Position numbers and translations under genes: made by a program
Source of the DNA: an uncultured Acidimicrobiales bacterium
GTDB lineage: Bacteria; Actinomycetota; Acidimicrobiia; Acidimicrobiales; SZUA-35
DNA: 64,000 bases
Assembly: GCA_937922045.1 (NCBI GenBank)
Contig: CAKZXA010000004.1
Location: 42,878-106,877, forward strand
Reading direction: 5' to 3'
In this document: piece after piece, positions 1 to 64,000 of the stretch
Layout of the letters: each line of letters begins with the position of its first letter
Position numbering within the stretch: position 1 is the first letter of the stretch
Notes under the pieces: generated by a model
Seen by the model: only the letters and a program-made list of their open reading frames with translations
Database searches by the model: none
Told to the model about the DNA's origin: nothing

Positions 1-200
1 CGCTCCGAGAAGAGGCCGCCAAGGCCAGCGAGAAGGATCGGGATGCACCATTTGAGCATGGCACGAGAGGCGGTGTCGGCGGTTAGGCGGCCAACGCCGC
101 CCGACTCGAACGATTCGGCGATGGCCAGAACCAGGACGCCGACCGAGGCATAGAGCGCAAACCGCAACCATGTTGGTAGTCGATGCAAGGCAGCGAGCAT
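1..200 (-). CDS. ABC transporter permease, second membrane subunit of the BMP/nucleoside-type importer (5' part only; the gene runs off the left edge)
   Basis: The reverse-strand ATG at 198-200 overlaps the TGA (200-202) of the upstream permease as ATGA. My own translation is MLAALHRLPTWLRFALYASVGVLVLAIAESFESGGVGRLTADTASRAMLKWCIPILLAGLGGLFSER. It is hydrophobic and ends in the GLGGLFSER motif typical of this permease family. It is missing from the ORF track because it is truncated. Confidence 0.6.
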   Translation of the reverse strand, partial: MLAALHRLPTWLRFALYASVGVLVLAIAESFESGGVGRLTADTASRAMLKWCIPILLAGLGGLFSE

Positions 201-1306
201 CAGGCCGCACCTCCTGCCGTCGCCAAGGCAGCCATCTTGGTTTCCTCCCGCTGTCGGATCTGGTTGACGTATTCATAGGTGATCACCGCTGTCAGCAGGA
301 TGACACCCTGCATGATGATCACGATTTCCGGTGAGGCTGAGCCTGTCACCTGCAGAATGCTCGAGGAGCTGTCCATAAAGGCGAAAAGCAGGGCGGCGAA
401 GGCCACACCGACAGGATGGTGCCGCCCGAGAAGAGCGACGGCGATGCCGGCGAAACCGAGACCCGGAGAGAAATTGTTGTCGTACCGGTGGTAGCGGCTG
501 ACGAGGTCGACCATGCCGACGAGGCCAGCGGCCGCCCCCGACAAGACCATGGCCACAACAACCATCCGTTTCGGTGGCACACCACCGGAGCGAGCCGCCA
601 TCGGATTCAAGCCGCTAGCCCGCAGATCAAACCCAAAGCGAGAGCGGTTGATAGTGAGGTGATAGGCGATGCCGACCAGGACCGCCACCACGAGCATGCC
701 GGAAAGCTGCCGACCCTTGATGTCGCGGGTAAAGGCCTCTACAAACCCGTTCAGGTTGGGCATCCACCCGGATTCCGCTATGAGCTTCGTTCCCGAGTTG
801 GTGGAGATCTCGCCGTCGCGGAAGCGACCGATCAAGGCGGCGATGATGCCACCGATGGCGATGAAATTCAGCATGATGGTGCCGATCACCTCGTTGACAC
901 CCCGGGTGACCTTCAAAAGCCCGGCCAAACCCGACCACAACCCACCGACGATCATGGCGACGACGAGAATCAAGAGGAGGTGAAGAAATCCAGGGAGGGC
1001 CAGGGCTCCACCGACCACAGCGGCGACGAACATGGCCAATTGGTACTGGCCTTCCACCCCGATGTTGAACAGGTTCATTCGGAAACCGATAGCGGCCGCT
1101 ATACCCGAAAGGTAGAGCGGGGTCGCCCGATTGAGCATGTCGATGACGATCTCCAACCGGCTTCCGTATTCAAGCATGTCGCCGAAGGCCACCAAGGGGT
1201 TGCTGCCCACGAGCACGAGCACCAAGGCACTCAGGAGAAAGGCTAGAAGCAGCGAGGCGAGTGGAGCGGCGAGCGCCAGGCTCGCCGAGCGCATCCGGTT
1301 GTTCAT
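200..1306 (-). CDS. ABC transporter permease (BMP/nucleoside/simple-sugar type, YufP/NupB-like)
   Basis: 368-aa polytopic hydrophobic ORF with NLFNIGVEGQ and GFAGIAVALLG motifs. It overlaps the upstream ATPase gene by 4 nt (1303-1306) and the downstream permease as ATGA. Confidence 0.85.
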   Translation of the reverse strand: MNNRMRSASLALAAPLASLLLAFLLSALVLVLVGSNPLVAFGDMLEYGSRLEIVIDMLNRATPLYLSGIAAAIGFRMNLFNIGVEGQYQLAMFVAAVVGGALALPGFLHLLLILVVAMIVGGLWSGLAGLLKVTRGVNEVIGTIMLNFIAIGGIIAALIGRFRDGEISTNSGTKLIAESGWMPNLNGFVEAFTRDIKGRQLSGMLVVAVLVGIAYHLTINRSRFGFDLRASGLNPMAARSGGVPPKRMVVVAMVLSGAAAGLVGMVDLVSRYHRYDNNFSPGLGFAGIAVALLGRHHPVGVAFAALLFAFMDSSSSILQVTGSASPEIVIIMQGVILLTAVITYEYVNQIRQREETKMAALATAGGAA

Positions 1307-2853
1307 TCCGCACCTCCATCAGCCGAACCGTTGCCGTCGGTTTCGATGGCGGCACCAGTCATGTATGAACCAAGTTGTCGCGGGGTCACGTTCGCCGGAT
1401 CAAGCTTCGCCACCAGCTTCCCCCGGAGCATCACCAGGATCGTGTCGGACAAGCCGATCAGTTCCTCCAGGTCGGCCGAGATAAGCATTGTGGCCAAACC
1501 ATCGGCTCTCGCGTCTCGAATCTTCTGCCAAACCGAGGCTTGAGCGCCAACGTCGATGCCTCGCGTCGGGTGGGCCAGCACGAGGATCTTGGGATCGGCC
1601 GTCATCTCTCGACCGATGATCAGCTTCTGTTGATTTCCACCCGACAGGGCATGGGCGGCCACATCAACGTTGGGTGTCTTCACCCCGAAGCGCTTGCGAA
1701 TAGTCTGCGTGTGGGCCCGTGATGCCGCCCGATCGATCCACCAACCTTTGGCGTAGGGTCGCTGGGTCTGGTGGCCGAGCGCCGCATTCTCCCACAGAGG
1801 CGCCGTGAGCAGAAGGCCTTCCTCGTGGCGGTCTTGAGGTACCAGGCCAACCCCGGCCTCGCGACGCTGACGGACAGACCATTTTGTGATATCTTGGCCC
1901 ATAAGTTCGAGCGTGCCGGTCTCGACATGTTCGGTTCCCATGATGGCGCCGATCAGCTCTCCCTGACCGTTGCCTTCCACACCGGCGATGCCAACGATCT
2001 CGCCACGGTGGATGACCAAATCGACATCGTCGACGACCGGGCGATCCTCCTCGTTGAGCACCGTGACCCCGCGGAGCGAGAGAGCGACGTCATCGGTAAC
2101 CGTCGACTCGGTCGTCTCTGGCGACGGCAGCTCGGAGCCGACCATGAGCTCAGCCAGATCACCAGCGGTTACGTCGCTCGCTTTGACCTCGCCGACGGTG
2201 CGGCCTTGACGTAGCACGGTGATGGTGTCGGCGATATCGAGCACTTCGGGCAGCTTGTGATTGATGACAAGGATTGTCGAACCCTGTGCCTTGAGCTCGC
2301 GCAGGTTGTGGTGGAGTTGCTCGACCTCCTGGGGCACGAGCACAGCCGTCGGCTCGTCGAGGATCAGAATCTTCGCCCCTCGAAACAGCACCTTGATGAT
2401 CTCGACCCGCTGACGCTCGCCAACTTCGAGGGTCTCCACCAGATCGTTCGGCTCGATGTCGAGCCCGTAGGCGTGGGATACCTCACGAAGATGCTGGGCC
2501 GCCGATTCAAAATCGATCCGCCCGAACGACTTCGTTGGCTCAGAGCCGAGGATCACGTTTTCCAGAACGGTCAGGTTGTCGGCCAACATCACATGCTGAT
2601 GGACCATGCCGATACCGGCCTCGATGGCTTCGGTTGGCGACTTGAAGTCGACCTCGGTGCCGTTGACGAGCATCTTGCCCTCGTCTGGCGGCTGCATCCC
2701 ATACAGGATCTTCATCAAGGTTGATTTGCCGGCGCCGTTCTCTCCAACGATGGCGTGGATCTCGCCCAGCTCGACCCGCAGGTTGACTCTGTCGTTAGCC
2801 AGCACACCGGGAAAACGCTTGGTGATGTCAATCAACTCGATCGCTAAGACCAC
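1303..2853 (-). CDS. ABC transporter ATP-binding protein with duplicated ATPase domains (YufO/NupA/RbsA-like)
   Basis: 516 aa. The N-half has Walker A GENGAGKST, signature and Walker B (ILILDEPTA). The C-half is a second, degenerate cassette (GVEGNGQGEL ... LSGGNQQK ... ILVLAHPTRGIDV). This two-cassette layout is typical of sugar/nucleoside importers. Confidence 0.9.
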   Translation of the reverse strand: MVLAIELIDITKRFPGVLANDRVNLRVELGEIHAIVGENGAGKSTLMKILYGMQPPDEGKMLVNGTEVDFKSPTEAIEAGIGMVHQHVMLADNLTVLENVILGSEPTKSFGRIDFESAAQHLREVSHAYGLDIEPNDLVETLEVGERQRVEIIKVLFRGAKILILDEPTAVLVPQEVEQLHHNLRELKAQGSTILVINHKLPEVLDIADTITVLRQGRTVGEVKASDVTAGDLAELMVGSELPSPETTESTVTDDVALSLRGVTVLNEEDRPVVDDVDLVIHRGEIVGIAGVEGNGQGELIGAIMGTEHVETGTLELMGQDITKWSVRQRREAGVGLVPQDRHEEGLLLTAPLWENAALGHQTQRPYAKGWWIDRAASRAHTQTIRKRFGVKTPNVDVAAHALSGGNQQKLIIGREMTADPKILVLAHPTRGIDVGAQASVWQKIRDARADGLATMLISADLEELIGLSDTILVMLRGKLVAKLDPANVTPRQLGSYMTGAAIETDGNGSADGGAE

Positions 2854-2900
2854 AGCTCCCCCATCTTGCTTCTCCCCCTAGACATTCGCCGAAAAGACAC

Positions 2901-2931
2901 CGAGTGGGGACGGAAAGACCGTCCCCACTCG
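2901..2931 (-). terminator. Intercistronic stem-loop between the binding-protein gene and the ATPase gene (attenuator or mRNA-stabilising hairpin)
   Basis: Perfect 13-bp inverted repeat cgagtggggacgg / ccgtccccactcg with a 5-nt loop. On the minus-strand RNA it is followed by GUGUCUUUUCGG (short U run). Confidence 0.5.
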
Positions 2932-2983
2932 TCATCATAGTGTTCTTCCAAGTTTCGGAATCTATCGATCCGGAAACGTAGCG

Positions 2984-4075
2984 TTACGGCGCGGTGGGAA
3001 CTTCGATCTCACCATCGATGATGGCCTGCTTGGCCTCGTCGATTTCACCCGTGATGTCGTCAATGAAGCCACCCGTTGTCGAGTAGTCGACGCCACCAGC
3101 GGCCAGGTCGTAGCGAACCTCGCCTGGAACGAAGTTGTCCTTGAGCACGTCTTCGGTGATGTTGTACACAGCGTTGTCAACTCGCTTGAGCATCGAGGTC
3201 AGCACGTACTCCTGAACCGACGGATCAACCGTGTTGTACTGATCGGAGTCGACACCGATGCCCCATACTTTCGAGCCCTCGGCTGCGGTGTGATCAGCAG
3301 CGGCCTGGAACATGCCCGAGCCGGAAAGGCCCGCAGCGGCATAGATGATGTCGGCGCCTTCGCCGTACATGGCCGATGCGATTTCCTTGCCACGATCAGG
3401 CGACTCGAAACCGGCGAAATCCGGGAACTCGGAGATGTAGTCGACCTTGACCTCAGCGTCGGGGTTGACCGACTGGACACCAGCAACGAAGCCCGCTTCG
3501 AACTTCTCGATGAGGCCGATGCCACTCACACCACCGATAAATCCGATGACGTTGGTTTCGGTCTTCAGACCGGCAGCGACGCCAACCAGGTAGGAACCCT
3601 GCTCTTCAGCAAACACAAGACCGGCAGCGTTCGGAGCGAGCGGCTCACCAGTATCGAAGTTCATCATCGAATCGTCCACCACGGCGAACTTCACATCGGG
3701 ATTCTCGGCTGCAACCTCAGCTGCGGCTTGAGCGAAGGAAAAGCCAACACCGACGACGAGGTCGGAGTTTTCCGCTTGAAGCTGGAGGTCTCCGGCACGA
3801 GCCGACGCATCGGTCGGTGTGATCTCGTTAACGGTTACCCCGAAATCAGCCTTGGCCTTGTCGGTACCCGCAGCGGCCGAGTCGTTGAACGACTGGTCAC
3901 CACGACCGAGAAGGTCGAAGGTCAGACCAACCGTCTTGTCGGCACCGATACCGTCGGCCGCAGCCTCGCTATCGCCGCCGCCATCGGCCGCATCATCGCC
4001 GTCTGAGCCACAGGCTGCAGCGAACAAACCGAACGCCGCCACCAGGGCGAGTAGAAACTTCCACTGTTTACGCAT
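2984..4075 (-). CDS. BMP-family (Med/PnrA-like) ABC substrate-binding lipoprotein
   Basis: The ORF is 2984-4108. I prefer the internal ATG at 4075 because it gives a canonical lipoprotein signal, MRKQWKFLLALVAAFGLFAAAC|GS. The body has BMP-family features (GLTFDLLGRGDQSFNDSA, IGFIGG), and the position upstream of the ATPase and two permeases fits. Confidence 0.85.
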   Translation of the reverse strand: MRKQWKFLLALVAAFGLFAAACGSDGDDAADGGGDSEAAADGIGADKTVGLTFDLLGRGDQSFNDSAAAGTDKAKADFGVTVNEITPTDASARAGDLQLQAENSDLVVGVGFSFAQAAAEVAAENPDVKFAVVDDSMMNFDTGEPLAPNAAGLVFAEEQGSYLVGVAAGLKTETNVIGFIGGVSGIGLIEKFEAGFVAGVQSVNPDAEVKVDYISEFPDFAGFESPDRGKEIASAMYGEGADIIYAAAGLSGSGMFQAAADHTAAEGSKVWGIGVDSDQYNTVDPSVQEYVLTSMLKRVDNAVYNITEDVLKDNFVPGEVRYDLAAGGVDYSTTGGFIDDITGEIDEAKQAIIDGEIEVPTAP

Positions 4076-4251
4076 GTCGTTTGGACTCCCCAAAACTAGA
4101 CTCCGCAACCGGACCGACAGCGGCCGGAAACGAACATTTCTTGATCACGCGACATTACCCGCAAACCCTTTCCGCTGCGCACCAGTCGACCGTTTTGTTA
4201 CAAACGACCCTCCGACCTAGAATCGGTCGAATCTCGGACTCAGGGGGTCTG

Positions 4252-5280
4252 TTGCTCGAATCATCAAAGCTCGACGAACCACTACCCCACTTGTCGACCA
4301 TCGACCTCGCCGATTCTGCCAAACAGGTTGCCGAGAAGATTGATCATGCGGCCAGAACCCTCGGATTCCTCGCCATCGCCAACCATGGCGTACCCGACGA
4401 TCTGATCGCCAGAATCTGGGAACGGTCACAGACCTTCTTTGATCTGCCGATCGAGGCCAAGATGACGGCCCGTCATCAAAGCGAAGCTCATCACCCCTAT
4501 GGCTACTTTCCCATGGGTCAGGAGACATTGGCTCGCTCACTCGACGACGTGACCACAGCCGATCCCCCATCGGCGCCCTTCGATCTCAAGGAGACGTTCA
4601 ATCTCGGCCCTGGAATCGATAGCGACGATCGGACACGGCGTTTCGGCGGCATCGAACGCATCTGGCCCGCGACCGCAGATCCTGCCTTCGACCGGTCATT
4701 CCGCTCGGCCTGGCTCGACTACTTCGACGCCATGGAGCAGCTCTCCGACCGACTCCTGACCCACTTCGCCCAGGCGCTCGACTTCGATGACGACTTCTTT
4801 ACACGCGCACACCATGGTCACCTCAGCGCCCTGCGAGCCATCAACTATCCGCCGCTAGATGTCCTGCGATCGCAACCTGCACGTGGCCAGCTCCGGGCTG
4901 GCGCCCACAGCGACTATGGCACGCTGACGATTCTTCTTCCCGGCCCTGGCGACGGCGGCCTGGAGATCGGTAGGGCCAATGGTGATTGGCTGCGAATCCA
5001 GCCCGTCGACGGCTGCTTTCTCATCAACCTTGGCGACCTGATGCAGATATGGAGCGGCGGGCGATGGCCCTCGACTATCCATCGGGTTGGGCTGCCCCCT
5101 GCCGAGAAGCAGACCGAACGCCGTCAAGCCATCGCCTATTTTTGTCAGCCAGCTGGATCAGCTCGGGTGGTCCCCGTCCATGACCCGGAGTCATCCTTCG
5201 AATTCGGGCACTGGCTCCACGCCAAGTTCAGCCGGGCCTCGACGTCGACATCATCGCCGACACCGCTCCCGACCGACTGA
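4252..5280 (+). CDS. 2-oxoglutarate/Fe(II)-dependent oxygenase (isopenicillin-N-synthase-like family)
   Basis: ORF 4081-5280. It has a DIOX_N-like start (STIDLAD...LGFLAIANHGVP), an HxD facial triad (AHSDYGTLTILL) and a distal His/Arg (STIHRVG...RQAIAYF). The start is uncertain: there is no ATG near the conserved N-terminus. TTG at 4252, preceded by GGGGG, is my guess. Confidence 0.7.
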   Translation: MLESSKLDEPLPHLSTIDLADSAKQVAEKIDHAARTLGFLAIANHGVPDDLIARIWERSQTFFDLPIEAKMTARHQSEAHHPYGYFPMGQETLARSLDDVTTADPPSAPFDLKETFNLGPGIDSDDRTRRFGGIERIWPATADPAFDRSFRSAWLDYFDAMEQLSDRLLTHFAQALDFDDDFFTRAHHGHLSALRAINYPPLDVLRSQPARGQLRAGAHSDYGTLTILLPGPGDGGLEIGRANGDWLRIQPVDGCFLINLGDLMQIWSGGRWPSTIHRVGLPPAEKQTERRQAIAYFCQPAGSARVVPVHDPESSFEFGHWLHAKFSRASTSTSSPTPLPTD

Positions 5281-5295
5281 GGCTGGGGGGCTGGG

Positions 5296-6909
5296 TCAGG
5301 CCTGACCGATTCCTCCGTAGGCAATGCCGGAAAGGTTGTTCATCTCCCGGTCGAACGTTGTCAGATCGTTCAGGCTGAAGCCAGCGAGCGAATCGTGACC
5401 GCAGGCTCGCGCCACCACCGCCATCAGCTCGACCGAAGCCGTGAGGAAACGCTCCAGGCGCTGGGCTGCCTCCTCCACGAGGAGACGGGACCGAAGGTCC
5501 TTCTTCTGGGTGGCGATTCCAACCGGACAATTGTTGGTGTTGCAGGCTCGCATGCCCAGACAGCCGATCGCTTGCAAGGCCGAATTGGCGATGGCGATTG
5601 CATCCGCGCCGAGAGCCATCGCCTTGGCGAAGTCAGCCGGCGTGCGCAGGCCACCGGTAATGACCAGCGTCACGTCACCGCGACCCGAGGCGTCGAGATG
5701 GCGCCGAGCTCGAGCCAGCGCCGGAATCGTCGGCACGGAGATGTTGTCGCGCAGTATCGTCGGAGCGGCGCCGGTGCCTCCGCCCCTGCCGTCGAGAATG
5801 ATGTAGTCCACCCCGATGCCGAGGGCGGCGTCGATGTCGGCTTCAATGTGCTGGGCCGATAGCTTCGCTCCGATCGGCACGCCACCGGAGGTGGCCCTTG
5901 CCTCGGCCACGACCTCCCGATAGTCGTCCACGGTTACCAGATCAGGGAACGTGGCCGGTGAGACCGCGGCCTGGCCTTCGGGGAGGCCGCGCACCTCAGC
6001 GATCTTGCCGGTCACTTTGTGCCCCGGCAGGTGGCCTCCGGTTCCGGTCTTTGCCCCCTGCCCAAACTTGAAGTGGAACGCCCCAACGTCGGCCACCTTG
6101 TCGGGTGACCAGCCGAACCGTCCGGACGCCAGTTCATAGAAATAGCGCGAGTTCTCCGCCTTCTCTTCGGGGAGCATGCCGCCTTCGCCCGAGCAGATGC
6201 CGGTTCCAGCTCGTTCTGCGCCACGGGCCAGGGCGACCTTCGCCTCTTCCGACAAGGAGCCATAACTCATGTCGGTCACGAAGAGCGGAATGGCCAATTC
6301 GAGTGGCTTAGCCGCGTTTGGACCGATGACGGTGGTCGAGGTGACGGGGTCGCCATCGAGACCGGGGCGTTTCGCTAGCTGGGCGGTGACGAACTGGATG
6401 CTGTCCCAACTCGGCAGCTCCTGGCGCGCCACACCCATAGCGGCCATCGGGCCGTGCTCCCCGACCTTCTCGAGCCCATTGCTGGCCAGGGTGGAAATGA
6501 GGCCAACGTGAGGTTCCTCAGGGGCGCCGTGCGGGTCTTGATACGCCCCCTGGTAGGCGTCACGGTCGAAGGGCTGGGGGTTAGCGGAAGCCCACGCAGC
6601 AACCTCGTCGGCGTCGACGAAGACACCATCATCCTCAACCCAGGAGGTGAACTTGTGAAGTCGCTCAGCGTTGTTATACGAGCTGATCCCGCTCTCTAAG
6701 CGGTAGTCCCATCCATGAACGCCACAGATCAGATCAGGGCCACTGGCGCTTACGTCGGCGAGCAATACGCCTCGATGGAGGCAGCGTCCGTAGAGAACCG
6801 AGTGATCGTCATCGAACCGGGTTATGACGAGATCGACGTTGGCGACCAACGCCCCGACCGGCTGCCGATCCGCAAGCTCATTCCAACCAGCGACTCTCTG
6901 TGGATTCAT
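5296..6909 (-). CDS. Rieske [2Fe-2S] domain fused to a glutamate-synthase-domain-2-like FMN oxidoreductase
   Basis: 537 aa. The N-terminus has CLHRG-x16-CGVHGW (CxH...CxxH Rieske ligands). The rest matches the GltB FMN domain family (FVTDMSYGSLS, FKFGQGAKTGTGGHLPG, ILDGRGGGTGAAP, ACNTNNCPVGIATQ). Confidence 0.8.
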   Translation of the reverse strand: MNPQRVAGWNELADRQPVGALVANVDLVITRFDDDHSVLYGRCLHRGVLLADVSASGPDLICGVHGWDYRLESGISSYNNAERLHKFTSWVEDDGVFVDADEVAAWASANPQPFDRDAYQGAYQDPHGAPEEPHVGLISTLASNGLEKVGEHGPMAAMGVARQELPSWDSIQFVTAQLAKRPGLDGDPVTSTTVIGPNAAKPLELAIPLFVTDMSYGSLSEEAKVALARGAERAGTGICSGEGGMLPEEKAENSRYFYELASGRFGWSPDKVADVGAFHFKFGQGAKTGTGGHLPGHKVTGKIAEVRGLPEGQAAVSPATFPDLVTVDDYREVVAEARATSGGVPIGAKLSAQHIEADIDAALGIGVDYIILDGRGGGTGAAPTILRDNISVPTIPALARARRHLDASGRGDVTLVITGGLRTPADFAKAMALGADAIAIANSALQAIGCLGMRACNTNNCPVGIATQKKDLRSRLLVEEAAQRLERFLTASVELMAVVARACGHDSLAGFSLNDLTTFDREMNNLSGIAYGGIGQA

Positions 6910-7066
6910 TGGCGCTCCTTAGGGTTGGGATAAACCTAGCAAGCAGCATCCGACTCCGCCCTTCCAAACAAGCCGATCAGCCGTACAGGTCGTACAGCTT
7001 GCATCACTGTCGAGTTCGTGCCGCGGCTCTGCACAACCTGCGAACCGAAGGTGTTGTCCCCGGGGT

Positions 7067-7714
7067 TTAAATGATTTGTCGATGGGCGGCCCAGGCCGCC
7101 AGTTCGCTACGGCTAGAGAGCTGCAACTTTCGGAGAACCGAGGAGGCGTGGCTCTCCACGGTCTTGATCGAGATCGTGAGCTTGCGGGCGATCGCCTTGT
7201 AGGCATACCCACGAGCGAGCAGCCGCATCACTTCCTGCTCGCGGGCGGTCAACTGGTCGAGTTCGGGGTCTTCAGGTGCCTCCAGGGTGGTGGTGAAAGC
7301 ATCGAGCACAAAGCCTGCGAGCCGGGGAGAAAACACCGCGTCGCCCTCATGGACCCGACGGACGGCGTCGATCAGCTCGTCGCCCTTGATCGCCTTGGTC
7401 ACATAACCTCGGGCGCCTGCCCTGATCACGTGGATGACATCTTCGGCCGCGTCGGAAACCGACAGGGCGAGGAACTGCGACTCAATGCCTCGGTCTTGCA
7501 GCTGGGTGATGACGTCGGCGGCTGTGCCGTCAGGGAGGTGGACGTCGCAGACCACGACGTCGGGCTGGCTGGCCGCGATCCGATCCACAGCCTCGGCAAC
7601 ACTCGACGCCTCGACGATCACCTCGAGGAGGTCGGCGGCAGCCGCCAACTCGCTGCCGACACCTGCTCGCACCAATGCGTGGTCATCGACCAACCCAACC
7701 GTAATCCGTTTCAT
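7067..7714 (-). CDS. NarL/LuxR-family response regulator (LiaR/EsrR-like)
   Basis: Receiver domain (ITVGLVDDHALV, DVVVCDVHLPDG) plus a C-terminal LuxR HTH (LTAREQEVMRLLARGYAYKAIARKLTISIKTVESH). It sits directly downstream of the kinase. Confidence 0.9.
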   Translation of the reverse strand: MKRITVGLVDDHALVRAGVGSELAAAADLLEVIVEASSVAEAVDRIAASQPDVVVCDVHLPDGTAADVITQLQDRGIESQFLALSVSDAAEDVIHVIRAGARGYVTKAIKGDELIDAVRRVHEGDAVFSPRLAGFVLDAFTTTLEAPEDPELDQLTAREQEVMRLLARGYAYKAIARKLTISIKTVESHASSVLRKLQLSSRSELAAWAAHRQII

Positions 7715-7730
7715 CGTCTTGATCCCTCAA

Positions 7731-9068
7731 TCATGGAGTCTGCTCGTCTGTGTCATCAATCAGGCCTAGGGGCAGGAAAAGCTCTATCTCGGTGCCCTCG
7801 CCTACCGCCGAATGGACCGATGCTCGGCCACCGATGCGCTTCATGCGTTCAATGATCGACTCGGTAACACCATGGCGATCCTCATCGATGGCGTCAACAT
7901 CGAAGCCACACCCATCATCGCGGACAAAGACCTCGATCCCATCCGCACCAACCTCGGCGAAGACATCGACGGTCTCGACCTTGGCGTGTTTCGCTGCGTT
8001 CGTCACCGCTTCCTGGGTGGCGGCCATAAGGTCGCGGATCGCCTGCGGGTCGAGGTCGTTGTCGTCGCCGACAACGACCACATTCACCTGAACCTGGTGA
8101 CGGCGCTCCACGACCGAAGCGACGATCTGAAGAGCTGGTTCCATACGAACCAGGGCCGGGTCGGACGGGGACGTTCCGTAGAGCCAACCTCGCAGCTCGC
8201 GCTCCTGCTGGCGGGCGAGCCGGGCCGTGAGCGCTGGGTCATCCGCTCCTTTCTGAATGAGCGTCAATGTCTGCAACACCGAGTCGTGAAGGTGGGCGGC
8301 AACTTTCGCTCGCTCGTCGGCTCGAACCCGCTCGGCACGCTCGTCATCGAGTTCTCTCCCAATGCGGGCAATCGATGGAACCGCCACCACCAGAAGCGCG
8401 GCCAGGGCACCGAATGCGGGAATCATCTGCAACCAGTTGTCGGTGGAGGTGAAGCGGGTGATGCCAGCGACCGCTCCCGAGGCGGCAACGACGACACCTA
8501 GCACGACACGCATCGTCGACCAGGCGCCCGCTTGCCCCAGCTTGGCTCCCCAGGCGATGAATCCTCCAGCCCCGATCAGTCCGAGTGGAATGATGGCGGG
8601 ATTGTCGACCCCAAACCCGATGACCTGACCGGCCAGCATGAGGCCGAGCACGACAAGGCCTACGCCAAGGTAACGAAGATTCTGGCTTCGGGCTTTCGGC
8701 TGCGGCAGGTAGTGGTTGACCGTGGAGCGATGCACGAAACCTAGCCAGATCCAGGCCAAACCGTAGAGAACAACACCCCAGCCGCCCTGGAGAGCGAGAG
8801 CGCCAAATCCGAACCGGATGACCGACGGTGACACGCCGACTTCAGCCGCGATGGCGGCACAAACACCACCGATCCAGCCGTCCTCTGGCCGTAGTGGCGG
8901 TACCTGCCAATGCGATGGGCCACCGATGTCGCTGGCCGACATCGTGGCGCCATCAGCCTGGCTATCGTTCGAACCGGACGGCGTTGGTGTCTGCTTGTAG
9001 GAAGGTGAGTCGGTCAAGGTCTGCTCCATCTCACTCATCATGATCGCACGCGCGTCGCAGATATGCAT
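7731..9068 (-). CDS. Sensor histidine kinase with an N-terminal PspC domain (HisKA_3 / LiaS-EsrS-like)
   Basis: PspC-like segment GWIGGVCAAIAAEVGVSPSVIRFGFGALAL...YGLAWIWL, several TM helices, H-box AAHLHDSVLQTL and an HATPase domain (NAAKHA, VRDDGCGF). The exact start among the N-terminal Met codons is uncertain. Confidence 0.85.
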   Translation of the reverse strand: MHICDARAIMMSEMEQTLTDSPSYKQTPTPSGSNDSQADGATMSASDIGGPSHWQVPPLRPEDGWIGGVCAAIAAEVGVSPSVIRFGFGALALQGGWGVVLYGLAWIWLGFVHRSTVNHYLPQPKARSQNLRYLGVGLVVLGLMLAGQVIGFGVDNPAIIPLGLIGAGGFIAWGAKLGQAGAWSTMRVVLGVVVAASGAVAGITRFTSTDNWLQMIPAFGALAALLVVAVPSIARIGRELDDERAERVRADERAKVAAHLHDSVLQTLTLIQKGADDPALTARLARQQERELRGWLYGTSPSDPALVRMEPALQIVASVVERRHQVQVNVVVVGDDNDLDPQAIRDLMAATQEAVTNAAKHAKVETVDVFAEVGADGIEVFVRDDGCGFDVDAIDEDRHGVTESIIERMKRIGGRASVHSAVGEGTEIELFLPLGLIDDTDEQTP

Positions 9069-9140
9069 CAGGGGTAACCCTGAGCGTAGTCAGGGGGAAT
9101 CCTCATTTCGGCCGCGGCTCGTTCATCGGATAATGAAGAC

Positions 9141-9458
9141 ATGACAAGCCCACTCACTCCCCCGCATCTCGCCAACGCCACCGACGGCAACACCAACACG
9201 GTCGGAACCAAGCGTCTTGTCCGAGGACAAGACCGCATGCTCGGAGGCGTCGCCTCCGGTCTCGCCGACTACTTCCAGGTCGATGTTTCTCTGGTCCGGC
9301 TACTCTTCGTGCTTGTGGCTCTCTTGCCCGGTCCTGCGTTCGTCGGTTACATCCTGGCCTGGATCGTGGTGCCCGAGGCCGGTACGATCGGCGATACTGT
9401 CGGCGCCGGTCCGGCTCCTGCAGCCACCGCAGAGAGCAGCAGCGTGGTGAACTCATGA
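9141..9458 (+). CDS. Small PspC-domain membrane protein
   Basis: 105 aa. MLGGVASGLADYFQVDVSLVRLLFVLVAL...YILAWIVVPE is a textbook PspC domain. It is divergent from the kinase operon and overlaps the next gene as ATGA (9455-9458). Confidence 0.8.
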   Translation: MTSPLTPPHLANATDGNTNTVGTKRLVRGQDRMLGGVASGLADYFQVDVSLVRLLFVLVALLPGPAFVGYILAWIVVPEAGTIGDTVGAGPAPAATAESSSVVNS

Positions 9459-10618
9459 CCTTCGATCCCTACGAGTTCGAACGGCTGAAGGCCGAAACAA
9501 TGAACGAGCTTGACGAAGCCGACCGCGCCAGCGGTGTCGAGCCCGATCCAGCCGCCCCTCACATAGGACAATCGGCTGTGCCTCCACTCACGCCGCCCCA
9601 GTCGGCGCAGGCACCTCAGCCGCCGCCGATGCAGGCTCTCCCCCAACGACGCCTGTGCCGGGCCCCCAACACGTCGGGTGCCGGTGTTGCCATGGGGCTC
9701 GCCCAGTACCTCGACCTCGATGTTGTCATCGTTCGATTGATATTCATTCTGTCAACCGTGTTCACAGGCGGGGCTGGCTTGCTCGTTTACCTCGCGGCAT
9801 CGATCATCGTGCCGAAAGCCGACGTGTGGCCGCCGGCTCCATCGGTGGCGCCGTTGAACTGGCGCGAGCCTATGCGCAACGATCGTAACGCTGTGGCCTT
9901 GGCCATAGCCGCGGCTCTGGCGGTGGTGGTCGCCCTCTCCGGCTCCGGGCCGACCCAGCTGATCCTGGCCGTCGTTCTCGTCGTCGGCGGCGTCTGGCTA
10001 CTCAATGACCAGCCCGACTCTTCGGCACCTTTCGCTGGCACCGCGCCCCAGCCCCCACCGTATGCCGCACCCACGTATGCCGCACCCACCTATGGCGGCC
10101 CCGGCTATGGGACCGCAGCTCCTGGCGGCCCAGCGCTCAACGCTGCTGGTCACGGCATTCCAGCGCCTCCAAACGCGGTCCCAACCCACCGACACCGCCG
10201 ACGGTTTCGACCCTTCCGAGCTATGGCCGCCGTCGGGCTCCTACTCCTCGGCCTCGCCGCGGTGGCGGGCACGACCATCGACTTCAGCGACTTCAGCGTC
10301 GGTGAAGTAACGCTCAGCCCCAGTTCGGTAACCGACATCGAGCGAACCATCACCTTGAGCGCAGGCGAAGTCAACCTCGACCTGTCCGGCCTTACGAAGA
10401 GCGAACTCGTCGAAGACGCTCCACACCGGATTTCCGTGTCGGTCGGCGCAGGCGAAGCCTCGATCATCACGCCGAAAGACGTTCCCGTTGAGATCACCAC
10501 CGATATTGGCGTCGGGTCGCTCGACAATGACGTCGACCAGCCCGATGGCGATGAAGAACCCCTCATCATTCTGGACATCTCCGTTGGCGCTGGCGATATC
10601 AGCGTTACGAGCGACTAG
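9455..10618 (+). CDS. PspC-domain membrane protein with a Pro-rich linker and a C-terminal LiaF/DUF4097-like beta-rich domain
   Basis: PspC segment (GVAMGLAQYLDLDVVIVRLIFILSTVF...YLAASIIVPK), TM helices and a P/Y/A-rich repeat. The C-terminus has repeated xVxVGAGxxxI patterns (ISVSVGAGEASII, LDISVGAGDISVT), as in LiaF-type proteins. Confidence 0.7.
   Translation: MTFDPYEFERLKAETMNELDEADRASGVEPDPAAPHIGQSAVPPLTPPQSAQAPQPPPMQALPQRRLCRAPNTSGAGVAMGLAQYLDLDVVIVRLIFILSTVFTGGAGLLVYLAASIIVPKADVWPPAPSVAPLNWREPMRNDRNAVALAIAAALAVVVALSGSGPTQLILAVVLVVGGVWLLNDQPDSSAPFAGTAPQPPPYAAPTYAAPTYGGPGYGTAAPGGPALNAAGHGIPAPPNAVPTHRHRRRFRPFRAMAAVGLLLLGLAAVAGTTIDFSDFSVGEVTLSPSSVTDIERTITLSAGEVNLDLSGLTKSELVEDAPHRISVSVGAGEASIITPKDVPVEITTDIGVGSLDNDVDQPDGDEEPLIILDISVGAGDISVTSD
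10061..10105 (+). repeat. In-frame 15-bp tandem repeat (3 units) encoding YAAPT-YAAPT-YGGPG
   Basis: tatgccgcacccacg / tatgccgcacccacc / tatggcggccccggc, read directly. It lies in the Pro-rich linker of the 9455-10618 gene. Confidence 0.85.
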
Positions 10619-10624
10619 CCGATC

Positions 10625-11839
10625 TTAGGAATCGGTCTGGTGACGGCGCAGCTCACGACGAGCGATAACCATGCGATGGACCTCATCCGGACCATCAGCG
10701 ATCCGCAAGGATCGCAGGCTGGCATACCAGTTGGCCAATGGCGTGTCGTCGGAAACCCCGGCCGCTCCATGAACCTGGATGGCCCGGTCGACGATGCTAC
10801 AGGCAGCCTCGAGCACGTGAACCTTGAGCAGCGACATGGTGGGAGCTGCCGCCTTGTCCCCCTCATTATCCATTAGCCAGGCGGTACGCAGGGTGAGCAA
10901 CCGCGCCGCCTCGATCTGGATTCGGGCATCGGCCACCCAGTCCATCACGTTTGATCGAGTGGAGACCAAGGCCCCAAAGGTCGATCGTTGCTGCGCTCGC
11001 TGGCACATGAGAGCCAGCGCAGCCTCAGCGATTCCGATGCTTCGCATACAGTGCTGAACCCGGGCAGGACCGAGCCGAGCCTGTCCGATGGCGAAGCCAC
11101 CGCCGACCTGGCCCAGCAGCGCCGAATCGGGTAGGCGCACCTGGTCGAAATCCAACTCAGCGTGCCCGTGGCCGACGTCGAAGTAGCCGAACTTCGGAAG
11201 GTCGCGCACGACGGTGAGGCCGGGGGTGTCTCGCGGAACGATGAAGACCGAGTGTCGACCGTGGCGGCCAGACGAAGCGCTGGTGTCGGTAGTGGCCAGC
11301 ACCATCAGGTACGCACAGGAAGGGTGCATCACGCCACTGATGTACCACTTGCGGCCGTTGAGAACCCAGCCATCAGCGACCGGTGAAGCCTCCATGGCAA
11401 TGTTGGAGGCGTCGCTCGACGCTGTGTCGGGCTCGGTCATGGCGAAGGCCGACCGGATCATGCCGTCGAGCTGGGGTCGAAGCCAGCGCTCTTTTTGCTC
11501 GTCCGAACCGTAGATCAACAGGGCATCGGCGTTGATGCTGCTGGGAGCATCACAGTTCAACGCCTCCTGCGCTACTCGGCTTGTTCCCAACATCTCGGCT
11601 AGCGGCGCGTAATCGACAAAGCTCAGCCCCGGGCCGCAGTCTGGATCGCGCACGCACAGGTTCCACAAACCAGCCGACTTGGCCTCGGTCTTGAGATGTT
11701 CAAGCGTGGCCGAAACGGTTCCGGGTTCGGCCGCTATCTCTTCGGCCACCCTCCCCTCGGCCGGTGTTATCACCTCGTCGAGAAAGGACCGGAGTTCTCT
11801 GGCATAGCCTGACGACCTCGTCGATTGGGTGAAGTCCAT
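10625..11839 (-). CDS. Acyl-CoA dehydrogenase family protein
   Basis: 404 aa with ACAD hallmarks (AFAMTEPDTASSDASN, WYISGV, C-terminal catalytic region IADGPDEVHRMVIAR). Confidence 0.9.
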   Translation of the reverse strand: MDFTQSTRSSGYARELRSFLDEVITPAEGRVAEEIAAEPGTVSATLEHLKTEAKSAGLWNLCVRDPDCGPGLSFVDYAPLAEMLGTSRVAQEALNCDAPSSINADALLIYGSDEQKERWLRPQLDGMIRSAFAMTEPDTASSDASNIAMEASPVADGWVLNGRKWYISGVMHPSCAYLMVLATTDTSASSGRHGRHSVFIVPRDTPGLTVVRDLPKFGYFDVGHGHAELDFDQVRLPDSALLGQVGGGFAIGQARLGPARVQHCMRSIGIAEAALALMCQRAQQRSTFGALVSTRSNVMDWVADARIQIEAARLLTLRTAWLMDNEGDKAAAPTMSLLKVHVLEAACSIVDRAIQVHGAAGVSDDTPLANWYASLRSLRIADGPDEVHRMVIARRELRRHQTDS

Positions 11840-11860
11840 CTCAATGCCTGACTCGCGGCC

Positions 11861-12904
11861 TCATACTACCGCTAGCTGAGTGATCGGTTGACCCGCCAAC
11901 GTGGGACCTGAGGTATGCAGATGGCATCGCACCCAACCACCGTCGTCGAGTGGAAACGGATCGGGGAACTGGGTTGAGCAGATGTCCAGTGCATGAGGGC
12001 ACCGCTCGGCAAAGGGGCACGACTCCGTCGGCGCGCTGCCCGATGCGCCTAGCTCGCCTCCTACCGTCAGCTCACGCCGACGTCGGCTCTTCAAGGGTTG
12101 AAGCTTCGGGTCAGGGTCCGGGATCGAGGCCAGCAGGAGCTCCGTGTAGGGATGCCGCGGCTCCTCACAGAGCCGATCCGCCTCACCGGTCTCGACGATG
12201 CGGCTGTGATACATCACCGCTATCCGATCGGAGATATGACGCACGACGGCCAGGTCGTGAGCGATGAAGAGGTAGGCGGCACCGGTCTCGTCCTGCAACC
12301 GCTCCAGCAAATTGATGACCTGGCTCTGCGTCGACACATCCAGGGCGGAGACCGGCTCGTCCAGCACCAGTAGTTCTGGTTCGGTGGCGAGCGCTCGAGC
12401 CACCGCTATTCGCTGGCGCTGCCCGCCCGAGAACTCATAGGGATAGCGCTCCAGATGGTGTGCCTCCAGGCCAACGCTGATCAGCAACTCGGCGGCTCGA
12501 GCTTGGCGGGCCGCCCGGTCGAGGCCGAAGTGGAGCTGTAGGGGCTCGCCAACGATTTGGCCGACCGTCATCGAGGGGTTCAGCGACCCGACCGGGTCCT
12601 GAAAGACCACCTGGACCGCCCGTCGATAGGCGGCGGGAACGCTGCGGCCAAAGCCGGTCACGTCGAAATCACCAAACCGGATCGTGCCCGATGCTGGCTG
12701 GATGAACTGCAGTACGGCGCGCCCGATCGTGGTCTTTCCCGACCCCGACTCGCCAACCAAGCCCAACGTCTCTCCTCGCCCGATCGACAAGGATGCGCCC
12801 TGAACCGCCTTGACGTCGGACTGTCGTTGCCACGGCCACTGGCCCCGGCCACCGGGAAAGGTGATGGCAAGGTCGCTGATCTCCAACAGTGGACGTTCAG
12901 TCAT
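11861..12904 (-). CDS. Peptide/nickel ABC transporter ATP-binding protein (DppF/OppF-like)
   Basis: The ORF reaches 13030, but its first 42 aa are Arg-rich and overlap the upstream gene. ATG at 12904 (MTERPLLEISDLAITF) overlaps the upstream stop by 8 nt. Walker A GESGSGKTT, FSGGQRQRIAVARA, LLVLDEPVSALD, and a C-terminal oligopeptide-type extension with Cys residues. Confidence 0.85.
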   Translation of the reverse strand: MTERPLLEISDLAITFPGGRGQWPWQRQSDVKAVQGASLSIGRGETLGLVGESGSGKTTIGRAVLQFIQPASGTIRFGDFDVTGFGRSVPAAYRRAVQVVFQDPVGSLNPSMTVGQIVGEPLQLHFGLDRAARQARAAELLISVGLEAHHLERYPYEFSGGQRQRIAVARALATEPELLVLDEPVSALDVSTQSQVINLLERLQDETGAAYLFIAHDLAVVRHISDRIAVMYHSRIVETGEADRLCEEPRHPYTELLLASIPDPDPKLQPLKSRRRRELTVGGELGASGSAPTESCPFAERCPHALDICSTQFPDPFPLDDGGWVRCHLHTSGPTLAGQPITQLAVV

Positions 12905-14951
12905 AACGCGGCACCTCCTCGGTGGCCTTCGAGGTTTCGCCCGGATTTTGGAACGCTGCGGCCCCACCGATGCCGAGCACGACCGACTCGTTGGCCACAC
13001 CGTCGAGGTCGAGCTCCTCGGCCCGCACACAACGCGTCAACGAGTGCCCAGCGGGCTGCAACTCGATTGGTTGGTCGCAGCGCTCGTCGGCGTAATCGCA
13101 GCGAGGAGCGAAGTGACAGCCTGTTGGCCATTGCCACGGAGGCGGCACGACGCCAGGGATCGTGGCCAGCTCAGAGCTTCGGTTCTCATTGCGAGGAATC
13201 GCCCTGATCATCCCTTCGGTGTAGGGGTGGTTCGGCTCATGGAAGACCTCGGCCAAGCGCCCGGTCTCCACAATCTGACCGGCATACATGACCGCCACCC
13301 GATCGGCTAGGTCGGCAACAACGCCAAGATCATGGGTGATCAGAAGGACCGAGACCCCGAGCTCTTCGGACAGCTCACCGAGCAGATCGAGAACCTGGCC
13401 CTGCACGGTTACGTCGAGGGCGGTTGTCGGTTCATCGGCGATCAACAGCTTGGGCCGACAGGCCAAGGCCATAGCGATAACGACCCGTTGAGCCATGCCT
13501 CCGGAGAACTGGTGAGGGTAGGCATCTATGCGGACCTCTGGGTTCGGGATGCCAACGCGAGTCATCAACTCGATCGTCCGTTGCCTGGCCGCCGACTTGC
13601 TCAGGCCAAGGTGGTGTCGTAACGGCTCACTGATCTGACGCCCCACCGTGTAGGCCGGATTCAGTGCCGCCGACGGCTCCTGAGAAATGAGACCGATCTC
13701 CTTGCCGCGAATCGACCGCAGCTCATCGAAGTCTTTGCCGACGAGTTCTTCACCGTCGAACATGATGGAGGAGGCCGACGCCTGGCCTGGGTCAGGCACA
13801 AGACCGAGCAAGGAAAGAGCCGAAATCGATTTGCCAGAACCCGACTCTCCTACCAGCGCCAAGACCTCGCCATGGGCGATGTCGAAATTCACGCCCTGCA
13901 CAACAGCAACATCTTCGCTGGTCCCGGGGCGAGGGAAGTGAACCGAGAGATCCCGCACCGAAACGATGCTGTCTCGCGAGGGGCCAGCACCGGAGGCTGG
14001 AGCCCGAACCACGTCGCCAACGCCGACACGACCACCACGAGCTTCTCGGCCAAACGCATCGCGGAGTCCGTCACCCAACACGTTGAACGCCACAACCGTC
14101 ACGAAGATAGCCAAACCGGGTGGGATGGCCGGCCAGATGGCCCGGTTGATATTGGTCTTTGCGTTGTTCAGCATCAAGCCCCAACTGACCTGGTCCTGAT
14201 TGGCGCCTAGGCCAAGAAAACTCAGGGCCGCCTCCGCCAGCACCGACTGAGCGAACAGCAGCGTGGTCTGCACGATCAAGGCCGGGGCGATGTTTGGCAA
14301 GATATGGCGGAACATGATGCGTCGGTTGGAGGCTCCCGACGCCCTGGCCCCGTCGACGTAGAGTTCTTCGCGTGCGGCGAAGACCTCGGCCCTGGTGAGC
14401 CGGGTGATGACCATCGAATAGACGATGCCGATGGCGAACATGGCCTTCACGAGGCCCGGTCCAACCACCGCGATGATGGCGATAGCGAGCACGACAGCCG
14501 GGATGGCGACCAGGGTCTCCACAAACCGCATTATGATGCGATCGACCCAGCCGCGGAAATAGCCGATGAGCAGACCGAGCGGAATGCCGATCCCCAAGGC
14601 AACCGTGCACGCAATCAGCCCGGCCAGCAGGGCATAGCGACCGCCGTAGACGATACGGGTAAGGATGTCTCGACCCACCGCGTCGGTACCCAGCCAGTAG
14701 TCGCCGCTCGGCGGTTTGAAGAAGTCGGAAAAGTTCGTGGCCTGGTTCGGATCGTGACCGGTGATGAAGGGCGCCAACAACACCGAGCAAACAGCCAAGA
14801 CCATGAGAAAGCCAGCAGCAGCGAGCGCTACCTTGTTTCGCTTGAAACGAATCCAGAAGCGGTTTTTGCCGTCCCCAGCGTCACCGTCTTCGAGCCCTGA
14901 GCCATCAGCGGGCGGGATCGGCTCGGCAACGAGAAGTTCGATCTCGCTCAT
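12897..14951 (-). CDS. Fused ABC permease (DppC/OppC-like) and ATP-binding protein (DppD/OppD-like)
   Basis: Single 684-aa ORF. The N-terminal ~300 aa is a BPD-type permease (EAA-loop region YVDGARASGASNRRIMFRHILPN). The C-terminal ~330 aa is an ATPase (GESGSGKS, FSGGMAQRVVIAMA, LLIADEPTTALD). Confidence 0.85.
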   Translation of the reverse strand: MSEIELLVAEPIPPADGSGLEDGDAGDGKNRFWIRFKRNKVALAAAGFLMVLAVCSVLLAPFITGHDPNQATNFSDFFKPPSGDYWLGTDAVGRDILTRIVYGGRYALLAGLIACTVALGIGIPLGLLIGYFRGWVDRIIMRFVETLVAIPAVVLAIAIIAVVGPGLVKAMFAIGIVYSMVITRLTRAEVFAAREELYVDGARASGASNRRIMFRHILPNIAPALIVQTTLLFAQSVLAEAALSFLGLGANQDQVSWGLMLNNAKTNINRAIWPAIPPGLAIFVTVVAFNVLGDGLRDAFGREARGGRVGVGDVVRAPASGAGPSRDSIVSVRDLSVHFPRPGTSEDVAVVQGVNFDIAHGEVLALVGESGSGKSISALSLLGLVPDPGQASASSIMFDGEELVGKDFDELRSIRGKEIGLISQEPSAALNPAYTVGRQISEPLRHHLGLSKSAARQRTIELMTRVGIPNPEVRIDAYPHQFSGGMAQRVVIAMALACRPKLLIADEPTTALDVTVQGQVLDLLGELSEELGVSVLLITHDLGVVADLADRVAVMYAGQIVETGRLAEVFHEPNHPYTEGMIRAIPRNENRSSELATIPGVVPPPWQWPTGCHFAPRCDYADERCDQPIELQPAGHSLTRCVRAEELDLDGVANESVVLGIGGAAAFQNPGETSKATEEVPRYD

Positions 14952-15889
14952 TTGCGCACCTTAGGATTGAGCCAGGCGTAGCTCATGTCCAGCAAGATGT
15001 TGGCCACGACGACAACGAATGTCGTGATCATCACAAAGCCCAGGGTGACAGGCACATTCTTTCGGAGTACGGAATCGACGCCAGCGGTGCCAAGCCCCGG
15101 AACGTTGAAGATGAACTCTACGAAGATGGCGCCACCGATCAGGGCGGAAAGCTGGAACCCGACCAGTGTGACGACCGGGATCGCCGCGTTGCGAAGAGCA
15201 TGGCGAAACAGCACTCGTCGAACGGGAAGGCCCTTGGCCAAGGCGGTGCGAATGTAGTCTTGCTGCAGCACGCCGATCATCGACGATCGAGTCTGGCGGG
15301 CGATCGCGGCCGAAGAGGCTGTGCCTAGGGCGATACAGGGCAGCACGATGCTGTACAGCCAACCGCCGAGGGTTTCGGTTCGCTCCCCGGTCCAGATAGC
15401 GGGGAACCATCCAAGCTTGACGGCGAAGACCGCAGCCAGAATTAGGGCAACCCAGAAATTGGGGACGGCGATGCCAAGCGAGGACGTCACGGTGATCAGA
15501 CGATCCTGCCAGCGACCGGCCTTGATCGCCGCCATCACCCCGAGACTTACCCCGAGCGTCAGAGCGATCAGCAATGAACCGAACACGATCGAGAAGGTAA
15601 CGTTGGCTCGGCGGATCAGCTCGGTGGTCACCGATTCCCCGGTGAACCACGACTCACCCAGGTCGCCTCGCACCGCGCTCGACAACCAATCGAAGTACTG
15701 CTCCAAAACCGGCCGATCAAGGCCGAGTTCGGCCCGTTTGGCTGCAATGGTTTCGAGGTTGACGTCGTCACCGAGCAAGGCGGCTGTCGGATCGACGGGG
15801 TTCAGCTGCGACATGAAGAAAACGATGGTTCCCACGCCGAGCATCAGCGGAATCGCTGCCGCCAGCCGCACGAGTAGCAATCTGAACAA
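14948..15889 (-). CDS. Peptide ABC transporter permease (DppB/OppB-like)
   Basis: 313 aa. N-terminus MFRLLLVRLAAAIPLMLGV..., EAA loop YIRTALAKGLPVRRVLFRHALRNA. It overlaps the downstream fused gene by 4 nt. Confidence 0.9.
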   Translation of the reverse strand: MFRLLLVRLAAAIPLMLGVGTIVFFMSQLNPVDPTAALLGDDVNLETIAAKRAELGLDRPVLEQYFDWLSSAVRGDLGESWFTGESVTTELIRRANVTFSIVFGSLLIALTLGVSLGVMAAIKAGRWQDRLITVTSSLGIAVPNFWVALILAAVFAVKLGWFPAIWTGERTETLGGWLYSIVLPCIALGTASSAAIARQTRSSMIGVLQQDYIRTALAKGLPVRRVLFRHALRNAAIPVVTLVGFQLSALIGGAIFVEFIFNVPGLGTAGVDSVLRKNVPVTLGFVMITTFVVVVANILLDMSYAWLNPKVRK

Positions 15890-15915
15890 ACGCCTACTCC
15901 CCTCGAAACGTCACG

Positions 15916-15948
15916 ACCCGCCGACGGCCGCAAGGGCCGTCGGCGGGT
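15916..15948 (-). terminator. Intercistronic stem-loop after the peptide binding-protein gene
   Basis: Perfect 14-bp inverted repeat acccgccgacggcc / ggccgtcggcgggt with a 5-nt loop, between the SBP stop (15971) and the permease start (15889). Confidence 0.5.
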
Positions 15949-15970
15949 TGCAACATCAGACCCTCGTCAA

Positions 15971-17617
15971 CTAGCCCTCGACGCGAACACCGTAGGGCAT
16001 AGGGGCCTGCATATTCAGACCCATCGTGACCCCCGTTACGTTCGGGGCGTGGAAGCCGTTCTGGCCACCATGAGCCAGCGGAATCAGAATGCCCCGCTCG
16101 ACGAGCTGAACGACCGCCTCGGCGTACATCGGCCGAGCCTCGGCCGGGCTCTTCGTGGCAGCCTCGGCGAGAAGATCGGCGATGTCTTTGGTGTCCGCCG
16201 CTCCAAACACATCGTAGGTGCCGCCCTCGACGAACTTCGGCAGGTCGTTGGCGGGGTGATAGAGCAGGTCGCGGAACCAGGAGATGCCCCAGTCGCCTTG
16301 ACGGGTTCGGGGGCCGAGCTCGCCATTGTTGATCTGGATGATCTCAACGTCGATACCGGTCGCGCCCAGCATCTGAATCGTCAAATCCATGTGAGGCTGG
16401 ATCGCTGGCATGACCGGCATCTGCACCGTCACCCCGTCCGGATACCCAGCCTCGGCCAGGAGGGTCTTCGCCTGGTCCGGATCATAGGTCATCAGTTCAT
16501 TGAGTTCAGGTGAGTGCCAATCCCCAAAGGCTGGAGGGTAAACGCCGCCTAGCGAGTCGCCCTTGCCCGAGTGAATGCCGTTGTTGTAGGCATCTCGATC
16601 GATCGACAGGGCAATAGCTCGTCGTACGTTCTCATCGGCCAGCGGCTCATCGATCGACCCGTCGCGGCCGGTGATAACGATGTACGGGAAGTAGTTCGGT
16701 ACCGCAACCAGGGTGTTGCCGGCGGCCAACAGATCGTCGACCTGAGCGTCGCGGGTGGTGGCCATGATGTCGGCATCGCCGGTGAGCAAGGCATTGGCTC
16801 GCGCATTGTTGTCGGGGACGGCGGTGACGATGATCTTTTCCACGCCCTGGTCGGCGGGATTCCAGTAGTCGGCGTTGAGATCGTAGGCTTCGGTGACACC
16901 AGCTTCGGACTCAGCTTCGTTCCAGATCCATGGCCCGGACCCCTGAGGGTTACGGGTGAGGTCGGCGTCGAGCGATGCCGGGCTGACCATCATGCCCATC
17001 ACCATCGACATCTGCATGGGGAACTGGGGTTGGGGGGTGTCGAAACTCACGGTGAGCTCATGCTCGCCGCTCGCTTCAGCGCCGCTCATGCCGACCCAGG
17101 TCGCAGCGTTGGGGTTACCCTCGCTTGCCTTGGCCCGCTCCATGTTGGCAGCAGCAACCTCAGCCGTAAATGCCTCACCATCGTGGAAGGTCACATCGTC
17201 GCGAAGCTCAAAGACCCACGTATTGGGGTCGGGCTGCGTCCACGATGTGGCCAGCGCTGGTTCCAACCCGAACTCACTATTCTGGCGGGTCAGGGTGTCG
17301 TAGACCGGGTAGAGGTAGGCGCTCTGCGCTGTTTGTGCTCCGGCTGGATCGAACGTGGTAACCGGCGAGAACTCGACAAAGCGAAGCGTGCCGCTGGCGG
17401 CCGCCGTCTCCTCCGGTTCGGGTTCCTCTTCTTCCTCGGCCTCTGAATCGCCGACCGTTGTCGAGATCGCAGCCGCCGTCGTCGGCGTCGTTTCCGCCGA
17501 CTCATCGGCGTCGGTTGTTTCGGTGTCGTCATCGCCGGATCCACAGGCTGATGCCAGCAGGGCGATGGTGAAGACCATCGTCAAAAGACGACGCCATCGG
17601 GAAGTTGCTACGAACAC
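15971..17617 (-). CDS. ABC substrate-binding lipoprotein, family 5 (peptide/nickel type)
   Basis: The ORF runs to 17740. I prefer GTG at 17617, which is preceded by GGGGGGA and gives VFVATSRWRRLLTMVFTIALLASAC|GS (lipobox). The body is typical SBP_bac_5 (TLRFVEFSPVTTFDP, YDTLTR). Confidence 0.85.
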   Translation of the reverse strand: MFVATSRWRRLLTMVFTIALLASACGSGDDDTETTDADESAETTPTTAAAISTTVGDSEAEEEEEPEPEETAAASGTLRFVEFSPVTTFDPAGAQTAQSAYLYPVYDTLTRQNSEFGLEPALATSWTQPDPNTWVFELRDDVTFHDGEAFTAEVAAANMERAKASEGNPNAATWVGMSGAEASGEHELTVSFDTPQPQFPMQMSMVMGMMVSPASLDADLTRNPQGSGPWIWNEAESEAGVTEAYDLNADYWNPADQGVEKIIVTAVPDNNARANALLTGDADIMATTRDAQVDDLLAAGNTLVAVPNYFPYIVITGRDGSIDEPLADENVRRAIALSIDRDAYNNGIHSGKGDSLGGVYPPAFGDWHSPELNELMTYDPDQAKTLLAEAGYPDGVTVQMPVMPAIQPHMDLTIQMLGATGIDVEIIQINNGELGPRTRQGDWGISWFRDLLYHPANDLPKFVEGGTYDVFGAADTKDIADLLAEAATKSPAEARPMYAEAVVQLVERGILIPLAHGGQNGFHAPNVTGVTMGLNMQAPMPYGVRVEG

Positions 17618-17757
17618 GAGATTCCCCCCTCGTTGTTGTTTCGACAGACAGATTGTTGTCGCGGTTGTTTGCAACGACATTAGGCACAGCCCGGTCGGTG
17701 CAGCAAAACCAATCGAGCAGCAAACCTGGAGCGCAGCCAACGGTGATTGCAGGCAAC

Positions 17758-20700
17758 CTAGAGTTCAGAGCGTAGAGCGATGACCCTTCGGCGATAGAGC
17801 TCAATTCTCTGAAGCTTGAGGTCTTCATAGCCACGAATAGCAAGCGGAGCCTCCGCCAGCTCAGCGAGGACGGCGAGTCGTTGGGGTCCGGCGGCGTCGG
17901 CGTGAACCAGGGCCGTCTTCATGAACGCCTCATACTCGTCGACCAGCTCGCGTTCGAGCTTGCGTAGATGGTTCCGACCAAACGGATCGAGGCGCGTGCC
18001 GCGCAAGCGCTTGGCCTTGGCCAGCACGACGAAGGCCGGACTGGCGGCCGACGGCACCCGAACCTTGTTCTCGAGGCCGAGAGCCTTCAACAATGGTGGA
18101 TGGAGGTGCCAGCGAAGTTTCGTGCCCTTCGGCACCGGCAACGCGCCTTCCAGCAACATCAGTCTCGCAACCTCGTATTCGTCCTTGTACGCCATCAGCT
18201 TGTGGAACCCTCTGGCGACGCTCATAGCGAGATCGTTGTCGCCGGCGGTGAGAGCGAGATCAACAAGATCGAGGTAGCGCCCCGCGTAAGCTTCGTCCTG
18301 GTAAGCGACGAGATCTGCAACCCGAGTGGTCAAAGATCGAGCATCGTCGACGCCAAACTGGGCGCCCTCGATTGCTGCATTCGTGCGGCTCAGAAGGGCT
18401 GGGGACAAGGCTGGGGCTGCACTCGGCGCACCAGAGGATCCCGACGCCGAGGCCGAGGCGAGCACCGCCTCCACCGCCTCGCGGTCGCTGGCGTAGCGTC
18501 GGCCCCATTCCAAGGCCGCAAGGTTTGCCTCGACAGCCACACCGTTCAGCTCGATGGCCTTGCCAATCGATGCCCTATCGAGGGGTAGAAGGCCTGCCTG
18601 GAGAGCCACACCCAGCAAGCAGATATTGGCGGTCGCAGCCGATCCAACCAGATGCTGAGCAACAAGCGCTGTGTCGAACACCTCGACCGCATGGTCGGAC
18701 GCTGCGCCGAAGCGAGCTGCGTACGCTTCCATCGAATCCGCTTCCAACGTCGGGTTCACCACCTGGGCGCCGGTTGGTGGCCGTGATGCTGACGCCAGCA
18801 CCCGGGTCTGGGGGCCGACGGCGGTTAGCGCCCCATCGGCAGCCGCCACCATCTGATCGAAGGCGAGGACAACATCGGCTTGGCCCGTGCCAGCCAGATT
18901 CGACCCTGACACTGCTGACCCTGACACTGCTGATCCTGACACTGCTGATCCTGACACTGCCGACTCGGGACTGATGACAACATCGCTAACGACAGGGCCC
19001 GCTTTCTGGGAGAGACCGGTCTGGTCTAATCCAGCGACCTGGCGGCCAGCCAACATGGCCGCAGTGCTCAAGATCTGAGCCACCGTGACCACGCCGGTCC
19101 CACCGACACCGGCGAGACGGACGACCGCTCCCCCCGTACCGATCGGCGGTTCGGGGAGGGGCTCGTCGAGGAGGATCGAGCCGCCGTGGCCCAGATTGTT
19201 CACCGGGCCACCGGCGAGAGGATCAACCGCGAGATCGTCGACGTTGACGGTGACAAAAGCCGGACAATCACCGTGGAGACAGGACAGGTCGATGTTGCAG
19301 CTGGCTTGGTCGATCCGTGTCTTGCGGCCGAACTCGGTGTGCACAGGCTGCACGGAAAGGCAGCCGCTCACGTCGCCACAGTCGCCGCAGCCTTCACAAA
19401 TGCGATGGTTGATAAAGACCCGGGTCTTTGGCGTGTCGATCAGGCCACGCTTTCGATCGCGTCGCGTTTCGGCCGCACAACCTTGGTCGTTGATCAAGAT
19501 TGTTACACCATCGATGGCGGCTAGCTCTTGTTGGGCCTCAACGATGCGGGTCCGATCCATCACCGCGAGCAGTGGACGAAGGTCGTCGGGGAGGCGTAGA
19601 TTGCGGTAGCGCTCAACGTCCTCGGTGGTGATGATCACCCGCTTTGCTCCCTGCTGGAGCAAGATCGTAGCCATGGTTTGAGGCGTGACCTGATGCGAGG
19701 CATCTTGGCCTCCCGTCATGGCCACCGTGTGGTTGTAGAGGATCTTGAACGTCATTCTGGATCCAGCGCCGATGGCGGCCTGCACCGCGAGTTGCCCCGA
19801 ATGAAAGTAGGTTCCATCGCCCAGGTTCTGAACGATGTGTTCCGTCTCGACGAACGGCTCCATGCCAAGCCATTGCATGCCCTCGTTGCCCATCGCCGTG
19901 ACGCCTAGGCTGTCGCCGACACGCTCGGGATCCATGAGAAGACCCATGCCATGGCAACCGGTGCCCATGCCGACCACCGCGCCCTCATCAACCTTCATAC
20001 CCCAGCTGTGGGGGCACCCGGAGCAGAATGCGGGTGCCCGCACCACGGCTAGCGGAATCCGTTCTCTGGGCACGGGAGGCGGGGGGGCGAGCTCTTCACC
20101 GAGCAGGGGGAGCAGCTGACGACGAAGCGCCGGACTGATGACATCGGCATCAAGCCGGCCATGCGACGGTAGGAGACGCTCCCCGTCCAGATCGATCTTG
20201 CCAACGACGTCGGGCCGATGGCTATGGGTGTACAAGGCATCCCGCACCAGTCGCTCCAAGGTCGGGTTCTTTTCTTCGATGACAATGATGCGGTCCAACC
20301 CGGACGCAAACCGTCGGATGAGGCCAGCATCAAAAGGCAAGGGCATACGCAAATTCAGGAGCCGAATTCCGGCGCGGGCCACAGCAGCCTCACCCTCAAC
20401 GCCGAGGCGCCGCAAAGCTTCAACCGTTTCGCCGAAGGTGAAACCTGTGGCCAGCACGCCGAGCCGAGGACGTGGCGGATCGACAGCGATGCGGTTCAAA
20501 CCATTCTCGATGCCGTAGCGCAAGGCGAGCTCGGTACGCACCTCGTGAAATTCGCGCTCGACCTCGACCATCCTCGGACCAAGCAACTGAGCCGACGGTT
20601 GCGCCCGCCACTCAACCCCATCGATTGTGGTCGTCGGTCGAATCGGGTCGTTCAACAACACGGGCAACCCAACGGTTCCCGAGCCGTCGGCGACCGCGGT

Positions 20701-21336
20701 CACAACCTTCAACGCCGACCAAAGACCGGTCGCTCGTGACATGGCCAATCCGTGCAAGCCAAGCTCTAAACACTCCGCCACCGACGCCGGGTAAAGCACC
20801 GGCATGTGCAGATCGGCGAGCGCAGCATCCGACGATGACGGCATCGTCGACGACTTGGCCGATGGGTCATCACCGACGATGGCGAGCGCTCCTCCGGTCG
20901 CGCTTGATCCGGTGAACACCGAGTGACGCAGGGCGTCGGTTGCCCGGTCGAGGCCTGGAGCCTTGCCATACCAGATGCCGGAGATACCGTCGTAGCGGCA
21001 GTCTGGCCGGGTGGCGGCCAGCTGTGACCCCATCACAGCCGTCACCCCAAGTTCCTCGTTTACCGCTGGCAGATGGTGGATGGGAAACCCCTCACCGGCT
21101 GCTCGGATAGAGCGGGGAATTTCTTGATCCAGGCCCGCAAGTGGCGAGCCCGGGTAGCCGGAGATGAAGGCCGCTGTGTTGCGGCCGTTGGCATAGTCGA
21201 GACGCAGCTGCTCGATCGGAAGTCGAGCGAGGGCCTGAATACCGGTGAGGAACACCGTCCCCGACAGGGCTCGGTAGCGATCATCCAAGCGGTACTCGTT
21301 GGCGGGACCTGCCGATAGATCATCTCGAACACTCAT
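17758..21336 (-). CDS. Indolepyruvate ferredoxin oxidoreductase family protein (fused IorA/IorB-like 2-oxoacid:ferredoxin oxidoreductase)
   Basis: 1192 aa. The N-terminus YRLDDRYRALSGTVFLTGIQALARLPIEQ is typical of the family. It also has a TPP-binding region, the ferredoxin-type cluster CEGCGDCGDVSGC and a C-terminal IorB-like domain. Confidence 0.9.
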   Translation of the reverse strand: MSVRDDLSAGPANEYRLDDRYRALSGTVFLTGIQALARLPIEQLRLDYANGRNTAAFISGYPGSPLAGLDQEIPRSIRAAGEGFPIHHLPAVNEELGVTAVMGSQLAATRPDCRYDGISGIWYGKAPGLDRATDALRHSVFTGSSATGGALAIVGDDPSAKSSTMPSSSDAALADLHMPVLYPASVAECLELGLHGLAMSRATGLWSALKVVTAVADGSGTVGLPVLLNDPIRPTTTIDGVEWRAQPSAQLLGPRMVEVEREFHEVRTELALRYGIENGLNRIAVDPPRPRLGVLATGFTFGETVEALRRLGVEGEAAVARAGIRLLNLRMPLPFDAGLIRRFASGLDRIIVIEEKNPTLERLVRDALYTHSHRPDVVGKIDLDGERLLPSHGRLDADVISPALRRQLLPLLGEELAPPPPVPRERIPLAVVRAPAFCSGCPHSWGMKVDEGAVVGMGTGCHGMGLLMDPERVGDSLGVTAMGNEGMQWLGMEPFVETEHIVQNLGDGTYFHSGQLAVQAAIGAGSRMTFKILYNHTVAMTGGQDASHQVTPQTMATILLQQGAKRVIITTEDVERYRNLRLPDDLRPLLAVMDRTRIVEAQQELAAIDGVTILINDQGCAAETRRDRKRGLIDTPKTRVFINHRICEGCGDCGDVSGCLSVQPVHTEFGRKTRIDQASCNIDLSCLHGDCPAFVTVNVDDLAVDPLAGGPVNNLGHGGSILLDEPLPEPPIGTGGAVVRLAGVGGTGVVTVAQILSTAAMLAGRQVAGLDQTGLSQKAGPVVSDVVISPESAVSGSAVSGSAVSGSAVSGSNLAGTGQADVVLAFDQMVAAADGALTAVGPQTRVLASASRPPTGAQVVNPTLEADSMEAYAARFGAASDHAVEVFDTALVAQHLVGSAATANICLLGVALQAGLLPLDRASIGKAIELNGVAVEANLAALEWGRRYASDREAVEAVLASASASGSSGAPSAAPALSPALLSRTNAAIEGAQFGVDDARSLTTRVADLVAYQDEAYAGRYLDLVDLALTAGDNDLAMSVARGFHKLMAYKDEYEVARLMLLEGALPVPKGTKLRWHLHPPLLKALGLENKVRVPSAASPAFVVLAKAKRLRGTRLDPFGRNHLRKLERELVDEYEAFMKTALVHADAAGPQRLAVLAELAEAPLAIRGYEDLKLQRIELYRRRVIALRSEL
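18905..18964 (-). repeat. In-frame 15-bp tandem repeat (4 units) encoding (SAVSG)n in the inter-domain linker of the IOR-family gene
   Basis: Plus-strand units are cctgacactgctgac / cctgacactgctgat / cctgacactgctgat / cctgacactgccgac. The protein reads ESAVSGSAVSGSAVSGSAVSGSNLAG. Confidence 0.9.
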
Positions 21337-21347
21337 CTCGAAACAGT

Positions 21348-21363
21348 AACGCTTCTAAGCGTT
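21348..21363. promoter_or_regulatory. Candidate operator palindrome in the IOR / Lrp divergent promoter region
   Basis: AACGCTT-ct-AAGCGTT, with perfect 7-bp arms. It sits in a locally AT-rich ~55-bp gap between the divergent starts at 21336 and 21391. Confidence 0.35.
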
Positions 21364-21390
21364 TAGGATCAGTATTCCTTATGAATCAAG

Positions 21391-21921
21391 ATGATTTACA
21401 GTGTTAAGGCTGAATTGCTAGACTTTCTGCTTGTGGATGCCGATCTAGATGAGCTCGACAAGAAGATTATCGACGTACTGATGCGTAACGCGCGGCTCTC
21501 GATTCCAGCCCTGGCCGACGAGGTCGGCACCAGCAGGGCCACGGCCTACAACCGCTTCGATCGCCTCGTCGGTCAGGGAGTCATCACCGGCTTTCACGCC
21601 GCGGTCGATCCCGAGGCACTCGGTTCGGAGATCGCCGCCTTGACCTTGGTAAAGGCGGCCCAGCAGGGCTGGCCTTCGCTGGCGGAAGACCTGGCCGCAG
21701 TACCCGGCGTTGTCTGGCTCGGATTGAGCGTTGGCACATCGGATTTCGTTCTGCTGCTCCGAGCCCGCAGTCTTCGACATCTACGAGACTCGGTGTTGGA
21801 AGGCTTGCTCGGCATACCCGGGGTCGACAGCATCGAAACCCGAGTCCTTCTCGACGAGACCACACCGTCGGGGCTTCCCTTCGGCCAGCTATCGCCGATC
21901 GATGACGTCCGAAGTCTTTGA
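21391..21921 (+). CDS. Lrp/AsnC-family transcriptional regulator
   Basis: HTH_AsnC region LDELDKKIIDVLMRNARLSIPALADEVGTSRATAYNRFDRLVGQGVI followed by a RAM/ligand domain. The start may instead be the GTG at 21433 (VDADLDELD...). Confidence 0.85.
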   Translation: MIYSVKAELLDFLLVDADLDELDKKIIDVLMRNARLSIPALADEVGTSRATAYNRFDRLVGQGVITGFHAAVDPEALGSEIAALTLVKAAQQGWPSLAEDLAAVPGVVWLGLSVGTSDFVLLLRARSLRHLRDSVLEGLLGIPGVDSIETRVLLDETTPSGLPFGQLSPIDDVRSL

Positions 21922-21935
21922 TCTTGATCTAGCTA

Positions 21936-23906
21936 TCAGCGGCGGCGCGACCGGCGTTGCCGCCACCGCCGCAATCCTCCACCAGCACCGAGGAGCAAGA
22001 GGCCGCCGCCAACGCCGGTTATTCGGCGTTGCCCTGACCGCTCGGCCGCGTCCACCGCATCATCCAACCTGGCCGAGGCCTCGTTCATCTCGTCGAACTG
22101 ACCGGTGGTGTAAAGAGCTCGCACGAGCTGGCGGTCATGATCGAGTCCGCCTCCAGCGAGCCCGAACCTCTCAACGAGGCTCAGGCTCTGATCGACCGAG
22201 TCGAGTTCGAGGACAAGAGCACCGCTGGCCACCAGCTGCTCTCCGACCTCTGCCACGTCTTCGGCTGAGGCCGCCTGCTCGAAGGCTTGCTCCAATGCCA
22301 TCGGAACGTCGAGCTCGGCGACGACCAGGGCGTCGGCCAGGTCATCGCGTTGTTTTACCACGGCGGTGGCGGCCGACATCGCCGTCTCGGCTTGATCGAA
22401 TGACCATGTCGCCAAGGCGTTCCGTACGACGAGTGGCGGATGCCAATCACCGGCATCGGTTTGCAAGCTGCGATAGTTCTTCAGCGCTGCCTGCCTCTGC
22501 TCGTAGGACTCGTTCCATCCGCCATCGACCCAGGTCGCGACCATGTCGGCTAACGCTGCATCGGGAGCTGCCTGTTCGAAGTAGTCGAGCAGGCGGAAGG
22601 ATTCAGAACCTCCGGCTGAGGTGTCGGCCAGGTCCCCGTAGGGAGAACGTCCAGCGAGACGGGCGCGGACGGCCGAGAGGAAGGCTTCGGTTCCTATCTC
22701 TGAGCGGATCGTACGCAACAGCTGCCACGAGGCGTCGTATTCCCACGACTCAACCTCGGGGTCCTGGCTATCCCATCCAGACAAGGGCCTGGCGACCTCG
22801 TCGTCGAGCGAGACAAGGCTGGCCTCAGACGGTTCGCCATCGGCCACGGCGAGAGCTGCGAACTCGCTGGCCAGCCCTTCGATGACCCATCGATCCGACA
22901 GCGAGCGATGGTTGATCCATACGTGGGCGATCTCGTGCAGTACGGTCAGGTCGTCGATACGCGGCCCGATCACGATGAGATTCTCGTCCTCGATATACCA
23001 GCCGGCGTAGCTGCTGCCGAGAGGCACCGCCGACTCCTGGATCGTAAGCTCACGATCGGGCCAGGGCCGGTCGATGAGTTCACGCAATGATCCGAGATGA
23101 TCGTCGATCTCGCCGGTGACGTGATCCAACCACTGTTCATCCCCGGGCCAATACCGTAAGACGATGTCGGTGCCATGGGCGGTAATCGACTGTTCGACCA
23201 TGCCAGCTTCTCGTTCAAACAGCACGAAGGTGAACAGCCCGTCGGAAGCGCCGGAAGCCTCAAGGACCGTCGTCGACGTTTCTGCCCCATCGCTTCGACT
23301 GAAGGGAGACGGGTAGTCGGGCCGGCTGATCAGCTCATAGCCGTCGGGGGCTTCAATGGTGGCCTGCCACGAGTCCAGGCCACCGTCGGTGAAAACAAAC
23401 CACCCTGCGCTCGCCGGGTTAACGATTACCGCGGTTTCAGCGGATTCGAGCCTGAAGTTGGCGAGATCATCAGGCAGGGAGTATCGAGCCGTGACCGTGG
23501 TGGATTGACCGTAGAACACCCTGCTTCGGAGCTTGACGGTGACCAGATCGAACCCTTCGACATCGAAGGGGTTTCGGCGAATCGATAGCGAACCCGACCG
23601 ATCGGCTATGTCGAGCTCGACCGCAGCCGCTGGCACCACCATCTGATACTCAAAAAGATAGTACTGATAGACCCCGGCATCGGTTCGTTCATCCGGACGG
23701 GTCGCTTCAATATCGATCTCGACGACGACATCGACATCGCTACCGTCGGGATCGAGCACATAGCTGTACTCGCCATGCACACGGGCTCCGTCGTCTCCCT
23801 CCGCCTGCGCAACCGACAGAGGAGTGGGGGTAACGAGGTGCGGCACGTCCTGAACGGGAACCAGAAAAGCGAGGGCCAGCAAGAAGGTGGACATCGTCGC
23901 AGCCAA
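21936..23906 (-). CDS. Putative exported, C-terminally membrane-anchored zinc metallopeptidase (MA-clan gluzincin, M1/Peptidase_MA_2-like)
   Basis: TTG start at 23906, 5 nt after GGAGGG. Features are an N-terminal signal-like segment, HEIAHVW...RWVIEGLASEF (HExxH plus a downstream Glu in a W-x-x-EG-x-A context), a long helical C-terminal region, a final TM helix and a poly-Arg tail (GGGLLLLGAGGGLRRWRQRRSRRR). Confidence 0.5.
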   Translation of the reverse strand: MAATMSTFLLALAFLVPVQDVPHLVTPTPLSVAQAEGDDGARVHGEYSYVLDPDGSDVDVVVEIDIEATRPDERTDAGVYQYYLFEYQMVVPAAAVELDIADRSGSLSIRRNPFDVEGFDLVTVKLRSRVFYGQSTTVTARYSLPDDLANFRLESAETAVIVNPASAGWFVFTDGGLDSWQATIEAPDGYELISRPDYPSPFSRSDGAETSTTVLEASGASDGLFTFVLFEREAGMVEQSITAHGTDIVLRYWPGDEQWLDHVTGEIDDHLGSLRELIDRPWPDRELTIQESAVPLGSSYAGWYIEDENLIVIGPRIDDLTVLHEIAHVWINHRSLSDRWVIEGLASEFAALAVADGEPSEASLVSLDDEVARPLSGWDSQDPEVESWEYDASWQLLRTIRSEIGTEAFLSAVRARLAGRSPYGDLADTSAGGSESFRLLDYFEQAAPDAALADMVATWVDGGWNESYEQRQAALKNYRSLQTDAGDWHPPLVVRNALATWSFDQAETAMSAATAVVKQRDDLADALVVAELDVPMALEQAFEQAASAEDVAEVGEQLVASGALVLELDSVDQSLSLVERFGLAGGGLDHDRQLVRALYTTGQFDEMNEASARLDDAVDAAERSGQRRITGVGGGLLLLGAGGGLRRWRQRRSRRR

Positions 23907-24024
23907 CCAATCCCTCCTCTAGATCTCAACGCCGAGGCGTCACCCGGTCTCGGGAGCTTTCCGCCTCCGATATCGCGCGCACAAGGCAATCCGCGAGTAA
24001 CAGATCCTAGTCCATGGCTTCGGT

Positions 24025-24870
24025 CTACAGACCGTCGCGCAGGGCAGGCAGGTCAGGAAAGTCGGCTGGCCGCTTTTCCATCGTGGCGGCGAAGGCCTCA
24101 GTCATATCGTCGGTGTCGAACATCGCCGCGTTCCAGGTTGCGATGTAGTCGAGCGAATCAGCGACAGAATGCTCGCGGGTGAAGTGAATCGTCTGCTTGG
24201 TCCCCCACACGGCAACCGGTGCTTTTGAGGCGATTTCAGCCGCGATCTCTAGCACCCCATCGACCAAGGCCTGATGGTTGGGAAAGATCTTGTTGACGAA
24301 CCCGGCCGCCAACGCCTCTTCGGCCGACCAACGACGTCCGGTGTAAGCGAGCTCTTTCACGATGCCCTCAGCGATGAGTTTTGGCATGCGTTGCAGGGTC
24401 CCGACGTCGGCGGTCATCCCGATGTTGACCTCGGCGATACTGAAGTAGGTCGTCTCATCGGCGTATCGCATGTCGGCCGCGCTCACCATGTCGATGCCAC
24501 CACCGACGCACGCTCCCTGGATTGCGCACAGCACAGGCATCCGGGCTCGTTCAAAGGCGGTGAAGGAATCTTGGAGCTTCACGGCAGTCGATCGAAAACC
24601 TTCGTTGCGCCGGCTGCGATGCGACGACTTCTTCGATGGTCCGACGTCGCCGTTCGAGGCGAACACTTCGAGATCCATGCCGGAACTGAAATGTTTGCCT
24701 TCGGCCGATACCACCAGGGCACGGACCGTACCCGATGCCGAAAGTTCATCGACGATCATCGGCAGGTCCCGCCAGAACGACGGCACCATCGAATTGGCCT
24801 TCTCCGGTCGTGTCATCTTGAGGTGAGCGATCTTGTCTGTCACCTCGAGGTCGAAGCACTCGTATCCCAT
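24025..24870 (-). CDS. Enoyl-CoA hydratase/isomerase (crotonase) family protein
   Basis: 281 aa with ALVVSAEGKHFSSGMDL and CAIQGACVGGGIDM motifs characteristic of the crotonase fold (dienoyl-CoA-isomerase-like). Confidence 0.85.
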   Translation of the reverse strand: MGYECFDLEVTDKIAHLKMTRPEKANSMVPSFWRDLPMIVDELSASGTVRALVVSAEGKHFSSGMDLEVFASNGDVGPSKKSSHRSRRNEGFRSTAVKLQDSFTAFERARMPVLCAIQGACVGGGIDMVSAADMRYADETTYFSIAEVNIGMTADVGTLQRMPKLIAEGIVKELAYTGRRWSAEEALAAGFVNKIFPNHQALVDGVLEIAAEIASKAPVAVWGTKQTIHFTREHSVADSLDYIATWNAAMFDTDDMTEAFAATMEKRPADFPDLPALRDGL

Positions 24871-24897
24871 AGACCGACCCTAGCCAAGCGGTCAAGG

Positions 24898-24927
24898 TCA
24901 GGCCTCATCAGGCCTCATCAGGCCTGA
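24898..24927. repeat. Three tandem 10-bp units built on the palindrome TCAGGCCTGA
   Basis: tcaggcctca tcaggcctca tcaggcctga, read directly, in the 65-bp gap upstream of the crotonase start. Adjacent units can pair (CAGGCC-n6-GGCCTG). Confidence 0.8.
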
Positions 24928-24935
24928 GACGACAC

Positions 24936-25115
24936 TCAGCGACGAAGCAGCGGCACCATCACGACGGCAACACCGACAAAAAACAGCACGCTGGCGACGA
25001 ACGAAAGCACGTCATCATTTCGCCACGCCACCACGGCGAAGAGGGCACAGCCAACAAGCCACATCGAGTAGCCGGAGAGGTTGAGTATCCAGTCACGTCC
25101 ACGCACGTCGACCAC
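24936..25115 (-). CDS. Possible small two-TM membrane protein
   Basis: Only the C-terminal ~55 aa of ORF 24936-25325 looks protein-like (DWILNLSGYSMWLVGCALFAVVAWRNDDVLSFVASVLFFVGVAVVMVPLLRR). The upstream part overlaps the BVMO gene. The start would be GTG at 25115 or 25106. Weak call. Confidence 0.3.
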   Translation of the reverse strand: MVDVRGRDWILNLSGYSMWLVGCALFAVVAWRNDDVLSFVASVLFFVGVAVVMVPLLRR

Positions 25116-25153
25116 CCTAACTTCACTTCGCCCCCGGACATGTATCCCGAACG

Positions 25154-26779
25154 CTACGACAGCTCGAAGCCGGGATAGCCAGCCGCTGCCGTCTCCGCAA
25201 GCTTGGCCAGGTAGCCGTCGACCAGAGGGTAGTTGAGCAGCTGCCGAGGCTTCCCCGGAACGTTCGCTCCCATGTACCAAGAGTCGGCTTGGCCGAAAAG
25301 GGTGGCAGCGGCGATGGCGTCGCAATGCTCACTCCATGCCGCGTCGGCTTCGGGCGTCGACTCAAGGCGCGTGTAGCCCTCGTCGCGCATGTGGCGAAGC
25401 GTGTCGACCACCCACTCCCCCTGCAACTCCGCACAGGTCGGCCCGTTACAGAAGGCCGTGGGACTCTGAGGCCCGTAGAGGAACAGCAGATTGGGAAAGC
25501 CAGCGGCCGCAACCCCAAGATTGAGCTGCACCCGGTCGGCCCAGTACTCAGCGAAGGACATGCCGTTTCGGCCCTCGACGCCGAGTTGGCTCAACCCGCC
25601 GGTGTTGGCGTCGAAGCCGGTAGCCAACACGATCATGTCGAGCTCGAAGCTGCGATCAGCGGTTCGGACACCGACCGGTGTGACCTCCGAAATCGGATCA
25701 GCCTTGACATCGACGAGCGCCACGTTCGGCTGGTTGAAGACGTCGTAGTAGTCCTGCTCAAGCGAGGGCCGCTTGGTCCCAAAGGGGTAGGGAGGATCGG
25801 TGGGCGCCAGCAACTCGGCGACCGCAGGATCTTGAAGACGGGCTCTGGTCTTGTCGCGCCAGAAGTCATAGGACGTTCGATTGGCTTGCTCGTTGGTCAG
25901 GATGTCGTTGAACGTGGCCGCCCAGAAGTGAAAGCCACCCCTGGCCCAGGCTTGTTCGTAGACCCGGTTCCGTTCCGCTTCGTCGACGGACATAGCCGAG
26001 ACGTTCAGCCTGATCAGGTCGGCGAAACTGCCGGGCGGCTCGTTGCGAACACGGAACATCTCGGCATAGCCGAGCTTGGCTTCATCCTGTTCCTCGACAC
26101 TCATCGTTGCCTGCTGCATGGCCAAGGCCATCACCGGTGTGCGTTGGAAGACGGTTAGTTCCGCTGCGGTCTTCGCCGCCTCCTGAACCACCTGAACACC
26201 ACTCGCTCCCGTGCCGATCACGCCAACCTTCAACCCATCGAAGGACTGGCCGCTTTGAGGCCAGCGGGCGGTGTGGTGACAGATACCCTCGAAGCGTTCC
26301 AAGCCAGGGAGGTCGGGCACGTAGGGCTTGGCCGCAAAGCCGGTGCAGACCAGCAGATGACGGGCCTCTGCGGTGACCCCCGAGCTGGTCTCGACACTCC
26401 ACCGGTTGGCGGTCTCGTCGAAACGAGCATTCTCCACTCGCGTCTCGTAGTAGATGTCAGGAGCCAAGGCCAAGACATCGACGACGTGGTGGAAGTACCG
26501 TTGCAGTTCCGGCTGGCTGGGAAAGCGCTCGGTCCAGTACCAGTCACGCCAGATCTGCTCCATCGAGAACTCGTAGTTGGGCACGTGGGAATCGACCCGA
26601 GCCCCGGGATAGCAGTTCCAATACCAGACCCCGCCGGGACCAGCCCCAGCCTCAAAGACGGCAACGGAGAAACCTTCCTGCCGTAGGCGGTAGAGCTGGT
26701 ACAGCCCGTTGAAGCCGGCGCCGACCACGGCAACATCGACCTGGCCAAGGTGCCCAGCCGGGTCCTTTCCGCTGGTCAC
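25154..26779 (-). CDS. Type I Baeyer-Villiger (flavin, NADPH-dependent) monooxygenase
   Basis: 541 aa. FAD GxGxxG (VVGAGFNG), GGVWYWNCYPGARVD, the BVMO fingerprint FxGxxxHxxxWP = FEGICHHTARWP, and a second Rossmann motif (VIGTGASG). Confidence 0.9.
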   Translation of the reverse strand: MTSGKDPAGHLGQVDVAVVGAGFNGLYQLYRLRQEGFSVAVFEAGAGPGGVWYWNCYPGARVDSHVPNYEFSMEQIWRDWYWTERFPSQPELQRYFHHVVDVLALAPDIYYETRVENARFDETANRWSVETSSGVTAEARHLLVCTGFAAKPYVPDLPGLERFEGICHHTARWPQSGQSFDGLKVGVIGTGASGVQVVQEAAKTAAELTVFQRTPVMALAMQQATMSVEEQDEAKLGYAEMFRVRNEPPGSFADLIRLNVSAMSVDEAERNRVYEQAWARGGFHFWAATFNDILTNEQANRTSYDFWRDKTRARLQDPAVAELLAPTDPPYPFGTKRPSLEQDYYDVFNQPNVALVDVKADPISEVTPVGVRTADRSFELDMIVLATGFDANTGGLSQLGVEGRNGMSFAEYWADRVQLNLGVAAAGFPNLLFLYGPQSPTAFCNGPTCAELQGEWVVDTLRHMRDEGYTRLESTPEADAAWSEHCDAIAAATLFGQADSWYMGANVPGKPRQLLNYPLVDGYLAKLAETAAAGYPGFELS

Positions 26780-27321
26780 CTGGCGCTCGGCGGTATTCGC
26801 TGCAGGAGCATGGTCGACCAGTAGACACCGTCTTTGAAACCGACCTCATCCTGAACGGCCTGGGTCGTGAAACCAACACGATGATGAAGCGCAACGCTCG
26901 CTTGATTGGGTAAAGCCACGATTGCATACTGGCGGTGCACGCCACGCCTGTCCAACTCACCGAGGAGGGCACGGTACAGGCTGCTTCCAAGCCCACGACC
27001 GGTGGCGTCGCCGTCGAGCACGATCGTCGTCTCTACCGACGAGTCGTAGGCCGCCTTCAGTCGGTATCGACTGGCCCACGACGCTCCGACAACATAACCA
27101 TCCACCTCGCAGACCCATGCGATCCAGGGATAGCCGTCGTCGCCCAAACCCTCTTCATACAGCACCCACCACTGCCGACGCTGCTCCAGGCTCCACGGTT
27201 CGGTGTCGAACGACACGTGCGAATCAACGATGTACCGGTTGTAGATCTGCGTAATCCGGGGCAGATCGTCGGCCGTTGCCGGCCGATATCTCGCCACGCC
27301 AGGCGCCGGTACTGACATCAC
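26776..27321 (-). CDS. GNAT N-acetyltransferase, phosphinothricin/methionine-sulfoximine acetyltransferase (PAT)-like
   Basis: 181 aa. ATADDLPRITQIYNRYIVDSHVSFDTEPWSLEQRRQWW, AAYDSSVETTIVL, GRGLGSSLYRALL and NQASVALHHRVGF match the PAT-subfamily pattern as I remember it. It has 4-nt overlaps with both neighbours. Confidence 0.75.
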   Translation of the reverse strand: MMSVPAPGVARYRPATADDLPRITQIYNRYIVDSHVSFDTEPWSLEQRRQWWVLYEEGLGDDGYPWIAWVCEVDGYVVGASWASRYRLKAAYDSSVETTIVLDGDATGRGLGSSLYRALLGELDRRGVHRQYAIVALPNQASVALHHRVGFTTQAVQDEVGFKDGVYWSTMLLQRIPPSAR

Positions 27322-28271
27322 GACCGTGTGCTGTCGGTGGTTTCCGGCCCCGCTGCCCCATGGCGCACGTAGGTAGACGTGAGCTCGCGACGCACGAAGT
27401 CACCGAAGACCACCGGCTCGAACCGGGCGGGCCCAGATCCCAGAGGCTCGATGCTCGTCGACATATGCGGATCGTAGAAAAAGGCGCAGGAGTAACGCTC
27501 CTCATGTGGAGGACTCACGACCCGGTGAGGGGTAGCGACCAACCGTCCATTGCTCCAGCGGTGCATCATCGAGCCGGTGTTCATCACGAAAGCCCCCTCG
27601 AGTGGCTCTATGGCCACCCATTGTCCTTCCGGCGAACGGGCCTCAAGACCGCCAACACCATCCTGGGCCAGCATCGTGATGGCTCCGAAGTCTCGGTGAG
27701 GTGCTGAACCATAGAAGCCCTCCCCCGCCGTTCGCTTGCTCGGCGGGTAGTGCAGAAGCCGGAGCCAGGTCGTCGGGCGGTCGAAGGGTTCGGCCAGCGC
27801 ATCGGCCGCGAAGCCGAGCCCGACCAGCATCAGGCCGACCAGGCGCCCGCAGAGTGCACCCATCGCCTGGTCGTACATGGTCAGGGCCGACCGAAACCCT
27901 GGCACGTCGGGCCACTGGTTCGCTCCGGCTAGGTACACGCCGTTGCGCACATCAGGATCATCCGCGCCGGCCTCGTTCATCATCATGAACGAGGCGCTCT
28001 GATTGGGCGTTGACACATCGGCCAGGGTCGAGGTTCGATCGGTCGACTCATCGATCGGGATGTAACCTCGGTGGTTGCTGTCGACGGCCACCGCCATTTT
28101 CGACTTCAACGGTTGAGCGTGGAACCGGTGGGAGGCGTCGAAGACAGCATCGACCAGGGCGGGATCGATCCCATGACCGATGATGTATCCGAAGCCGAGA
28201 CCGCTATAGGTTTCGACGAGCTGGTCGGCGACGACGGCTTCGTCACCCGAAACGTCGATGACAGGCATCAC
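27318..28271 (-). CDS. 2-oxoglutarate/Fe(II)-dependent oxygenase (isopenicillin-N-synthase-like family)
   Basis: 317 aa. MPVIDVSG...GFGYIIGHGI (DIOX_N), HRDFGAITMLAQD (HxD) and ATPHRVV...RYSCAFF (distal His, 2OG Arg). It is a paralogue type of the 4252-5280 gene. Confidence 0.8.
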   Translation of the reverse strand: MMPVIDVSGDEAVVADQLVETYSGLGFGYIIGHGIDPALVDAVFDASHRFHAQPLKSKMAVAVDSNHRGYIPIDESTDRTSTLADVSTPNQSASFMMMNEAGADDPDVRNGVYLAGANQWPDVPGFRSALTMYDQAMGALCGRLVGLMLVGLGFAADALAEPFDRPTTWLRLLHYPPSKRTAGEGFYGSAPHRDFGAITMLAQDGVGGLEARSPEGQWVAIEPLEGAFVMNTGSMMHRWSNGRLVATPHRVVSPPHEERYSCAFFYDPHMSTSIEPLGSGPARFEPVVFGDFVRRELTSTYVRHGAAGPETTDSTRS

Positions 28272-29632
28272 CGGTCGAGCGCCGCCGCGGCCGGGCGGAC
28301 CCAGCGATCGAATTCATCGAGGGCGTCATCGAGCTTGTCGATGAGCTCATCGACCTCCTCGTCGGAGGAATTGATTGGCGGTCCCACGAGGAGGTGATCG
28401 CCCTCATAGCCGCCGCGAGTTCGCCCTGGATAGAGGATCAAGCCTCGGTCATAACAGAGCTCGGCCAAAACAGTATTGGCATCGAGCTCGACAGGCAGGG
28501 GATCAAGCGACGACGGGTCAGCCACAAGTTCGAGCCCAAGCAAGGCACCCTTGCCTCGAACATGGCCAACGTTGTGATGCCGATCTCGCAGCTGTTCAAG
28601 CCCGTCCAGCAATCGATCGCCGATCGCTTCGGCTCGTCCACAAAGATCGTGCTCCACCACCTCGGCCAGAACAGCCCGGCCCGCGGCACAGGCCAATGGG
28701 TTGCCGGCATATGTGTGCCCGTGCACAAAGCCGCCCTCCTTGGCGATTGGTTCCAGAACACGATCGGACGTGATCATGGCACCCAAAGGCACGTAGCCAG
28801 CTCCTAGACCTTTCGAAACGGCGGCGACATCAGGTACGACACCCCAGTGTTCGGTAGCGAGATAGCGACCGCAGCGACCCAGCCCGGACATCACCTCGTC
28901 GGCGATGAGAAGCAAGCCGTGGCGATCGCAGATCCTCCGGATCTCGGGCAGGTAGGTTTCGGGTGGCACATTGGCCCCGGTCGACGCCCCACCGACGGGT
29001 TCCATCAGAAAGGCGAGCACGGTCTCCGGGCCCTGAGCCACAATCTCGTCCTCGAGCATCCGGGCATAGTGCAGGCCCCGGTCTTCGGCCGATAGCTCAT
29101 CGTTGTCGAGATACGCCTGGGGGGCAGGAATCTTCGGCATGACCTGGATCATTGGAGCGAAGGGATCGAGCCGTTGTTGATGACCGGTCACGGCCAATGC
29201 CCCGAATGTTGCGCCATGATACGAAGGGGCCAGGGAGATCACCTTGGTTCGATCTTCCTGGCCCATGGCGATCGCCCATTGGCGTGCCACCTTGATGCAG
29301 GCCTCGACCGCCTCGGATCCGCCCGACACGAAGAAGACTCGTTCCAGCTCACCCGGCATGACGGCTGCCAGCTCATGAGCAAGAGCTTCGGTCGTTTCGT
29401 TCACAAAGTGCATGCGGTAGGCGAAGGTGGTCGTTTCCAACTGATCGCGCATGGCCTGAAGAACTCGAGGATGGGAATGACCGATGTTCACCGCCAGAGG
29501 GCCGGATGACCCGTCGAGAAATCGCCGCCCGTCCTTGGTATAAATCATGCTGCCAACGGCGCGGTCGATGGCCGGCCGCTTCACATCATTGAGGTAGAAA
29601 AGATGGGATTCGTCGCTGACTACCACGCCCAC
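28268..29632 (-). CDS. Class-III (omega/acetylornithine-type) PLP aminotransferase
   Basis: GPLAVNIGHSHPRV, FFVSGGSEAVE, LLIADEVMSGLGRCG and AAVSKGLGAGY (PLP Lys region). The ORF extends to 29683 (TTG). GTG at 29632 or 29626 fits the conserved N-terminus better. The start is uncertain. Confidence 0.85.
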   Translation of the reverse strand: MGVVVSDESHLFYLNDVKRPAIDRAVGSMIYTKDGRRFLDGSSGPLAVNIGHSHPRVLQAMRDQLETTTFAYRMHFVNETTEALAHELAAVMPGELERVFFVSGGSEAVEACIKVARQWAIAMGQEDRTKVISLAPSYHGATFGALAVTGHQQRLDPFAPMIQVMPKIPAPQAYLDNDELSAEDRGLHYARMLEDEIVAQGPETVLAFLMEPVGGASTGANVPPETYLPEIRRICDRHGLLLIADEVMSGLGRCGRYLATEHWGVVPDVAAVSKGLGAGYVPLGAMITSDRVLEPIAKEGGFVHGHTYAGNPLACAAGRAVLAEVVEHDLCGRAEAIGDRLLDGLEQLRDRHHNVGHVRGKGALLGLELVADPSSLDPLPVELDANTVLAELCYDRGLILYPGRTRGGYEGDHLLVGPPINSSDEEVDELIDKLDDALDEFDRWVRPAAAALDR

Positions 29633-29794
29633 AAGGTAACACTCTCGCCCCACGATGGCGAAGAAGAGAAGGCCTTCAGACAAACCGGCCGAGAGGTCCG
29701 ACCGTCGCCGCGATCGTTGGCATCGAGCCGACTATCGGCCGCATGAGCGGTGGCGTTGTCTCCAACCGCAACCACTCGGCCGTCTTCGACAGCG

Positions 29795-30517
29795 CTAGCT
29801 GCCGTGTTCGGCTAGTTGCTGGCTTCGAAGCTGCAGCATGTGCCACATGAGCGCAGAGTTTGAGCTCACCACTGGCTTACCGAGGATCCGTTGTGCCTCG
29901 TCGAGCACACCCGCCGTACGCAGGTTCGTACACGAAGCGAAGACGACGTCGCACTCTTCGTGACCAACATCAAGCATCGCTTTGAGCACGGACTCGTTGC
30001 TGATCCTGGCCACGTTTGGGTCCTCGGCTTCAAAGAATGAAGCCGACGACGTGACGCTGAAGCCATCGCCTTCGAGGTTGTCGATCATCGCCTGGGACAC
30101 CTCGGGAACGTAGGGTGTCAGCAAGCCGATGCGGCGAGCATCAAGGTCATTGAGCCTGGCCTTGACGGCCGTAAGCGGATTTGTCACTGCGACGTTGGGA
30201 AGGGCTCGCCGAACCGCTGCTGCGACTTCCGCCTCGCCAATCACGGTCGCTCCCGACGTGCAGGCGTAGGCGACCGTTCCGATGTGGGCATGATGCGGAA
30301 ACAGCTCGACGGCTCGAGGAATCTCCGCTTCCATGGCGCAAAGCGTCTCGGTCGTCACCTCGGTCGCGTTGGGGACACGACTGTGAAACAGCGCTACCCC
30401 TTCCGGCAGCCAGCCTCGGAACTCCTCTTCCAGCGTCTCGTCGGTCTGCAAGACCACAAGGCCTAGTGAAGAAAAGGGTTGATGGAAGACTGCACTGGTA
30501 TAGGTGACGTGCTTCAT
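29795..30517 (-). CDS. Asp/Glu/hydantoin-racemase-fold protein (maleate isomerase / arylmalonate decarboxylase / EutA-like)
   Basis: 240 aa. GLVVLQTDETLEEEF plus the two Cys-containing loops YACTSGATV and ASCTNLRT, which are typical of this superfamily. Confidence 0.7.
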   Translation of the reverse strand: MKHVTYTSAVFHQPFSSLGLVVLQTDETLEEEFRGWLPEGVALFHSRVPNATEVTTETLCAMEAEIPRAVELFPHHAHIGTVAYACTSGATVIGEAEVAAAVRRALPNVAVTNPLTAVKARLNDLDARRIGLLTPYVPEVSQAMIDNLEGDGFSVTSSASFFEAEDPNVARISNESVLKAMLDVGHEECDVVFASCTNLRTAGVLDEAQRILGKPVVSSNSALMWHMLQLRSQQLAEHGS

Positions 30518-30526
30518 AGGATCAAA

Positions 30527-32107
30527 CTAGCCACAGAGCTCTAGCAGTGCCTTGCGAGCTCGTTCCTTGCCGACGTTGTAGGAGAGCCAGTCCGGTTGGT
30601 CGTTCAAAGAGCCGGGGCTGATGTAGCACAACTCCTCCTGAACGGTTGCCGCTAGCTCCGGTGAGAGCCGATCGAGGCCTTCGGCCATCTTGGCCGCCCC
30701 ATCGCCGTGGAACTGGCTGTAACGCACATGCCAAGCCAAAACGTCCTGGTTTCGGTCGAGGTTGTTTTCGGCCACCAGCCGTTGCGGGTTGAACAGATTC
30801 AAACCGAACAGCATGACCACCCCGACCGCTGCGATCGCGGGGAACAACCAGGCCTGTGAGAGCCGGAAACCACGGAGCCGCAGTGCAAGCAAGCCAAAGG
30901 CAGCCGCTATCCATGCGGAGACGACAAAGGCGTAGAGACGGCGGGAGGTTAGTCCGCTGTCGTCGACGTAGAACGAGATTCGCATCACGGCTACGGCCAC
31001 GATCATGAGGGTCAATCCCACCGTGACATAGCCGCCGACGCGGGCGTTGCGACTCGCCCCCGCATGGTTACGAGACAAGACCTGCAAGGTCATCACGACG
31101 CCGAGGGTGATTGCTGCTACCCAAATGAGCTGGAAGAAGCCTTGCCGTGCGAACTGTTTCTGATCGAGGCCGGCTCGGGCCAAGGCTTCATCGGCGCCAC
31201 CGACGACGGTCAGCACCTGGGCCACGGCGAAGACACTGAACAGGGCCACGATGGCCCCCAGGATGACGCCAACCTCGACCGCGCCAAAGCGACCTTCGGT
31301 CAGGGGCCGGGTTTCGGAGTGCTCAAGAGTCGAGTAGCGGAGCAGGGCAGCCATGGCGACCGCGCCGATTGCGGCCAGAAACAGGTGGACGAAGATGCCA
31401 CCTCCACCGAGATTGACCGAGGTGAAGAAGGAGCGGAAGACAACGTCGGCCGAAGCCAGAAGCAGGCCGAGGATCAAGACGATCGGGGCTGCAATGGCAA
31501 CGCCGCGGACGGCTGCCTTGCTCGATGAGTCACCGGTTTCACCCCAGGTTCGATAGCGAGCCAAGGCCTCGGCCATGCCGACGAACGGGGTCACCACCAG
31601 CTGCTCAAAGAAGAGCACGCCCTCTTTCAGCACCGATCCTGGGCCTATGTCCCACAGCCGCTGGCGGGTACCGGTTGCTGCGCCGGCAGCGAGCAAGGAG
31701 AAGGCCACCACGAAATTGAACAAGGTCAGCAAGGGGTCGGTTCGCCAGGCAATAAATCCGCCGAATAGCACGGCCAGAGCCAGCAGAATCTTGGCCGATC
31801 GCGAGCGAACAAAGCCGGAGGCCAACAGTCCTACCGCCACCACCAGAACCAGTAGTGCGGTCGCCACGTTGTTCCACGGAGGCCGGCGGAGGGCCAGGTC
31901 GGCACAAACCGCGGCCGCGAGGACAGCAGCAACCCACACGGGCTTGAGCGGCGTCGGCGCTGGAGGTTCTTCGATTCGAAGCCGCTCAGCGGGCATGGGG
32001 ACAGCTATCGCGTCTTCCGATGGCGCTGGCGGGATGGCTACCGCCACCTCGGCCGCTGGATCACTGTCGGCACCGGACTCGGGACCAGGATTCTCACTAT
32101 CGCTCAT
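30527..32107 (-). CDS. Polytopic membrane protein of unknown function (DUF4153/DUF4173-like by my recollection)
   Basis: About 10 or more predicted TM helices after a Pro/Glu-rich cytoplasmic N-terminus, then a soluble ~90-aa C-terminal tail. I chose ATG 32107 (MSDSENPG...) because it follows GAGAGGAGAG. The ORF track starts at 32164. Confidence 0.55.
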   Translation of the reverse strand: MSDSENPGPESGADSDPAAEVAVAIPPAPSEDAIAVPMPAERLRIEEPPAPTPLKPVWVAAVLAAAVCADLALRRPPWNNVATALLVLVVAVGLLASGFVRSRSAKILLALAVLFGGFIAWRTDPLLTLFNFVVAFSLLAAGAATGTRQRLWDIGPGSVLKEGVLFFEQLVVTPFVGMAEALARYRTWGETGDSSSKAAVRGVAIAAPIVLILGLLLASADVVFRSFFTSVNLGGGGIFVHLFLAAIGAVAMAALLRYSTLEHSETRPLTEGRFGAVEVGVILGAIVALFSVFAVAQVLTVVGGADEALARAGLDQKQFARQGFFQLIWVAAITLGVVMTLQVLSRNHAGASRNARVGGYVTVGLTLMIVAVAVMRISFYVDDSGLTSRRLYAFVVSAWIAAAFGLLALRLRGFRLSQAWLFPAIAAVGVVMLFGLNLFNPQRLVAENNLDRNQDVLAWHVRYSQFHGDGAAKMAEGLDRLSPELAATVQEELCYISPGSLNDQPDWLSYNVGKERARKALLELCG

Positions 32108-32209
32108 TCGGGCACTCTCCTCTCCCGAAACAGTACTGCTGATACACAGCGCGAGAAAGGGCACTCCCCCCTGATTGGGCGAATCGACCCTAGGCCTTGG
32201 TCGGAGGGG

Positions 32210-35200
32210 CTAGAGCAGGTTTCCGTAGCGGTGCATGGTCCGACTGATGGCTTGTTCCCTCAGATAGTGAAGGAGTTCCACGCGCCCCTCGTCGGTGACC
32301 GGACCATCGGCGACATGAAGACCTAGCCGGTTCGCCACTGTGTGCAGTGCCTGCTCGGTGGTTCCAACCACCCGTACTCGGTCGACATCGAGCGATTCGA
32401 GCCTGGCCGCGAAGGCGCCAGCCGTTTCAGAAGATGCGTGAGATTCCACCAGCGCAACATCACAACGTTTTGCGGCTGCTCGCACCCTCTCGATCGCTTC
32501 GCCGGTGGCGTCGGACTCGACCCTCAACGCCACCCGACGAAGGGGGCGGTAGCGCAACACGTTCGCCTCGCAGAACAAACCGGTGGGGTCATGCTCTTGA
32601 GAAAATTCTGTGTTCCAAGCATCGGCGTCACTTCGCTGGGCCGCCTCGAGGTCGATCCCATCGACCGAATGCCAGGTGCCGAGTTGGGCCACATAGTTTG
32701 GACCACCCGCTTTGGCTCCTGGGCCGATAGCCGAACGCTTCCATCCGCCAAACGGCTGCCGCTGCACGATTGCGCCGGTGATGACGCGGTTGATGTAGAC
32801 GTTGCCTACCTCGACCTTGTCCAACCAGCGGTCGACCTCGGCATCATCCAGACTGTGGATGCCACCGGTGAGTCCGAAGGAAACACCATTTTGCATCGTC
32901 AGCGCCTCGCCGAGATCGCTTGCGTGCATTACGCCGAGCACTGGCCCGAAGCACTCGGTCTGATGGAACCAGCTGCCAGCTCGCACACCAAGCTTTACGC
33001 CTGGCGTCCAGGTTCGCGGCCCGAGGCGTCGAGGTTCGACCAGCCACTCCTCTCCCGGCTCCAGCGTGCTCAACGCACGCAGCAGCTTGCCGTCCGGCTC
33101 GTGAATCGTTGGCCCAAGGTTGGTGCCCAGATCGGCGGCGTCGCCAACCTGAAGGCTGGCTACCGCATCGCTCAGCTGACGGCGAAAGCGTTCCGAGGTG
33201 TACACGTCGCCAACACAGATCGCGAGGCTCGCAGCCGAGCATTTCTGGCCAGCATGGCCGAAGGCCGAAGCGACGAGGTCGGCGACGGCCAAATCGATGT
33301 CGGCGTTCGGTGTGATCACGAGGGCGTTCTTGCCCGACGTCTCAGCGAAGATTCGAAGATCGGGCTTCCATGATCGAAACAGTTCGGCGGTTTCGTAGGC
33401 CCCGGTAAGAATAATGCCATCGACACCCTGGTGGGTTATCAGATGGCGACCGGTGTCGTTGTCGGGTACTCGCAGAAACTGGACGACATCCCGCGGCACG
33501 CCAGCGGCCCAGCAGCATTCGGCAACGATCTCCGCACACCGGGGGGTCTCAGGCGGTGGTTTCAGAATGGCGGCGTTGCCCGCCGCTATCGAGCCCATCA
33601 CACCTCCGGTGCAAATGGCGACAGGGAAGTTCCAGGGGGGCACGATGGCCATCACACCGAGCGGCTCGAAGCGGACCGTCTCGTGGCCTTCAAGCCGTTC
33701 GGCCTGGCGGCCGTAGTAGCGAGCGAAGTCGATCGCTTCGGACACCTCAGGATCGGCTTGCTCGAACGTCTTGGATGCCTCGTAAACCATGGCCGAGATC
33801 AGGTCTCCGCGCCGGCGGTTCAACTCGTCGCCAACGGCGTGCAGAATCTTCGCCCGGTCGGCGACTGAACGGGCCGCCCAGGCGGCCTGGCCGGCGCGGG
33901 CGTTGGTCACGACACTGTCCACGGTGTCCATGTCGTCGACCATGGCGGACCGGGGCGGTGTTTCTCCAACGGCCACGACCTCGGCGGCCCATTGACGGTT
34001 GGCTGGGATCGAAGGGTCGGTGTCGGGTTCGTTGACGAAGCGATCGGTTTGGCCTGGCCCATCGTCGGGCTGTTGATCATCGTGGACGAGTCGATTCTGA
34101 ACTCTTCGAGGACCGAACTCCCCCGCCCACCGCTCCTCAACCGCTACACCAAACTTGGCCGCCTCGGCCTTGAAGGCAAGGTCGCCGGGCCGCATGGCAA
34201 AGAGGTGACGGATGAAGTTCTCGTCCGCCGCGTTCTCCTCCAACCGTCGGAACAGGTAGCTGATAGCCACATCAAAGTCGGTCTCAGCAACCGCCGGCGA
34301 GTACAACAACAACTCACCGGTCGCGGCCTTGGTGACACGAGCCTGCGCCGGCGCCATGCCCTGCAACATCTCGAACGAGACCCGTTCGGCGACCTTGCGT
34401 TGTTCGCTGAGCAGGTGAGCCCAAGCCACGTCGAAGAGGTTGTGAGAGGCAACACCAATACGGACCGAGCCCAACCGGTCAGGCGTCATCACCCAGTCGA
34501 GACACCGCTTGTAGTTCGCATCGGTTGCGGCCTTTGATGTGTACGGCGCTTGAGGCCAGCCAGCGATAGCGGCCTCGACCTTCTCCATGGCAAGGTTGGC
34601 TCCCTTCACCAGCCTCACCTTGATGACACCCCCGGAATACCCGTCGACCTGGCGGTCGCCGCGCTCGTTCGCCCACGCCACCAACTGCTGGAGTGCCTCC
34701 AGCGAGTCGGGTAGATAAGCCTGGATGACGATGCCAGCATCGACTCGATGAAATTCGGGCTCGTCGAGCAGGGCCATGAAGGCTGTCATGGTCAACTCCA
34801 GGTCGTGGTACTCCTCCATGTCTAGGTTGATGAAGGTGCGAGGCGAGGTTGCCGCCGCCTTTCTGAACAAGGGGCGGAGGCGATCGATGACCCGTTGCAC
34901 CGACGTGGCGTAGTCCCAATAGTTGAGCTGCGACACCACGGCCGATGTCTTTACCGACACATAGTCGACGTCGGGCTGGTCGAGCAGTGTCATTGCTTCG
35001 CGGTGCCTTCGATCGGCCTCGGCCTCCCCCAACACCGCTTCACCCAGCAGGTTGACGTTGAGTCCGAAACCCTCGCCGCGCCGCGACGAGAGGTAGCGAC
35101 CCATCGCTTCCTGCTCGGCGTCGATGACGAGGTGTTTCACCATGCCGCGCATTCGCCGGACAGCCAGCGGGATGACGATTCCCGGCAAGACCGGGGCCAG

Positions 35201-35539
35201 GCGGGCACCAGCCCGAAGCAACATCTTGTCGGCGGCAGACAGAAAGTCGGGCAAGGGGCTTTCTTCGACGAGCGAGACGAGCTGATGAGCTGCCGTCGAC
35301 GAATCCTCTGGCCGGATGACGCGATCGACGAAACCCATGGCGAACTTGACGCCGGCAGCGTCTGCAACCACGCCCTGGAGCTGAAGATTCTGGCGCCGCT
35401 CCGCACGGGTAACTGCCGCCTCGGCTTCGTCCAACCAGACGGCGACGAGAGCCGATGCCTCGTCGACCAGAAGCCGATCGGATCCGTAGGGCAGCTCGTT
35501 CTGTTCGGGTTCGGACATCGCCATGGAGCTCGCAGTCAT
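32210..35539 (-). CDS. putA: Bifunctional proline dehydrogenase / L-glutamate-gamma-semialdehyde (P5C) dehydrogenase
   Basis: 1109 aa. The N-terminal half is PRODH TIM-barrel-like (INLDMEEYHDL, VKGANL). The C-terminal half is an aldehyde dehydrogenase with FAETSGKNA (catalytic Glu) and GHAGQKCSAAS (catalytic Cys). Confidence 0.9.
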   Translation of the reverse strand: MTASSMAMSEPEQNELPYGSDRLLVDEASALVAVWLDEAEAAVTRAERRQNLQLQGVVADAAGVKFAMGFVDRVIRPEDSSTAAHQLVSLVEESPLPDFLSAADKMLLRAGARLAPVLPGIVIPLAVRRMRGMVKHLVIDAEQEAMGRYLSSRRGEGFGLNVNLLGEAVLGEAEADRRHREAMTLLDQPDVDYVSVKTSAVVSQLNYWDYATSVQRVIDRLRPLFRKAAATSPRTFINLDMEEYHDLELTMTAFMALLDEPEFHRVDAGIVIQAYLPDSLEALQQLVAWANERGDRQVDGYSGGVIKVRLVKGANLAMEKVEAAIAGWPQAPYTSKAATDANYKRCLDWVMTPDRLGSVRIGVASHNLFDVAWAHLLSEQRKVAERVSFEMLQGMAPAQARVTKAATGELLLYSPAVAETDFDVAISYLFRRLEENAADENFIRHLFAMRPGDLAFKAEAAKFGVAVEERWAGEFGPRRVQNRLVHDDQQPDDGPGQTDRFVNEPDTDPSIPANRQWAAEVVAVGETPPRSAMVDDMDTVDSVVTNARAGQAAWAARSVADRAKILHAVGDELNRRRGDLISAMVYEASKTFEQADPEVSEAIDFARYYGRQAERLEGHETVRFEPLGVMAIVPPWNFPVAICTGGVMGSIAAGNAAILKPPPETPRCAEIVAECCWAAGVPRDVVQFLRVPDNDTGRHLITHQGVDGIILTGAYETAELFRSWKPDLRIFAETSGKNALVITPNADIDLAVADLVASAFGHAGQKCSAASLAICVGDVYTSERFRRQLSDAVASLQVGDAADLGTNLGPTIHEPDGKLLRALSTLEPGEEWLVEPRRLGPRTWTPGVKLGVRAGSWFHQTECFGPVLGVMHASDLGEALTMQNGVSFGLTGGIHSLDDAEVDRWLDKVEVGNVYINRVITGAIVQRQPFGGWKRSAIGPGAKAGGPNYVAQLGTWHSVDGIDLEAAQRSDADAWNTEFSQEHDPTGLFCEANVLRYRPLRRVALRVESDATGEAIERVRAAAKRCDVALVESHASSETAGAFAARLESLDVDRVRVVGTTEQALHTVANRLGLHVADGPVTDEGRVELLHYLREQAISRTMHRYGNLL

Positions 35540-35649
35540 AGGTCAAGGCTGTCATGGCCCCAGCTTGCGGTATTGCACGATTCGGCCGGTTACACCGTCA
35601 GATCAGGCCAAACTGGGGCGGCTACAGGTGCTGATACCATCGGCTGATA

Positions 35650-36414
35650 GTGGCCGAATCCAAGCAAGCGGCGATGCAGAGCCCCCAGCCGACGGGCCTG
35701 TTCGCCTGCCAGCGGGAACTCCTTGAGCTGTTCGAGGTCCTCGTCGACGTCATCTTCTGCGCCAAAGACCGCGAGGGACGGTATGTGGCGGTGAACCAGG
35801 CCTTCGTGCGCCGCACCGAGAGAAGTTCGAAGCGGGAGGTCGTCGGTGCTCGCGCCTCGGACCTCTTCGACCCCCTCCTCGCCGAGCGCTACGAGGAGCA
35901 GGATGCCCAGGTCTTCTCCAGTGGCGAGCCTCTACGAGACCAGCTCGAACTGATCCGCCGCGTCGATGGCTCGCTCGGCTGGTACCTCACCTTCAAACAA
36001 CCGGTCGGCGCCGATGGGCTGGTCAGCATCAGCCGCGACCTGGGAACACCAAGCCGCCAGGCGGTGGCCATGGAGTCGCTGAATCAGCTGATCGACTTCA
36101 TGCATGAGAACATGGCCGACACAATCCGGCTGGCCGAGATGGCCAAGGTGGCTGGGTGTACCGAGTCACAACTCGACCGCCGAGTTCGCAAGGTGTTCGG
36201 CATGTCACCAACCCAGCTATTGTTGCGGACCAGGGTTGAACAGGCCGCTCATTTGCTGACCGAGACAGATCACCCGTTGGCCGAGATCGCTCTTACCGTC
36301 GGGTTCTATGACCAGGCCGACTTCACTCGGCGTTTCGCTCGGCTGACCAACGCAACACCGGCCCGATTCAGGACGCAATCCCGCCTACATAGCGATCAAC
36401 GTCGCGGCGGTTAG
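35650..36414 (+). CDS. AraC-family transcriptional regulator with an N-terminal PAS-like sensor domain
   Basis: PAS-like LLELFEVLVDVIFCAKDREGRYVAVNQAFV. C-terminal AraC HTH pair (LAEMAKVAGCTESQLDRRVRKVFGMSPTQLLLRTRVEQAAHLL, IALTVGFYDQADFTRRFARLTNATPARFR). Divergent from putA. It has a GTG start; ATG at 35674 is an alternative. Confidence 0.8.
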   Translation: MAESKQAAMQSPQPTGLFACQRELLELFEVLVDVIFCAKDREGRYVAVNQAFVRRTERSSKREVVGARASDLFDPLLAERYEEQDAQVFSSGEPLRDQLELIRRVDGSLGWYLTFKQPVGADGLVSISRDLGTPSRQAVAMESLNQLIDFMHENMADTIRLAEMAKVAGCTESQLDRRVRKVFGMSPTQLLLRTRVEQAAHLLTETDHPLAEIALTVGFYDQADFTRRFARLTNATPARFRTQSRLHSDQRRGG

Positions 36415-36427
36415 GACAGGAGAAGCA

Positions 36428-37078
36428 ATGGCCTTGGAGATAGTTGGCGCCGGTTTCGGCCGAACGGGCACCATGTCGTTGAAGGCAGCTCTTGAGCAGC
36501 TGGGCTACCACAAGTGCTACCACATGATGGAAGTCGAGCCGCAGCATCTTGAGGTCTGGCGAGACGCTCAGGCCGGGCGGCCTGTGGAATGGGATGCTCT
36601 TTTCGACGGCTACAAGGCTTCGGTCGACTGGCCATCTTGCAACTCGTGGCACGAGCTGATGACGTACTACCCACAGGCGAAGGTTATTCTGACAACCCGC
36701 GATCCACAACAGTGGTATCGCAGCGTGATGAAAACGATCTATCCGAGTTCCACCTACGGTCTGACCTCAGAGGACCCCAAACGCCGAGCCGGCTCCGAAT
36801 GGGGCAGAGACATTATCTGGGACGGGGTATTCGACGGCCGCCTCGACGATGACGCCCATGTGATCGATGTGTTTAATCGCCACAACGAGAACGTTAGACA
36901 GACCGTGCCTGCCGATCGCCTCCTCGAGTATCAACCGGGCGACGGGTGGGAACCCCTCTGCGCCTTCCTCGGCTGCGAGGTTCCCGAAAGCTCATACCCG
37001 CGGACGAACAGCACCGAAGACTTTCTGGCCCGTTGGAGTGAGCGAACCGGCGTGGATGCCGACGAGTTGGCTACCTGA
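36428..37078 (+). CDS. Sulfotransferase-family protein (Sulfotransfer_4-like)
   Basis: 216 aa. The N-terminal PAPS-loop-like GAGFGRTGTMSLKAALEQLGY and KVILTTRDPQQWYRS resemble this family as I remember it. Confidence 0.55.
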   Translation: MALEIVGAGFGRTGTMSLKAALEQLGYHKCYHMMEVEPQHLEVWRDAQAGRPVEWDALFDGYKASVDWPSCNSWHELMTYYPQAKVILTTRDPQQWYRSVMKTIYPSSTYGLTSEDPKRRAGSEWGRDIIWDGVFDGRLDDDAHVIDVFNRHNENVRQTVPADRLLEYQPGDGWEPLCAFLGCEVPESSYPRTNSTEDFLARWSERTGVDADELAT

Positions 37079-38258
37079 CCGTTCGCCTAGCGTCGACCGG
37101 CAACGGGCTACGCCCAAGCGGTAGGCACACGGCCAGGCGGCCGCCGGGAGGGGCTTCGATCTCGATCGTGCCGCCGTGAGACTCGACAAGGCCCTTAGCG
37201 ATGGCGAGACCGAGTCCGGTTCCTCCCGAGGCGCGGCTCCGGCTCGAGTCGGCGCGGGCAAAACGTTCGAAAGCGTGGGCCACGAAATCGTCGGGGAATC
37301 CCGGACCCTCGTCGACCACCCTGACCACGGCGCGGTCGCCAGGATCGACCGACCACATCACCGAGACACGCACCGTCGACCCGTCGGGCGAGTGGCGGAT
37401 GGCATTGTCGAGGAGGTTGCGCAACACCCGACCGAGCGCCGCGGCGTTGCCGACAACAGGAACAGCATGGCTCGATGCAAGTTTGATCGACACACCACGC
37501 TTCTGGGCCAAAGGGGCCATTGCTTCAGCGGTTTCGTCAACCAGCTCGGCCAAGTCGACCGGGTCGAAGCCCATGTTGAGCAGGCCTGAATCCAGTTGGG
37601 AGAGCAGGAAGAGGTCGTCGACGAGAAGGCTTAGGGTCTCCAGATCCCGGGTGATCGAGCGAAGGTAGCGGGCAGGGTCGGGGGCGACGCCATCCACCAA
37701 GGCCTCGACCGCAGCCCGAATGGCGCTGATCGGTGTTCGTAGGTCGTGGCTAATACTGGAGATCAGAACCCGCCGCTCAGCGTCGACAGCGGCGCGCTGG
37801 CGTTCCACGGCCATGCGTTTCGACTCCACCAGCTCAAGCTGCTGGCCCAGATCGTCGACGGCGGCCGCTACCGATCCAAGCTCATCGAAACGTCCAAGTC
37901 CTCGCCCAAGAACGGATGCCTCCATCGACTCGCCTTGTTGAAGGTGCCGCACCGCCACCTCGATCTTGTCGACATCGGCCCGCAGCGAACCGGTGGCGAC
38001 GACGACGAGTATCACCACGAACGGCAAGGCCATTCCCAACACGGCGAGCACGCCGTTTAGTGTTCCGGAATCGAGCACCATGAATCGGGCCAGGGCGACG
38101 GCGGCAACAGCGGCGATCGCCAACGAGACAAAGGTGATCACCAAAACCTGGGTCCGGAGAGAACCCAGCAGACGGGCGTAGCGGCGTAGCGCAAACGCGA
38201 CAACGAGGGTGTCGGCGCCGACCACCAGGGCTCCCGTCGCCAACATCGACAGTTTCAT
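37071..38258 (-). CDS. Sensor histidine kinase (HisKA/HATPase, OmpR-partner type)
   Basis: The ORF extends to 38570, but that part overlaps the regulator gene. ATG 38258 (MKLSMLATGALVV...) gives two TM helices, H-box SSISHDLRTPISAI, N box LRNLLDNAIRHSP, and G boxes DEGPGFP and GGTGLGLAIAKG. Confidence 0.8.
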   Translation of the reverse strand: MKLSMLATGALVVGADTLVVAFALRRYARLLGSLRTQVLVITFVSLAIAAVAAVALARFMVLDSGTLNGVLAVLGMALPFVVILVVVATGSLRADVDKIEVAVRHLQQGESMEASVLGRGLGRFDELGSVAAAVDDLGQQLELVESKRMAVERQRAAVDAERRVLISSISHDLRTPISAIRAAVEALVDGVAPDPARYLRSITRDLETLSLLVDDLFLLSQLDSGLLNMGFDPVDLAELVDETAEAMAPLAQKRGVSIKLASSHAVPVVGNAAALGRVLRNLLDNAIRHSPDGSTVRVSVMWSVDPGDRAVVRVVDEGPGFPDDFVAHAFERFARADSSRSRASGGTGLGLAIAKGLVESHGGTIEIEAPPGGRLAVCLPLGRSPLPVDARRTVR

Positions 38259-38313
38259 AGCCCGACGTTCACTGGCGCTGCGTCCACCAACGCTACGGTC
38301 AGTAGAGCGAAGC

Positions 38314-39039
38314 TCATGGCTCGAAGCGGTAGCCAACACCGCGAGCTGTCCGAACCCACCGGGGTGAGCTGGGGTTGGTCTCAATCTTTTGGCGCAGCCG
38401 TCCAACATGGACGGTGACGGTGGCCGGGTCCTGGAAATCGGGTGAAGATTCCCACACGAGGTCGAGCAACTGGCGGCGACTGAAGACGCGGCGAGGCTCG
38501 CTGGCCAAGGTGAGGAGAAGTTCGAACTCCTTCGGTGTGAGTTCCACTGTCGCCCCGTCGACGAAGACATCGCGAGAAACGGGGTCGATGCTCAGTCCTT
38601 CGTAGTCGAGTCTCTCCGGCTGGTCGGAGCCAACGATGCTGGATCGACGAAGAACCGACCGGACGCGAGCTGCCAGTTCGCGAGGCGAAAATGGCTTGAT
38701 GACATAGTCGTCGGCACCGATTTCGAGGCCAACGATGCGGTCAACCTCATCAGCCCTGGCCGTGAGCATGATGACGGGGATATCCCATTGCGATCGGATG
38801 TGGCGCAACAACTCGAAGCCGTCGAGTCCCGGCAGCATCACATCGAGCACAACAAGATCGGGCCTGCTGGCCGAAAGCCACTCGAGGGCATCCGCACCAT
38901 CCGCCAACTCGATCACACGAAAATTGTCTCGTTCAAGGTAGCGGGCTACAACTTCACGCACCATCGGCTCATCATCGACAATAAGCACGGTCCCGCTGGT
39001 GGCACCGGTCGTCGGGCCGGGGTCTGGCACCTGGTTCAC
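38314..39039 (-). CDS. OmpR/PhoB-family response regulator
   Basis: Receiver (VLIVDDEPMVREV, DLVVLDVMLPGLDG, IMLTARADE) and winged-helix output (LTPKEFELLLTLA, VRTARGVGYRFEP). The N-terminal 40 aa of the ORF look non-coding. GTG 39039 or 39030 is the likely start. Confidence 0.85.
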   Translation of the reverse strand: MNQVPDPGPTTGATSGTVLIVDDEPMVREVVARYLERDNFRVIELADGADALEWLSASRPDLVVLDVMLPGLDGFELLRHIRSQWDIPVIMLTARADEVDRIVGLEIGADDYVIKPFSPRELAARVRSVLRRSSIVGSDQPERLDYEGLSIDPVSRDVFVDGATVELTPKEFELLLTLASEPRRVFSRRQLLDLVWESSPDFQDPATVTVHVGRLRQKIETNPSSPRWVRTARGVGYRFEP

Positions 39040-39186
39040 AGCCTTAGGGTAACCCAGCGGTTGCGTTGAACGGATACCGCATGGGAGGACGGGGACGTAA
39101 TCGATTGGATGGGTGCAGCGGGCGAGCGGTGGGGCGCCTATGATGCCCACCACACCCATACCAGTTCCGGTTGACCGGGCTCGTCG

Positions 39187-39633
39187 TTACTTGACCGGCA
39201 AGAGGGGGCACGAGAAGTAGGTGCCAGCCTCGACCGCGCTGAGCAGTCCAGCCTCGATGTACATGTCGACATCGGCCTTGCTGGTCAGCTCGACGGCAGC
39301 TGAGGGATCGCTCCACGTCACTTCGACAACAGCCCAACGGCCGCCGTTGTACCCACGGCCGGGTGCCGCCTCGGCCACAGGACGCTGGCCTTCTACGCCG
39401 TTGGTGGCCACATAGAGATCATCAAACGAGTGGCGGTTCCTGGCATTTGGTGCGGGCAGCGCACCATTGAGGTTGGTGCCATAAAGCGCGCCATCAGCGT
39501 AGAGGGCGCCTTCGAAGATCGCCGGTCGGCTGGCCTGGTCTCCATTAGATTCAGCCGAGGCTGGCGCTACGGCGAATAGCGATGCGACAGCAAAGGCCGT
39601 TGAGACAACAACGGCGCGGGTTCGAGACTTCAT
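39187..39633 (-). CDS. Secreted hypothetical protein
   Basis: ATG 39633 follows AAGGAG and gives a signal peptide (MKSRTRAVVVSTAFAVASLFAVAPASA|ES). I recognise no family. Confidence 0.5.
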   Translation of the reverse strand: MKSRTRAVVVSTAFAVASLFAVAPASAESNGDQASRPAIFEGALYADGALYGTNLNGALPAPNARNRHSFDDLYVATNGVEGQRPVAEAAPGRGYNGGRWAVVEVTWSDPSAAVELTSKADVDMYIEAGLLSAVEAGTYFSCPLLPVK

Positions 39634-39670
39634 AGGAGAACTCCTTTTGAGGAGGGTACAAAAAGAGTTT

Positions 39671-39698
39671 CGTTGAGCCACCTATCGGTGGCTCAACG
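39671..39698 (-). terminator. Rho-independent terminator downstream of the acyl-CoA dehydrogenase gene
   Basis: Perfect 12-bp stem cgttgagccacc / ggtggctcaacg with a 4-nt loop. On the minus-strand RNA it is followed by AAACUCUUUUUG. A second GC hairpin (gcggccc-agatc-gggccgc) lies at 39728-39746. Confidence 0.6.
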
Positions 39699-39753
39699 AA
39701 TCACGAACAATTCTCGAAACTTTCCTTGCGGCCCAGATCGGGCCGCTACCCAC

Positions 39754-41073
<1,320 letters not shown>

Positions 41074-41235
41074 CGAAATTCCTTCCTTTAGGCGGCTGGA
41101 TCCCGGGCGATCCTGCTCGCTAGTCTCTCGTCGCAGCGATCTCGTGCTCCGGCATACTCGGTCGATCTTAGACCAGGGCCGAGAGCTGTACCCATTCCGC
41201 CCAACCCGAGGTCTAAAGCTCCTAGCCTGGCATCG

Positions 41236-42462
41236 ATGAGCCACTCTTTCGACGCACAAGAACCTGCTAGAGGGCCGATCTCGAGCCAGGAGGTTGTGGC
41301 GTTACGAGCGGCCACACCCGGCTGCGAGAACCGCCTCCATCTCAACAATGCAGGATCCTCACTCATGTCACAGGGCGTGCTAACCGCCCAGGTCGACTAC
41401 CTCACGCTCGAGGCCCAGATCGGTGGCTATGAGGCCGCTGCGCAGCGAGCTGATCAGATCGAGAAGGTCTACGCTTCGTGTGCAAACCTCATCGGAGCTA
41501 AGCCCCATCAGGTAGCCCAGGTAGAGAATGCGACCGCGGCCTGGAATCAAGCATTCCACTCCCTTCGGCTGAGCGAAGGCGACCAGATCATCACCTCGGA
41601 GGCCGACTACGGCGCCAACTTCATCGCCTATCTCCAGGCCGCCCGCTTCAACGGTGTTGAGACGGTGATTGTGCCCAGCGATGACACCGGCGCGGTGGAT
41701 GTGAACGCCCTCGAAAACCTGATCGACGAACGAACCAAACTGATCTCGATTACCCACGCCCCAACGAATGGCGGCCTCGTGAACCCGGCCGAAGAGATCG
41801 GCGAGGTCGCTCGTAGCGCTGCGATCCCCTACCTCCTCGATGCCTGCCAGACCGTCGGCCAGCTGCCGCTCGATGTTGAACGCATCGGCTGCGACTTTCT
41901 CTCCGCTACCGGCCGCAAGTATTTGCGAGGTCCGCGCGGAACCGGCTTTCTCTATGCCAGCGACGAGATCCTGGAACGGGTTGAGCCAGCCTTTCTCGAC
42001 CACCACGGCGCCAACTGGACCGCGGTCGACGCCTACGAGGTTCGTCCCGACGCCAGGCGTTTCGAAAATTGGGAGTTCAACTATGGGGCCCTCGTCGGCC
42101 TTGGTGTCGCCGCCGACGAGGCCCTCGCCATCGGGCTCGATCGCATCGAGCAGAGGGTCAACGATCTCGCCGAAGGTCTCCGGTCACGGCTCCGAGCCCT
42201 CGACCTTGAGGTGTATGACCTCGGCCAGCGCCGATGCGGACTCGTCACCACCTCGGTTCCCGGGGTCGAGGCTGTCGAGGTGAAGCGACGATTGGCTGAA
42301 GACCACATCAACATTTCAACCTCGTCGCCGGCGTCGACGCTGATCGATGCTAGCCGTCGAGGGCTCCCGACACTGCTGCGACTTTCGGTTCACTACTACA
42401 ACACCGAGGCCGAACTCGACCGGGTCGCCGACCGACTCGCCGCCCACTACGACCTTTCCTGA
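41236..42462 (+). CDS. Class-V PLP aminotransferase / cysteine-desulfurase-like enzyme
   Basis: 408 aa. LHLNNAGSSLMS, ITHAPTNGGLVNP and SATGRKYLRGPRGTGFLY (PLP-Lys region) are typical of the class-V fold. Confidence 0.8.
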   Translation: MSHSFDAQEPARGPISSQEVVALRAATPGCENRLHLNNAGSSLMSQGVLTAQVDYLTLEAQIGGYEAAAQRADQIEKVYASCANLIGAKPHQVAQVENATAAWNQAFHSLRLSEGDQIITSEADYGANFIAYLQAARFNGVETVIVPSDDTGAVDVNALENLIDERTKLISITHAPTNGGLVNPAEEIGEVARSAAIPYLLDACQTVGQLPLDVERIGCDFLSATGRKYLRGPRGTGFLYASDEILERVEPAFLDHHGANWTAVDAYEVRPDARRFENWEFNYGALVGLGVAADEALAIGLDRIEQRVNDLAEGLRSRLRALDLEVYDLGQRRCGLVTTSVPGVEAVEVKRRLAEDHINISTSSPASTLIDASRRGLPTLLRLSVHYYNTEAELDRVADRLAAHYDLS

Positions 42463-42475
42463 CCGGTGACGGGCG

Positions 42476-43417
42476 TCAGGATCGAGCAACGGCCCTGGTA
42501 GCCGAACGCCGACGAGCCCGTTCCGAGAGGAGGGTGGCAATGATCAGGCCCGCTCCGAAGACAATCGATTCGTTGTCGATGACGCCGAGCACGTCGTTGA
42601 TCGTGGGCACCGCAACGAGCGCACCAACACCGACCAGCGCTCCGGCCAGGGTGCCGAGACCGCCTAGCACCGCGGCCGCGTAGAGCCGTAGCGACAGAAA
42701 AACATCGAACTGGGTGTGGCTGACGTAGGGAAACAGGATCGCCTGCAAAGCTCCAGCGGTTCCCGCCATGGCGGCCGACACGGCCAAGACACCGGTTTTC
42801 GTCATCGCCACCGGCACACCGAACAGGGCGGCCACCGTTTCATCATCCCGAATCGCCTGGAGAGCTCGGCCCATCCTGCTCCGGACCAGGTTTCGGGCCA
42901 GACCGAACCAGATGGCGACTACCAGGATGCAGACCCCGTAGCGCCAGATGTGCGCCTGGTCCTCGATGCCCAACCATGACGGCGGGAGAAAATCGGTCTC
43001 GACCGGGCGACCCGAAACGCCGCCGGTTACCGAACCGAGCTGACGCGCGATCGGGGGAAAGGCCAGGGCCATGCCGAACGTGATCAAGGCGAGGTATAAC
43101 CCTCGCACCCTCAGAGCGGGCAACCCGATCACCACGCCGACCGCTCCGGTGAACGCGCTCGCCGCCAGCAACGCCACCCAAATCGGAAGCCTAAGGTCGA
43201 GCAGGTTGGCCATGGTGAATGCGCCAATCCCAACAAACACGCCGTGGCCGAGCGAGACGAGCCCGGTATAGCCGGTCAAGAGGTTTACCCCGAGAACGGC
43301 CAACACCAAGACCAACAGGCGAGAAAGACGATTGAGCTGCAGCGGCGTGCTCAGCAAGGGCGCAACAGCCAGGCCGAAGACGGTGACGGCCAGGAAGACG
43401 CGACGGAGGCCGGTCAT
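42476..43417 (-). CDS. livM: Branched-chain-amino-acid-type ABC permease (LivM-like), second copy
   Basis: The ORF extends to 43864, but the first 149 aa are Arg-rich and overlap the LivH-like gene. ATG 43417 overlaps the upstream stop as ATGA. GYTGLVSLGHGVFVGIGAF is the LivM signature region. Confidence 0.8.
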   Translation of the reverse strand: MTGLRRVFLAVTVFGLAVAPLLSTPLQLNRLSRLLVLVLAVLGVNLLTGYTGLVSLGHGVFVGIGAFTMANLLDLRLPIWVALLAASAFTGAVGVVIGLPALRVRGLYLALITFGMALAFPPIARQLGSVTGGVSGRPVETDFLPPSWLGIEDQAHIWRYGVCILVVAIWFGLARNLVRSRMGRALQAIRDDETVAALFGVPVAMTKTGVLAVSAAMAGTAGALQAILFPYVSHTQFDVFLSLRLYAAAVLGGLGTLAGALVGVGALVAVPTINDVLGVIDNESIVFGAGLIIATLLSERARRRSATRAVARS

Positions 43418-44355
43418 ACCCGTTCCACCGGAACCGTGCCGAACAATCCATGAGGCCGAAAAAGCAGCACGAGCACCATGGCCACAAGGGGCGGCAACAG
43501 ACTGAGCTCGGACGGAACACCGAGATAGCCGGGCACCAGACTCTGTGATAGCCCGACGATCAGACCGCCGAAGATAGCACCGCGTGGGCTGTCGAGGCCA
43601 CCAATGGTGGCGGCGGCCAGGGCGTAGATCAGCATCTTCATCATGGTCAACGGCTCCAGCACGATGGCGCCGCCGACGAGGGAGGCAGCCAATGCGCCGA
43701 TCCCGGCCGCTATACCCCAGCCCAGCATGAGGCTGCGTCGCACCCGCACGCCGACGAGTTCGGCGGAGTCTCGGTTGGAGGTGATGGCGCGGAAGGCCAG
43801 ACCGGTTTTGGTATAGCGAAGCAGCACGCCGAGGGCGACGATCACAACGAGCAGCACCGCCCATACACCGAGCGTGGTATAGCGCAGTCGGGCACCAGCG
43901 ATCAGGAAGTGGTCATTCATCCCCGATGGGAACGGACTCGGGAACGACCGGCCGAACGGACCCCAGATCTGGAGGACCAGCCCGTTGAGCAATACGAGCA
44001 GGCCGATGGTCACATTCACCTGGGCCAGCGGTGATCCGTCGCCCAGTGGGCGCATCAACAGTTCCTCCACCAGAGCACCGAGCGCGAACCCGACTAACAC
44101 CGCACCGGTGATAGCTAGCCACGTCGGCCAGGGGTGCCCGGGCAGGAGCGAGCCGATCGACTGGGTACCAGCGATGCCGCTGTCGCTTGAGGAAAGAAAC
44201 ACCAGGGCGATATAGCCACACATCATGGCCATCTCGCCTTGGGCGAAGTTCAGAAGCCCCGTAGCTCGAAAGATCATCACGAGAGCGACGGCCAACGAGG
44301 CGTAAATCGCACCATTAAACATGCCGTCGAAACAGCGTTGAACGAAGAGTTCCAT
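43414..44355 (-). CDS. livH: Branched-chain-amino-acid-type ABC permease (LivH-like), second copy
   Basis: 313 aa. MELFVQRCFDGMFNGAIYASLAVALVMIFRATGLLNFAQGEMAM is the LivH N-terminal signature. Confidence 0.85.
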   Translation of the reverse strand: MELFVQRCFDGMFNGAIYASLAVALVMIFRATGLLNFAQGEMAMMCGYIALVFLSSSDSGIAGTQSIGSLLPGHPWPTWLAITGAVLVGFALGALVEELLMRPLGDGSPLAQVNVTIGLLVLLNGLVLQIWGPFGRSFPSPFPSGMNDHFLIAGARLRYTTLGVWAVLLVVIVALGVLLRYTKTGLAFRAITSNRDSAELVGVRVRRSLMLGWGIAAGIGALAASLVGGAIVLEPLTMMKMLIYALAAATIGGLDSPRGAIFGGLIVGLSQSLVPGYLGVPSELSLLPPLVAMVLVLLFRPHGLFGTVPVERV

Positions 44356-44391
44356 GAACCGGGTTATCTCAGATCCTGCGTCGAAAACAGA

Positions 44392-44431
44392 CCGTGGGTG
44401 CCGACAGTTCGGAAACTGCCGACACCCACGG
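44392..44431 (-). terminator. Long intercistronic stem-loop after the Liv-type binding-protein gene
   Basis: 16-bp stem (14 Watson-Crick pairs plus 2 G-U on the minus-strand RNA): CCGUGGGUGUCGGCAG-UUUCCGAA-CUGUCGGCACCCACGG, followed by UCUGUUUUCG. Confidence 0.55.
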
Positions 44432-44463
44432 ACCTACGAATTACTGTTTACAAGTAGCTACTA

Positions 44464-46062
44464 CTAGCAGCCTTCGCCGGCTACCCAGGCGCAGTTGGTT
44501 GACTGACCGTTGAGGTCGATCACGCCACCCTGCTGGACCCAGGTTTGGCTGGCAGCATCGAACTTCGACACATCGGAGCCTTCCACCAGGTAAGCATCCT
44601 CGGCGCCATTGGCCGAGAAATCGATGCCCTCGAGCAGGGCGGGGTGGTTCACGTCGAGCGAACGCACGGCCAGCATGAGGTTGGTTCGGGTGAGTCCACC
44701 ATCGAGCTCAGCGGCGATGCGCAGCGCTTCAACCTGTGACCAACCGAACTGGCCAACGCCAGAACCAACCAACGAGTTGTTGGAATCGAGGCCAGCGTCG
44801 TCGATCAGCTGGTTCATCCAGCTGATGTAAACATCGTCAACGTACTGCGGATCGGTGTTGTCTTTCCAACCGCCACCGATGATGTACCAGCCTTCAGCTG
44901 CGTCCTCGGCCGGAGCCATGTAGGACGAAACGGCCTTACATACCGATGGGGTGAAGACAGCCTTGGCGTTGGTGGTAATACCAGCGCGGGCTGCCTCTTG
45001 AATGGCGAGCAGGCAAGGGTTACCAGCAGTCATCGAGATGAAGACGTCGGCGTTCTCGGCGGCCAGCGTGGTGACCTCATTGGTCAGCGTGGCTGCGGCC
45101 GGATCGTGACGAACGAACTCGACCTTTTCAATAACGTCGGACGCTTCGACGAAACGGTCAAAGCCCTGCTCGTAAGCGAGGCCGAAGTCGTTGTCCATCA
45201 CCAGGGCGGCGACCGTAATCGGGGCGTCGCCGGAAAGGTTCTGTTCAATCCAGGAACCCCACAGCAGTGCCTCAGCGGCGTAGGACAGCTGAAGGCCAGT
45301 CGTCCAAGGGTTGTTGTCCGGGTCGCCCCAGGCCTGGTGGCCTGTCTGGACCATTGGCTGAGGAACGCACAGCTCGTTCAGCTTGGGCTGAACCGAGAAT
45401 GTGTTAGGCGAACCAAGCGTGGTGATGTAAAACGGATCCTCGGTCTGCAGGAGCTCGTCGACGAGTTCCTGCGTCTTGGTAGCAACGTACTCGTCGTCCT
45501 TGGCAAGCAGTTCGATCTGAAGGCCATCGGGGCCGATGCCACCGTTCTCGTTCACGTAGTCGAAGTAGGCACCCATACCGAAGGTGATGTTGCCGTAAGC
45601 GGCTAGCGAGCCCGACTGAGCGATGGTATGACCGATCTTGACCGTGCCGTCGACGACGCCGCCGGTGTCGGACCAATCGCTTGGGCAGTTGTTGAGGTCG
45701 ATCTCCATGCCGGCTGGGCCGGTGAGGATGTTGGTGTCAGGATCGACACCGTAGCCGTTGGCCTTGATATCGGCCACGATCTCGGCTCGACGTGCTGCCC
45801 ACTCAGCTTCGAGGTCTTCGATGCTGGCAGCACCGGAAGCTTCTTCAGCTTCGCCTTCAGCCGCTTCTTCCATGGCTTCGGCCGTAGCGTCGTCGTCTGC
45901 CGCTCCACCGACTTCTTCCTCGGCCTCGGTTGATGACTCTTCTTCGGTGGAGTCGGCCGCTTCGGTCGACGCCTCGTCTTCAGTTGATGAGCCGCCGCAG
46001 GCTGCCGCGATGAGGCTGAGCCCCGCGAGCAGCGCCACCAGGCGCAATAGTCGTTTACTCAT
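44464..46062 (-). CDS. Liv-type (family 4/6) ABC substrate-binding lipoprotein with a long acidic N-terminal tether
   Basis: Lipobox MSKRLLRLVALLAGLSLIAAAC|GG, then ~60 aa of E/A/S/T/D-rich low complexity, then a periplasmic-binding-protein fold (KIGHTIAQSGSLAAYG). Confidence 0.85.
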   Translation of the reverse strand: MSKRLLRLVALLAGLSLIAAACGGSSTEDEASTEAADSTEEESSTEAEEEVGGAADDDATAEAMEEAAEGEAEEASGAASIEDLEAEWAARRAEIVADIKANGYGVDPDTNILTGPAGMEIDLNNCPSDWSDTGGVVDGTVKIGHTIAQSGSLAAYGNITFGMGAYFDYVNENGGIGPDGLQIELLAKDDEYVATKTQELVDELLQTEDPFYITTLGSPNTFSVQPKLNELCVPQPMVQTGHQAWGDPDNNPWTTGLQLSYAAEALLWGSWIEQNLSGDAPITVAALVMDNDFGLAYEQGFDRFVEASDVIEKVEFVRHDPAAATLTNEVTTLAAENADVFISMTAGNPCLLAIQEAARAGITTNAKAVFTPSVCKAVSSYMAPAEDAAEGWYIIGGGWKDNTDPQYVDDVYISWMNQLIDDAGLDSNNSLVGSGVGQFGWSQVEALRIAAELDGGLTRTNLMLAVRSLDVNHPALLEGIDFSANGAEDAYLVEGSDVSKFDAASQTWVQQGGVIDLNGQSTNCAWVAGEGC

Positions 46063-46114
46063 TTAAGAGCCTCCCAGTTGATTTTGGTTCGAAACTCCAC
46101 CCTGCGTGGAGTAG

Positions 46115-46149
46115 CGATTGGTTGCTTCATAGCGAATGGTGGTTCATAG
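46115..46149. promoter_or_regulatory. Imperfect tandem 17/18-bp direct repeat upstream of the binding-protein gene (candidate regulator site or internal promoter region)
   Basis: CGATTGGTTGCTTCATAG / CGAATGGTGGTTCATAG on the plus strand, in the relatively AT-rich 124-bp gap between the livM stop (46187) and the SBP start (46062). Confidence 0.3.
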
Positions 46150-46186
46150 AGAACATTAGTCATATTCTGCGGCCGATCTCGATCAC

Positions 46187-47317
46187 CTAGCGACTGGCCT
46201 CAGCCACGACAGCGGTGGCCGAATCCGAATCTGAAATCGACTCGGCTCCGTCGGGCAGAGCCGGCGGCGTCGGGGTGACCTGGAACAGCTTGTTCTTAAT
46301 CTTTGTCACAAAGCCGGCGATACCCCGAGGGGCAAAGAACACCACGATAATAAGAATCGAGCCGAAGATTGCCTGAGCCAGCGGACCAGCACCGTCGATC
46401 GTGTAGAAACCGAGCGGGATCTGTAGGCCCTTAACAAACTCCTTCACAAACACCACGACAAGGGCGCCGTAGATAGGCCCAGACAGCGACGCAACACCGC
46501 CCACCACGAGGGCCACCAGCAGGTCGACCATCAAGACGAAGGTGTAATCCTGTTCGGCAACAAATCCGGTGTTCATGGCCCACATCGAGCCAGCGAGACC
46601 ACCGAGCGCAGCGCTGATACCGAAGTTCAGCACCTTGGTTCGTCGCAGATTGACACCGCTGACGGCGGCACCTGTCTCGTTGTCACGGATAGCCACGATC
46701 GCTCGACCGGGACGACTCTTGAGCAGATTGGCCACCCCAAGAAACGCCAAGACGGCGAGGAACAGGATCGGGAAGTAGCGGAAGCGCGCTGGGTCTTCGG
46801 TGCTGAAACCAAGGTCCTGCGCCCACTGCGGAGGCATGAACTTCGGCTGCACGTTCTTACCGTTGACGCCACCGGTTCGTTCGGCGATCCCCCACAGTTC
46901 AAGTTTGGCCAAGCCAGGGAAAGCGGCGGCAAAGGCCACCGTCGCCATGGCTAGATACAGCCCCTTGATCCGTAGAGCCGGGATACCCAGCAGCAAGCCA
47001 CAGACAAACGCACCGATCATGGCGAACGGAATCGTGAAGTAGTAGCTCATGCCTTCGTCAGCGACCAAGCTGGCGGTGATGAAGGCGCCGATAGCGATGA
47101 ACGCACTCTGACAGAGAGCGAGCAAGCCTGCGTAGCCAACGACCAGGTTGAGGCCGAGAACGGCAACAGCCATCAGGATGGCACGGTTAGTTCGGCCAAC
47201 CAGCCACTCCGGAAGCACAAATGGAATGACAAAGAGCACGAACGCCAGCAGACCGAAACCGACCAATTTCGTCAGTCGATGCTGCGAGCTTCCCTGTTGA
47301 ACACGGATTGGAAACAT
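46187..47317 (-). CDS. livM: Branched-chain-amino-acid-type ABC permease (LivM-like)
   Basis: 376 aa. GYAGLLALCQSAFIAIGAF and multiple TM helices. Confidence 0.85.
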   Translation of the reverse strand: MFPIRVQQGSSQHRLTKLVGFGLLAFVLFVIPFVLPEWLVGRTNRAILMAVAVLGLNLVVGYAGLLALCQSAFIAIGAFITASLVADEGMSYYFTIPFAMIGAFVCGLLLGIPALRIKGLYLAMATVAFAAAFPGLAKLELWGIAERTGGVNGKNVQPKFMPPQWAQDLGFSTEDPARFRYFPILFLAVLAFLGVANLLKSRPGRAIVAIRDNETGAAVSGVNLRRTKVLNFGISAALGGLAGSMWAMNTGFVAEQDYTFVLMVDLLVALVVGGVASLSGPIYGALVVVFVKEFVKGLQIPLGFYTIDGAGPLAQAIFGSILIIVVFFAPRGIAGFVTKIKNKLFQVTPTPPALPDGAESISDSDSATAVVAEASR

Positions 47318-47329
47318 TGTGGCGTCCTC

Positions 47330-48250
47330 CTAGACCCGCTCGACCCGTTTGGTTCCGAACAGCCCGGAGGGGCGGAACCAAAGAGTACCCAGCAGCAACA
47401 ACAGTGGCGGAATGAGCGGTGTCGCCCGGAAATCCTTAAAGGCGTCGATGTCGGTAAGAAAACCGAGACCGACGCTATTGATCAGGCCGACAGCAAGACC
47501 GCCGATGGCGGCGCCCAGAACGCTATCGAGGCCACCGAAAGCAGCTGCGGCCAGAGCGTAGACAAGGACAAAGGCCATCATCTGCGGCTGCAGCGTGATA
47601 CGGGGGGCCACCAGGATGGCGCCGAGCGTTCCAAAGGCACAGGCCAAGGCCCAACCGAAGCTGAGTACACGTCCGACACGGATGCCGACAAGTCGCGAGG
47701 ACTCCGAGTTGGAGGAGACCGCTCGAAACGCCAAGCCCATCTTTGTCTTGTTCAGGATCACATAAATGACGCTGAGCATGAGCAAGAGGCTGAGCGTGAT
47801 ACCGACCGCATCGTAGAAGAGGTTGGCACCACCGATCGTCCACTTGTCATCGAAGTTGTTCGGGAACAGGCTCGGCATGATCCGCGGCTGGTAGTTCCAA
47901 ATCTGGCCAGCCAAGGCATTCACGATATAGAAGACCCCGAGCGTGATCAGCACGACCGGTAAGTGGTCGTCTGGGTCGAACGATCGCAGAAGCGCTCGCT
48001 CGATGCCCATGCCGAGAAGGGCCGAGAGGGCCATAGCGAAGATGATGGCGAGCACCATCGGCAGCTGTAGCGCCTGTACGGCAAAGACATAGGCGAAGAA
48101 GGCACCGATCATCGCCAACTCGCCTTGGGCGAAGTTGATGAGCGTGGTTGCCTTGAAGATCAGCACCATGGCCACCGCTACGGTGGCGTACACGGCACCG
48201 GTCGAGACACCGTCAAAGATGCGCTGAAGTAAGAGTGTTGATGTACTCAT
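47330..48250 (-). CDS. livH: Branched-chain-amino-acid-type ABC permease (LivH-like)
   Basis: 306 aa. LLQRIFDGVSTGAVYATVAVAMVLIFKATTLINFAQGELAM. Confidence 0.85.
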   Translation of the reverse strand: MSTSTLLLQRIFDGVSTGAVYATVAVAMVLIFKATTLINFAQGELAMIGAFFAYVFAVQALQLPMVLAIIFAMALSALLGMGIERALLRSFDPDDHLPVVLITLGVFYIVNALAGQIWNYQPRIMPSLFPNNFDDKWTIGGANLFYDAVGITLSLLLMLSVIYVILNKTKMGLAFRAVSSNSESSRLVGIRVGRVLSFGWALACAFGTLGAILVAPRITLQPQMMAFVLVYALAAAAFGGLDSVLGAAIGGLAVGLINSVGLGFLTDIDAFKDFRATPLIPPLLLLLGTLWFRPSGLFGTKRVERV

Positions 48251-48331
48251 TGGGCTCCTCCTAGCTCACGCAGGCTTGGGTTGATGGCCGACAGAAAAAG
48301 AGACGGCCCGGACAGCGGAATTGGGTTCGTA

Positions 48332-49054
48332 TCACGCACCGAGGTAAGCCTCCTGAACGGCGGGGTCATTCTTGAGCTTCTCGGCATCGCCAGCCAGCGC
48401 GATTTCGCCAGCCTCAAGCACATAGCCACGGTCGGCGATGTTGAGTGCCAAGTTGGCGTTCTGCTCGACGATGAGCATGGTCACGCCCTCCTCTGAGTTG
48501 AGGCGAGAGAAGGTATCGAAGAGATTCTCGATGATGATGGGGGCCAAGCCGAGCGACGGCTCGTCGAGCAGCAACAACTTGGGCCGTGACATCAAGGCTC
48601 GAGAGACGGCGAGCATCTGCTGCTCACCACCGGAGAGAGAACCAGCGGTTTGATTGCGGCGCTCCTTGAGCACCGGGAACATGTCGAACCAGCGGGTGAT
48701 GTCTTCTTCGATGGCCTTGCGATCCTTGCGGACGTAGGCACCGATCATCAGGTTGTCATAGGTCGACAACTCAGGGAACGTTCCCCGACCCTGTGGCACA
48801 TGGGCCAGGCCACGGGCGACGATCGAACCGGTATCGGCGTTCGATACGTCGACGCCGTCGACTTCAATCGTGCCCGACGAATCGACGATAGGCATATTGC
48901 AGATCGAGCGAAGCGTTGTCGTCTTGCCGGAGCCATTGGCGCCGAGCACCACGACGACTTCGCCTTCACCCACTTCGAAGTTAAGGCCGCGCAGCACATC
49001 GATCTGGCCGTAACTCGCCTCCAAGTTCGAGACTCGCAATGTTGGTGTCGTCAT
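48332..49054 (-). CDS. livF: Branched-chain-amino-acid-type ABC ATP-binding protein (LivF-like)
   Basis: 240 aa. Walker A GANGSGKTT, LSGGEQQMLAVSRA, LLLLDEPSLGLAP and a C-terminal QEAYLGA. Confidence 0.9.
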   Translation of the reverse strand: MTTPTLRVSNLEASYGQIDVLRGLNFEVGEGEVVVVLGANGSGKTTTLRSICNMPIVDSSGTIEVDGVDVSNADTGSIVARGLAHVPQGRGTFPELSTYDNLMIGAYVRKDRKAIEEDITRWFDMFPVLKERRNQTAGSLSGGEQQMLAVSRALMSRPKLLLLDEPSLGLAPIIIENLFDTFSRLNSEEGVTMLIVEQNANLALNIADRGYVLEAGEIALAGDAEKLKNDPAVQEAYLGA

Positions 49055-49815
49055 GCTGCTTGACCTCCGAGATAGGCGGCGATCACGTCGGGGTTATTGC
49101 GGACGATGCCTGGATCGCCTTCGGCGATCTTCTTGCCGAAGTTCATGACGACGATCTTCTCCGAGATCGCCATCACCATGCGCATATGGTGCTCGACCAG
49201 GAGCACGGTCAGGTTGTACTTGTCGCGCAGCGCCTTGATGTCGCCCGCCAGGTCGTCGACCTCGGCATGGGTGAGACCACTCGCTGGCTCATCGAGCATC
49301 AATATCTTCGGATCGCCGACGAGGGCTCGTGCCAGTTCGATTCGCTTCAGCGTTCCGAAGGGAAGGCCAGCGGCAGGATGAAAGGCATGCTGATGAAGAT
49401 CCAGCTCGTGGAGGGCGGCGTAGGAGCGCTCCTCAAGATCCTTCTCTTCGGCCTTGGTACCGAACTTCAGCATCGACTTTACGAAGCCAGACTTGGTGTT
49501 GGCGTGGCCACCCACCATGACGTTCTCCAGCACGGTCAGACCGGGCCACAACGCGAGGTTCTGGAAAGTCCGATACACGCCCTGGGCACTGATGTCGTGC
49601 GGGGCGAGAGCGAGTAGATCTTTGCCGTCGAAGGTAACGGAACCTTCGGTCGGGTCATAGATTCGGCTAACGACGTTGAACAACGTCGTCTTTCCTGCAC
49701 CATTCGGGCCGATAAGTCCACAAATCTGACCTTCGTCGATTGTGAACGTCAATCCGTCCAGTGCCAAGATGCCGCCAAATCGGACCGTGATATCACGGAC
49801 GTCCAGCATTGCCAT
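49051..49815 (-). CDS. livG: Branched-chain-amino-acid-type ABC ATP-binding protein (LivG-like)
   Basis: 254 aa. GPNGAGKTT, LMLDEPASGL and a C-terminal LivG-type tail (NPDVIAAYLG). It overlaps livF by 4 nt. Confidence 0.9.
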   Translation of the reverse strand: MAMLDVRDITVRFGGILALDGLTFTIDEGQICGLIGPNGAGKTTLFNVVSRIYDPTEGSVTFDGKDLLALAPHDISAQGVYRTFQNLALWPGLTVLENVMVGGHANTKSGFVKSMLKFGTKAEEKDLEERSYAALHELDLHQHAFHPAAGLPFGTLKRIELARALVGDPKILMLDEPASGLTHAEVDDLAGDIKALRDKYNLTVLLVEHHMRMVMAISEKIVVMNFGKKIAEGDPGIVRNNPDVIAAYLGGQAA

Positions 49816-50014
49816 GTGGTCAGCTCCCCCTATTCGTCGTCGTGACGTACGAATGACCTAGCTCGGTTGTGCGTTCGCACTCATTAGGTCCTCTATGTAT
49901 TAACGCAGTTGGCTCAGGGCCGCAACTTCACAAGGATGACAGTTCAGCAACGGCTGTAAACCAGCGACAAGCAATTCTGACCCATTTACCACTTCCCAAG
50001 CGGACGGGAGACCC

Positions 50015-50725
50015 CTACGCTCCCGCATCGTCGACAGCGGTGGTGACGTCGACCGGTGGCTCGGTAATCGAGAAGCGCTCAAGAACGTCGGCGTCGCTCA
50101 TCGACATCACCACGTCCAACAAGGCGCCAGGATAGTGAAGCGATGGTTTGCGTGGGTCGAGCGCTGGCTGTGCTACGGCGGTGGATGGGCGCTCGTAGGG
50201 CGCCGGATGCTTCATGGCTTCGACCTCATCGATCGAGATGCCGCACAGGTCGCGAACCTCGGGATCGATCCACGCTTCCTCATCGATTCCAGCGCCACAG
50301 CTGATCTCCAAACTCAGGCCCTCCGGGCCGGCGAAGTAGATCGACTGCACCATGCCATGGTCGATCGGCCCAAGAACCTGAACGCCTCGGTTCCGGATGC
50401 GATCGCGCATAGCCAAGACCCCGTCCAGGTCATCCATATGAAGGGCCACATGTTGCATGGCGCCTCCTGCCACCGGCGACGCAGCATTGCCAGCGTGGGT
50501 CACTCCCCATTCGATCGAGTCGGGGTTCTGCGGATGCTGCACAAAGGCGACATAGCTATCGGCGGCCAGTTCGACGAAGCCATGGATCGCATCGGGAACA
50601 CCGTGCATCCAGTAGAGCGCTTTGAGAGGACAGCCCAGTACGTCGCACCAGAACTCGAGCTGGGCTTTCATGTTGGTGGTCGACAAGGCCAGATGGTTGA
50701 CGCCTGAGGGGTGTAGTGACGGCAT
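50015..50725 (-). CDS. VOC-superfamily protein (glyoxalase / extradiol-dioxygenase fold)
   Basis: Two beta-alpha-beta-beta-beta modules (GVNHLALSTTNMKAQLEFW; MQHVALHMDDLDGVLAM). ATG 50725 is chosen as the start. The ORF track extends to 50860, which would overlap the gnd start. Confidence 0.65.
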   Translation of the reverse strand: MPSLHPSGVNHLALSTTNMKAQLEFWCDVLGCPLKALYWMHGVPDAIHGFVELAADSYVAFVQHPQNPDSIEWGVTHAGNAASPVAGGAMQHVALHMDDLDGVLAMRDRIRNRGVQVLGPIDHGMVQSIYFAGPEGLSLEISCGAGIDEEAWIDPEVRDLCGISIDEVEAMKHPAPYERPSTAVAQPALDPRKPSLHYPGALLDVVMSMSDADVLERFSITEPPVDVTTAVDDAGA

Positions 50726-50769
50726 GGGACCATTGTCGTCGATCTGATCGGGCTCCACCAGAGCAAGCT

Positions 50770-50797
50770 GGTAGACCACCTGGCTTGGGTAGACCAC
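50770..50797. promoter_or_regulatory. Perfect 10-bp direct repeat (18-bp period) in the VOC / gnd-zwf divergent region
   Basis: GGTAGACCAC at 50770-50779 and again at 50788-50797, 30-60 bp upstream of the GTG start of gnd. It is intergenic only if the VOC gene starts at 50725. Confidence 0.3.
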
Positions 50798-50827
50798 ATG
50801 GCTAGCCGACTCTGATAGACAGGACTT

Positions 50828-51907
50828 GTGTCTCAAGCTCCAGCAAGTACCACCCCCCAACTCGGACTCATCGGCCTAGGCCGCATGGGCGCCAACATGA
50901 CCCGCCGGCTCGCCGCCGCTGGCATCGATGTGATCGCCTACGACCGCGACCCTGAACGAGCAGCGGCACTGGCCGACGACGGGGTGGCCAGAGCGGCCAG
51001 CAGCGTCGAGGAACTCGTAGCCGGGCTCGAGGGGCCGCGCTCGATCTGGATCATGGTCCCCGCCGCCTTCGTCGGCGATGTGATCGAAGATCTGATCCCC
51101 CACCTAAGCCCGAACGACACCATCATCGATGGTGGCAACACGCACTACCCTCTCGACCTTGAACGGGCACGGCGGCTCGGTGACCATGATGTTCACATGG
51201 TCGATGTTGGAACCAGCGGCGGTGTCCATGGCCTGGAGAGAGGCTATTGCTTGATGATCGGCGGGGAGACCGAACCGGTCGAACGCCTCACCCCTATCTT
51301 CGAGGCGTTGGCTCCCGGCGTCGATGCCGCCGAACGTTCCTACGGGCGCGACGGTGAGGTGGCCCAGGCCGAAAAGGGTTATCTTCACTGCGGTCCCGTC
51401 GGCTCCGGTCACTTCGTGAAGATGGTGCACAACGGCATCGAGTACGCCATGATGGCCGCCTACGCCGAAGGCTTCGCCCTCCTGAGCAGGGCCAACATCG
51501 GTTCGGCATCCCGGGCCGACGATGCCGAAACGGCCCCGCTCAGCGATCCCCGCCTGTACGACTACGACATAGCGGTAAACGACGTGGCTGAGGTATGGCG
51601 ACGGGGCAGCGTCATCGGCTCTTGGTTGCTCGATCTCACCGCTGAAGCACTAGTCGCTGACCCTGCCCTCGATGCGTATCAGGGCCGCGTGTCGGACTCG
51701 GGCGAAGGACGTTGGACCGCTCTCGCCGCCATCGAAACCGGCACGCCAACGCCCACCATCGTCGACGCTCTGTTCAGCCGATTCTCCTCGCGCGACAACG
51801 ATCTGTTTGCCAACAAAGTCCTCTCCGCCATGCGTGCTGGTTTTGGCGGCCATGTAGAACGAGCGACCGATCCTACGCCCGGAAACGACCCAGGGAGCAC
51901 CACATGA
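50828..51907 (+). CDS. gnd: 6-phosphogluconate dehydrogenase, short (YqeC/Gnd-like, decarboxylating) form
   Basis: GTG start. GLIGLGRMGANMTRRL Rossmann motif, IIDGGNTHY, DVGTSGGVHGLERGYCLMIGG and GHFVKMVHNGIEYAMM. Confidence 0.85.
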   Translation: MSQAPASTTPQLGLIGLGRMGANMTRRLAAAGIDVIAYDRDPERAAALADDGVARAASSVEELVAGLEGPRSIWIMVPAAFVGDVIEDLIPHLSPNDTIIDGGNTHYPLDLERARRLGDHDVHMVDVGTSGGVHGLERGYCLMIGGETEPVERLTPIFEALAPGVDAAERSYGRDGEVAQAEKGYLHCGPVGSGHFVKMVHNGIEYAMMAAYAEGFALLSRANIGSASRADDAETAPLSDPRLYDYDIAVNDVAEVWRRGSVIGSWLLDLTAEALVADPALDAYQGRVSDSGEGRWTALAAIETGTPTPTIVDALFSRFSSRDNDLFANKVLSAMRAGFGGHVERATDPTPGNDPGSTT

Positions 51908-53295
51908 GCACAGTCAGCCACGCCGCCGACGCACTGATTCTGTTCGGCATCACCGGAGACCTGGCCCGACGCAAGCTGTTCAGCGCTCTTTACGGGCTTG
52001 AGAAATCCGCTCTTCTCGACGGACCCGTCGTCGGGGTTGCCTCGCGGCCCTGGTCGGACGACGATCTACACGAGGCCGCACGAACCGCCCTCGAACACGA
52101 CGTCGCCGATGCCCCCGACGAGGCGATCGACGAGTCGGTGTGGGCCCGACTCAAAGGCCGCCTGACCTACGTGGCTGGCGACTATCGGGAACCCGACACC
52201 TTCGACCGGGTGGCGGCCGCGGTGGGCGAGTCCGCCCGTCCGGTGTCGTATCTCGCCATCCCCCCGTTCCTGTTCACCACGGTCGTTCAAGGGCTGGGAG
52301 CAGTCGGCTTGAACCGGGGCAGCGTGGTGTTGGAGAAGCCGTTCGGTCGAGACACCGAAACCGCTCGCGCTCTCGACACCGAGGTCAAGGAGCACTTTGA
52401 CGAGGAGCGCATTTTCCGCATCGACCATTTCCTCGGCAAAGAGCCCGTCCTCAACCTCATGGTGTTCCGCTTCGCCAACTCGATCCTTGAACCCCTCTGG
52501 AATCGCCACCACATCACCAGCGTGACCATCACCATGTCTGAAGCGTTTGGCGTGGAAGGACGAGGCAAGTTCTACGCCGAGGTCGGCGCCCTGCGAGACG
52601 TGGTGCAGAATCACCTGCTCCAGGTGCTTGCTCTGTTGGCTATGGAGCCACCGGTTTCCGACGACGCCGACTCACTGTCCGACGAGGTGGTCAAGGTGCT
52701 TCGCTCCATGCGACCTTTCGACCCGGCCAAGACCTACCGGGGGCAGTACACGGGTGATGGCGAACGTCCAGGGTTTCTCGATGAAGACGGCGTCGAGACC
52801 AACGCCGACACCGAGACCATGGTGCTGATCGACGCCGAGATCGACTCCTGGCGTTGGGCCGGGGTTCCGTGGCGCATCCAAACCGGCAAGGCGCTGGCGA
52901 GGACCTACACGGAGGCTGTGATCGAGTTCAGCCAGCCGCCTCGGCCACTCTTCGCCGCCGACGCTTGCGCGCCGGAACCCAACCGTCTGCGCTTCAGGAT
53001 GAAACCCGACTCAACCATCGAATTCGAGATGGAGGCCAAGTCACCGGGTGCCTTGCTCACGAGTGAAACCGTGCAGCTTTCGCTAGTACCGATGGAAGAC
53101 GACGAGGCCATCAGCCCCTATGAGCGTCTCCTGGGCGACGCAATCGCAGGAGACAGGCGTCTCTTTGCCCGGTGGGATCAGGTCGACCTTGCCTGGCAGA
53201 TCGTGCAGCCGATTCTCGACAACCCTCCCCCGCTGCATCTCTATCGCTATGGCGCGACGGTCGACGAAGCGAGCGACCAGCTTCACCGTTCCTAG
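51904..53295 (+). CDS. zwf: Glucose-6-phosphate 1-dehydrogenase
   Basis: ATG 51904 overlaps the gnd stop as ATGA (the ORF-track upstream extension is Arg-rich). LILFGITGDLARRKLF (NADP site), RIDHFLGKE (active-site motif) and VQNHLLQ. Confidence 0.9.
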   Translation: MSTVSHAADALILFGITGDLARRKLFSALYGLEKSALLDGPVVGVASRPWSDDDLHEAARTALEHDVADAPDEAIDESVWARLKGRLTYVAGDYREPDTFDRVAAAVGESARPVSYLAIPPFLFTTVVQGLGAVGLNRGSVVLEKPFGRDTETARALDTEVKEHFDEERIFRIDHFLGKEPVLNLMVFRFANSILEPLWNRHHITSVTITMSEAFGVEGRGKFYAEVGALRDVVQNHLLQVLALLAMEPPVSDDADSLSDEVVKVLRSMRPFDPAKTYRGQYTGDGERPGFLDEDGVETNADTETMVLIDAEIDSWRWAGVPWRIQTGKALARTYTEAVIEFSQPPRPLFAADACAPEPNRLRFRMKPDSTIEFEMEAKSPGALLTSETVQLSLVPMEDDEAISPYERLLGDAIAGDRRLFARWDQVDLAWQIVQPILDNPPPLHLYRYGATVDEASDQLHRS

Positions 53296-53310
53296 GGCCG
53301 CTCGCTCGCG

Positions 53311-53757
53311 TCAGAGCGCACGGAGTGCCTCGAGGGCCTTGTTGGCGTGGCTGTTCATGTCGGTCTCACTTTTCAAGACCGCCTTTACCCGGCGATCGGC
53401 ACCAACCACGTAGGTAACCCGCTTGATCGGGAGGGGCCCGAACCGGGCGACACCGAACTGCCGGGCGACCATCTTGTTCGGATCGGACAGAAGGGGAAAG
53501 CCCAACTGGTTTGCTTCTGCGAACGCCTGCTGCTGATCGGACCGATCAGGCGACACTCCAACGATCCTTGCCCCGAGTTCTTCGAACTCCGACGACAGAT
53601 CGCGAAAGTGACATGATTCCTTCGTTCAACCGGGGGTCATGGCCTTGATGTAGAAGTAGATGACCAGGGGGCCCTGTGTGATCAGCGAATCGAACGTGAC
53701 CGTTTGACCCGACTGATCGACGAGAGCGAAATCTTCGACGGTGTCTCCGACCTTCAT
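53311..53757 (-). CDS. bcp: Bcp-type (AhpC/TSA family) thiol peroxidase with an in-frame TGA (53626-53628) at the peroxidatic Cys codon: candidate selenoprotein, alternatively a nonsense pseudogene
   Basis: My own translation from ATG 53757 is MKVGDTVEDFALVDQSGQTVTFDSLITQGPLVIYFYIKAMTPG-TGA-TKESCHFRDLSSEFEELGARIVGVSPDRSDQQQAFAEANQLGFPLLSDPNK...ALRAL. It is one frame, 148 codons, with a single interruption. The ORF track lists only the last 81 aa (53311-53556). Confidence 0.6.
53598..53631 (-). other. Stem-loop that includes and follows the in-frame UGA (candidate bacterial SECIS element; a second hairpin lies at 53573-53591)
   Basis: RNA GGUUG-AA-CGAAGG-AAUCAUGUCA-CUUUCG-CGAUC. It has a 6-bp upper stem (one G-U), a 2-nt bulge and a 5-bp lower stem (two G-U), and the apical loop contains GU. 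The second hairpin is GAGUU-CGAAG-AACUC. Neither is a textbook match in spacing. Confidence 0.3.
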
Positions 53758-53879
53758 GCTCCGTGCTCCATTCCGGTTGACGCCATAGCGTTGACTCTAG
53801 AACAGGTGAACCCCGCAGTGCCGGGTCACAGAAGCGAAGTTAGGTCAACGGGGTGCGGCTAGAAGGTCGAGTAGCTCGT

Positions 53880-54098
53880 TCACCGAACCACCGTTGGCAA
53901 GCCCACCGACCGATTTGCGGATCTCGCCGCTTCGCTGAGCCCCAAGAACAGGCACCGCACTGTGGTCCGGCCTCCGGCTGCCACACCAACCAGATCGAGC
54001 AGGCACCTCTCAGCCTGGCGAGTGACAGCGGGCGGAAGGTCGTTCGCCGTGGTCTCGTGAAGGAAGTCGAGCACGTGGTTCGAGGACGCCATGGTCAT
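53880..54098 (-). pseudogene. Probable N-terminal remnant of an MmgE/PrpD-family gene
   Basis: M(T)MASSNHVLDFLHETTANDLPPAVTRQAERCLLDLVGVAAGG matches the characteristic PrpD N-terminus (..DLP..V...AkrClLD.lG.alAG). The frame stops after ~70 codons, and only ~120 bp remain before the next gene, whereas the family is ~450 aa. Confidence 0.35.
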
Positions 54099-54214
54099 GG
54101 CGCGAACACTATCCTCGCTCCAGATGGTGGGCAAGCATCGAGCATGGGCGCAAAGCGAAGGGCAGCAAAAGCTCTGATTGTATGGTGCCATACAATTACG
54201 CCTAAACTGGCGAT

Positions 54215-55444
54215 ATGTCAGCGACGACCGATGCTCACCCCGAACAGCTCTCCGACGAAGCGGCCGAAGCATTCCGCCACGAGGTGCGGTCATTCCTCGA
54301 AGCCAACGCCGTGCCGAACGCCGACTTCGCCGCCGCCAAGACGTTCCAAGGCAAGCTAGCAGACGCAGGTTTGGCTGGCATCGTCTACGGCAAGGCCTTC
54401 GGCGGTGCGGGGCTCAGCAAGTCTCACGATCGGATCTTCCGCGAAGAGACGTCGAAATTTCCGGCCATGAACAATGATTTCATCATCAGCCATGGCATGT
54501 GCCTACCGGTGCTCAACGACTTTGGCACGGAGGAACAAAAGAGGGCGTTCATGCCCGACAACATCGCAGGACGAACCCTGTGGTGCCAGATGTTCTCCGA
54601 ACCCGGCGCCGGTTCCGATGTGGCCTCGTTGCAGACAAAAGCCGAACGAGATGGCGACGAGTGGATCATCAACGGCCAGAAGGTCTGGACGACGTTGGCT
54701 CATGTCAGCGACTACGCGGTGCTGATTGCGCGCACCAATCCTGAAGCGGTCAAGCACGCCGGCATCTCGATGTTCATCCTGCCGATGAATGCCGAAGGCG
54801 TTGAAATCCGGCCGATCCACCAGATCGATGGTGGTCGGCACTTTAACGAGGTGTTCTTCACCGATGTGCGTCTTCCTGTCGAGAACCTGCTCGGCGAGCT
54901 GAACAACGGTTGGAACCAGGCGACGGCAATGCTCATGTACGAGCGCGTGGCCATCGGCACGATCGGCGGTGGCAAGATCAGCCAGCCGAATTACAAGATG
55001 TTGAAGGCAGCAGCGGAGTCCGGCGACCGGCTGGCCGACGCCAAGGTCCGACAAGACCTCATGCGTATCTATTCGATGGAGACGACCAAGTCGCTGATGG
55101 CGATGCGAACCCGGGCCCAAATGCAGTCTGGTAAGGCCCCGGGTCCTGGCGGTTCACTAGGCAAGCTCTTCGGCTCAGTCATCCAGTGGCGAATGCGCGA
55201 GATGCTTATGAACATGGCCGGGCCAGCCTCACAAGCCTGGTCGGGGGCGTGGGACGATGAGTCGGGCTTGCTGGCCAAACACACCGTCGGCTCGTTCTCA
55301 TCATCGATCGCCGGCGGAACCGATGAGATCCAGCGAAACATCATCGGCGACCGAGTCCTCGGTCTGCCCCGAGACGTCTCGGTCGATCGAGGCGTGGCCT
55401 TCAACGAGCTCACCGTAGGAACACAGCGAGCCAAGGAGCGATAG
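54215..55444 (+). CDS. Acyl-CoA dehydrogenase family protein
   Basis: 409 aa. WCQMFSEPGAGSDVASL, WIINGQKVWTT and a C-terminal IAGGTDEIQRNIIGDRVLGLP. Confidence 0.9.
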   Translation: MSATTDAHPEQLSDEAAEAFRHEVRSFLEANAVPNADFAAAKTFQGKLADAGLAGIVYGKAFGGAGLSKSHDRIFREETSKFPAMNNDFIISHGMCLPVLNDFGTEEQKRAFMPDNIAGRTLWCQMFSEPGAGSDVASLQTKAERDGDEWIINGQKVWTTLAHVSDYAVLIARTNPEAVKHAGISMFILPMNAEGVEIRPIHQIDGGRHFNEVFFTDVRLPVENLLGELNNGWNQATAMLMYERVAIGTIGGGKISQPNYKMLKAAAESGDRLADAKVRQDLMRIYSMETTKSLMAMRTRAQMQSGKAPGPGGSLGKLFGSVIQWRMREMLMNMAGPASQAWSGAWDDESGLLAKHTVGSFSSSIAGGTDEIQRNIIGDRVLGLPRDVSVDRGVAFNELTVGTQRAKER

Positions 55445-55505
55445 GTCTCCATCTGGGCCTTAGCAATAGGCAGCAGAGGCCGACAGGAATCGGATCGAGC
55501 ATCCT

Positions 55506-57230
55506 GTGACTCCTCTGAACAGCTCGGACGTAACGAGCTCTCCGCAATCAGACCTTGGCGCGCCCCAGAAACGCTTCGATGCGGACCAGATTTACCGCTT
55601 CCTCGACCACATCCCAGTCCCGGTTGTCGTGCTCGATCAAACCGTCGATAACACGTTCGCCAATCTGGCCTACTGCCAACTCCTTGGCATGGATCGCGAA
55701 GCGGTCCTCGCCCGGTCGGTGCCCGAAGCGATCCACCCAGCGGACCTCGAAGCGACCACGGCGATGATCGACACAGCCCGCGCTACCGGTTCTTCCACCT
55801 CCGAGCAGCGGATTCGTCACCGAGATGGACATTACTTGCGCGTTCATTGGAGCGTGGTCTACGAACCCACCTCCCTGGGTTTGATGTGTGTGGCCAATGA
55901 TGTGACGATGCATCAGGAGCGACTGGACCATCTCCGAAACGAGGTGCTGCGCGATCCCCTCACCGGCGCCTATAACCGAGCTGGGTTGATGAAGGCCCTC
56001 GAGCGAGCGGTGGCCGAGGAACGATCGGCCGGAATGCTCGTGGCCCTCCTCGACATCGACCGCTTCAAGTCGGTAAACGACCGTCTCGGTCATCATGGCG
56101 GCGACCTCTTGCTTCGCCTCGTCGTTCAGCGTCTCGCCGCAGCATTCGACGAGACGGTAACAATCGGACGTCTGGGCGGTGACGAGTTCGCTGTCGTCGC
56201 TGAGACCGGTGCCCTTGAATCGCCTGCCGCCCTGGGCGAGGCCCTAACCCAGATCTTCGACCATCCGTTCGCTATCGAACATCGGGTTCTCGCCGTCAAA
56301 TCAAGCGTCGGCGTCGTGCAAGCTGAGGGCACCGAGTTGGCCACCACACTTCTCCAACAGGCCGATGCGGCCGCCTATGAAGCCAAGCGCCGAGGACGAG
56401 GCCAAGCTTGTCTTGCAGATGCCGCATTGTTGGCCGCACGCCAGGAAGACATCGAGCTGGAACTAGCGTTGGGCAACGCCCTCGGTACAGGCGCGTTCGT
56501 TCCCTACTTCCAACCGGTTATCGATCTGGCTTCCCTCCAAATCACCTTTCACGAATCGCTGCTTCGATGGCAACAGGAACACGAAACGATCGCTCCGGCG
56601 AGACGGTTCCTCGATATCGCCATGAAAAGCGGCTTGCTGTCGGACATCTCGGCCGAAGTACGAAGCCAGACGTTCGACGTCGCCGCCCAACGACCCGATC
56701 TGACCTTCTCGATCAACCTGTCGAGCAACGAACTCGCCGACCGAGCCCTCACCGGCCACCTTGGCTATCTTGCCCTTGTTTCTGGCATCGACCCTGGAAA
56801 GATTCTGGTCGAGATAACCGAACAGACCATCGCCGAAGACGAACAGAGCGCCCATCGAGCGCTTCGGCAGTTGTCGGAGATCGGCTTCGGTGTCGTCTTA
56901 GACGACTTCGGCAGCGGCTACTCGTCGCTGGCTCAGATCGCTTCCCTGCCGGTCTCGATGGTCAAACTCGACAGAAGCCTGCTCGTTGGCGCCCGTTCGG
57001 GCGGTCGGTCGCTGCAGCTTCTAGCCGCGGCCTACGACCTGTTGGAAGGGCTCGAGATCACCGTCATCGTCGAGGGTGTCGACACGATCGAGGACCACCA
57101 GTTGCTCATCGATCTCGGTGTGCGCTACGCCCAAGGCCACCTCTACGCCTGGCCGACACGAACACCGGTCGAGTCCATCGAGCGACTCACGCCGATGGTC
57201 GGGCTCGAGCATAGGCGGCACGAACCGTAG
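55506..57230 (+). CDS. PAS-GGDEF-EAL signalling protein (c-di-GMP turnover)
   Basis: GTG start. PAS (IPVPVVVLDQTVDNTFANLAYCQLLG), GGDEF domain with an intact GGDEF (RLGGDEFAVV), and an EAL domain with ESLLRW, DDFGSGYSSL, KLDRSL, EGVD and QG motifs. Confidence 0.9.
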   Translation: MTPLNSSDVTSSPQSDLGAPQKRFDADQIYRFLDHIPVPVVVLDQTVDNTFANLAYCQLLGMDREAVLARSVPEAIHPADLEATTAMIDTARATGSSTSEQRIRHRDGHYLRVHWSVVYEPTSLGLMCVANDVTMHQERLDHLRNEVLRDPLTGAYNRAGLMKALERAVAEERSAGMLVALLDIDRFKSVNDRLGHHGGDLLLRLVVQRLAAAFDETVTIGRLGGDEFAVVAETGALESPAALGEALTQIFDHPFAIEHRVLAVKSSVGVVQAEGTELATTLLQQADAAAYEAKRRGRGQACLADAALLAARQEDIELELALGNALGTGAFVPYFQPVIDLASLQITFHESLLRWQQEHETIAPARRFLDIAMKSGLLSDISAEVRSQTFDVAAQRPDLTFSINLSSNELADRALTGHLGYLALVSGIDPGKILVEITEQTIAEDEQSAHRALRQLSEIGFGVVLDDFGSGYSSLAQIASLPVSMVKLDRSLLVGARSGGRSLQLLAAAYDLLEGLEITVIVEGVDTIEDHQLLIDLGVRYAQGHLYAWPTRTPVESIERLTPMVGLEHRRHEP

Positions 57231-58632
57231 CCCCTTCAGCGCCGGGGTTAGGCTCGGCAACCTGTCCTACCCCCAGTCCCCATGCTGTGGCAACGTCGGC
57301 CACATCTCCCCGTTCGACCACGGCGGCAGCCTGCACCGCAGCGCCAGCGGCAACCGCCTCATCGGCGTCCGGGAGATAGATCGCGCGACCGGTAAGATCG
57401 GCGCACCGCTGGCGGTAGGCGGATGATCGAGCGCCACCACCGATCAGGTTGAGGTGTCCGTCGAGGTTGACGCCCACCGCGAGCAGGGCATCTAGCCCGT
57501 CGAGCAGGCCGCATAAAACACCATCGTGGGCGGCCAAGGCGAGCTGCTGGCGTGTCGTCGTTGTTCGTAGGCCTTGGAAGAGGCCGGTGGCATGCGGCAG
57601 GTTCGGTGTTCGTTCACCGTCGAAGTAGGGAACGAGAACCACGCCACCCGAATCACCGTCGGCTTCCGCCGCCAGCGTTGCGAGCCCGGGCGCATCGGTT
57701 CCCAGCCAGGCGGCGACGGTGTCGGTCACCTTCGTGGCGTTGAGGGTGCAGGCGAGCGGAAGGAAAGCACCAGAGGCACTGGCGAAACCTGCGACGAGAC
57801 CGGTTTCGTCCATCGTGGGGGTCGCTGAGACCGAATAAACCGTGCCCGAGGTTCCGAGTGAAAGAGCCGCATCACCAGGCTGCAACCCGAGTCCGAGCGC
57901 TGCTGCCATATTGTCGCCCGTTCCAGGGCCAACGATGACGTCGGCCGGGAGGCCGAGGTGTTCGGCCGCTTCGGGCCCGAGCCGACCGGCTTCAGCCGTC
58001 GGAGCCAGCACGGTCGGCAGCCGCTCAAGCCAGGGAGCGCCGCCAGGGACGGCTTCGGCCAGCAGGTCAGCGTTGTAGCTGCCGGCAACAGGGTCGAACC
58101 AGCCGGTACCGGAAGCATCGCCGCGGTCGGTTACGTGCTGTCCCGTGAGGCGCCAGGTCAGATAGTCGTGGGGCAGCATCACCATCGATGTTCGATCGAT
58201 CGATGCCGGTTCGTTGGCTGCCACCCAGGCCAGCTTCGTGATGGTGAAGGCGGCAACGGGAACGCTGCCGGTGGCCTGAGCCCATCGTGTTGCGCCCAGT
58301 CGATCGACGAGACGTTCCGCTTCCGCCGCCGACGTCGTGTCGTTCCAGAGTTTGGCTGGCCGCACCGAGCGGCCATGCTCATCGAGCAGAACCAGCCCGT
58401 GCTGCTGGCCAGCGACCGAGAGCGCCACCACATCTCGGCGGATTTCACCGAGGGAGGAAACAGCATCGGTCAGAGCCGACCACCACGCCTCCGGGTCTTG
58501 TTCGGATACCGGGGGCTCGGTCGGCGGATGGGGGGCGGTGCCCCTCGCCACAACCCTCCCGGTCACCAGTTCGCGAGCTTCAACCTTCGTGGACTGCGTC
58601 GAGGAGTCGACGCCGAGAACAACAGCAACCAT
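57187..58632 (-). CDS. xylB: Xylulokinase (FGGY carbohydrate kinase family)
   Basis: 481 aa. VLGVDSSTQSTKV, GQQHGLVLLD, GTGDNMAAALG and NLIGGGARS. Its 3' end overlaps the convergent GGDEF-EAL gene by 44 nt. Confidence 0.85.
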   Translation of the reverse strand: MVAVVLGVDSSTQSTKVEARELVTGRVVARGTAPHPPTEPPVSEQDPEAWWSALTDAVSSLGEIRRDVVALSVAGQQHGLVLLDEHGRSVRPAKLWNDTTSAAEAERLVDRLGATRWAQATGSVPVAAFTITKLAWVAANEPASIDRTSMVMLPHDYLTWRLTGQHVTDRGDASGTGWFDPVAGSYNADLLAEAVPGGAPWLERLPTVLAPTAEAGRLGPEAAEHLGLPADVIVGPGTGDNMAAALGLGLQPGDAALSLGTSGTVYSVSATPTMDETGLVAGFASASGAFLPLACTLNATKVTDTVAAWLGTDAPGLATLAAEADGDSGGVVLVPYFDGERTPNLPHATGLFQGLRTTTTRQQLALAAHDGVLCGLLDGLDALLAVGVNLDGHLNLIGGGARSSAYRQRCADLTGRAIYLPDADEAVAAGAAVQAAAVVERGDVADVATAWGLGVGQVAEPNPGAEGATVRAAYARARPSA

Positions 58633-58703
58633 GGACTCATGCTAGGCGTGCTGTGGGAATGCCGGGCTGCTGACGGACAGCCCCTTCGGGTAACGCCGGG
58701 CTA

Positions 58704-58730
58704 CTGTTCGCGACTAGCCGGCGCGAACAG
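58704..58730 (-). terminator. Hairpin downstream of the 790-aa secreted-protein gene
   Basis: 9-bp perfect stem ctgttcgcg / cgcgaacag with a 9-nt loop, 40 nt after the stop at 58771. There is no clear U-tract. Confidence 0.35.
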
Positions 58731-58770
58731 CAACCCGGTCGACTGGCGGGTCGACTCGTGACCTTATCGA

Positions 58771-61143
58771 CTAGCCCAACTCGAGGTCGAAGCTAAGGTC
58801 ACTGTTGCCGGGCCAAAAGTTGTGGACTTCGACCGCGATCACGTTGTTCCCGGCCACGAGGGACGATGCGGAAATCGTCGACGACTTCATCGTCTCGTCT
58901 GCACCTGATGCCCATGCGGTCGGTCTCGTGTTGTACGAGATGGTGCCTGCTGGCATGTTCACCCGATGAACTTCACGTCCGTTGATGTAGACGACGGCTC
59001 CGTCGTCGGCGGCTAGACCGAGCGTGAGCTGATCAAAGGCAGCGGGATCGACGACCGTAAATGTCTTGGCAAAGTAGTAGGCCTCACGTCCGGAGGTCAG
59101 CACGGTGGTTTCGTCACCGTCACCGAACCCGAACTCAGCAGTGCCCTGAGCCGACAGATTCTGACCGTTTTTCCAGTTGGCTGGTGCGGCCGTTCCCTGA
59201 GAATAGGACCAGGCAGAACCGGCCTCGACGAGGGGGCCACCAGGCTGAACAACCGGAGGGTTCTCATCGGATCCGCTGAGTCGCAGATCGAAGCTCAAGT
59301 CGCTGTTGTTGGCCCAGATGTTGTGCACCTCAACGGCGAGCACGTTCGTGCCCTGTCGCAGGGCGCTGCTGGCCACAATGTGGGCCTGCATCTTTTCCTG
59401 GGCGCCCGAACGCCAGCTCGCAGCCTGCGTCGAGTATCGGATCGTGCCTGCGGGCATGTTGTCCCGCAGGATCTCTTGTCCGTTCAGGTAGACGACTGCG
59501 CCATCATCAGCGGCGAGGTCGAGGGCAAGAGAACTCGGAAGTGTTCCTGAGAATTCGAAGCTGGTTCGGGCGTAGTAGGTCGTGTTGCCAGCTGGCCACA
59601 CTCTCGACTCATCACCGTCGCCGAAACCAAACTCGGCGTTGCCGGTCGGCCAGCCGCCGTCGTTGTAGTTCACGTTGCGCCAGCTGGTGCCCAGATCGTT
59701 GCCAGCAGCGTTGTAGCTCCAGGAGTCTCCCGCTGGCACCAGGGCGCTCGCATTGTTGCCACCGGTGTTGGGGTCGAAACCTTCAGGGCAGAACTTTCCG
59801 AAACCGCCGAGCCAGCGGTTCTGGCCACTGTCGAGGCCGCCAACGTGGAAGTCTCCGCCGAGGTAGAGGCAGCCGTTCGTGTCCGAGCCAAAGGCCCAGG
59901 TGCCGTCTCGAGGGCTATTGATGTCGGGGCGGAAACCACCGAGGAGCTGACCGTTCGAAGCGTTGTAGGCCATCGCCAGACGGTGACCGGTACGGCGACC
60001 ACTGAACGACGAATAGTGATTGAGCACGCCATTGCGCGCCGACCGGGTGCAGTGACAGCCGGCGAAGATGATATTGCCGATCCGTTCGCCGACCTGGAAA
60101 GCGCCACCGGAGAAGCCACCGGTGTACTCAAAGCCATCGTTCGAAGCACCCGTGGTGTGAAAGCCGGTCATGTCGTGATCATCGGCTTCGAGGACCTGGA
60201 TGATGTGCTGCTCACCGATGGCGAACACGAGGTCGTTGCCATAGGTGGCGTCAAAGAATTCTGGCTGTGAACGAGGGAAGTTACGAGGGATGTCCTTCTT
60301 GCCGGGAGCGCTCGCTCCGTTGCTCAGGTTCACCGTGTGGAAGTAGCCAGAGCTTGCTTCACCGTTGGCGGCGCTGAAGAAGCCAGCGAGGGTGGCCTCA
60401 CCGAGTTCGGTGGACACATCGATGCCCCAAACGCTGGAGCCGGTGATCTGAGGCTTCCAATTGCCGTCGATGCTTGCGTACTGGTCGGTGAACCGGCCTA
60501 CCTTGTAGACCCTGGTCCGGGCTCCGCCGGAACCGTTGATGTGTGAGAAGTTGCCGGCAACGTAGGTGTCATCACCGATGACTTCAATGTCTCGGACCAT
60601 GGCCCGGGCGTCGGACCAGGGACGGTCCACACGGCCGACGAAGGTCGGATCGATGGCGCCCGTGATTGGATCGAGAGCGACGAGACCACGACGAAGCCGG
60701 CCGTTGACCGCTTCAAACTCGCCGCCGACGAGCAGTGATCCGTTGGGGGCAACATCGAGGGCGTAGACGACTCGGTCGACCGTGGGACGCCAGCTTTCGA
60801 TCCAGTCGCCGGTGTTCAGATCAAAAGCGGCGATGAAGCTCTGTCGGATAGGCGTCGAATTCTTCGACTCCTGAACGTTCAGGAAGCCGCCGCCGACGAA
60901 CATACGATCACCGATCTGGGCGAAGTCCCAGACCAGCACATCGAGGGTCGAGGTCTGTGTCTGGGTTGGATCCTGCCCAGAGACACCCCACGTTCGCAAG
61001 GGAACGAGATCGAGGTTCTGCAGATCGATTGGGGTCTCATTGATTGCGGAAGCTTCGTCGGGTGGCGCTACTGCAACCACCGATACGAGGGCTAGAAGAA
61101 AGGCTGCAGCGGCGAGGGCCGCCTGCCTGGTTGGAAGTTTCAC
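58771..61143 (-). CDS. Secreted protein: N-terminal beta-propeller-like repeat region plus two tandem ~160-aa beta-sandwich (carbohydrate-binding-like) domains
   Basis: GTG start 61143. Signal peptide MKLPTRQAALAAAAFLLALVSVVAVAPPDEASA. Propeller-type repeats (VGGGF..V, LLVGGEFEAVNGRLRRGLVALDPITGAIDPTF). The C-terminal duplication carries AEFGFGDGDE...YY(A/F)(R/K)T(S/F)F...LAADDGAVVY(L/I)NG(Q/R)E...NMPAGTI...AVEVHN(I/F)W..NSDLSFDL. Confidence 0.6.
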   Translation of the reverse strand: MKLPTRQAALAAAAFLLALVSVVAVAPPDEASAINETPIDLQNLDLVPLRTWGVSGQDPTQTQTSTLDVLVWDFAQIGDRMFVGGGFLNVQESKNSTPIRQSFIAAFDLNTGDWIESWRPTVDRVVYALDVAPNGSLLVGGEFEAVNGRLRRGLVALDPITGAIDPTFVGRVDRPWSDARAMVRDIEVIGDDTYVAGNFSHINGSGGARTRVYKVGRFTDQYASIDGNWKPQITGSSVWGIDVSTELGEATLAGFFSAANGEASSGYFHTVNLSNGASAPGKKDIPRNFPRSQPEFFDATYGNDLVFAIGEQHIIQVLEADDHDMTGFHTTGASNDGFEYTGGFSGGAFQVGERIGNIIFAGCHCTRSARNGVLNHYSSFSGRRTGHRLAMAYNASNGQLLGGFRPDINSPRDGTWAFGSDTNGCLYLGGDFHVGGLDSGQNRWLGGFGKFCPEGFDPNTGGNNASALVPAGDSWSYNAAGNDLGTSWRNVNYNDGGWPTGNAEFGFGDGDESRVWPAGNTTYYARTSFEFSGTLPSSLALDLAADDGAVVYLNGQEILRDNMPAGTIRYSTQAASWRSGAQEKMQAHIVASSALRQGTNVLAVEVHNIWANNSDLSFDLRLSGSDENPPVVQPGGPLVEAGSAWSYSQGTAAPANWKNGQNLSAQGTAEFGFGDGDETTVLTSGREAYYFAKTFTVVDPAAFDQLTLGLAADDGAVVYINGREVHRVNMPAGTISYNTRPTAWASGADETMKSSTISASSLVAGNNVIAVEVHNFWPGNSDLSFDLELG

Positions 61144-61320
61144 GTTATGCCGCCTGGGGTTACGGGGTGACGTCGCTCGTCACCGCAGGGGTGTCTCTAC
61201 GAGTGTCCCCGTTCAGGCGAAACGGCGGCAGGGCCAGCGGAACCTCCTTTAGTAGGCGGATTCTCTTAGTTCTTCGGTAGGTCTCGTTGGTTCAGCCCGG
61301 GTGAAACATCCCGAGAGCCC

Positions 61321-61710
61321 CTACAAACTCGCCTCTATGCGCTCCTTGACCCGATTGCGATTGACGCGGAAATCTGGGTCAAGCTCGGTGACCTCCATCG
61401 ACCAGGCAATGGTGAGCGGTCCAGCCTCGCTGGCTAAACGGGCTTCGGCCGCGTCCAGCAGGGCCACGATGAAGCTCTGGCGTTGCTCAACACTGCGGCC
61501 GGGTCCGATGCGGGCGACGATGGCGATGAAGGCGTTGGCAGGGTCGCCATCGGCGACCGCATAATGATGCCGCATCGCAGCCCTTGTTCGCAGTCCCGCT
61601 ACCGCGGCGAGGCCGTGATTGAGAGCGGCCTGGTGAATCGTGTCGACCAGGGCGTCGATGTCGTGGTGTTCAGCGACGTTTGCGGAATACTCAAGAGTCA
61701 GATGCGGCAT
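61321..61710 (-). CDS. 5-carboxymethyl-2-hydroxymuconate isomerase family (tautomerase-like) protein
   Basis: 129 aa starting MPHLTLEYSAN...H.D...L, the family-typical N-terminus (catalytic Pro1 after Met removal). Confidence 0.75.
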   Translation of the reverse strand: MPHLTLEYSANVAEHHDIDALVDTIHQAALNHGLAAVAGLRTRAAMRHHYAVADGDPANAFIAIVARIGPGRSVEQRQSFIVALLDAAEARLASEAGPLTIAWSMEVTELDPDFRVNRNRVKERIEASL

Positions 61711-61814
61711 CGATTGATCCTGTTGTCGAAGATGTTTAACATGTGTACTACTTCGTGTCCCCTGGGCACAAGCCCCTGGCTCCTTGCTCGGAGAACAGGG
61801 TTTGAAAGGAAGCT

Positions 61815-62711
61815 ATGTCACGATTCTTGTCGTATTCCTATGAAGGCGTCCATCACTATGGAGTCGTGACGCAGGATGGCGCCGGCATTGTTGAGCTCGA
61901 CAAGCGGCTCAGCGGCGCCCCTGAACTCGGTTCATTGCTCGCTCAGGGTCGGACGGTTGAAGCTCAAGCATTCGCCGGCGAACCACCCGACCGGGCGCTC
62001 GATCGTGTGACCTTTGAGCGGCTCATACCGTGGCCTTCAAAAATTTTCTGCATCGGCGTTAACTACGGAGGACGGTCGGCAGAATATGCAGACACGAGCG
62101 ACGCCGCCTACCCCTCGGTCTTCGTCCGCTTTCCCGACTCCTTCGTTGGGCATGATCAACCACTCTTGCGCCCACCCGAAAGCCCTCAACTCGATTACGA
62201 GGGTGAGATCGTGGCCGTGATCGGCACCGAGGGGCGACGCATCCCGCTCGACCAAGCCCGCAATCACCTGGCTGGCCTGTCGTTGGCTAACGAAGGTACG
62301 ATCCGCGATTGGGTCCGTCACGCCAAGTTCAACGTGACCCAAGGAAAGAACTGGGAACGGTCTGGCGCTATCGGCCCATGGATGGTGACTATGGACGAGT
62401 TCGACAGTCTCCAAAACCTCGAGCTCACCACCCACGTGAACGGCGAGCTTCGCCAGAGCGACACCCCTGCCACGATGAAGTACTCCATCGACTACCAGAT
62501 TCACTATCTGTCGAGCTTCACCACACTCCGACCGGGCGACCTGATTCTGACCGGAACACCGACGGGGGCTGGAGCTCGCTTCGATCCTCCTATCTGGCTA
62601 AACCCTGGCGATGTCATCGATGTCCATGTGCCGGAAATCGGCACACTTCGAAACATCGTGGCCGACGAATTCCCTGCAGGCTCTCACCACCAGGCACCAT
62701 CACCCCAATAA
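61815..62711 (+). CDS. Fumarylacetoacetate hydrolase (FAH) family protein
   Basis: 298 aa. KIFCIGVNYGGRSAEY, LDYEGEIVAVIG and PGDLILTGTPTGAG are FAH-fold motifs. Divergent from the CHM-isomerase-like gene. Confidence 0.85.
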   Translation: MSRFLSYSYEGVHHYGVVTQDGAGIVELDKRLSGAPELGSLLAQGRTVEAQAFAGEPPDRALDRVTFERLIPWPSKIFCIGVNYGGRSAEYADTSDAAYPSVFVRFPDSFVGHDQPLLRPPESPQLDYEGEIVAVIGTEGRRIPLDQARNHLAGLSLANEGTIRDWVRHAKFNVTQGKNWERSGAIGPWMVTMDEFDSLQNLELTTHVNGELRQSDTPATMKYSIDYQIHYLSSFTTLRPGDLILTGTPTGAGARFDPPIWLNPGDVIDVHVPEIGTLRNIVADEFPAGSHHQAPSPQ

Positions 62712-62779
62712 GCGGCTTGGCGTGGTGGCGACTTCGTTCGCAGGTTGGTTTAACGAACCGTCGGCGCTTGCATAAAGGC

Positions 62780-63571
62780 GTGAACTCCTCGGACAACCCT
62801 CGCTCTGCTTTCGATCCTCACGTATGGGTTATCGACCTCGATGGCGTCGTCTGGCTCGGCGATCACTCGATCCCTGGTAGCGCCGAGGCGATCAGACGGC
62901 TACAAGACGCTGGACGGGCTGTAGTTTTCGCCACCAACAACGCCTCGATGACACCGGAAGCCTTCGAGACCAGGCTCAACGGTCACGGCATCAGCAGTTA
63001 CGGAAACGTCGTGACGTCGGCCCAGGCGGCCGCCACCCTGGTGACCGCTGGCGAGCGGGTCTACGTGATCGGGGAAGCAGGCCTGATCGACGCTGTTAGC
63101 GCAGCTGGCGCTGAGCTCGTCGGCGGCCACGACGACGGCCCAATCGACGCTGTCGTGATGGGCATCACCCGCAGCTTCGACTACGACATGTTACGTCACG
63201 CAACCCGCTCGGTTCTGGCTGGCGCCCGCCTCATCGCCTCCAACACCGACACCACGTTCCCCGCTTCCGATGGGATCGATCCTGGCAACGGAGCGCTGGT
63301 TGCGGCCGTGGAAACAGCAACTGGACGCCGTGCCGAGGTTGCAGGCAAACCACATCAGGCCATGGCGAAACTCGTCGCTTCCCAATGGCAAGGACAGGGG
63401 ATCTGCGTCGGCGACCGACCGGAGACCGACGGCGACTTCGCCGTTGAGCTTGGCTATGCCTTCGGCCTCGTTTTCTCGGGCGTAACCCTTGAGGCGGATC
63501 TTCCGGTCAGGCCAGAACCGCGCATCGTTGCGGCCGATCTTGAGCGACTCGTCGAGTCGGTCTTGGATTAG
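62780..63571 (+). CDS. HAD-superfamily subfamily IIA hydrolase (NagD-like)
   Basis: Only the last ~263 aa of ORF 62309-63571 are protein-like: VWVIDLDGVVWLG (motif I DxD), VFATNNAS (motif II) and GDRPETDG (motif IV). GTG 62780 or TTG 62768 are candidate starts, and neither has a good SD. Confidence 0.7.
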   Translation: MNSSDNPRSAFDPHVWVIDLDGVVWLGDHSIPGSAEAIRRLQDAGRAVVFATNNASMTPEAFETRLNGHGISSYGNVVTSAQAAATLVTAGERVYVIGEAGLIDAVSAAGAELVGGHDDGPIDAVVMGITRSFDYDMLRHATRSVLAGARLIASNTDTTFPASDGIDPGNGALVAAVETATGRRAEVAGKPHQAMAKLVASQWQGQGICVGDRPETDGDFAVELGYAFGLVFSGVTLEADLPVRPEPRIVAADLERLVESVLD

Positions 63572-64000
63572 CCGTCGAGCTCTTCGGCACTGAACTGGCC
63601 GAGGTAGATGGGTGACGCATCGATGAGGGTGCGGTCATCCTCGTACGATCCGAGGACGAGGAAGGCGTTGGAGCCAACGATGACACCCTTGGCATTCACC
63701 TCGCCCAAGGTCTCGGCATGCCACTCGCGGCCATCGGGGCTGTAGATAACGAGATAGTCGGCCACTTCATCCACGACCCGGCGGCTGATGACAACAATGC
63801 CGAAGTCGCCTGACGCCACCGATGTCATGATGTGATCGGCGTAGTCGACAGTCGACTCAGCCAGCATCTCAGGCAACGTCTGCTCGGATCGTTCGCCGTC
63901 GGGGTCTTGGGCGACGAGCGCAGTTTTCAGGGCGCGCTCGCTCTGGAGACTCGGTTCGCGGATCCGGTAGGTGCTATCGCCGAACACCGCCTCGACACCG
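63568..64000 (-). CDS. Hypothetical protein (3' part; the ORF is open to the right edge), contains one BNR/Asp-box-like motif
   Basis: The frame has no stop up to position 64000. SPDGREW fits the Asp-box pattern SxDxGxxW. I recognise nothing else. Confidence 0.35.
   Translation of the reverse strand, partial: GVEAVFGDSTYRIREPSLQSERALKTALVAQDPDGERSEQTLPEMLAESTVDYADHIMTSVASGDFGIVVISRRVVDEVADYLVIYSPDGREWHAETLGEVNAKGVIVGSNAFLVLGSYEDDRTLIDASPIYLGQFSAEELDG

Follow-up and report, generated by a model that had tools for sequence, protein, structure and literature searches.

A very probable four-gene operon in one Acidimicrobiales population combines a transaminase, a 2OG oxygenase, an acetyltransferase and a Baeyer-Villiger monooxygenase

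Four genes that run into one another on the minus strand of an uncultured Acidimicrobiales genome raise the question of whether they form one operon and, if so, whether their products serve one pathway. We analyzed a 64,000-nucleotide stretch of contig CAKZXA010000004.1 (the window), in which a block of four back-to-back genes occupies positions 25154–29653 in the order ω-transaminase, PaIPNS/EFE-like 2OG oxygenase, PAT-type GNAT and type I Baeyer-Villiger monooxygenase (BVMO). The minus-strand reading frames listed by an earlier note on this DNA (25154–26779, 26776–27321, 27318–28271 and 28268–29683) were reproduced, and start and stop codons overlap at all three junctions. The 4-nt overlaps it described are possible at each; at the transaminase/oxygenase and oxygenase/GNAT junctions an alternative ATG lies 3 nt downstream (GTGATG), leaving a 1-nt overlap, and this is the start picked by gene callers on near-identical contigs. 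A terminator scan, which returned fewer candidates than in shuffled sequence, revealed nothing resembling a strong terminator between the genes, and the sole candidate inside the block is a weak 5-pair stem at 27502–27488. The composition of the block agrees with the remainder of the window, and the block is intact in five independent contigs (L001, L002, L089, L090 and L091), which are ~99% identical and come from several samples. Co-transcription of the four genes had been rated almost certain from the overlaps at all three junctions; this is supported, and judged from the sequence the block is very probably a genuine operon, co-transcribed and translationally coupled. Its three coupled junctions in a row exceed any other such run in the window. 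A 4-nt overlap is possible at 8 of 32 same-strand junctions, however, so that the overlaps, while pointing to an operon, are nothing out of the ordinary in this genome, and tight packing alone is no proof of a shared pathway.

The family assignments proposed earlier for the four enzymes are borne out by profile and structure matches, and the catalytic motifs of all four are intact. The first gene (28268–29653, minus strand; start codon uncertain, between about 29620 and 29683; called as 461 aa on L001 and 454 aa on L089) encodes a class-III, ω-type PLP aminotransferase (PF00202, E 9e-97) with its catalytic Lys281 within an SKGLG motif. Among solved structures it comes closest to 3i4j and to the ω-/putrescine-transaminases 6s54, 5lh9, 6io1 and 6gwi, and with the amine:pyruvate/ω-transaminases 5lh9, 6io1, 6gwi and 4a6t it shares the fold family, the catalytic lysine and a full-length alignment. 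It differs from them in reaching at most 57% identity to genome-encoded relatives and no equivalog cut-off in the NCBIfam search (best match PRK07483, 428 bits against 485). The closest of these relatives (55–57% identity) lie within amine/amino-acid uptake and catabolic clusters. One cluster holds a polyamine-type ABC transporter and a histone-deacetylase-family gene, which we read as a likely acetylpolyamine amidohydrolase; the other holds an ABC transporter, a CoA-transferase and an M20 peptidase.

The second gene (27318–28268, minus strand) encodes a 2OG/Fe(II) oxygenase of the bacterial PaIPNS/EFE-like branch, with DIOX_N (PF14226) and 2OG-FeII_Oxy (PF03171) domains and no match in the NCBIfam search. 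Its closest structures are the reconstructed Anc357 (9OVH, 4e-42) and PaIPNS (6JYV, 6e-38), with which it shares the 2-His-1-carboxylate and RxS 2OG-binding motifs (H191-x-D193, H248 and R258-x-S260), whereas its match to true EFE is weak and partial (3e-18). Both of these EFE-related proteins are without known substrate, and PaIPNS shows only uncoupled 2OG turnover (PMC12329707). Homologues of the block oxygenase at 55–59% identity adjoin class-V aminotransferase and gamma-glutamyltranspeptidase genes, or lie in other unrelated contexts.

The fourth gene (25154–26779, minus strand) encodes a 541-aa type I BVMO. The fingerprint that had been described as intact is present (FEGICHHTARWP at residue 163), together with a second at residue 49 (GGVWYWNCYPGARVD) and three GxGxxG motifs (residues 20, 45 and 189). 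The best structure match is 6JDK, which we take to be the Parvibaculum lavamentivorans enzyme (E 1e-222, 59% identity over 527 aa), followed by 5j7x (deposited as "dimethylaniline monooxygenase, putative"), BVMO 6y48 and the phenylacetone (PAMO), steroid and cyclohexanone (CHMO) monooxygenases. It is homologous to the solved type I enzymes over its full length and has both fingerprints as well as the Rossmann motifs for FAD and NADPH; it differs from them in having no adjacent esterase/lactonase, and no such partner is found within the operon. Its closest relatives (65–67% identity) adjoin alpha/beta hydrolase, CoA-transferase, ECH and acyl-CoA dehydrogenase genes, as with a 65%-identical BVMO (L007) followed by ECH and acyl-CoA dehydrogenase, which suggests a typical ketone-catabolism setting. 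In none of the homologues examined does a BVMO follow GNAT, 2OG oxygenase and transaminase genes.

The third gene (26776–27318, minus strand) encodes a GNAT N-acetyltransferase of the phosphinothricin/methionine-sulfoximine/arsinothricin acetyltransferase type. Profile and structure-sequence searches place it in the same subfamily as BAR/PAT (5t7d), PA4866, YncA/MddA and ArsN1; it scores below all three NCBIfam equivalog cut-offs (ArsN1b 123.7 bits against 210, PPT acetyltransferase 107.4 against 300, ArsN1a 77.6 against 170), and its best solved structure is BAR (5t7d, 5e-23). The positions of the catalytic Glu and His and of the basic/Tyr substrate-binding residues of BAR are retained; the roles of these residues are those reported with the BAR structure. 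It is this gene that suggests antimetabolite production: the block would be a small cluster making a non-proteinogenic amino acid analogous to glutamate or methionine, with the GNAT conferring self-resistance as pat/bar does for phosphinothricin. Transaminases, 2OG oxygenases and flavin monooxygenases are common tailoring enzymes, which is consistent with such a cluster. We nevertheless consider this reading improbable: no scaffold-forming enzyme (PEP mutase, radical-SAM, NRPS or ATP-grasp) and no exporter is found in or beside the block, which in contrast to PAT/ArsN1 systems has no phosphinothricin or arsinothricin biosynthesis genes nearby, and the GNAT passes none of the equivalog cut-offs. 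PAT-like GNATs are, moreover, widespread as genes that stand on their own and serve housekeeping or detoxification; the homologues nearest to this one (58% identity) stand alone, and 19 of 19 loci are without cluster partners. The detoxification role considered for the GNAT in the earlier note is plausible from its sequence.

Upstream of the block, an EutA/arylmalonate-decarboxylase (Amdase)-fold gene with both catalytic-loop cysteines (29795–30517, minus strand; PF17645; Cys86 and Cys196) and, 9 nt away, a polytopic membrane protein (30527–32107, minus strand; DUF4153, PF13687, E 1.8e-54; called as 526 aa on L088, L089 and L090) are both present as described. The EutA-like protein scores 159.7 bits against TIGR02990 (cut-off 318) and 1.5e-14 against maleate isomerase 2xec. 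These genes had been offered as context for the block, and a 99.3%-identical strain variant (L088 and L001) speaks against a functional tie: there the EutA-like gene is followed by hutU (880 bits, cut-off 375), hutF (555 bits, cut-off 362) and a truncated 90-aa ORF before the transaminase is reached. L088 departs from the window at 29790, and the match to L001 is confined to positions from 29789 downward, placing a strain-variable deletion junction at about 29789/29790. The window is the variant arrangement minus about 3.3 kb, and part of a truncated amidohydrolase-like gene is left between the EutA-like gene and the transaminase, where it fills the spacer (29623–29802, minus strand). Residues 31 to 90 of the 90-aa ORF of L001 align to this remnant at 90% identity (tblastn), and the N-terminus of the remnant matches amidohydrolase 3hpa weakly (E 0.036). 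In our reading, the block sits where a hutU–hutF histidine-utilisation run ends and where an older rearrangement cut short the amidohydrolase gene that closes this run; in the window strain a further deletion of ~3.3 kb took out hutU and hutF, bringing the EutA-like gene beside the transaminase. The EutA-like and DUF4153 genes are accidental neighbours of the block. They belong to an AraC-controlled unit whose first gene is a PutA-like proline dehydrogenase/aldehyde dehydrogenase fusion (32210–35539, minus strand; PF01619 and PF00171; 382 bits against PutA NF008869, under the 747 cut-off), divergent from an AraC/PAS regulator (35650–36414; PF12833 and PF08448).

The gene content also recalls characterized routes. 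A class-III transaminase, a GNAT and a 2OG oxygenase together superficially resemble EctB, EctA and EctD of ectoine/hydroxyectoine synthesis, the EutA-fold neighbour recalls ectoine catabolism (eutABCDE/doe), and a transaminase, acetyltransferase and flavin monooxygenase superficially resemble RhbA, RhbD and RhbE of rhizobactin-type diamine synthesis. A variant of any of these is, however, very improbable, as the best NCBIfam matches include no Ect or Rhb model and the defining features are missing. The block has no EctC-like gene and, since its genes overlap, no room for one; its oxygenase and GNAT come from other subfamilies than those of ectABCD, the oxygenase being of the DIOX_N/IPNS type, unlike EctD. 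EctD belongs to the PhyH family. The EutA-like protein falls below its cut-off and stands in another unit, apart from the block in the strain variant, and eutBCDE/doe genes are absent from the neighbourhood. The monooxygenase is a BVMO and not an N-hydroxylating Lys/Orn monooxygenase, and an IucA/IucC synthetase is absent. As readings of the block, the ectoine routes, both synthesis and use, and the rhizobactin-type siderophore route are largely refuted, and in agreement with the earlier note no known pathway fits this gene combination.

That note had also seen a self-contained route here, a proposal that requires co-conservation, and had named a lack of gene-order conservation outside this genome as a result that would tell against it. 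With all four genes as anchors we found neither co-conservation nor the gene order elsewhere, and the proposal is not supported; the combination occurs only in the ~99%-identical metagenome contigs of one population. The nearest non-self homologues of the four genes (57–67% identity) are never near each other, and even at the family level (tblastn E ≤ 1e-8) pairwise co-occurrence was 0 in ~106 non-self loci (80 from genomes, 19 from metagenomes and 7 contexts inspected one by one), so functional coupling is without comparative support. This absence is weaker evidence than it appears because sampling of the lineage is sparse; no relative even of the neighbouring EutA-like gene exceeds 71% identity. 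It is possible, though we lean against it, that the block is an operon of convenience in which functionally unrelated accessory genes lie head-to-tail in a compact, rearrangement-prone region and share a transcript but no pathway. The lack of co-occurring pairs, the homologues of each gene standing alone in unrelated contexts, the recent rearrangement and deletion at the locus and the frequency of overlaps in the genome are consistent with this. Against it stand the length of the coupled run, the persistence of the block in all five population contigs, and an amine/ketone theme (transaminase and BVMO) that is compatible with the amino-acid theme of the GNAT and oxygenase.

We favor, at a probability of roughly 0.5, a lineage-specific accessory operon for the catabolism or detoxification of an amine- or keto-bearing, amino-acid-like compound. 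In such an operon the transaminase would interconvert a primary amine and a carbonyl, the BVMO would insert an oxygen beside a ketone, yielding an ester or lactone open to subsequent cleavage, the 2OG oxygenase would hydroxylate an unactivated carbon, and the GNAT would N-acetylate a glutamate- or methionine-like analogue at its alpha-amino group; the proposal assigns no order to these steps. No transporter or regulator dedicated to the block was found in the neighbourhood, where the AsnC gene is divergent from an IOR-like gene and the AraC gene from the PutA-like gene.

A second 2OG oxygenase in the window (4252–5280), previously called a paralogue, does lie beside the Rieske–GltS fusion as stated, but close kinship does not hold: at 29% identity to the block oxygenase it is a distant relative and not a recent duplicate. 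Downstream of the block, the suspected tiny membrane protein and crotonase were both located. The 65%-identical BVMO on L007 likewise has an ECH gene after it. The former is a hydrophobic 59-aa ORF (24936–25115, minus strand) 38 nt past the BVMO gene, without a family match on record and called as 59 aa on L001, L002 and L090 and 56 aa on L089; it may share the BVMO transcript. The operon may possibly extend through this ORF into the crotonase/enoyl-CoA hydratase family gene (24025–24870, minus strand; PF00378, E 6e-41), whose product exceeds the 308-bit cut-off of NF004794 (PRK06142) with 329 bits.

The block is made up of four genes in series on the minus strand, which encode a class-III aminotransferase (28268–29653), a DIOX_N/2OG-FeII oxygenase (27318–28268), a GNAT acetyltransferase (26776–27318) and a Baeyer-Villiger monooxygenase (BVMO, 25154–26779). 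On the same strand, a PutA-like proline dehydrogenase/aldehyde dehydrogenase fusion (32210–35539), a DUF4153 membrane protein (30527–32107) and a protein of the EutA/arylmalonate-decarboxylase fold (29795–30517) lie upstream, while a 59-aa hydrophobic ORF (24936–25115, from the ORF list), a crotonase above the NF004794 cut-off (24025–24870) and a 652-aa protein without a family hit (21936–23894) follow downstream. A mechanical ORF list combined with profile searches recovers every gene named in an earlier note made from the sequence by eye, and the claims made there of two cysteines in the EutA-like protein (Cys86 and Cys196) and of overlap at all three junctions within the block both hold. 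Two of these junctions read GTGATG, where a GTG start gives a 4-nt overlap and an ATG start, the gene callers' choice at both, gives a 1-nt overlap; by exact look-up the ATG-start form of the oxygenase (P0001) is on record, and no match was found for the GTG-start form. Such overlap is permitted at 8 of the 32 same-strand junctions in the window, and the three in series are its longest run, yet they are not extraordinary. A promoter and terminator scan revealed nothing over shuffled background except a weak hairpin in the spacer at 29704–29686, and the block has no regulator or transporter of its own.

The aminotransferase is predicted to be an omega-type class-III PLP enzyme. It matches Aminotran_3 (PF00202, E = 9e-97), carries the Schiff-base Lys281 in SKGLG and Asp252 in ADEVM, and has as its nearest solved relatives 3i4j and several amine, putrescine and polyamine:pyruvate transaminases. 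None of the NCBIfam models (EctB, ArgD, GabT, BioA, SpuC-like and so on) is reached at its cut-off; the top match is PRK07483, at 428 against a cut-off of 485, and Ect models are absent from the best 25 matches. The product of 25154–26779 is a predicted type I BVMO, which aligns over its full length to phenylacetone, steroid and cyclohexanone monooxygenases. Its closest match is the solved BVMO 6JDK (E = 1e-222, 59% identity over 527 residues), with PAMO, steroid monooxygenase, CHMO and OTEMO at 1e-139 to 1e-116. The fingerprint FxGxxxHxxxW[P/D], which the first reading had described as intact, is indeed present as FEGICHHTARWP at residue 163, along with the second motif [A/G]GxWxxxx[F/Y]P[G/M]xxxD as GGVWYWNCYPGARVD at residue 49 and dinucleotide-binding GxGxxG motifs at residues 20 (GAGFNG) and 189 (GTGASG).

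The GNAT is predicted to be an acetyltransferase of the phosphinothricin/methionine-sulfoximine/arsinothricin type. It scores 123.7 against ArsN1b (cut-off 210), 107.4 against phosphinothricin (PPT) acetyltransferase (300) and 77.6 against ArsN1a (170), and thus reaches none of these three NCBIfam equivalog cut-offs for PAT or ArsN1. When aligned with BAR (5t7d), its R-x-K-x-x-Y-D-x-x-x-E-x-T lies opposite K-x-R-x-x-Y-D-x-x-x-E-x-T, and its LHH opposite MHE. In BAR we take the Glu and His to be catalytic and the basic and Tyr residues to contact the substrate, following the BAR structure paper; in this alignment the catalytic Glu and His positions and the Lys/Arg/Tyr contact positions are kept in the GNAT. 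The architecture appears to be that of enzymes acetylating glutamate- or methionine-like amino acids.

The 2OG oxygenase contains both expected domains (DIOX_N PF14226, 9e-19; 2OG-FeII_Oxy PF03171, 1e-22), with iron ligands H191-x-D193 and H248 and the 2OG-binding RxS at R258-x-S260. Its top solved relatives are 9OVH, the reconstructed ancestor Anc357, and 6JYV, the ‘IPNS-like’ protein of P. aeruginosa, PaIPNS (PMC12329707). PaIPNS binds 2OG and shows uncoupled turnover only, its substrate being unknown, and PaIPNS-like proteins are without EFE activity (PMC12329707). With true EFE structures (5v2t and others), the block's oxygenase aligns over residues 43–215 alone (~3e-18); as this match is partial and the best matches are PaIPNS-like proteins, we rejected the enzyme as an EFE proper. 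The region 4081–6909 of the window holds a second DIOX_N/2OG oxygenase, only 29% identical to the first. Its gene is convergent with that of a 537-aa protein in which a Rieske [2Fe-2S] domain is fused to the FMN domain of glutamate synthase; upstream there is an ABC transporter whose binding protein is of the Bmp/PnrA type.

Known pathways with similar gene sets were also compared. The EutA-like protein scores 159.7 bits against TIGR02990 (cut-off 318), and its neighbourhood contains no PALP, OCD or M24 genes. We rejected its identity as EutA (ectoine utilisation protein A) on the basis of this score and of its neighbours, which are DUF4153, the PutA-like gene and, in a variant strain, hutU/hutF; the co-located eutBCDE/doe genes expected of EutA are absent here. 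An ectABCD cluster was rejected since the overlapping block has no ORF for EctC and no Ect families appear among the hits, and a rhizobactin-type reading was rejected as well. Both the ectoine- and the rhizobactin-like readings fail, as their defining features are not found.

The earlier note had proposed that the block is a self-contained route, and we looked for its conservation, taking as a conserved cluster one present in two or more distinct lineages and scoring the co-occurrence of two or more of the four families within 8–10 kb in loci anchored on non-self homologues. Co-occurrence was seen at 0 of 80 transaminase-anchored genome loci, 0 of 19 GNAT-anchored metagenome loci, 0 of 3 oxygenase contexts and 0 of 3 BVMO contexts, and when each fetched locus was searched by tblastn with the full set of cluster proteins, no second block member lay near any non-self anchor, even at the family level, the sole hits there being occasional crotonases. 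The 80 transaminase loci come from a scan in which each GTDB species was represented by a single genome, and reach 57% identity at most (Rhodovulum, Pararhodobacter, Hoeflea); the 19 GNAT loci reach 58%. The oxygenase has 1,562 relatives at E <= 1e-20, the best of them at 58–59% identity apart from one 99%-identical copy, and the three contexts inspected (L003, L004 and L114; 55–59% identity) have unrelated neighbours. The nearest non-self BVMOs are 64–67% identical; the one in L005 adjoins genes for an alpha/beta hydrolase and a CoA-transferase, that in L006 adjoins glutamine-synthetase-like genes, and that in L007 has a CoA-transferase, an ECH and an acyl-CoA dehydrogenase as neighbours. As the EutA-like neighbour gene has no relative above 71% identity and the lineage is thinly sampled, synteny at intermediate distance is beyond assessment.

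An intact block occurs only on five contigs ~99% identical to the window (L001, L002, L090, L091 and L089, the last from a 608-kb contig), whose accession numbers suggest a single study; the source samples fall in the series ERZ68636xx, ERZ68638xx and ERR92876xx. With all four genes as anchors, the gene order was found at none of the loci examined outside these population contigs, which removes the support for a self-contained route. The overall interpretation of the earlier note holds in part: four intact enzymes with coupled junctions, conserved within one population, speak for it, and the lack of wider conservation speaks against it. The arrangement is new in that it is seen nowhere else in the data searched, and its parts are ordinary members of well-known families; a literature search for the four-enzyme combination found no description. 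The total absence of co-occurrence elsewhere favours the main alternative, that the four genes merely share one transcript, an explanation that we consider somewhat unlikely. A recent foreign origin of the block is unsupported, since its GC, GC3 and codon-usage distance are indistinguishable from those of its neighbours. No convincing flanking direct or inverted repeats or mobile-element signatures were found around it, and megablast of the region against a plasmid collection gave 0 matches.

Around the oxygenase homologues of L003 (10001–14196) and L004 (10001–14355), two large contigs unrelated to one another, a different neighbourhood recurs: both oxygenases (57–59% identity) adjoin class-V aminotransferase and gamma-glutamyltranspeptidase genes. 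This association may be a conserved one, and would then be a pointer to the real substrate class of the oxygenase family.

The EutA-like and membrane-protein genes, previously taken as the upstream context of the route, turn out to be accidental neighbours, as a variant form of the locus has hutU, hutF and a truncated ORF in between. The strain-variant contig L088 is 99.3% identical to window 40517–29790; the two sequences part precisely where the EutA-like gene has its stop codon, and beyond this point L088 carries hutU (880 bits, cut-off 375) and then hutF (555 bits, cut-off 362). L001 was recovered from the same sample and aligns with the window from 29789 downward only; its first 99 nt encode a gene C-terminus (GVPHVAEG...DGRP, then a stop) that continues the ...VIIDG end of the L088 hutF. 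The hutF stop in L001 is GTGA-coupled to a 90-aa ORF whose first ~55 residues resemble an amidohydrolase N-terminus, and which loses recognisable sequence just ahead of the transaminase start; the window keeps residues 31–90 of this remnant at 29623–29802. NCBIfam and Pfam gave no hit for it, and its only match, to 3hpa (E = 0.036), is weak; we therefore rejected hutI and call it amidohydrolase-like. The variant (L088 10729–13898; L001 1–368) was pieced together from contigs that abut and were assembled separately. The window form is ~3.3 kb shorter, with its junction at 29789/29790, and the two forms exist in one ~99%-identical population.

A two-step history is the parsimonious reading. A hutU-hutF-amidohydrolase run would originally have followed the EutA-like gene, until a rearrangement inserted the transaminase block and truncated the amidohydrolase gene; in the window strain, a ~3.3-kb deletion would then have removed the by-then useless hutU and hutF. 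This resembles the stepwise decay of a hut operon whose last gene had been truncated, with hutU/hutF lost in some strains, and makes the locus a neat example of such decay. The PutA-like fusion, which scores below PutA cut-offs, forms with the DUF4153 and EutA/maleate-isomerase-fold genes and an AraC/PAS regulator a unit at 29795–36414; the regulator is divergently transcribed and belongs to these genes, and the variant strain has hutU and hutF as a continuation of the unit. A compound related to proline or imidazole might be processed by the unit through a route not described so far. The PutA-like/DUF4153 context is not shared by the two EutA-like homologues checked (L111 and L112).

What the block does can be judged from its enzyme classes and from the surroundings of their relatives: those of the transaminase appear to lie in clusters for the uptake and catabolism of amines and amino acids, and those of the BVMO in clusters for ketone and acyl-CoA catabolism. 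The simplest joint reading, to which we assign a probability of about 0.5, is that the block serves as an accessory module by which an amino-acid-like amine or ketone is catabolised or detoxified. Such a module would combine amine/carbonyl interconversion, Baeyer-Villiger oxygen insertion, hydroxylation and N-acetylation, and the downstream crotonase could take its output into CoA-dependent steps. A biosynthetic role with self-resistance is very improbable in our estimate because no scaffold-forming enzyme is present. We also think it improbable that the block is an undescribed short pathway that arose recently in one actinobacterial-like lineage, whether for the amine-to-ketone-to-ester catabolism of a marine or soil metabolite that is amino-acid-like, hydroxylated and N-acetylated, or for the synthesis of a glutamate- or methionine-analogue antimetabolite, with the PAT-type GNAT as self-protection. 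If the four enzymes do act on one compound, they would constitute a new small-molecule route, and this would give a first physiological context for a member of the PaIPNS-like 2OG oxygenases, for which no natural substrate is known (PMC12329707). On present evidence the block combines common enzyme families in a lineage-specific order that is not conserved, and is valuable mainly as a modest enzyme-discovery candidate (omega-transaminase and BVMO, motifs intact).

Several other features of the window were recorded. The AsnC/Lrp-type regulator near the other end of the block (21391–21921) is divergent not from the block but from a 1192-aa indolepyruvate/2-oxoacid:ferredoxin-oxidoreductase-like gene (17758–21336, minus strand; POR and DUF6537, with a low-complexity (SGSAV)n insertion), and therefore probably controls that gene rather than the block. 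The 652-aa protein, which has no Pfam or NCBIfam hit, has a hydrophobic N-terminus, a gluzincin-metallopeptidase-like HEIAH...WVIEG motif and, towards the C-terminus, a second hydrophobic stretch with an Arg-rich tail behind it; it is probably a peptidase that is secreted and anchored in the membrane. An inverted repeat of 17 nt without mismatches, TGGCGGGACCTGCCGAT / ATCGGCAGGTCCCGCCA, has its arms at 21300–21316 and 24758–24774, in the N-terminal coding parts of the oxidoreductase-like gene and the crotonase, against a roughly estimated chance expectation of ~0.01 matches in 10.5 kb. An actinobacterial, possibly Acidimicrobiia-like, source is suggested by the pairing, at 7731–10618, of a histidine kinase that has a PspC domain with another PspC-domain protein, together with frequent GTG/TTG starts and a GC content of ~62%. 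In the spacer that separates the 59-aa ORF from the crotonase there is a short tandem repeat of GGCCTGATGA (~2.5 copies, 24905–24930, minus strand).

Follow-up and report, generated by a model that had tools for sequence, protein, structure and literature searches.

The locus described here raises the question of whether an in-frame TGA that takes the place of the catalytic cysteine codon in a Bcp-like peroxiredoxin (Prx) gene is read as selenocysteine (Sec) or ends the protein. The gene lies on the minus strand of a 64-kb stretch of DNA, hereafter the window, taken from a 608-kb contig of an uncultured Acidimicrobiales bacterium, and its features are collected in Table 1. Minus-strand translation of window positions 53311-53757 gives MKVGDTVEDFALVDQSGQTVTFDSLITQGPLVIYFYIKAMTPG*TKESCHFRDL...ALRAL*, in which the TGA at codon 44 is the only internal stop, and this bears out the initial annotation of a 148-codon Bcp-like frame that opens at ATG 53757 and is broken by a single TGA at 53626-53628. 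That annotation had also described an 81-aa C-terminal piece (53311..53556) as the sole entry in the list of open reading frames (ORFs); the piece is indeed listed, but so is a 43-aa piece (53626..53757), and the list holds nothing else at the locus. Public gene calls likewise divide the gene into two pieces of 43 aa and 81 aa, and in public databases this gene and at least 37 homologues exist only in fragmentary form or with the active-site residue given as Trp. Where gene callers rendered the TGA as Trp (P0002, P0003, P0022), the residue is an artefact of the caller's choice of genetic code.

Table 1. Coordinates of the peroxiredoxin gene and its features in the window
Feature	Position	Strand	Description	Basis
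PrxQ/BCP-type peroxiredoxin CDS	53311..53757	-	148 sense codons including one UGA	Translation, PF00578, 5epf
ATG start	53755..53757	-	First start past an in-frame TAG 14 codons upstream	Sequence
Ile37 (ATC)	53647..53649	-	At the canonical Pro position of PxxxTxxC	
In-frame TGA	53626..53628	-	Codon 44; peroxidatic Cys position; proposed selenocysteine codon	
Resolving Cys49 (TGT)	53611..53613	-	UxxxxC, five residues past the proposed Sec codon; aligns with second Cys of Bcp CxxxxC	
Long imperfect mRNA hairpin	53554..53610	-	+19 to +75 from U of UGA; candidate bacterial SECIS element	
Apical stem-loop of long hairpin	53573..53591	-	CGGAGUUC-GAA-GAACUCGG region; GAA loop 53581-53583	
Terminal TGA stop	53311-53313	-		

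With Cys written for the internal stop, the 148-aa product matched the Pfam family AhpC-TSA (PF00578) end to end (E 4.6e-32; residues 3-126 on profile positions 1-123/124), the PDB entry 5epf ('Peroxiredoxin') over residues 1-148 (E 8e-43), and the product of E. coli MG1655 bcp at 36% identity (E 1e-29). We take 5epf to be M. tuberculosis PrxQ B. Codon 44 aligns with the peroxidatic Cys of both E. coli Bcp and 5epf, as the initial annotation had proposed by comparison with Bcp, and the resolving Cys that it placed five residues further on was likewise found to align with the second Cys of Bcp. The TGA occupies the last position of the T-x-x-C motif (T41-P-G-[TGA]44), which in this subfamily lies at the start of helix alpha2, and alignments A2 and A4 show no variation at R113 (..PIKRVTY..); an Arg at this position has an established active-site role in peroxiredoxins.

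The best NCBIfam matches were the Bcp and PrxQ models, both of them under their equivalog cutoffs. The product resembles E. coli Bcp (b2480, a thiol peroxidase) in that the CxxxxC of Bcp aligns with U44 and C49, but it reached only 101.6 bits against the 140-bit cutoff of the Bcp equivalog model NF006960, and judged by its sequence it belongs to another branch of the PrxQ/BCP subfamily and is not a Bcp orthologue. It shares full-length homology with the Cys-type actinobacterial PrxQ proteins (5epf; C. glutamicum PrxQ), the best Cys homologues having ~53-60% identity, together with the ..AMTPG[C/U]TKE[A/S]CHFRDL.. helix and the resolving Cys at +5. It differs from them in the proposed Sec at the peroxidatic position, in Ile for the motif Pro, and in an mRNA hairpin 3' of the catalytic codon that is largely absent from Cys genes. 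All 50 Cys-type loci and 115 Cys-type proteins retain the motif Pro, whereas its position holds I, L, V or A in 15 of the 38 Sec forms, namely the window gene and 14 relatives. As Ile37 departs from this motif, the window product is, by alignment, a divergent variant of PrxQ/BCP and not a textbook member, and its peroxidase activity is less certain than that of a textbook PrxQ. Of the 15 closest Sec forms, 13 have K or R at the Cys49 position; the window gene keeps Cys.

A genome scan and a metagenome scan together yielded 88 homologues, of which 38 have TGA as the catalytic codon, 50 have TGC or TGT, and none has TAA or TAG; since the same codon alternates in this restricted way, the pattern in these alignments cannot be due to chance. 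All ten of the closest genome matches (Acidimicrobiia, Acidimicrobiales and Actinomycetota MAGs; 54-73% amino-acid identity) carry TGA, and the same TGA gene is present in OZ244195.1 (L003) and CBDCFR010000013.1 (L004). The Sec forms make up essentially one clade, with a Cys subclade nested within it. Every complete TGA gene (36/36) has its start 43-44 codons upstream of the TGA, 104-109 open codons downstream, and a homologous stop at the end. Downstream of the TGA, the window gene gave dN 0.22 and dS 1.27 against L001 and dN 0.20 and dS 1.30 against L004, with dN/dS of ~0.15-0.18 relative to its nearest relatives, and the group values of pN/pS were 0.42 for TGA genes and 0.44 for Cys genes. 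These substitution patterns place the region past the TGA under purifying selection. Comparison of orthologues, suggested at the outset as a check on the Sec reading, has thus found TGA, not TGC, in the relatives of this gene and an intact, selected frame beyond it.

We therefore regard it as highly probable that 53757..53311 (-) is one intact PrxQ/BCP peroxiredoxin gene whose peroxidatic residue is selenocysteine, specified by the UGA at 53626-53628. This reading, already favored as a candidate in the initial annotation, was supported by each of the comparative tests suggested there that was run, and the alternation with Cys codons in homologues suggests that the residue inserted at the UGA would be Sec.

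The mRNA immediately 3' of the UGA can fold into a long hairpin, with its base at ~+19 and its apex at ~+47, that spans ~57 nt with internal loops. Its pairing is symmetric, position i pairing with 94-i, and its minimum free energy (MFE) in the window is -28.6 kcal/mol. The two shorter hairpins that had been noted after the UGA (53598-53631 and 53573-53591) both exist, and the second of these is the apex of the longer hairpin, which is conserved in TGA homologues. Among hairpin positions, that of the 53573-53591 stem-loop alone is enriched in TGA relative to Cys genes (79% vs 28%). Pairs of the long hairpin were formed in 83.8% of cells in the 38 TGA genes compared with 63.4% in the 50 Cys genes, or 22.2 versus 16.2 of 32 positions paired (Mann-Whitney p = 4e-13, no phylogenetic correction), a contrast that is confounded with phylogeny because the Sec forms fall essentially within a single clade. 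The Cys subclade nested in the Sec clade showed weaker folds, at -12 to -17 kcal/mol compared with a mean of -31 kcal/mol. In alignment A3, 85.3% of the long-hairpin cells were paired, against 26-49% with slid partners, and the covariation score was 0.204 compared with 0.165 in shuffles, with none of 500 shuffles reaching 0.204. Only five pairs changed on both sides, a number reached by 77 of the 500 shuffles. Two synonymous third positions make up pair 21:73, which alternates between CG and UA, and the pair types vary at 34:60 and 45:49 too. At Val+22 (GUG) and Glu+13 (GAG), codon choice is restricted in TGA genes alone; averaged over the hairpin codons, synonymous-site entropy showed no difference between Sec and Cys genes (1.10 vs 1.13), and the constraint is one at individual codons only. 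The check by hairpin and covariance analysis thus came out in the same direction as that by orthologues, with the 3' hairpin conserved where the codon is TGA but degraded where it is a Cys codon. Taken singly, the window hairpin was not significantly more stable than shuffled sequences (z = -1.46; 17 of 200 folded as well). Plain RNAalifold on 37 sequences gave an uninformative consensus; the symmetric structure was therefore derived by folding the sequences one at a time and was tested by counting pairs. At gathering thresholds Rfam gave no match in the whole window, and around the Prx gene it returned two noise matches (E 7-10).

We compared this hairpin with the bacterial SECIS (bSECIS) model, which specifies an apical loop of 3-9 nt with a G among its first two nucleotides, an upper stem of 4-16 bp, an MFE of -7.5 kcal/mol or lower and a distance of 16-37 nt between UGA and apical loop (PMC13188914). 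The apical loop, at +46..+48, has 3 nt (GAA in the window) on an upper stem of 8-9 bp, or 6-8 bp in the window, and 33 of the 38 TGA genes have G as the first or second loop nucleotide, such that loop, stem, G and MFE of the window hairpin all lie within the model. The spacing does not: the apical loop starts 42 nt past the UGA, compared with 16-37 nt in the model. Relative to the bSECISearch consensus, of which the E. coli fdhF SECIS is the prototype, the window hairpin is thus alike as a coding-region stem-loop 3' of the UGA with a small apical loop, a G early in the loop and a stability far past -7.5 kcal/mol, but unlike in an apex 42 nt out and in the length of the ~57-nt hairpin with its internal loops. 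Among the homologues, no Sec-enriched hairpin had its apex inside the 16-37 nt range. The sole other recurrent hairpin (apex ~+17), a candidate for a SECIS of canonical spacing, was rejected, as it occurs in 70-78% of Cys genes compared with 34-45% of TGA genes; similarly, the 53598-53631 hairpin is not Sec-specific because it is commoner in Cys than in TGA homologues. Some bSECIS elements are known to fail the model, according to the same review (PMC13188914). The conservation pattern of the long hairpin suggests that it may be a SECIS element bound by SelB.

The initial annotation had considered Sec-containing peroxiredoxins atypical for this kind of GC-rich actinobacterial genome; according to the literature, Sec use is not atypical for the lineage. 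Cultured Acidimicrobiales are positive for SelD, SelA and SelB, namely Ilumatobacter coccineus, I. nonamiensis and Ca. Microthrix parvicella, with 15, 10 and 7 selenoproteins, respectively (Peng et al. 2016, Tables S1, S2); according to a 2026 preprint, selA, selC and selD occur in 84 of 84 Actinomarina genomes, and a divergent SelB has been reported for Acidimicrobiia. The G6PD gene adjoining the Prx gene finds its best named matches in Acidimicrobiales and Acidimicrobiia MAGs. Searches for selA, selB and selD (tblastn, E. coli queries) and for tRNA-Sec (ARAGORN) found none across the 64 kb of the window and ~450 kb of sequence from ~100 related loci, a result that is uninformative and not negative because it covers a few per cent of a genome. 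A GC3-guided scan of the window for TGA-joined ORF pairs found no further selenoprotein genes; it brought up only antisense artefacts and an ordinary pair of genes that share a frame (10625-11839 and 11861-13030). No SelW-like CxxU gene adjoins the Sec-Prx genes (a Prx/SelW gene pairing has been described in GOS), and a promoter and terminator scan saw nothing relevant.

For the gene to be translated in full, a SelB-type elongation factor with Sec-tRNA(Sec) would be recruited by the mRNA hairpin that begins ~16-19 nt past the UGA (53610-53554), and the UGA would then be read as Sec and not as a stop. The U44 selenolate, positioned by Thr41 and the conserved Arg113, would attack the hydroperoxide, and the resulting selenenic acid would react with Cys49 to give an intramolecular selenenylsulfide, which thioredoxin would reduce. 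By analogy, the catalytic cycle of the window enzyme may therefore resemble that of characterised Cys-type PrxQ, among which the C. glutamicum enzyme uses a monomeric atypical 2-Cys mechanism and depends on thioredoxin (PMC5811025).

The best-surviving alternative, which we nevertheless judge improbable, is that the UGA is decoded as Cys or Trp, through a suppressor or near-cognate tRNA or through SelB-like delivery of Cys-tRNA, to yield a full-length thiol or non-redox protein. An intact gene and translation through the UGA fit this reading equally well; the window and related loci, a few per cent of a genome, showed no Sec machinery, the hairpin geometry falls outside the standard bSECIS model, and some gene callers already write Trp at this position, albeit as a genetic-code artefact. 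Against it, the peroxidatic position alternates with Cys codons only, and Trp would abolish catalysis. UGA read as Cys would bring no gain over TGC, yet TGA persists across a deep clade, and relatives in the same order possess complete Sec machinery and many selenoproteins. Several TGA genes, that of the window included, terminate in a true TGA stop, and a global reassignment of TGA is thereby excluded.

A much less probable reading is that the gene is a pseudogene, in which a nonsense mutation of TGC or TGT to TGA inactivated a Cys-type Bcp, in line with local decay. A single base change would suffice, the public annotation shows two fragments, and the gene remnant noted next door at 53880-54098, 120 nt upstream, is indeed the N-terminal remnant of an MmgE/PrpD gene. 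This reading is rejected by the recurrence of the same TGA in 38 homologues, down to ~51% identity and with no second lesion in any, and by the low dN/dS downstream. Copies of a single recent mobile pseudogene are excluded by the 51-73% divergence of the TGA homologues. Strain variation points the same way: the TGA is identical in five assemblies (ERZ6863697, ERZ6863811, ERR9287625, ERR9287627, ERR9287628; five samples or runs) that represent two haplotypes, between which the Prx gene differs by two third-position SNPs, one on either side of the TGA and both synonymous, compared with 8 SNPs in 175 bp of the neighboring remnant.

It is more doubtful still that the UGA is a real stop, with the downstream 81-104 codons translated from an internal start and the two polypeptides forming a split thioredoxin fold. 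A GTG at 53556 does open the annotated 81-aa ORF; however, the break would fall directly before the catalytic residue and delete it, the internal start shows no conservation in that role, and the ~23 codons from the TGA to the GTG (TKESCHFRDLSSEFEELGARIVG) are highly conserved as protein in all homologues, which would be unexplained if they were untranslated. The suspicion of a sequencing or assembly error for a true TGC or TGT, an a priori possibility in any metagenome assembly and nothing more, can be dismissed as the A of the TGA was reproduced in the five assemblies, which come from separate runs, were made with two assemblers or pipelines and cover both haplotypes, and the codon recurs in dozens of unrelated assemblies, long-read complete chromosomes included.

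An intact Sec-containing PrxQ is thus left as the preferred reading, and as an enzyme type it is already known; the novelty lies only in the uncultured Acidimicrobiales lineage, because TxxU peroxiredoxins are among the commonest bacterial selenoprotein families and cultured Acidimicrobiales use Sec. Sec-Prx (TxxU; COG1225, pfam00578) is a long-known and abundant family, for which counts of 43 genes (Sargasso Sea), 253 genes (GOS) and 91 genes (78 sequenced bacteria) have been published (PMC1088965, PMC2398784, PMC5029168), and PrxU of Eubacterium acidaminophilum is its experimental foundation (Soehling et al. 2001, as cited in PMC13188914). Compared by motif and host, the window gene shares with this family the AhpC/TSA domain, the UGA for the peroxidatic Cys in T-x-x-U, the widespread Cys homologues, the usual mis-annotation as truncated and the abundance in marine and other metagenomes. 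It departs from the family in having, with 14 relatives, I, L, V or A for the Pro of the review motif PxxxTxxU, and in a host that is an uncultured Acidimicrobiales, not a Clostridium or a deltaproteobacterium.

A bolder extension, which we put forward tentatively and consider rather unlikely as a whole, is that the long hairpin (~57 nt, apex 42 nt) represents a distinct SECIS class matched to the divergent SelB of Acidimicrobiia, and that the window subclade (IxxxTxxU, mostly without the resolving Cys) remodelled the Prx active site after it gained Sec. Current concepts are unchanged by the finding of a Sec-PrxQ in this lineage. Its consequence for annotation is a correction, in that the window gene and at least 37 homologues are to be recognised as selenoproteins, and a probable selenoprotein is added to an uncultured Acidimicrobiales lineage in an order with published Sec users. 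The conserved hairpin with its long spacing provides a test case for the limits of bSECIS prediction models. For the family, the series Cys(P,C) -> Sec(P,C) -> Sec(I,C) -> Sec(I,K/R) amounts to a natural experiment on what a Prx active site can drop after Sec, and remodelling of the active site in the IxxxTxxU subclade, if true, would imply that either the catalytic cycle or the substrate has changed.

The peroxiredoxin gene appears in a mechanical ORF list only as pieces of 43 and 81 amino acids. With a Cys placed at codon 44, its product contained a full-length PF00578 (AhpC/TSA) domain (E 4.6e-32), aligned over residues 1-148 with the peroxiredoxin structure 5epf (E 8e-43), and had as top NCBIfam models the Bcp and PrxQ equivalogs, with scores under the cutoff for both. 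Alignment with E. coli bcp (E 1e-29, 36% identity) paired the peroxidatic Cys with the TGA and the resolving Cys of the CxxxxC motif with Cys49. Reading the frame and aligning the E. coli gene showed that the initial annotation had described the gene accurately, including the Bcp sequence it gave. We conclude that the gene is real, that the TGA of its codon 44 very probably specifies selenocysteine (Sec), and that its splitting in the public annotation is wrong.

Features of the probable Sec peroxiredoxin locus in window coordinates; stems and loop are numbered from the U of the UGA
Feature	Position	Strand	Detail
Peroxiredoxin gene	53757..53311	minus	one frame, 148 sense codons, sole internal stop TGA
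In-frame TGA, codon 44	53626-53628	minus	context ...YFYIKAMTPG[TGA]TKESCHFRDL...
Ile37 codon	53647-53649	minus	canonical Pro position of PxxxTxxC/U
Candidate SECIS hairpin	53610-53554	minus	MFE -28.6 kcal/mol
Lower stem	20-28 with 66-74		
Middle stem	31-34 with 60-63		short
Upper stem	38-45 with 49-56		
Apical loop	46-48		3 nt
6-phosphogluconate dehydrogenase-like and glucose-6-phosphate dehydrogenase (G6PD) genes	50828-53295	plus	converge on the peroxiredoxin gene

One run of a species-representative genome scan gave 13 loci, of which the closest ten (54-73% identity; Acidimicrobiia, Acidimicrobiales and Actinomycetota MAGs, complete long-read chromosomes among them) all carry TGA at exactly the codon-44 position and the three remoter ones (Actinokineospora, Terriglobus and Ignavibacteriales) a Cys codon. 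A single metagenome scan, with a profile built from TGA forms, returned 520 relatives, and a set of 80 was retained from them; across 88 homologues with the active-site motif the catalytic codon was TGA in 38, TGC/TGT in 50 and TAA/TAG in none. The orthologue comparison proposed in the initial annotation came out for TGA, not TGC, among the nearest relatives. Every TGA gene uncut by contig ends has its start codon 43-44 codons upstream of the TGA and 104-109 open codons downstream, finishing at the homologous stop. Since TGA is also the true terminal stop in many of the TGA genes, the window gene included, there is no general TGA reassignment. Downstream of the TGA, dN and dS were 0.22 and 1.27 between the window gene and the homologous locus L001, and 0.20 and 1.30 against locus L004, while group-wide pN/pS downstream of the catalytic codon was 0.42 in TGA genes versus 0.44 in Cys genes. 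These values and the open frames indicate that the region 3' of the TGA is translated and constrained exactly like that of uninterrupted genes.

Two alternatives to Sec had been raised, a nonsense mutation with local decay and a sequencing error. The window belongs to contig c_000000800594 (608 kb) of ENA assembly ERZ6863697, and the 43-aa and 81-aa gene pair was also called in four more assemblies (ERZ6863811 and Logan ERR9287625, ERR9287627 and ERR9287628). The TGA is present in all five, and a second haplotype, found in two of them, differs within the gene at two third-codon positions only, one before and one after the TGA, with no change of amino acid at either. The decay reading draws on a neighbouring MmgE/PrpD-family gene remnant (53880-54098, minus strand; profile positions 5-43 of 244, 27.4 bits, under cutoff), where 8 of 22 SNPs between strain haplotypes lie within ~175 bp, as expected of unconstrained DNA. 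This decay stops short of the peroxiredoxin gene and, given the constrained downstream region and the reality of the TGA, the pseudogene reading is rejected. Assembly or sequencing error is excluded by the recurrence of the TGA in five assemblies and two haplotypes.

The Gly codon directly before the UGA (codon 43, GGT, 53629-53631) shows a strong GGU bias in Sec forms, with a synonymous entropy of 0.78 versus 1.59 in Cys forms, and this bias may reflect an influence of the neighbouring codon on how the UGA is decoded. Separately, three homologous proteins from JGI metagenome gene calls (P0002, P0003, P0022) read ...KAMTPGWTKESCHFRDL..., the gene caller having given Trp for the Sec-TGA; this is a second type of mis-annotation for these peroxiredoxins, beside the two-ORF split.

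Among single-sequence folds of the TGA genes, one long imperfect hairpin recurs, symmetric about +47, in which position i pairs with 94-i. The window hairpin alone is unremarkable against shuffles (z = -1.46), and the comparative signal is clearer than this single fold. In the 21-pair structure, which was derived from the same sequences on which pairing was scored, 83.8% of cells are paired in TGA genes versus 63.4% in Cys genes; paired positions number 22.2 versus 16.2 of 32 (p = 4e-13, uncorrected for phylogeny), and a hairpin with its apex near +47 occurs in 79% versus 28%, a contrast in which the TGA genes are essentially one clade. In alignment A3, 85.3% of cells are paired versus 26-49% with slid partners, the covariation score is 0.204 versus 0.165 in shuffles, and 28 cells are changed on both sides versus 12.7 expected, neither the score nor the count being reached in any of 500 shuffles; five pairs show double changes, a count that shuffles also reach. 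Pair 21:73, which joins two synonymous third positions, alternates between CG (15) and UA (14) in TGA genes, and is a CA mismatch in 39 of 50 Cys genes. Codon choice is frozen at Val+22 (GUG) and Glu+13 (GAG) in TGA genes only. On a neighbour-joining tree, loci L038, L042, L045 and L046 (catalytic codon near 4130; 381 in L042) form a Cys subclade nested in an otherwise all-Sec clade, and their hairpins reach -12 to -17 kcal/mol versus a mean of -31. They offer a partial natural control, confounded by the lower G+C of their genes, and look like a return from Sec to Cys after which the RNA element decayed.

Set against the bacterial SECIS (bSECIS) model (PMC13188914), the window-type hairpin agrees in loop size, upper stem and energy, and the loop G is present in 33 of 38 TGA genes, but its UGA-to-apical-loop spacing is 42 nt rather than 16-37 nt. 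No canonical-spacing hairpin enriched in TGA genes was found, and it is Cys genes that more often form the hairpin initially noted at 53598-53631.

The Pro of PxxxTxxC/U is replaced by I, L, V or A in 15 of 38 Sec forms (the window gene, with Ile37, and L001-L008, L010, L013-L015, L026 and L041) and is kept in 50/50 Cys-type loci and 115/115 Cys-type database proteins. Thirteen of these 15 Pro-less forms also have Lys or Arg for the resolving Cys, which is kept in the window gene and L041. The window gene is Sec(I,C), one of four forms seen; the others are Cys(P,C), Sec(P,C) and Sec(I,K/R). By homology with characterised PrxQ enzymes, U44 would attack the peroxide as peroxidatic residue and, once oxidised, would condense with the resolving C49 five residues on; with this pair, a selenenylsulfide intermediate (U44-C49) would be expected, and thioredoxin would reduce the bond. 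NADPH from 6-phosphogluconate dehydrogenase and G6PD supplies thioredoxin reductase. The dehydrogenase genes lie tail to tail with the peroxiredoxin gene, 15 nt separating the facing stop codons, and a functional link between NADPH-generating enzymes and a thioredoxin-dependent peroxidase is suggestive only. Neighbour genes in the fetched loci are common only to copies of the same organism, except for an acyl-CoA dehydrogenase homologue near the Sec gene of L013. Elsewhere in the window, two minus-strand ORFs of 404 and 389 aa (10625-11839 and 11861-13030) share a frame with one TGA and 21 nt between them, and look like ordinary adjacent genes, not one read-through gene.

Neither Sec machinery genes nor tRNA-Sec were found within the 64-kb window (of the 608-kb contig) or the fetched loci. 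The DNA comes from an uncultured member of the Acidimicrobiales; the best named matches of the peroxiredoxin and adjacent G6PD genes are Acidimicrobiales and Acidimicrobiia MAGs at no more than about 70% identity. The premise that Sec is unusual for such an actinobacterium is wrong for this order, to which three SelD+/SelA+/SelB+ members belong: Ilumatobacter coccineus (15 selenoproteins), Ilumatobacter nonamiensis (10) and Ca. Microthrix parvicella (7) (Peng et al. 2016, Tables S1 and S2). According to a 2026 preprint, all 84 complete Actinomarina genomes carry selA, selC, selD and a divergent selB. TxxU-motif Sec peroxiredoxins are an established bacterial selenoprotein family, which the review PMC13188914 (its reference 83) traces back to the Eubacterium acidaminophilum protein PrxU, with 43 genes in the Sargasso Sea (under COG1225), 253 in GOS, and 91 in 78 sequenced bacteria, where it is the seventh commonest selenoprotein family; within this family, Cys is inferred to have been converted to Sec several times independently. 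The window gene is a further member of this known family, in a lineage already known for Sec use. It differs from the standard picture in two modest respects: its active site lacks the Pro, and the spacing of its SECIS-like hairpin is long.
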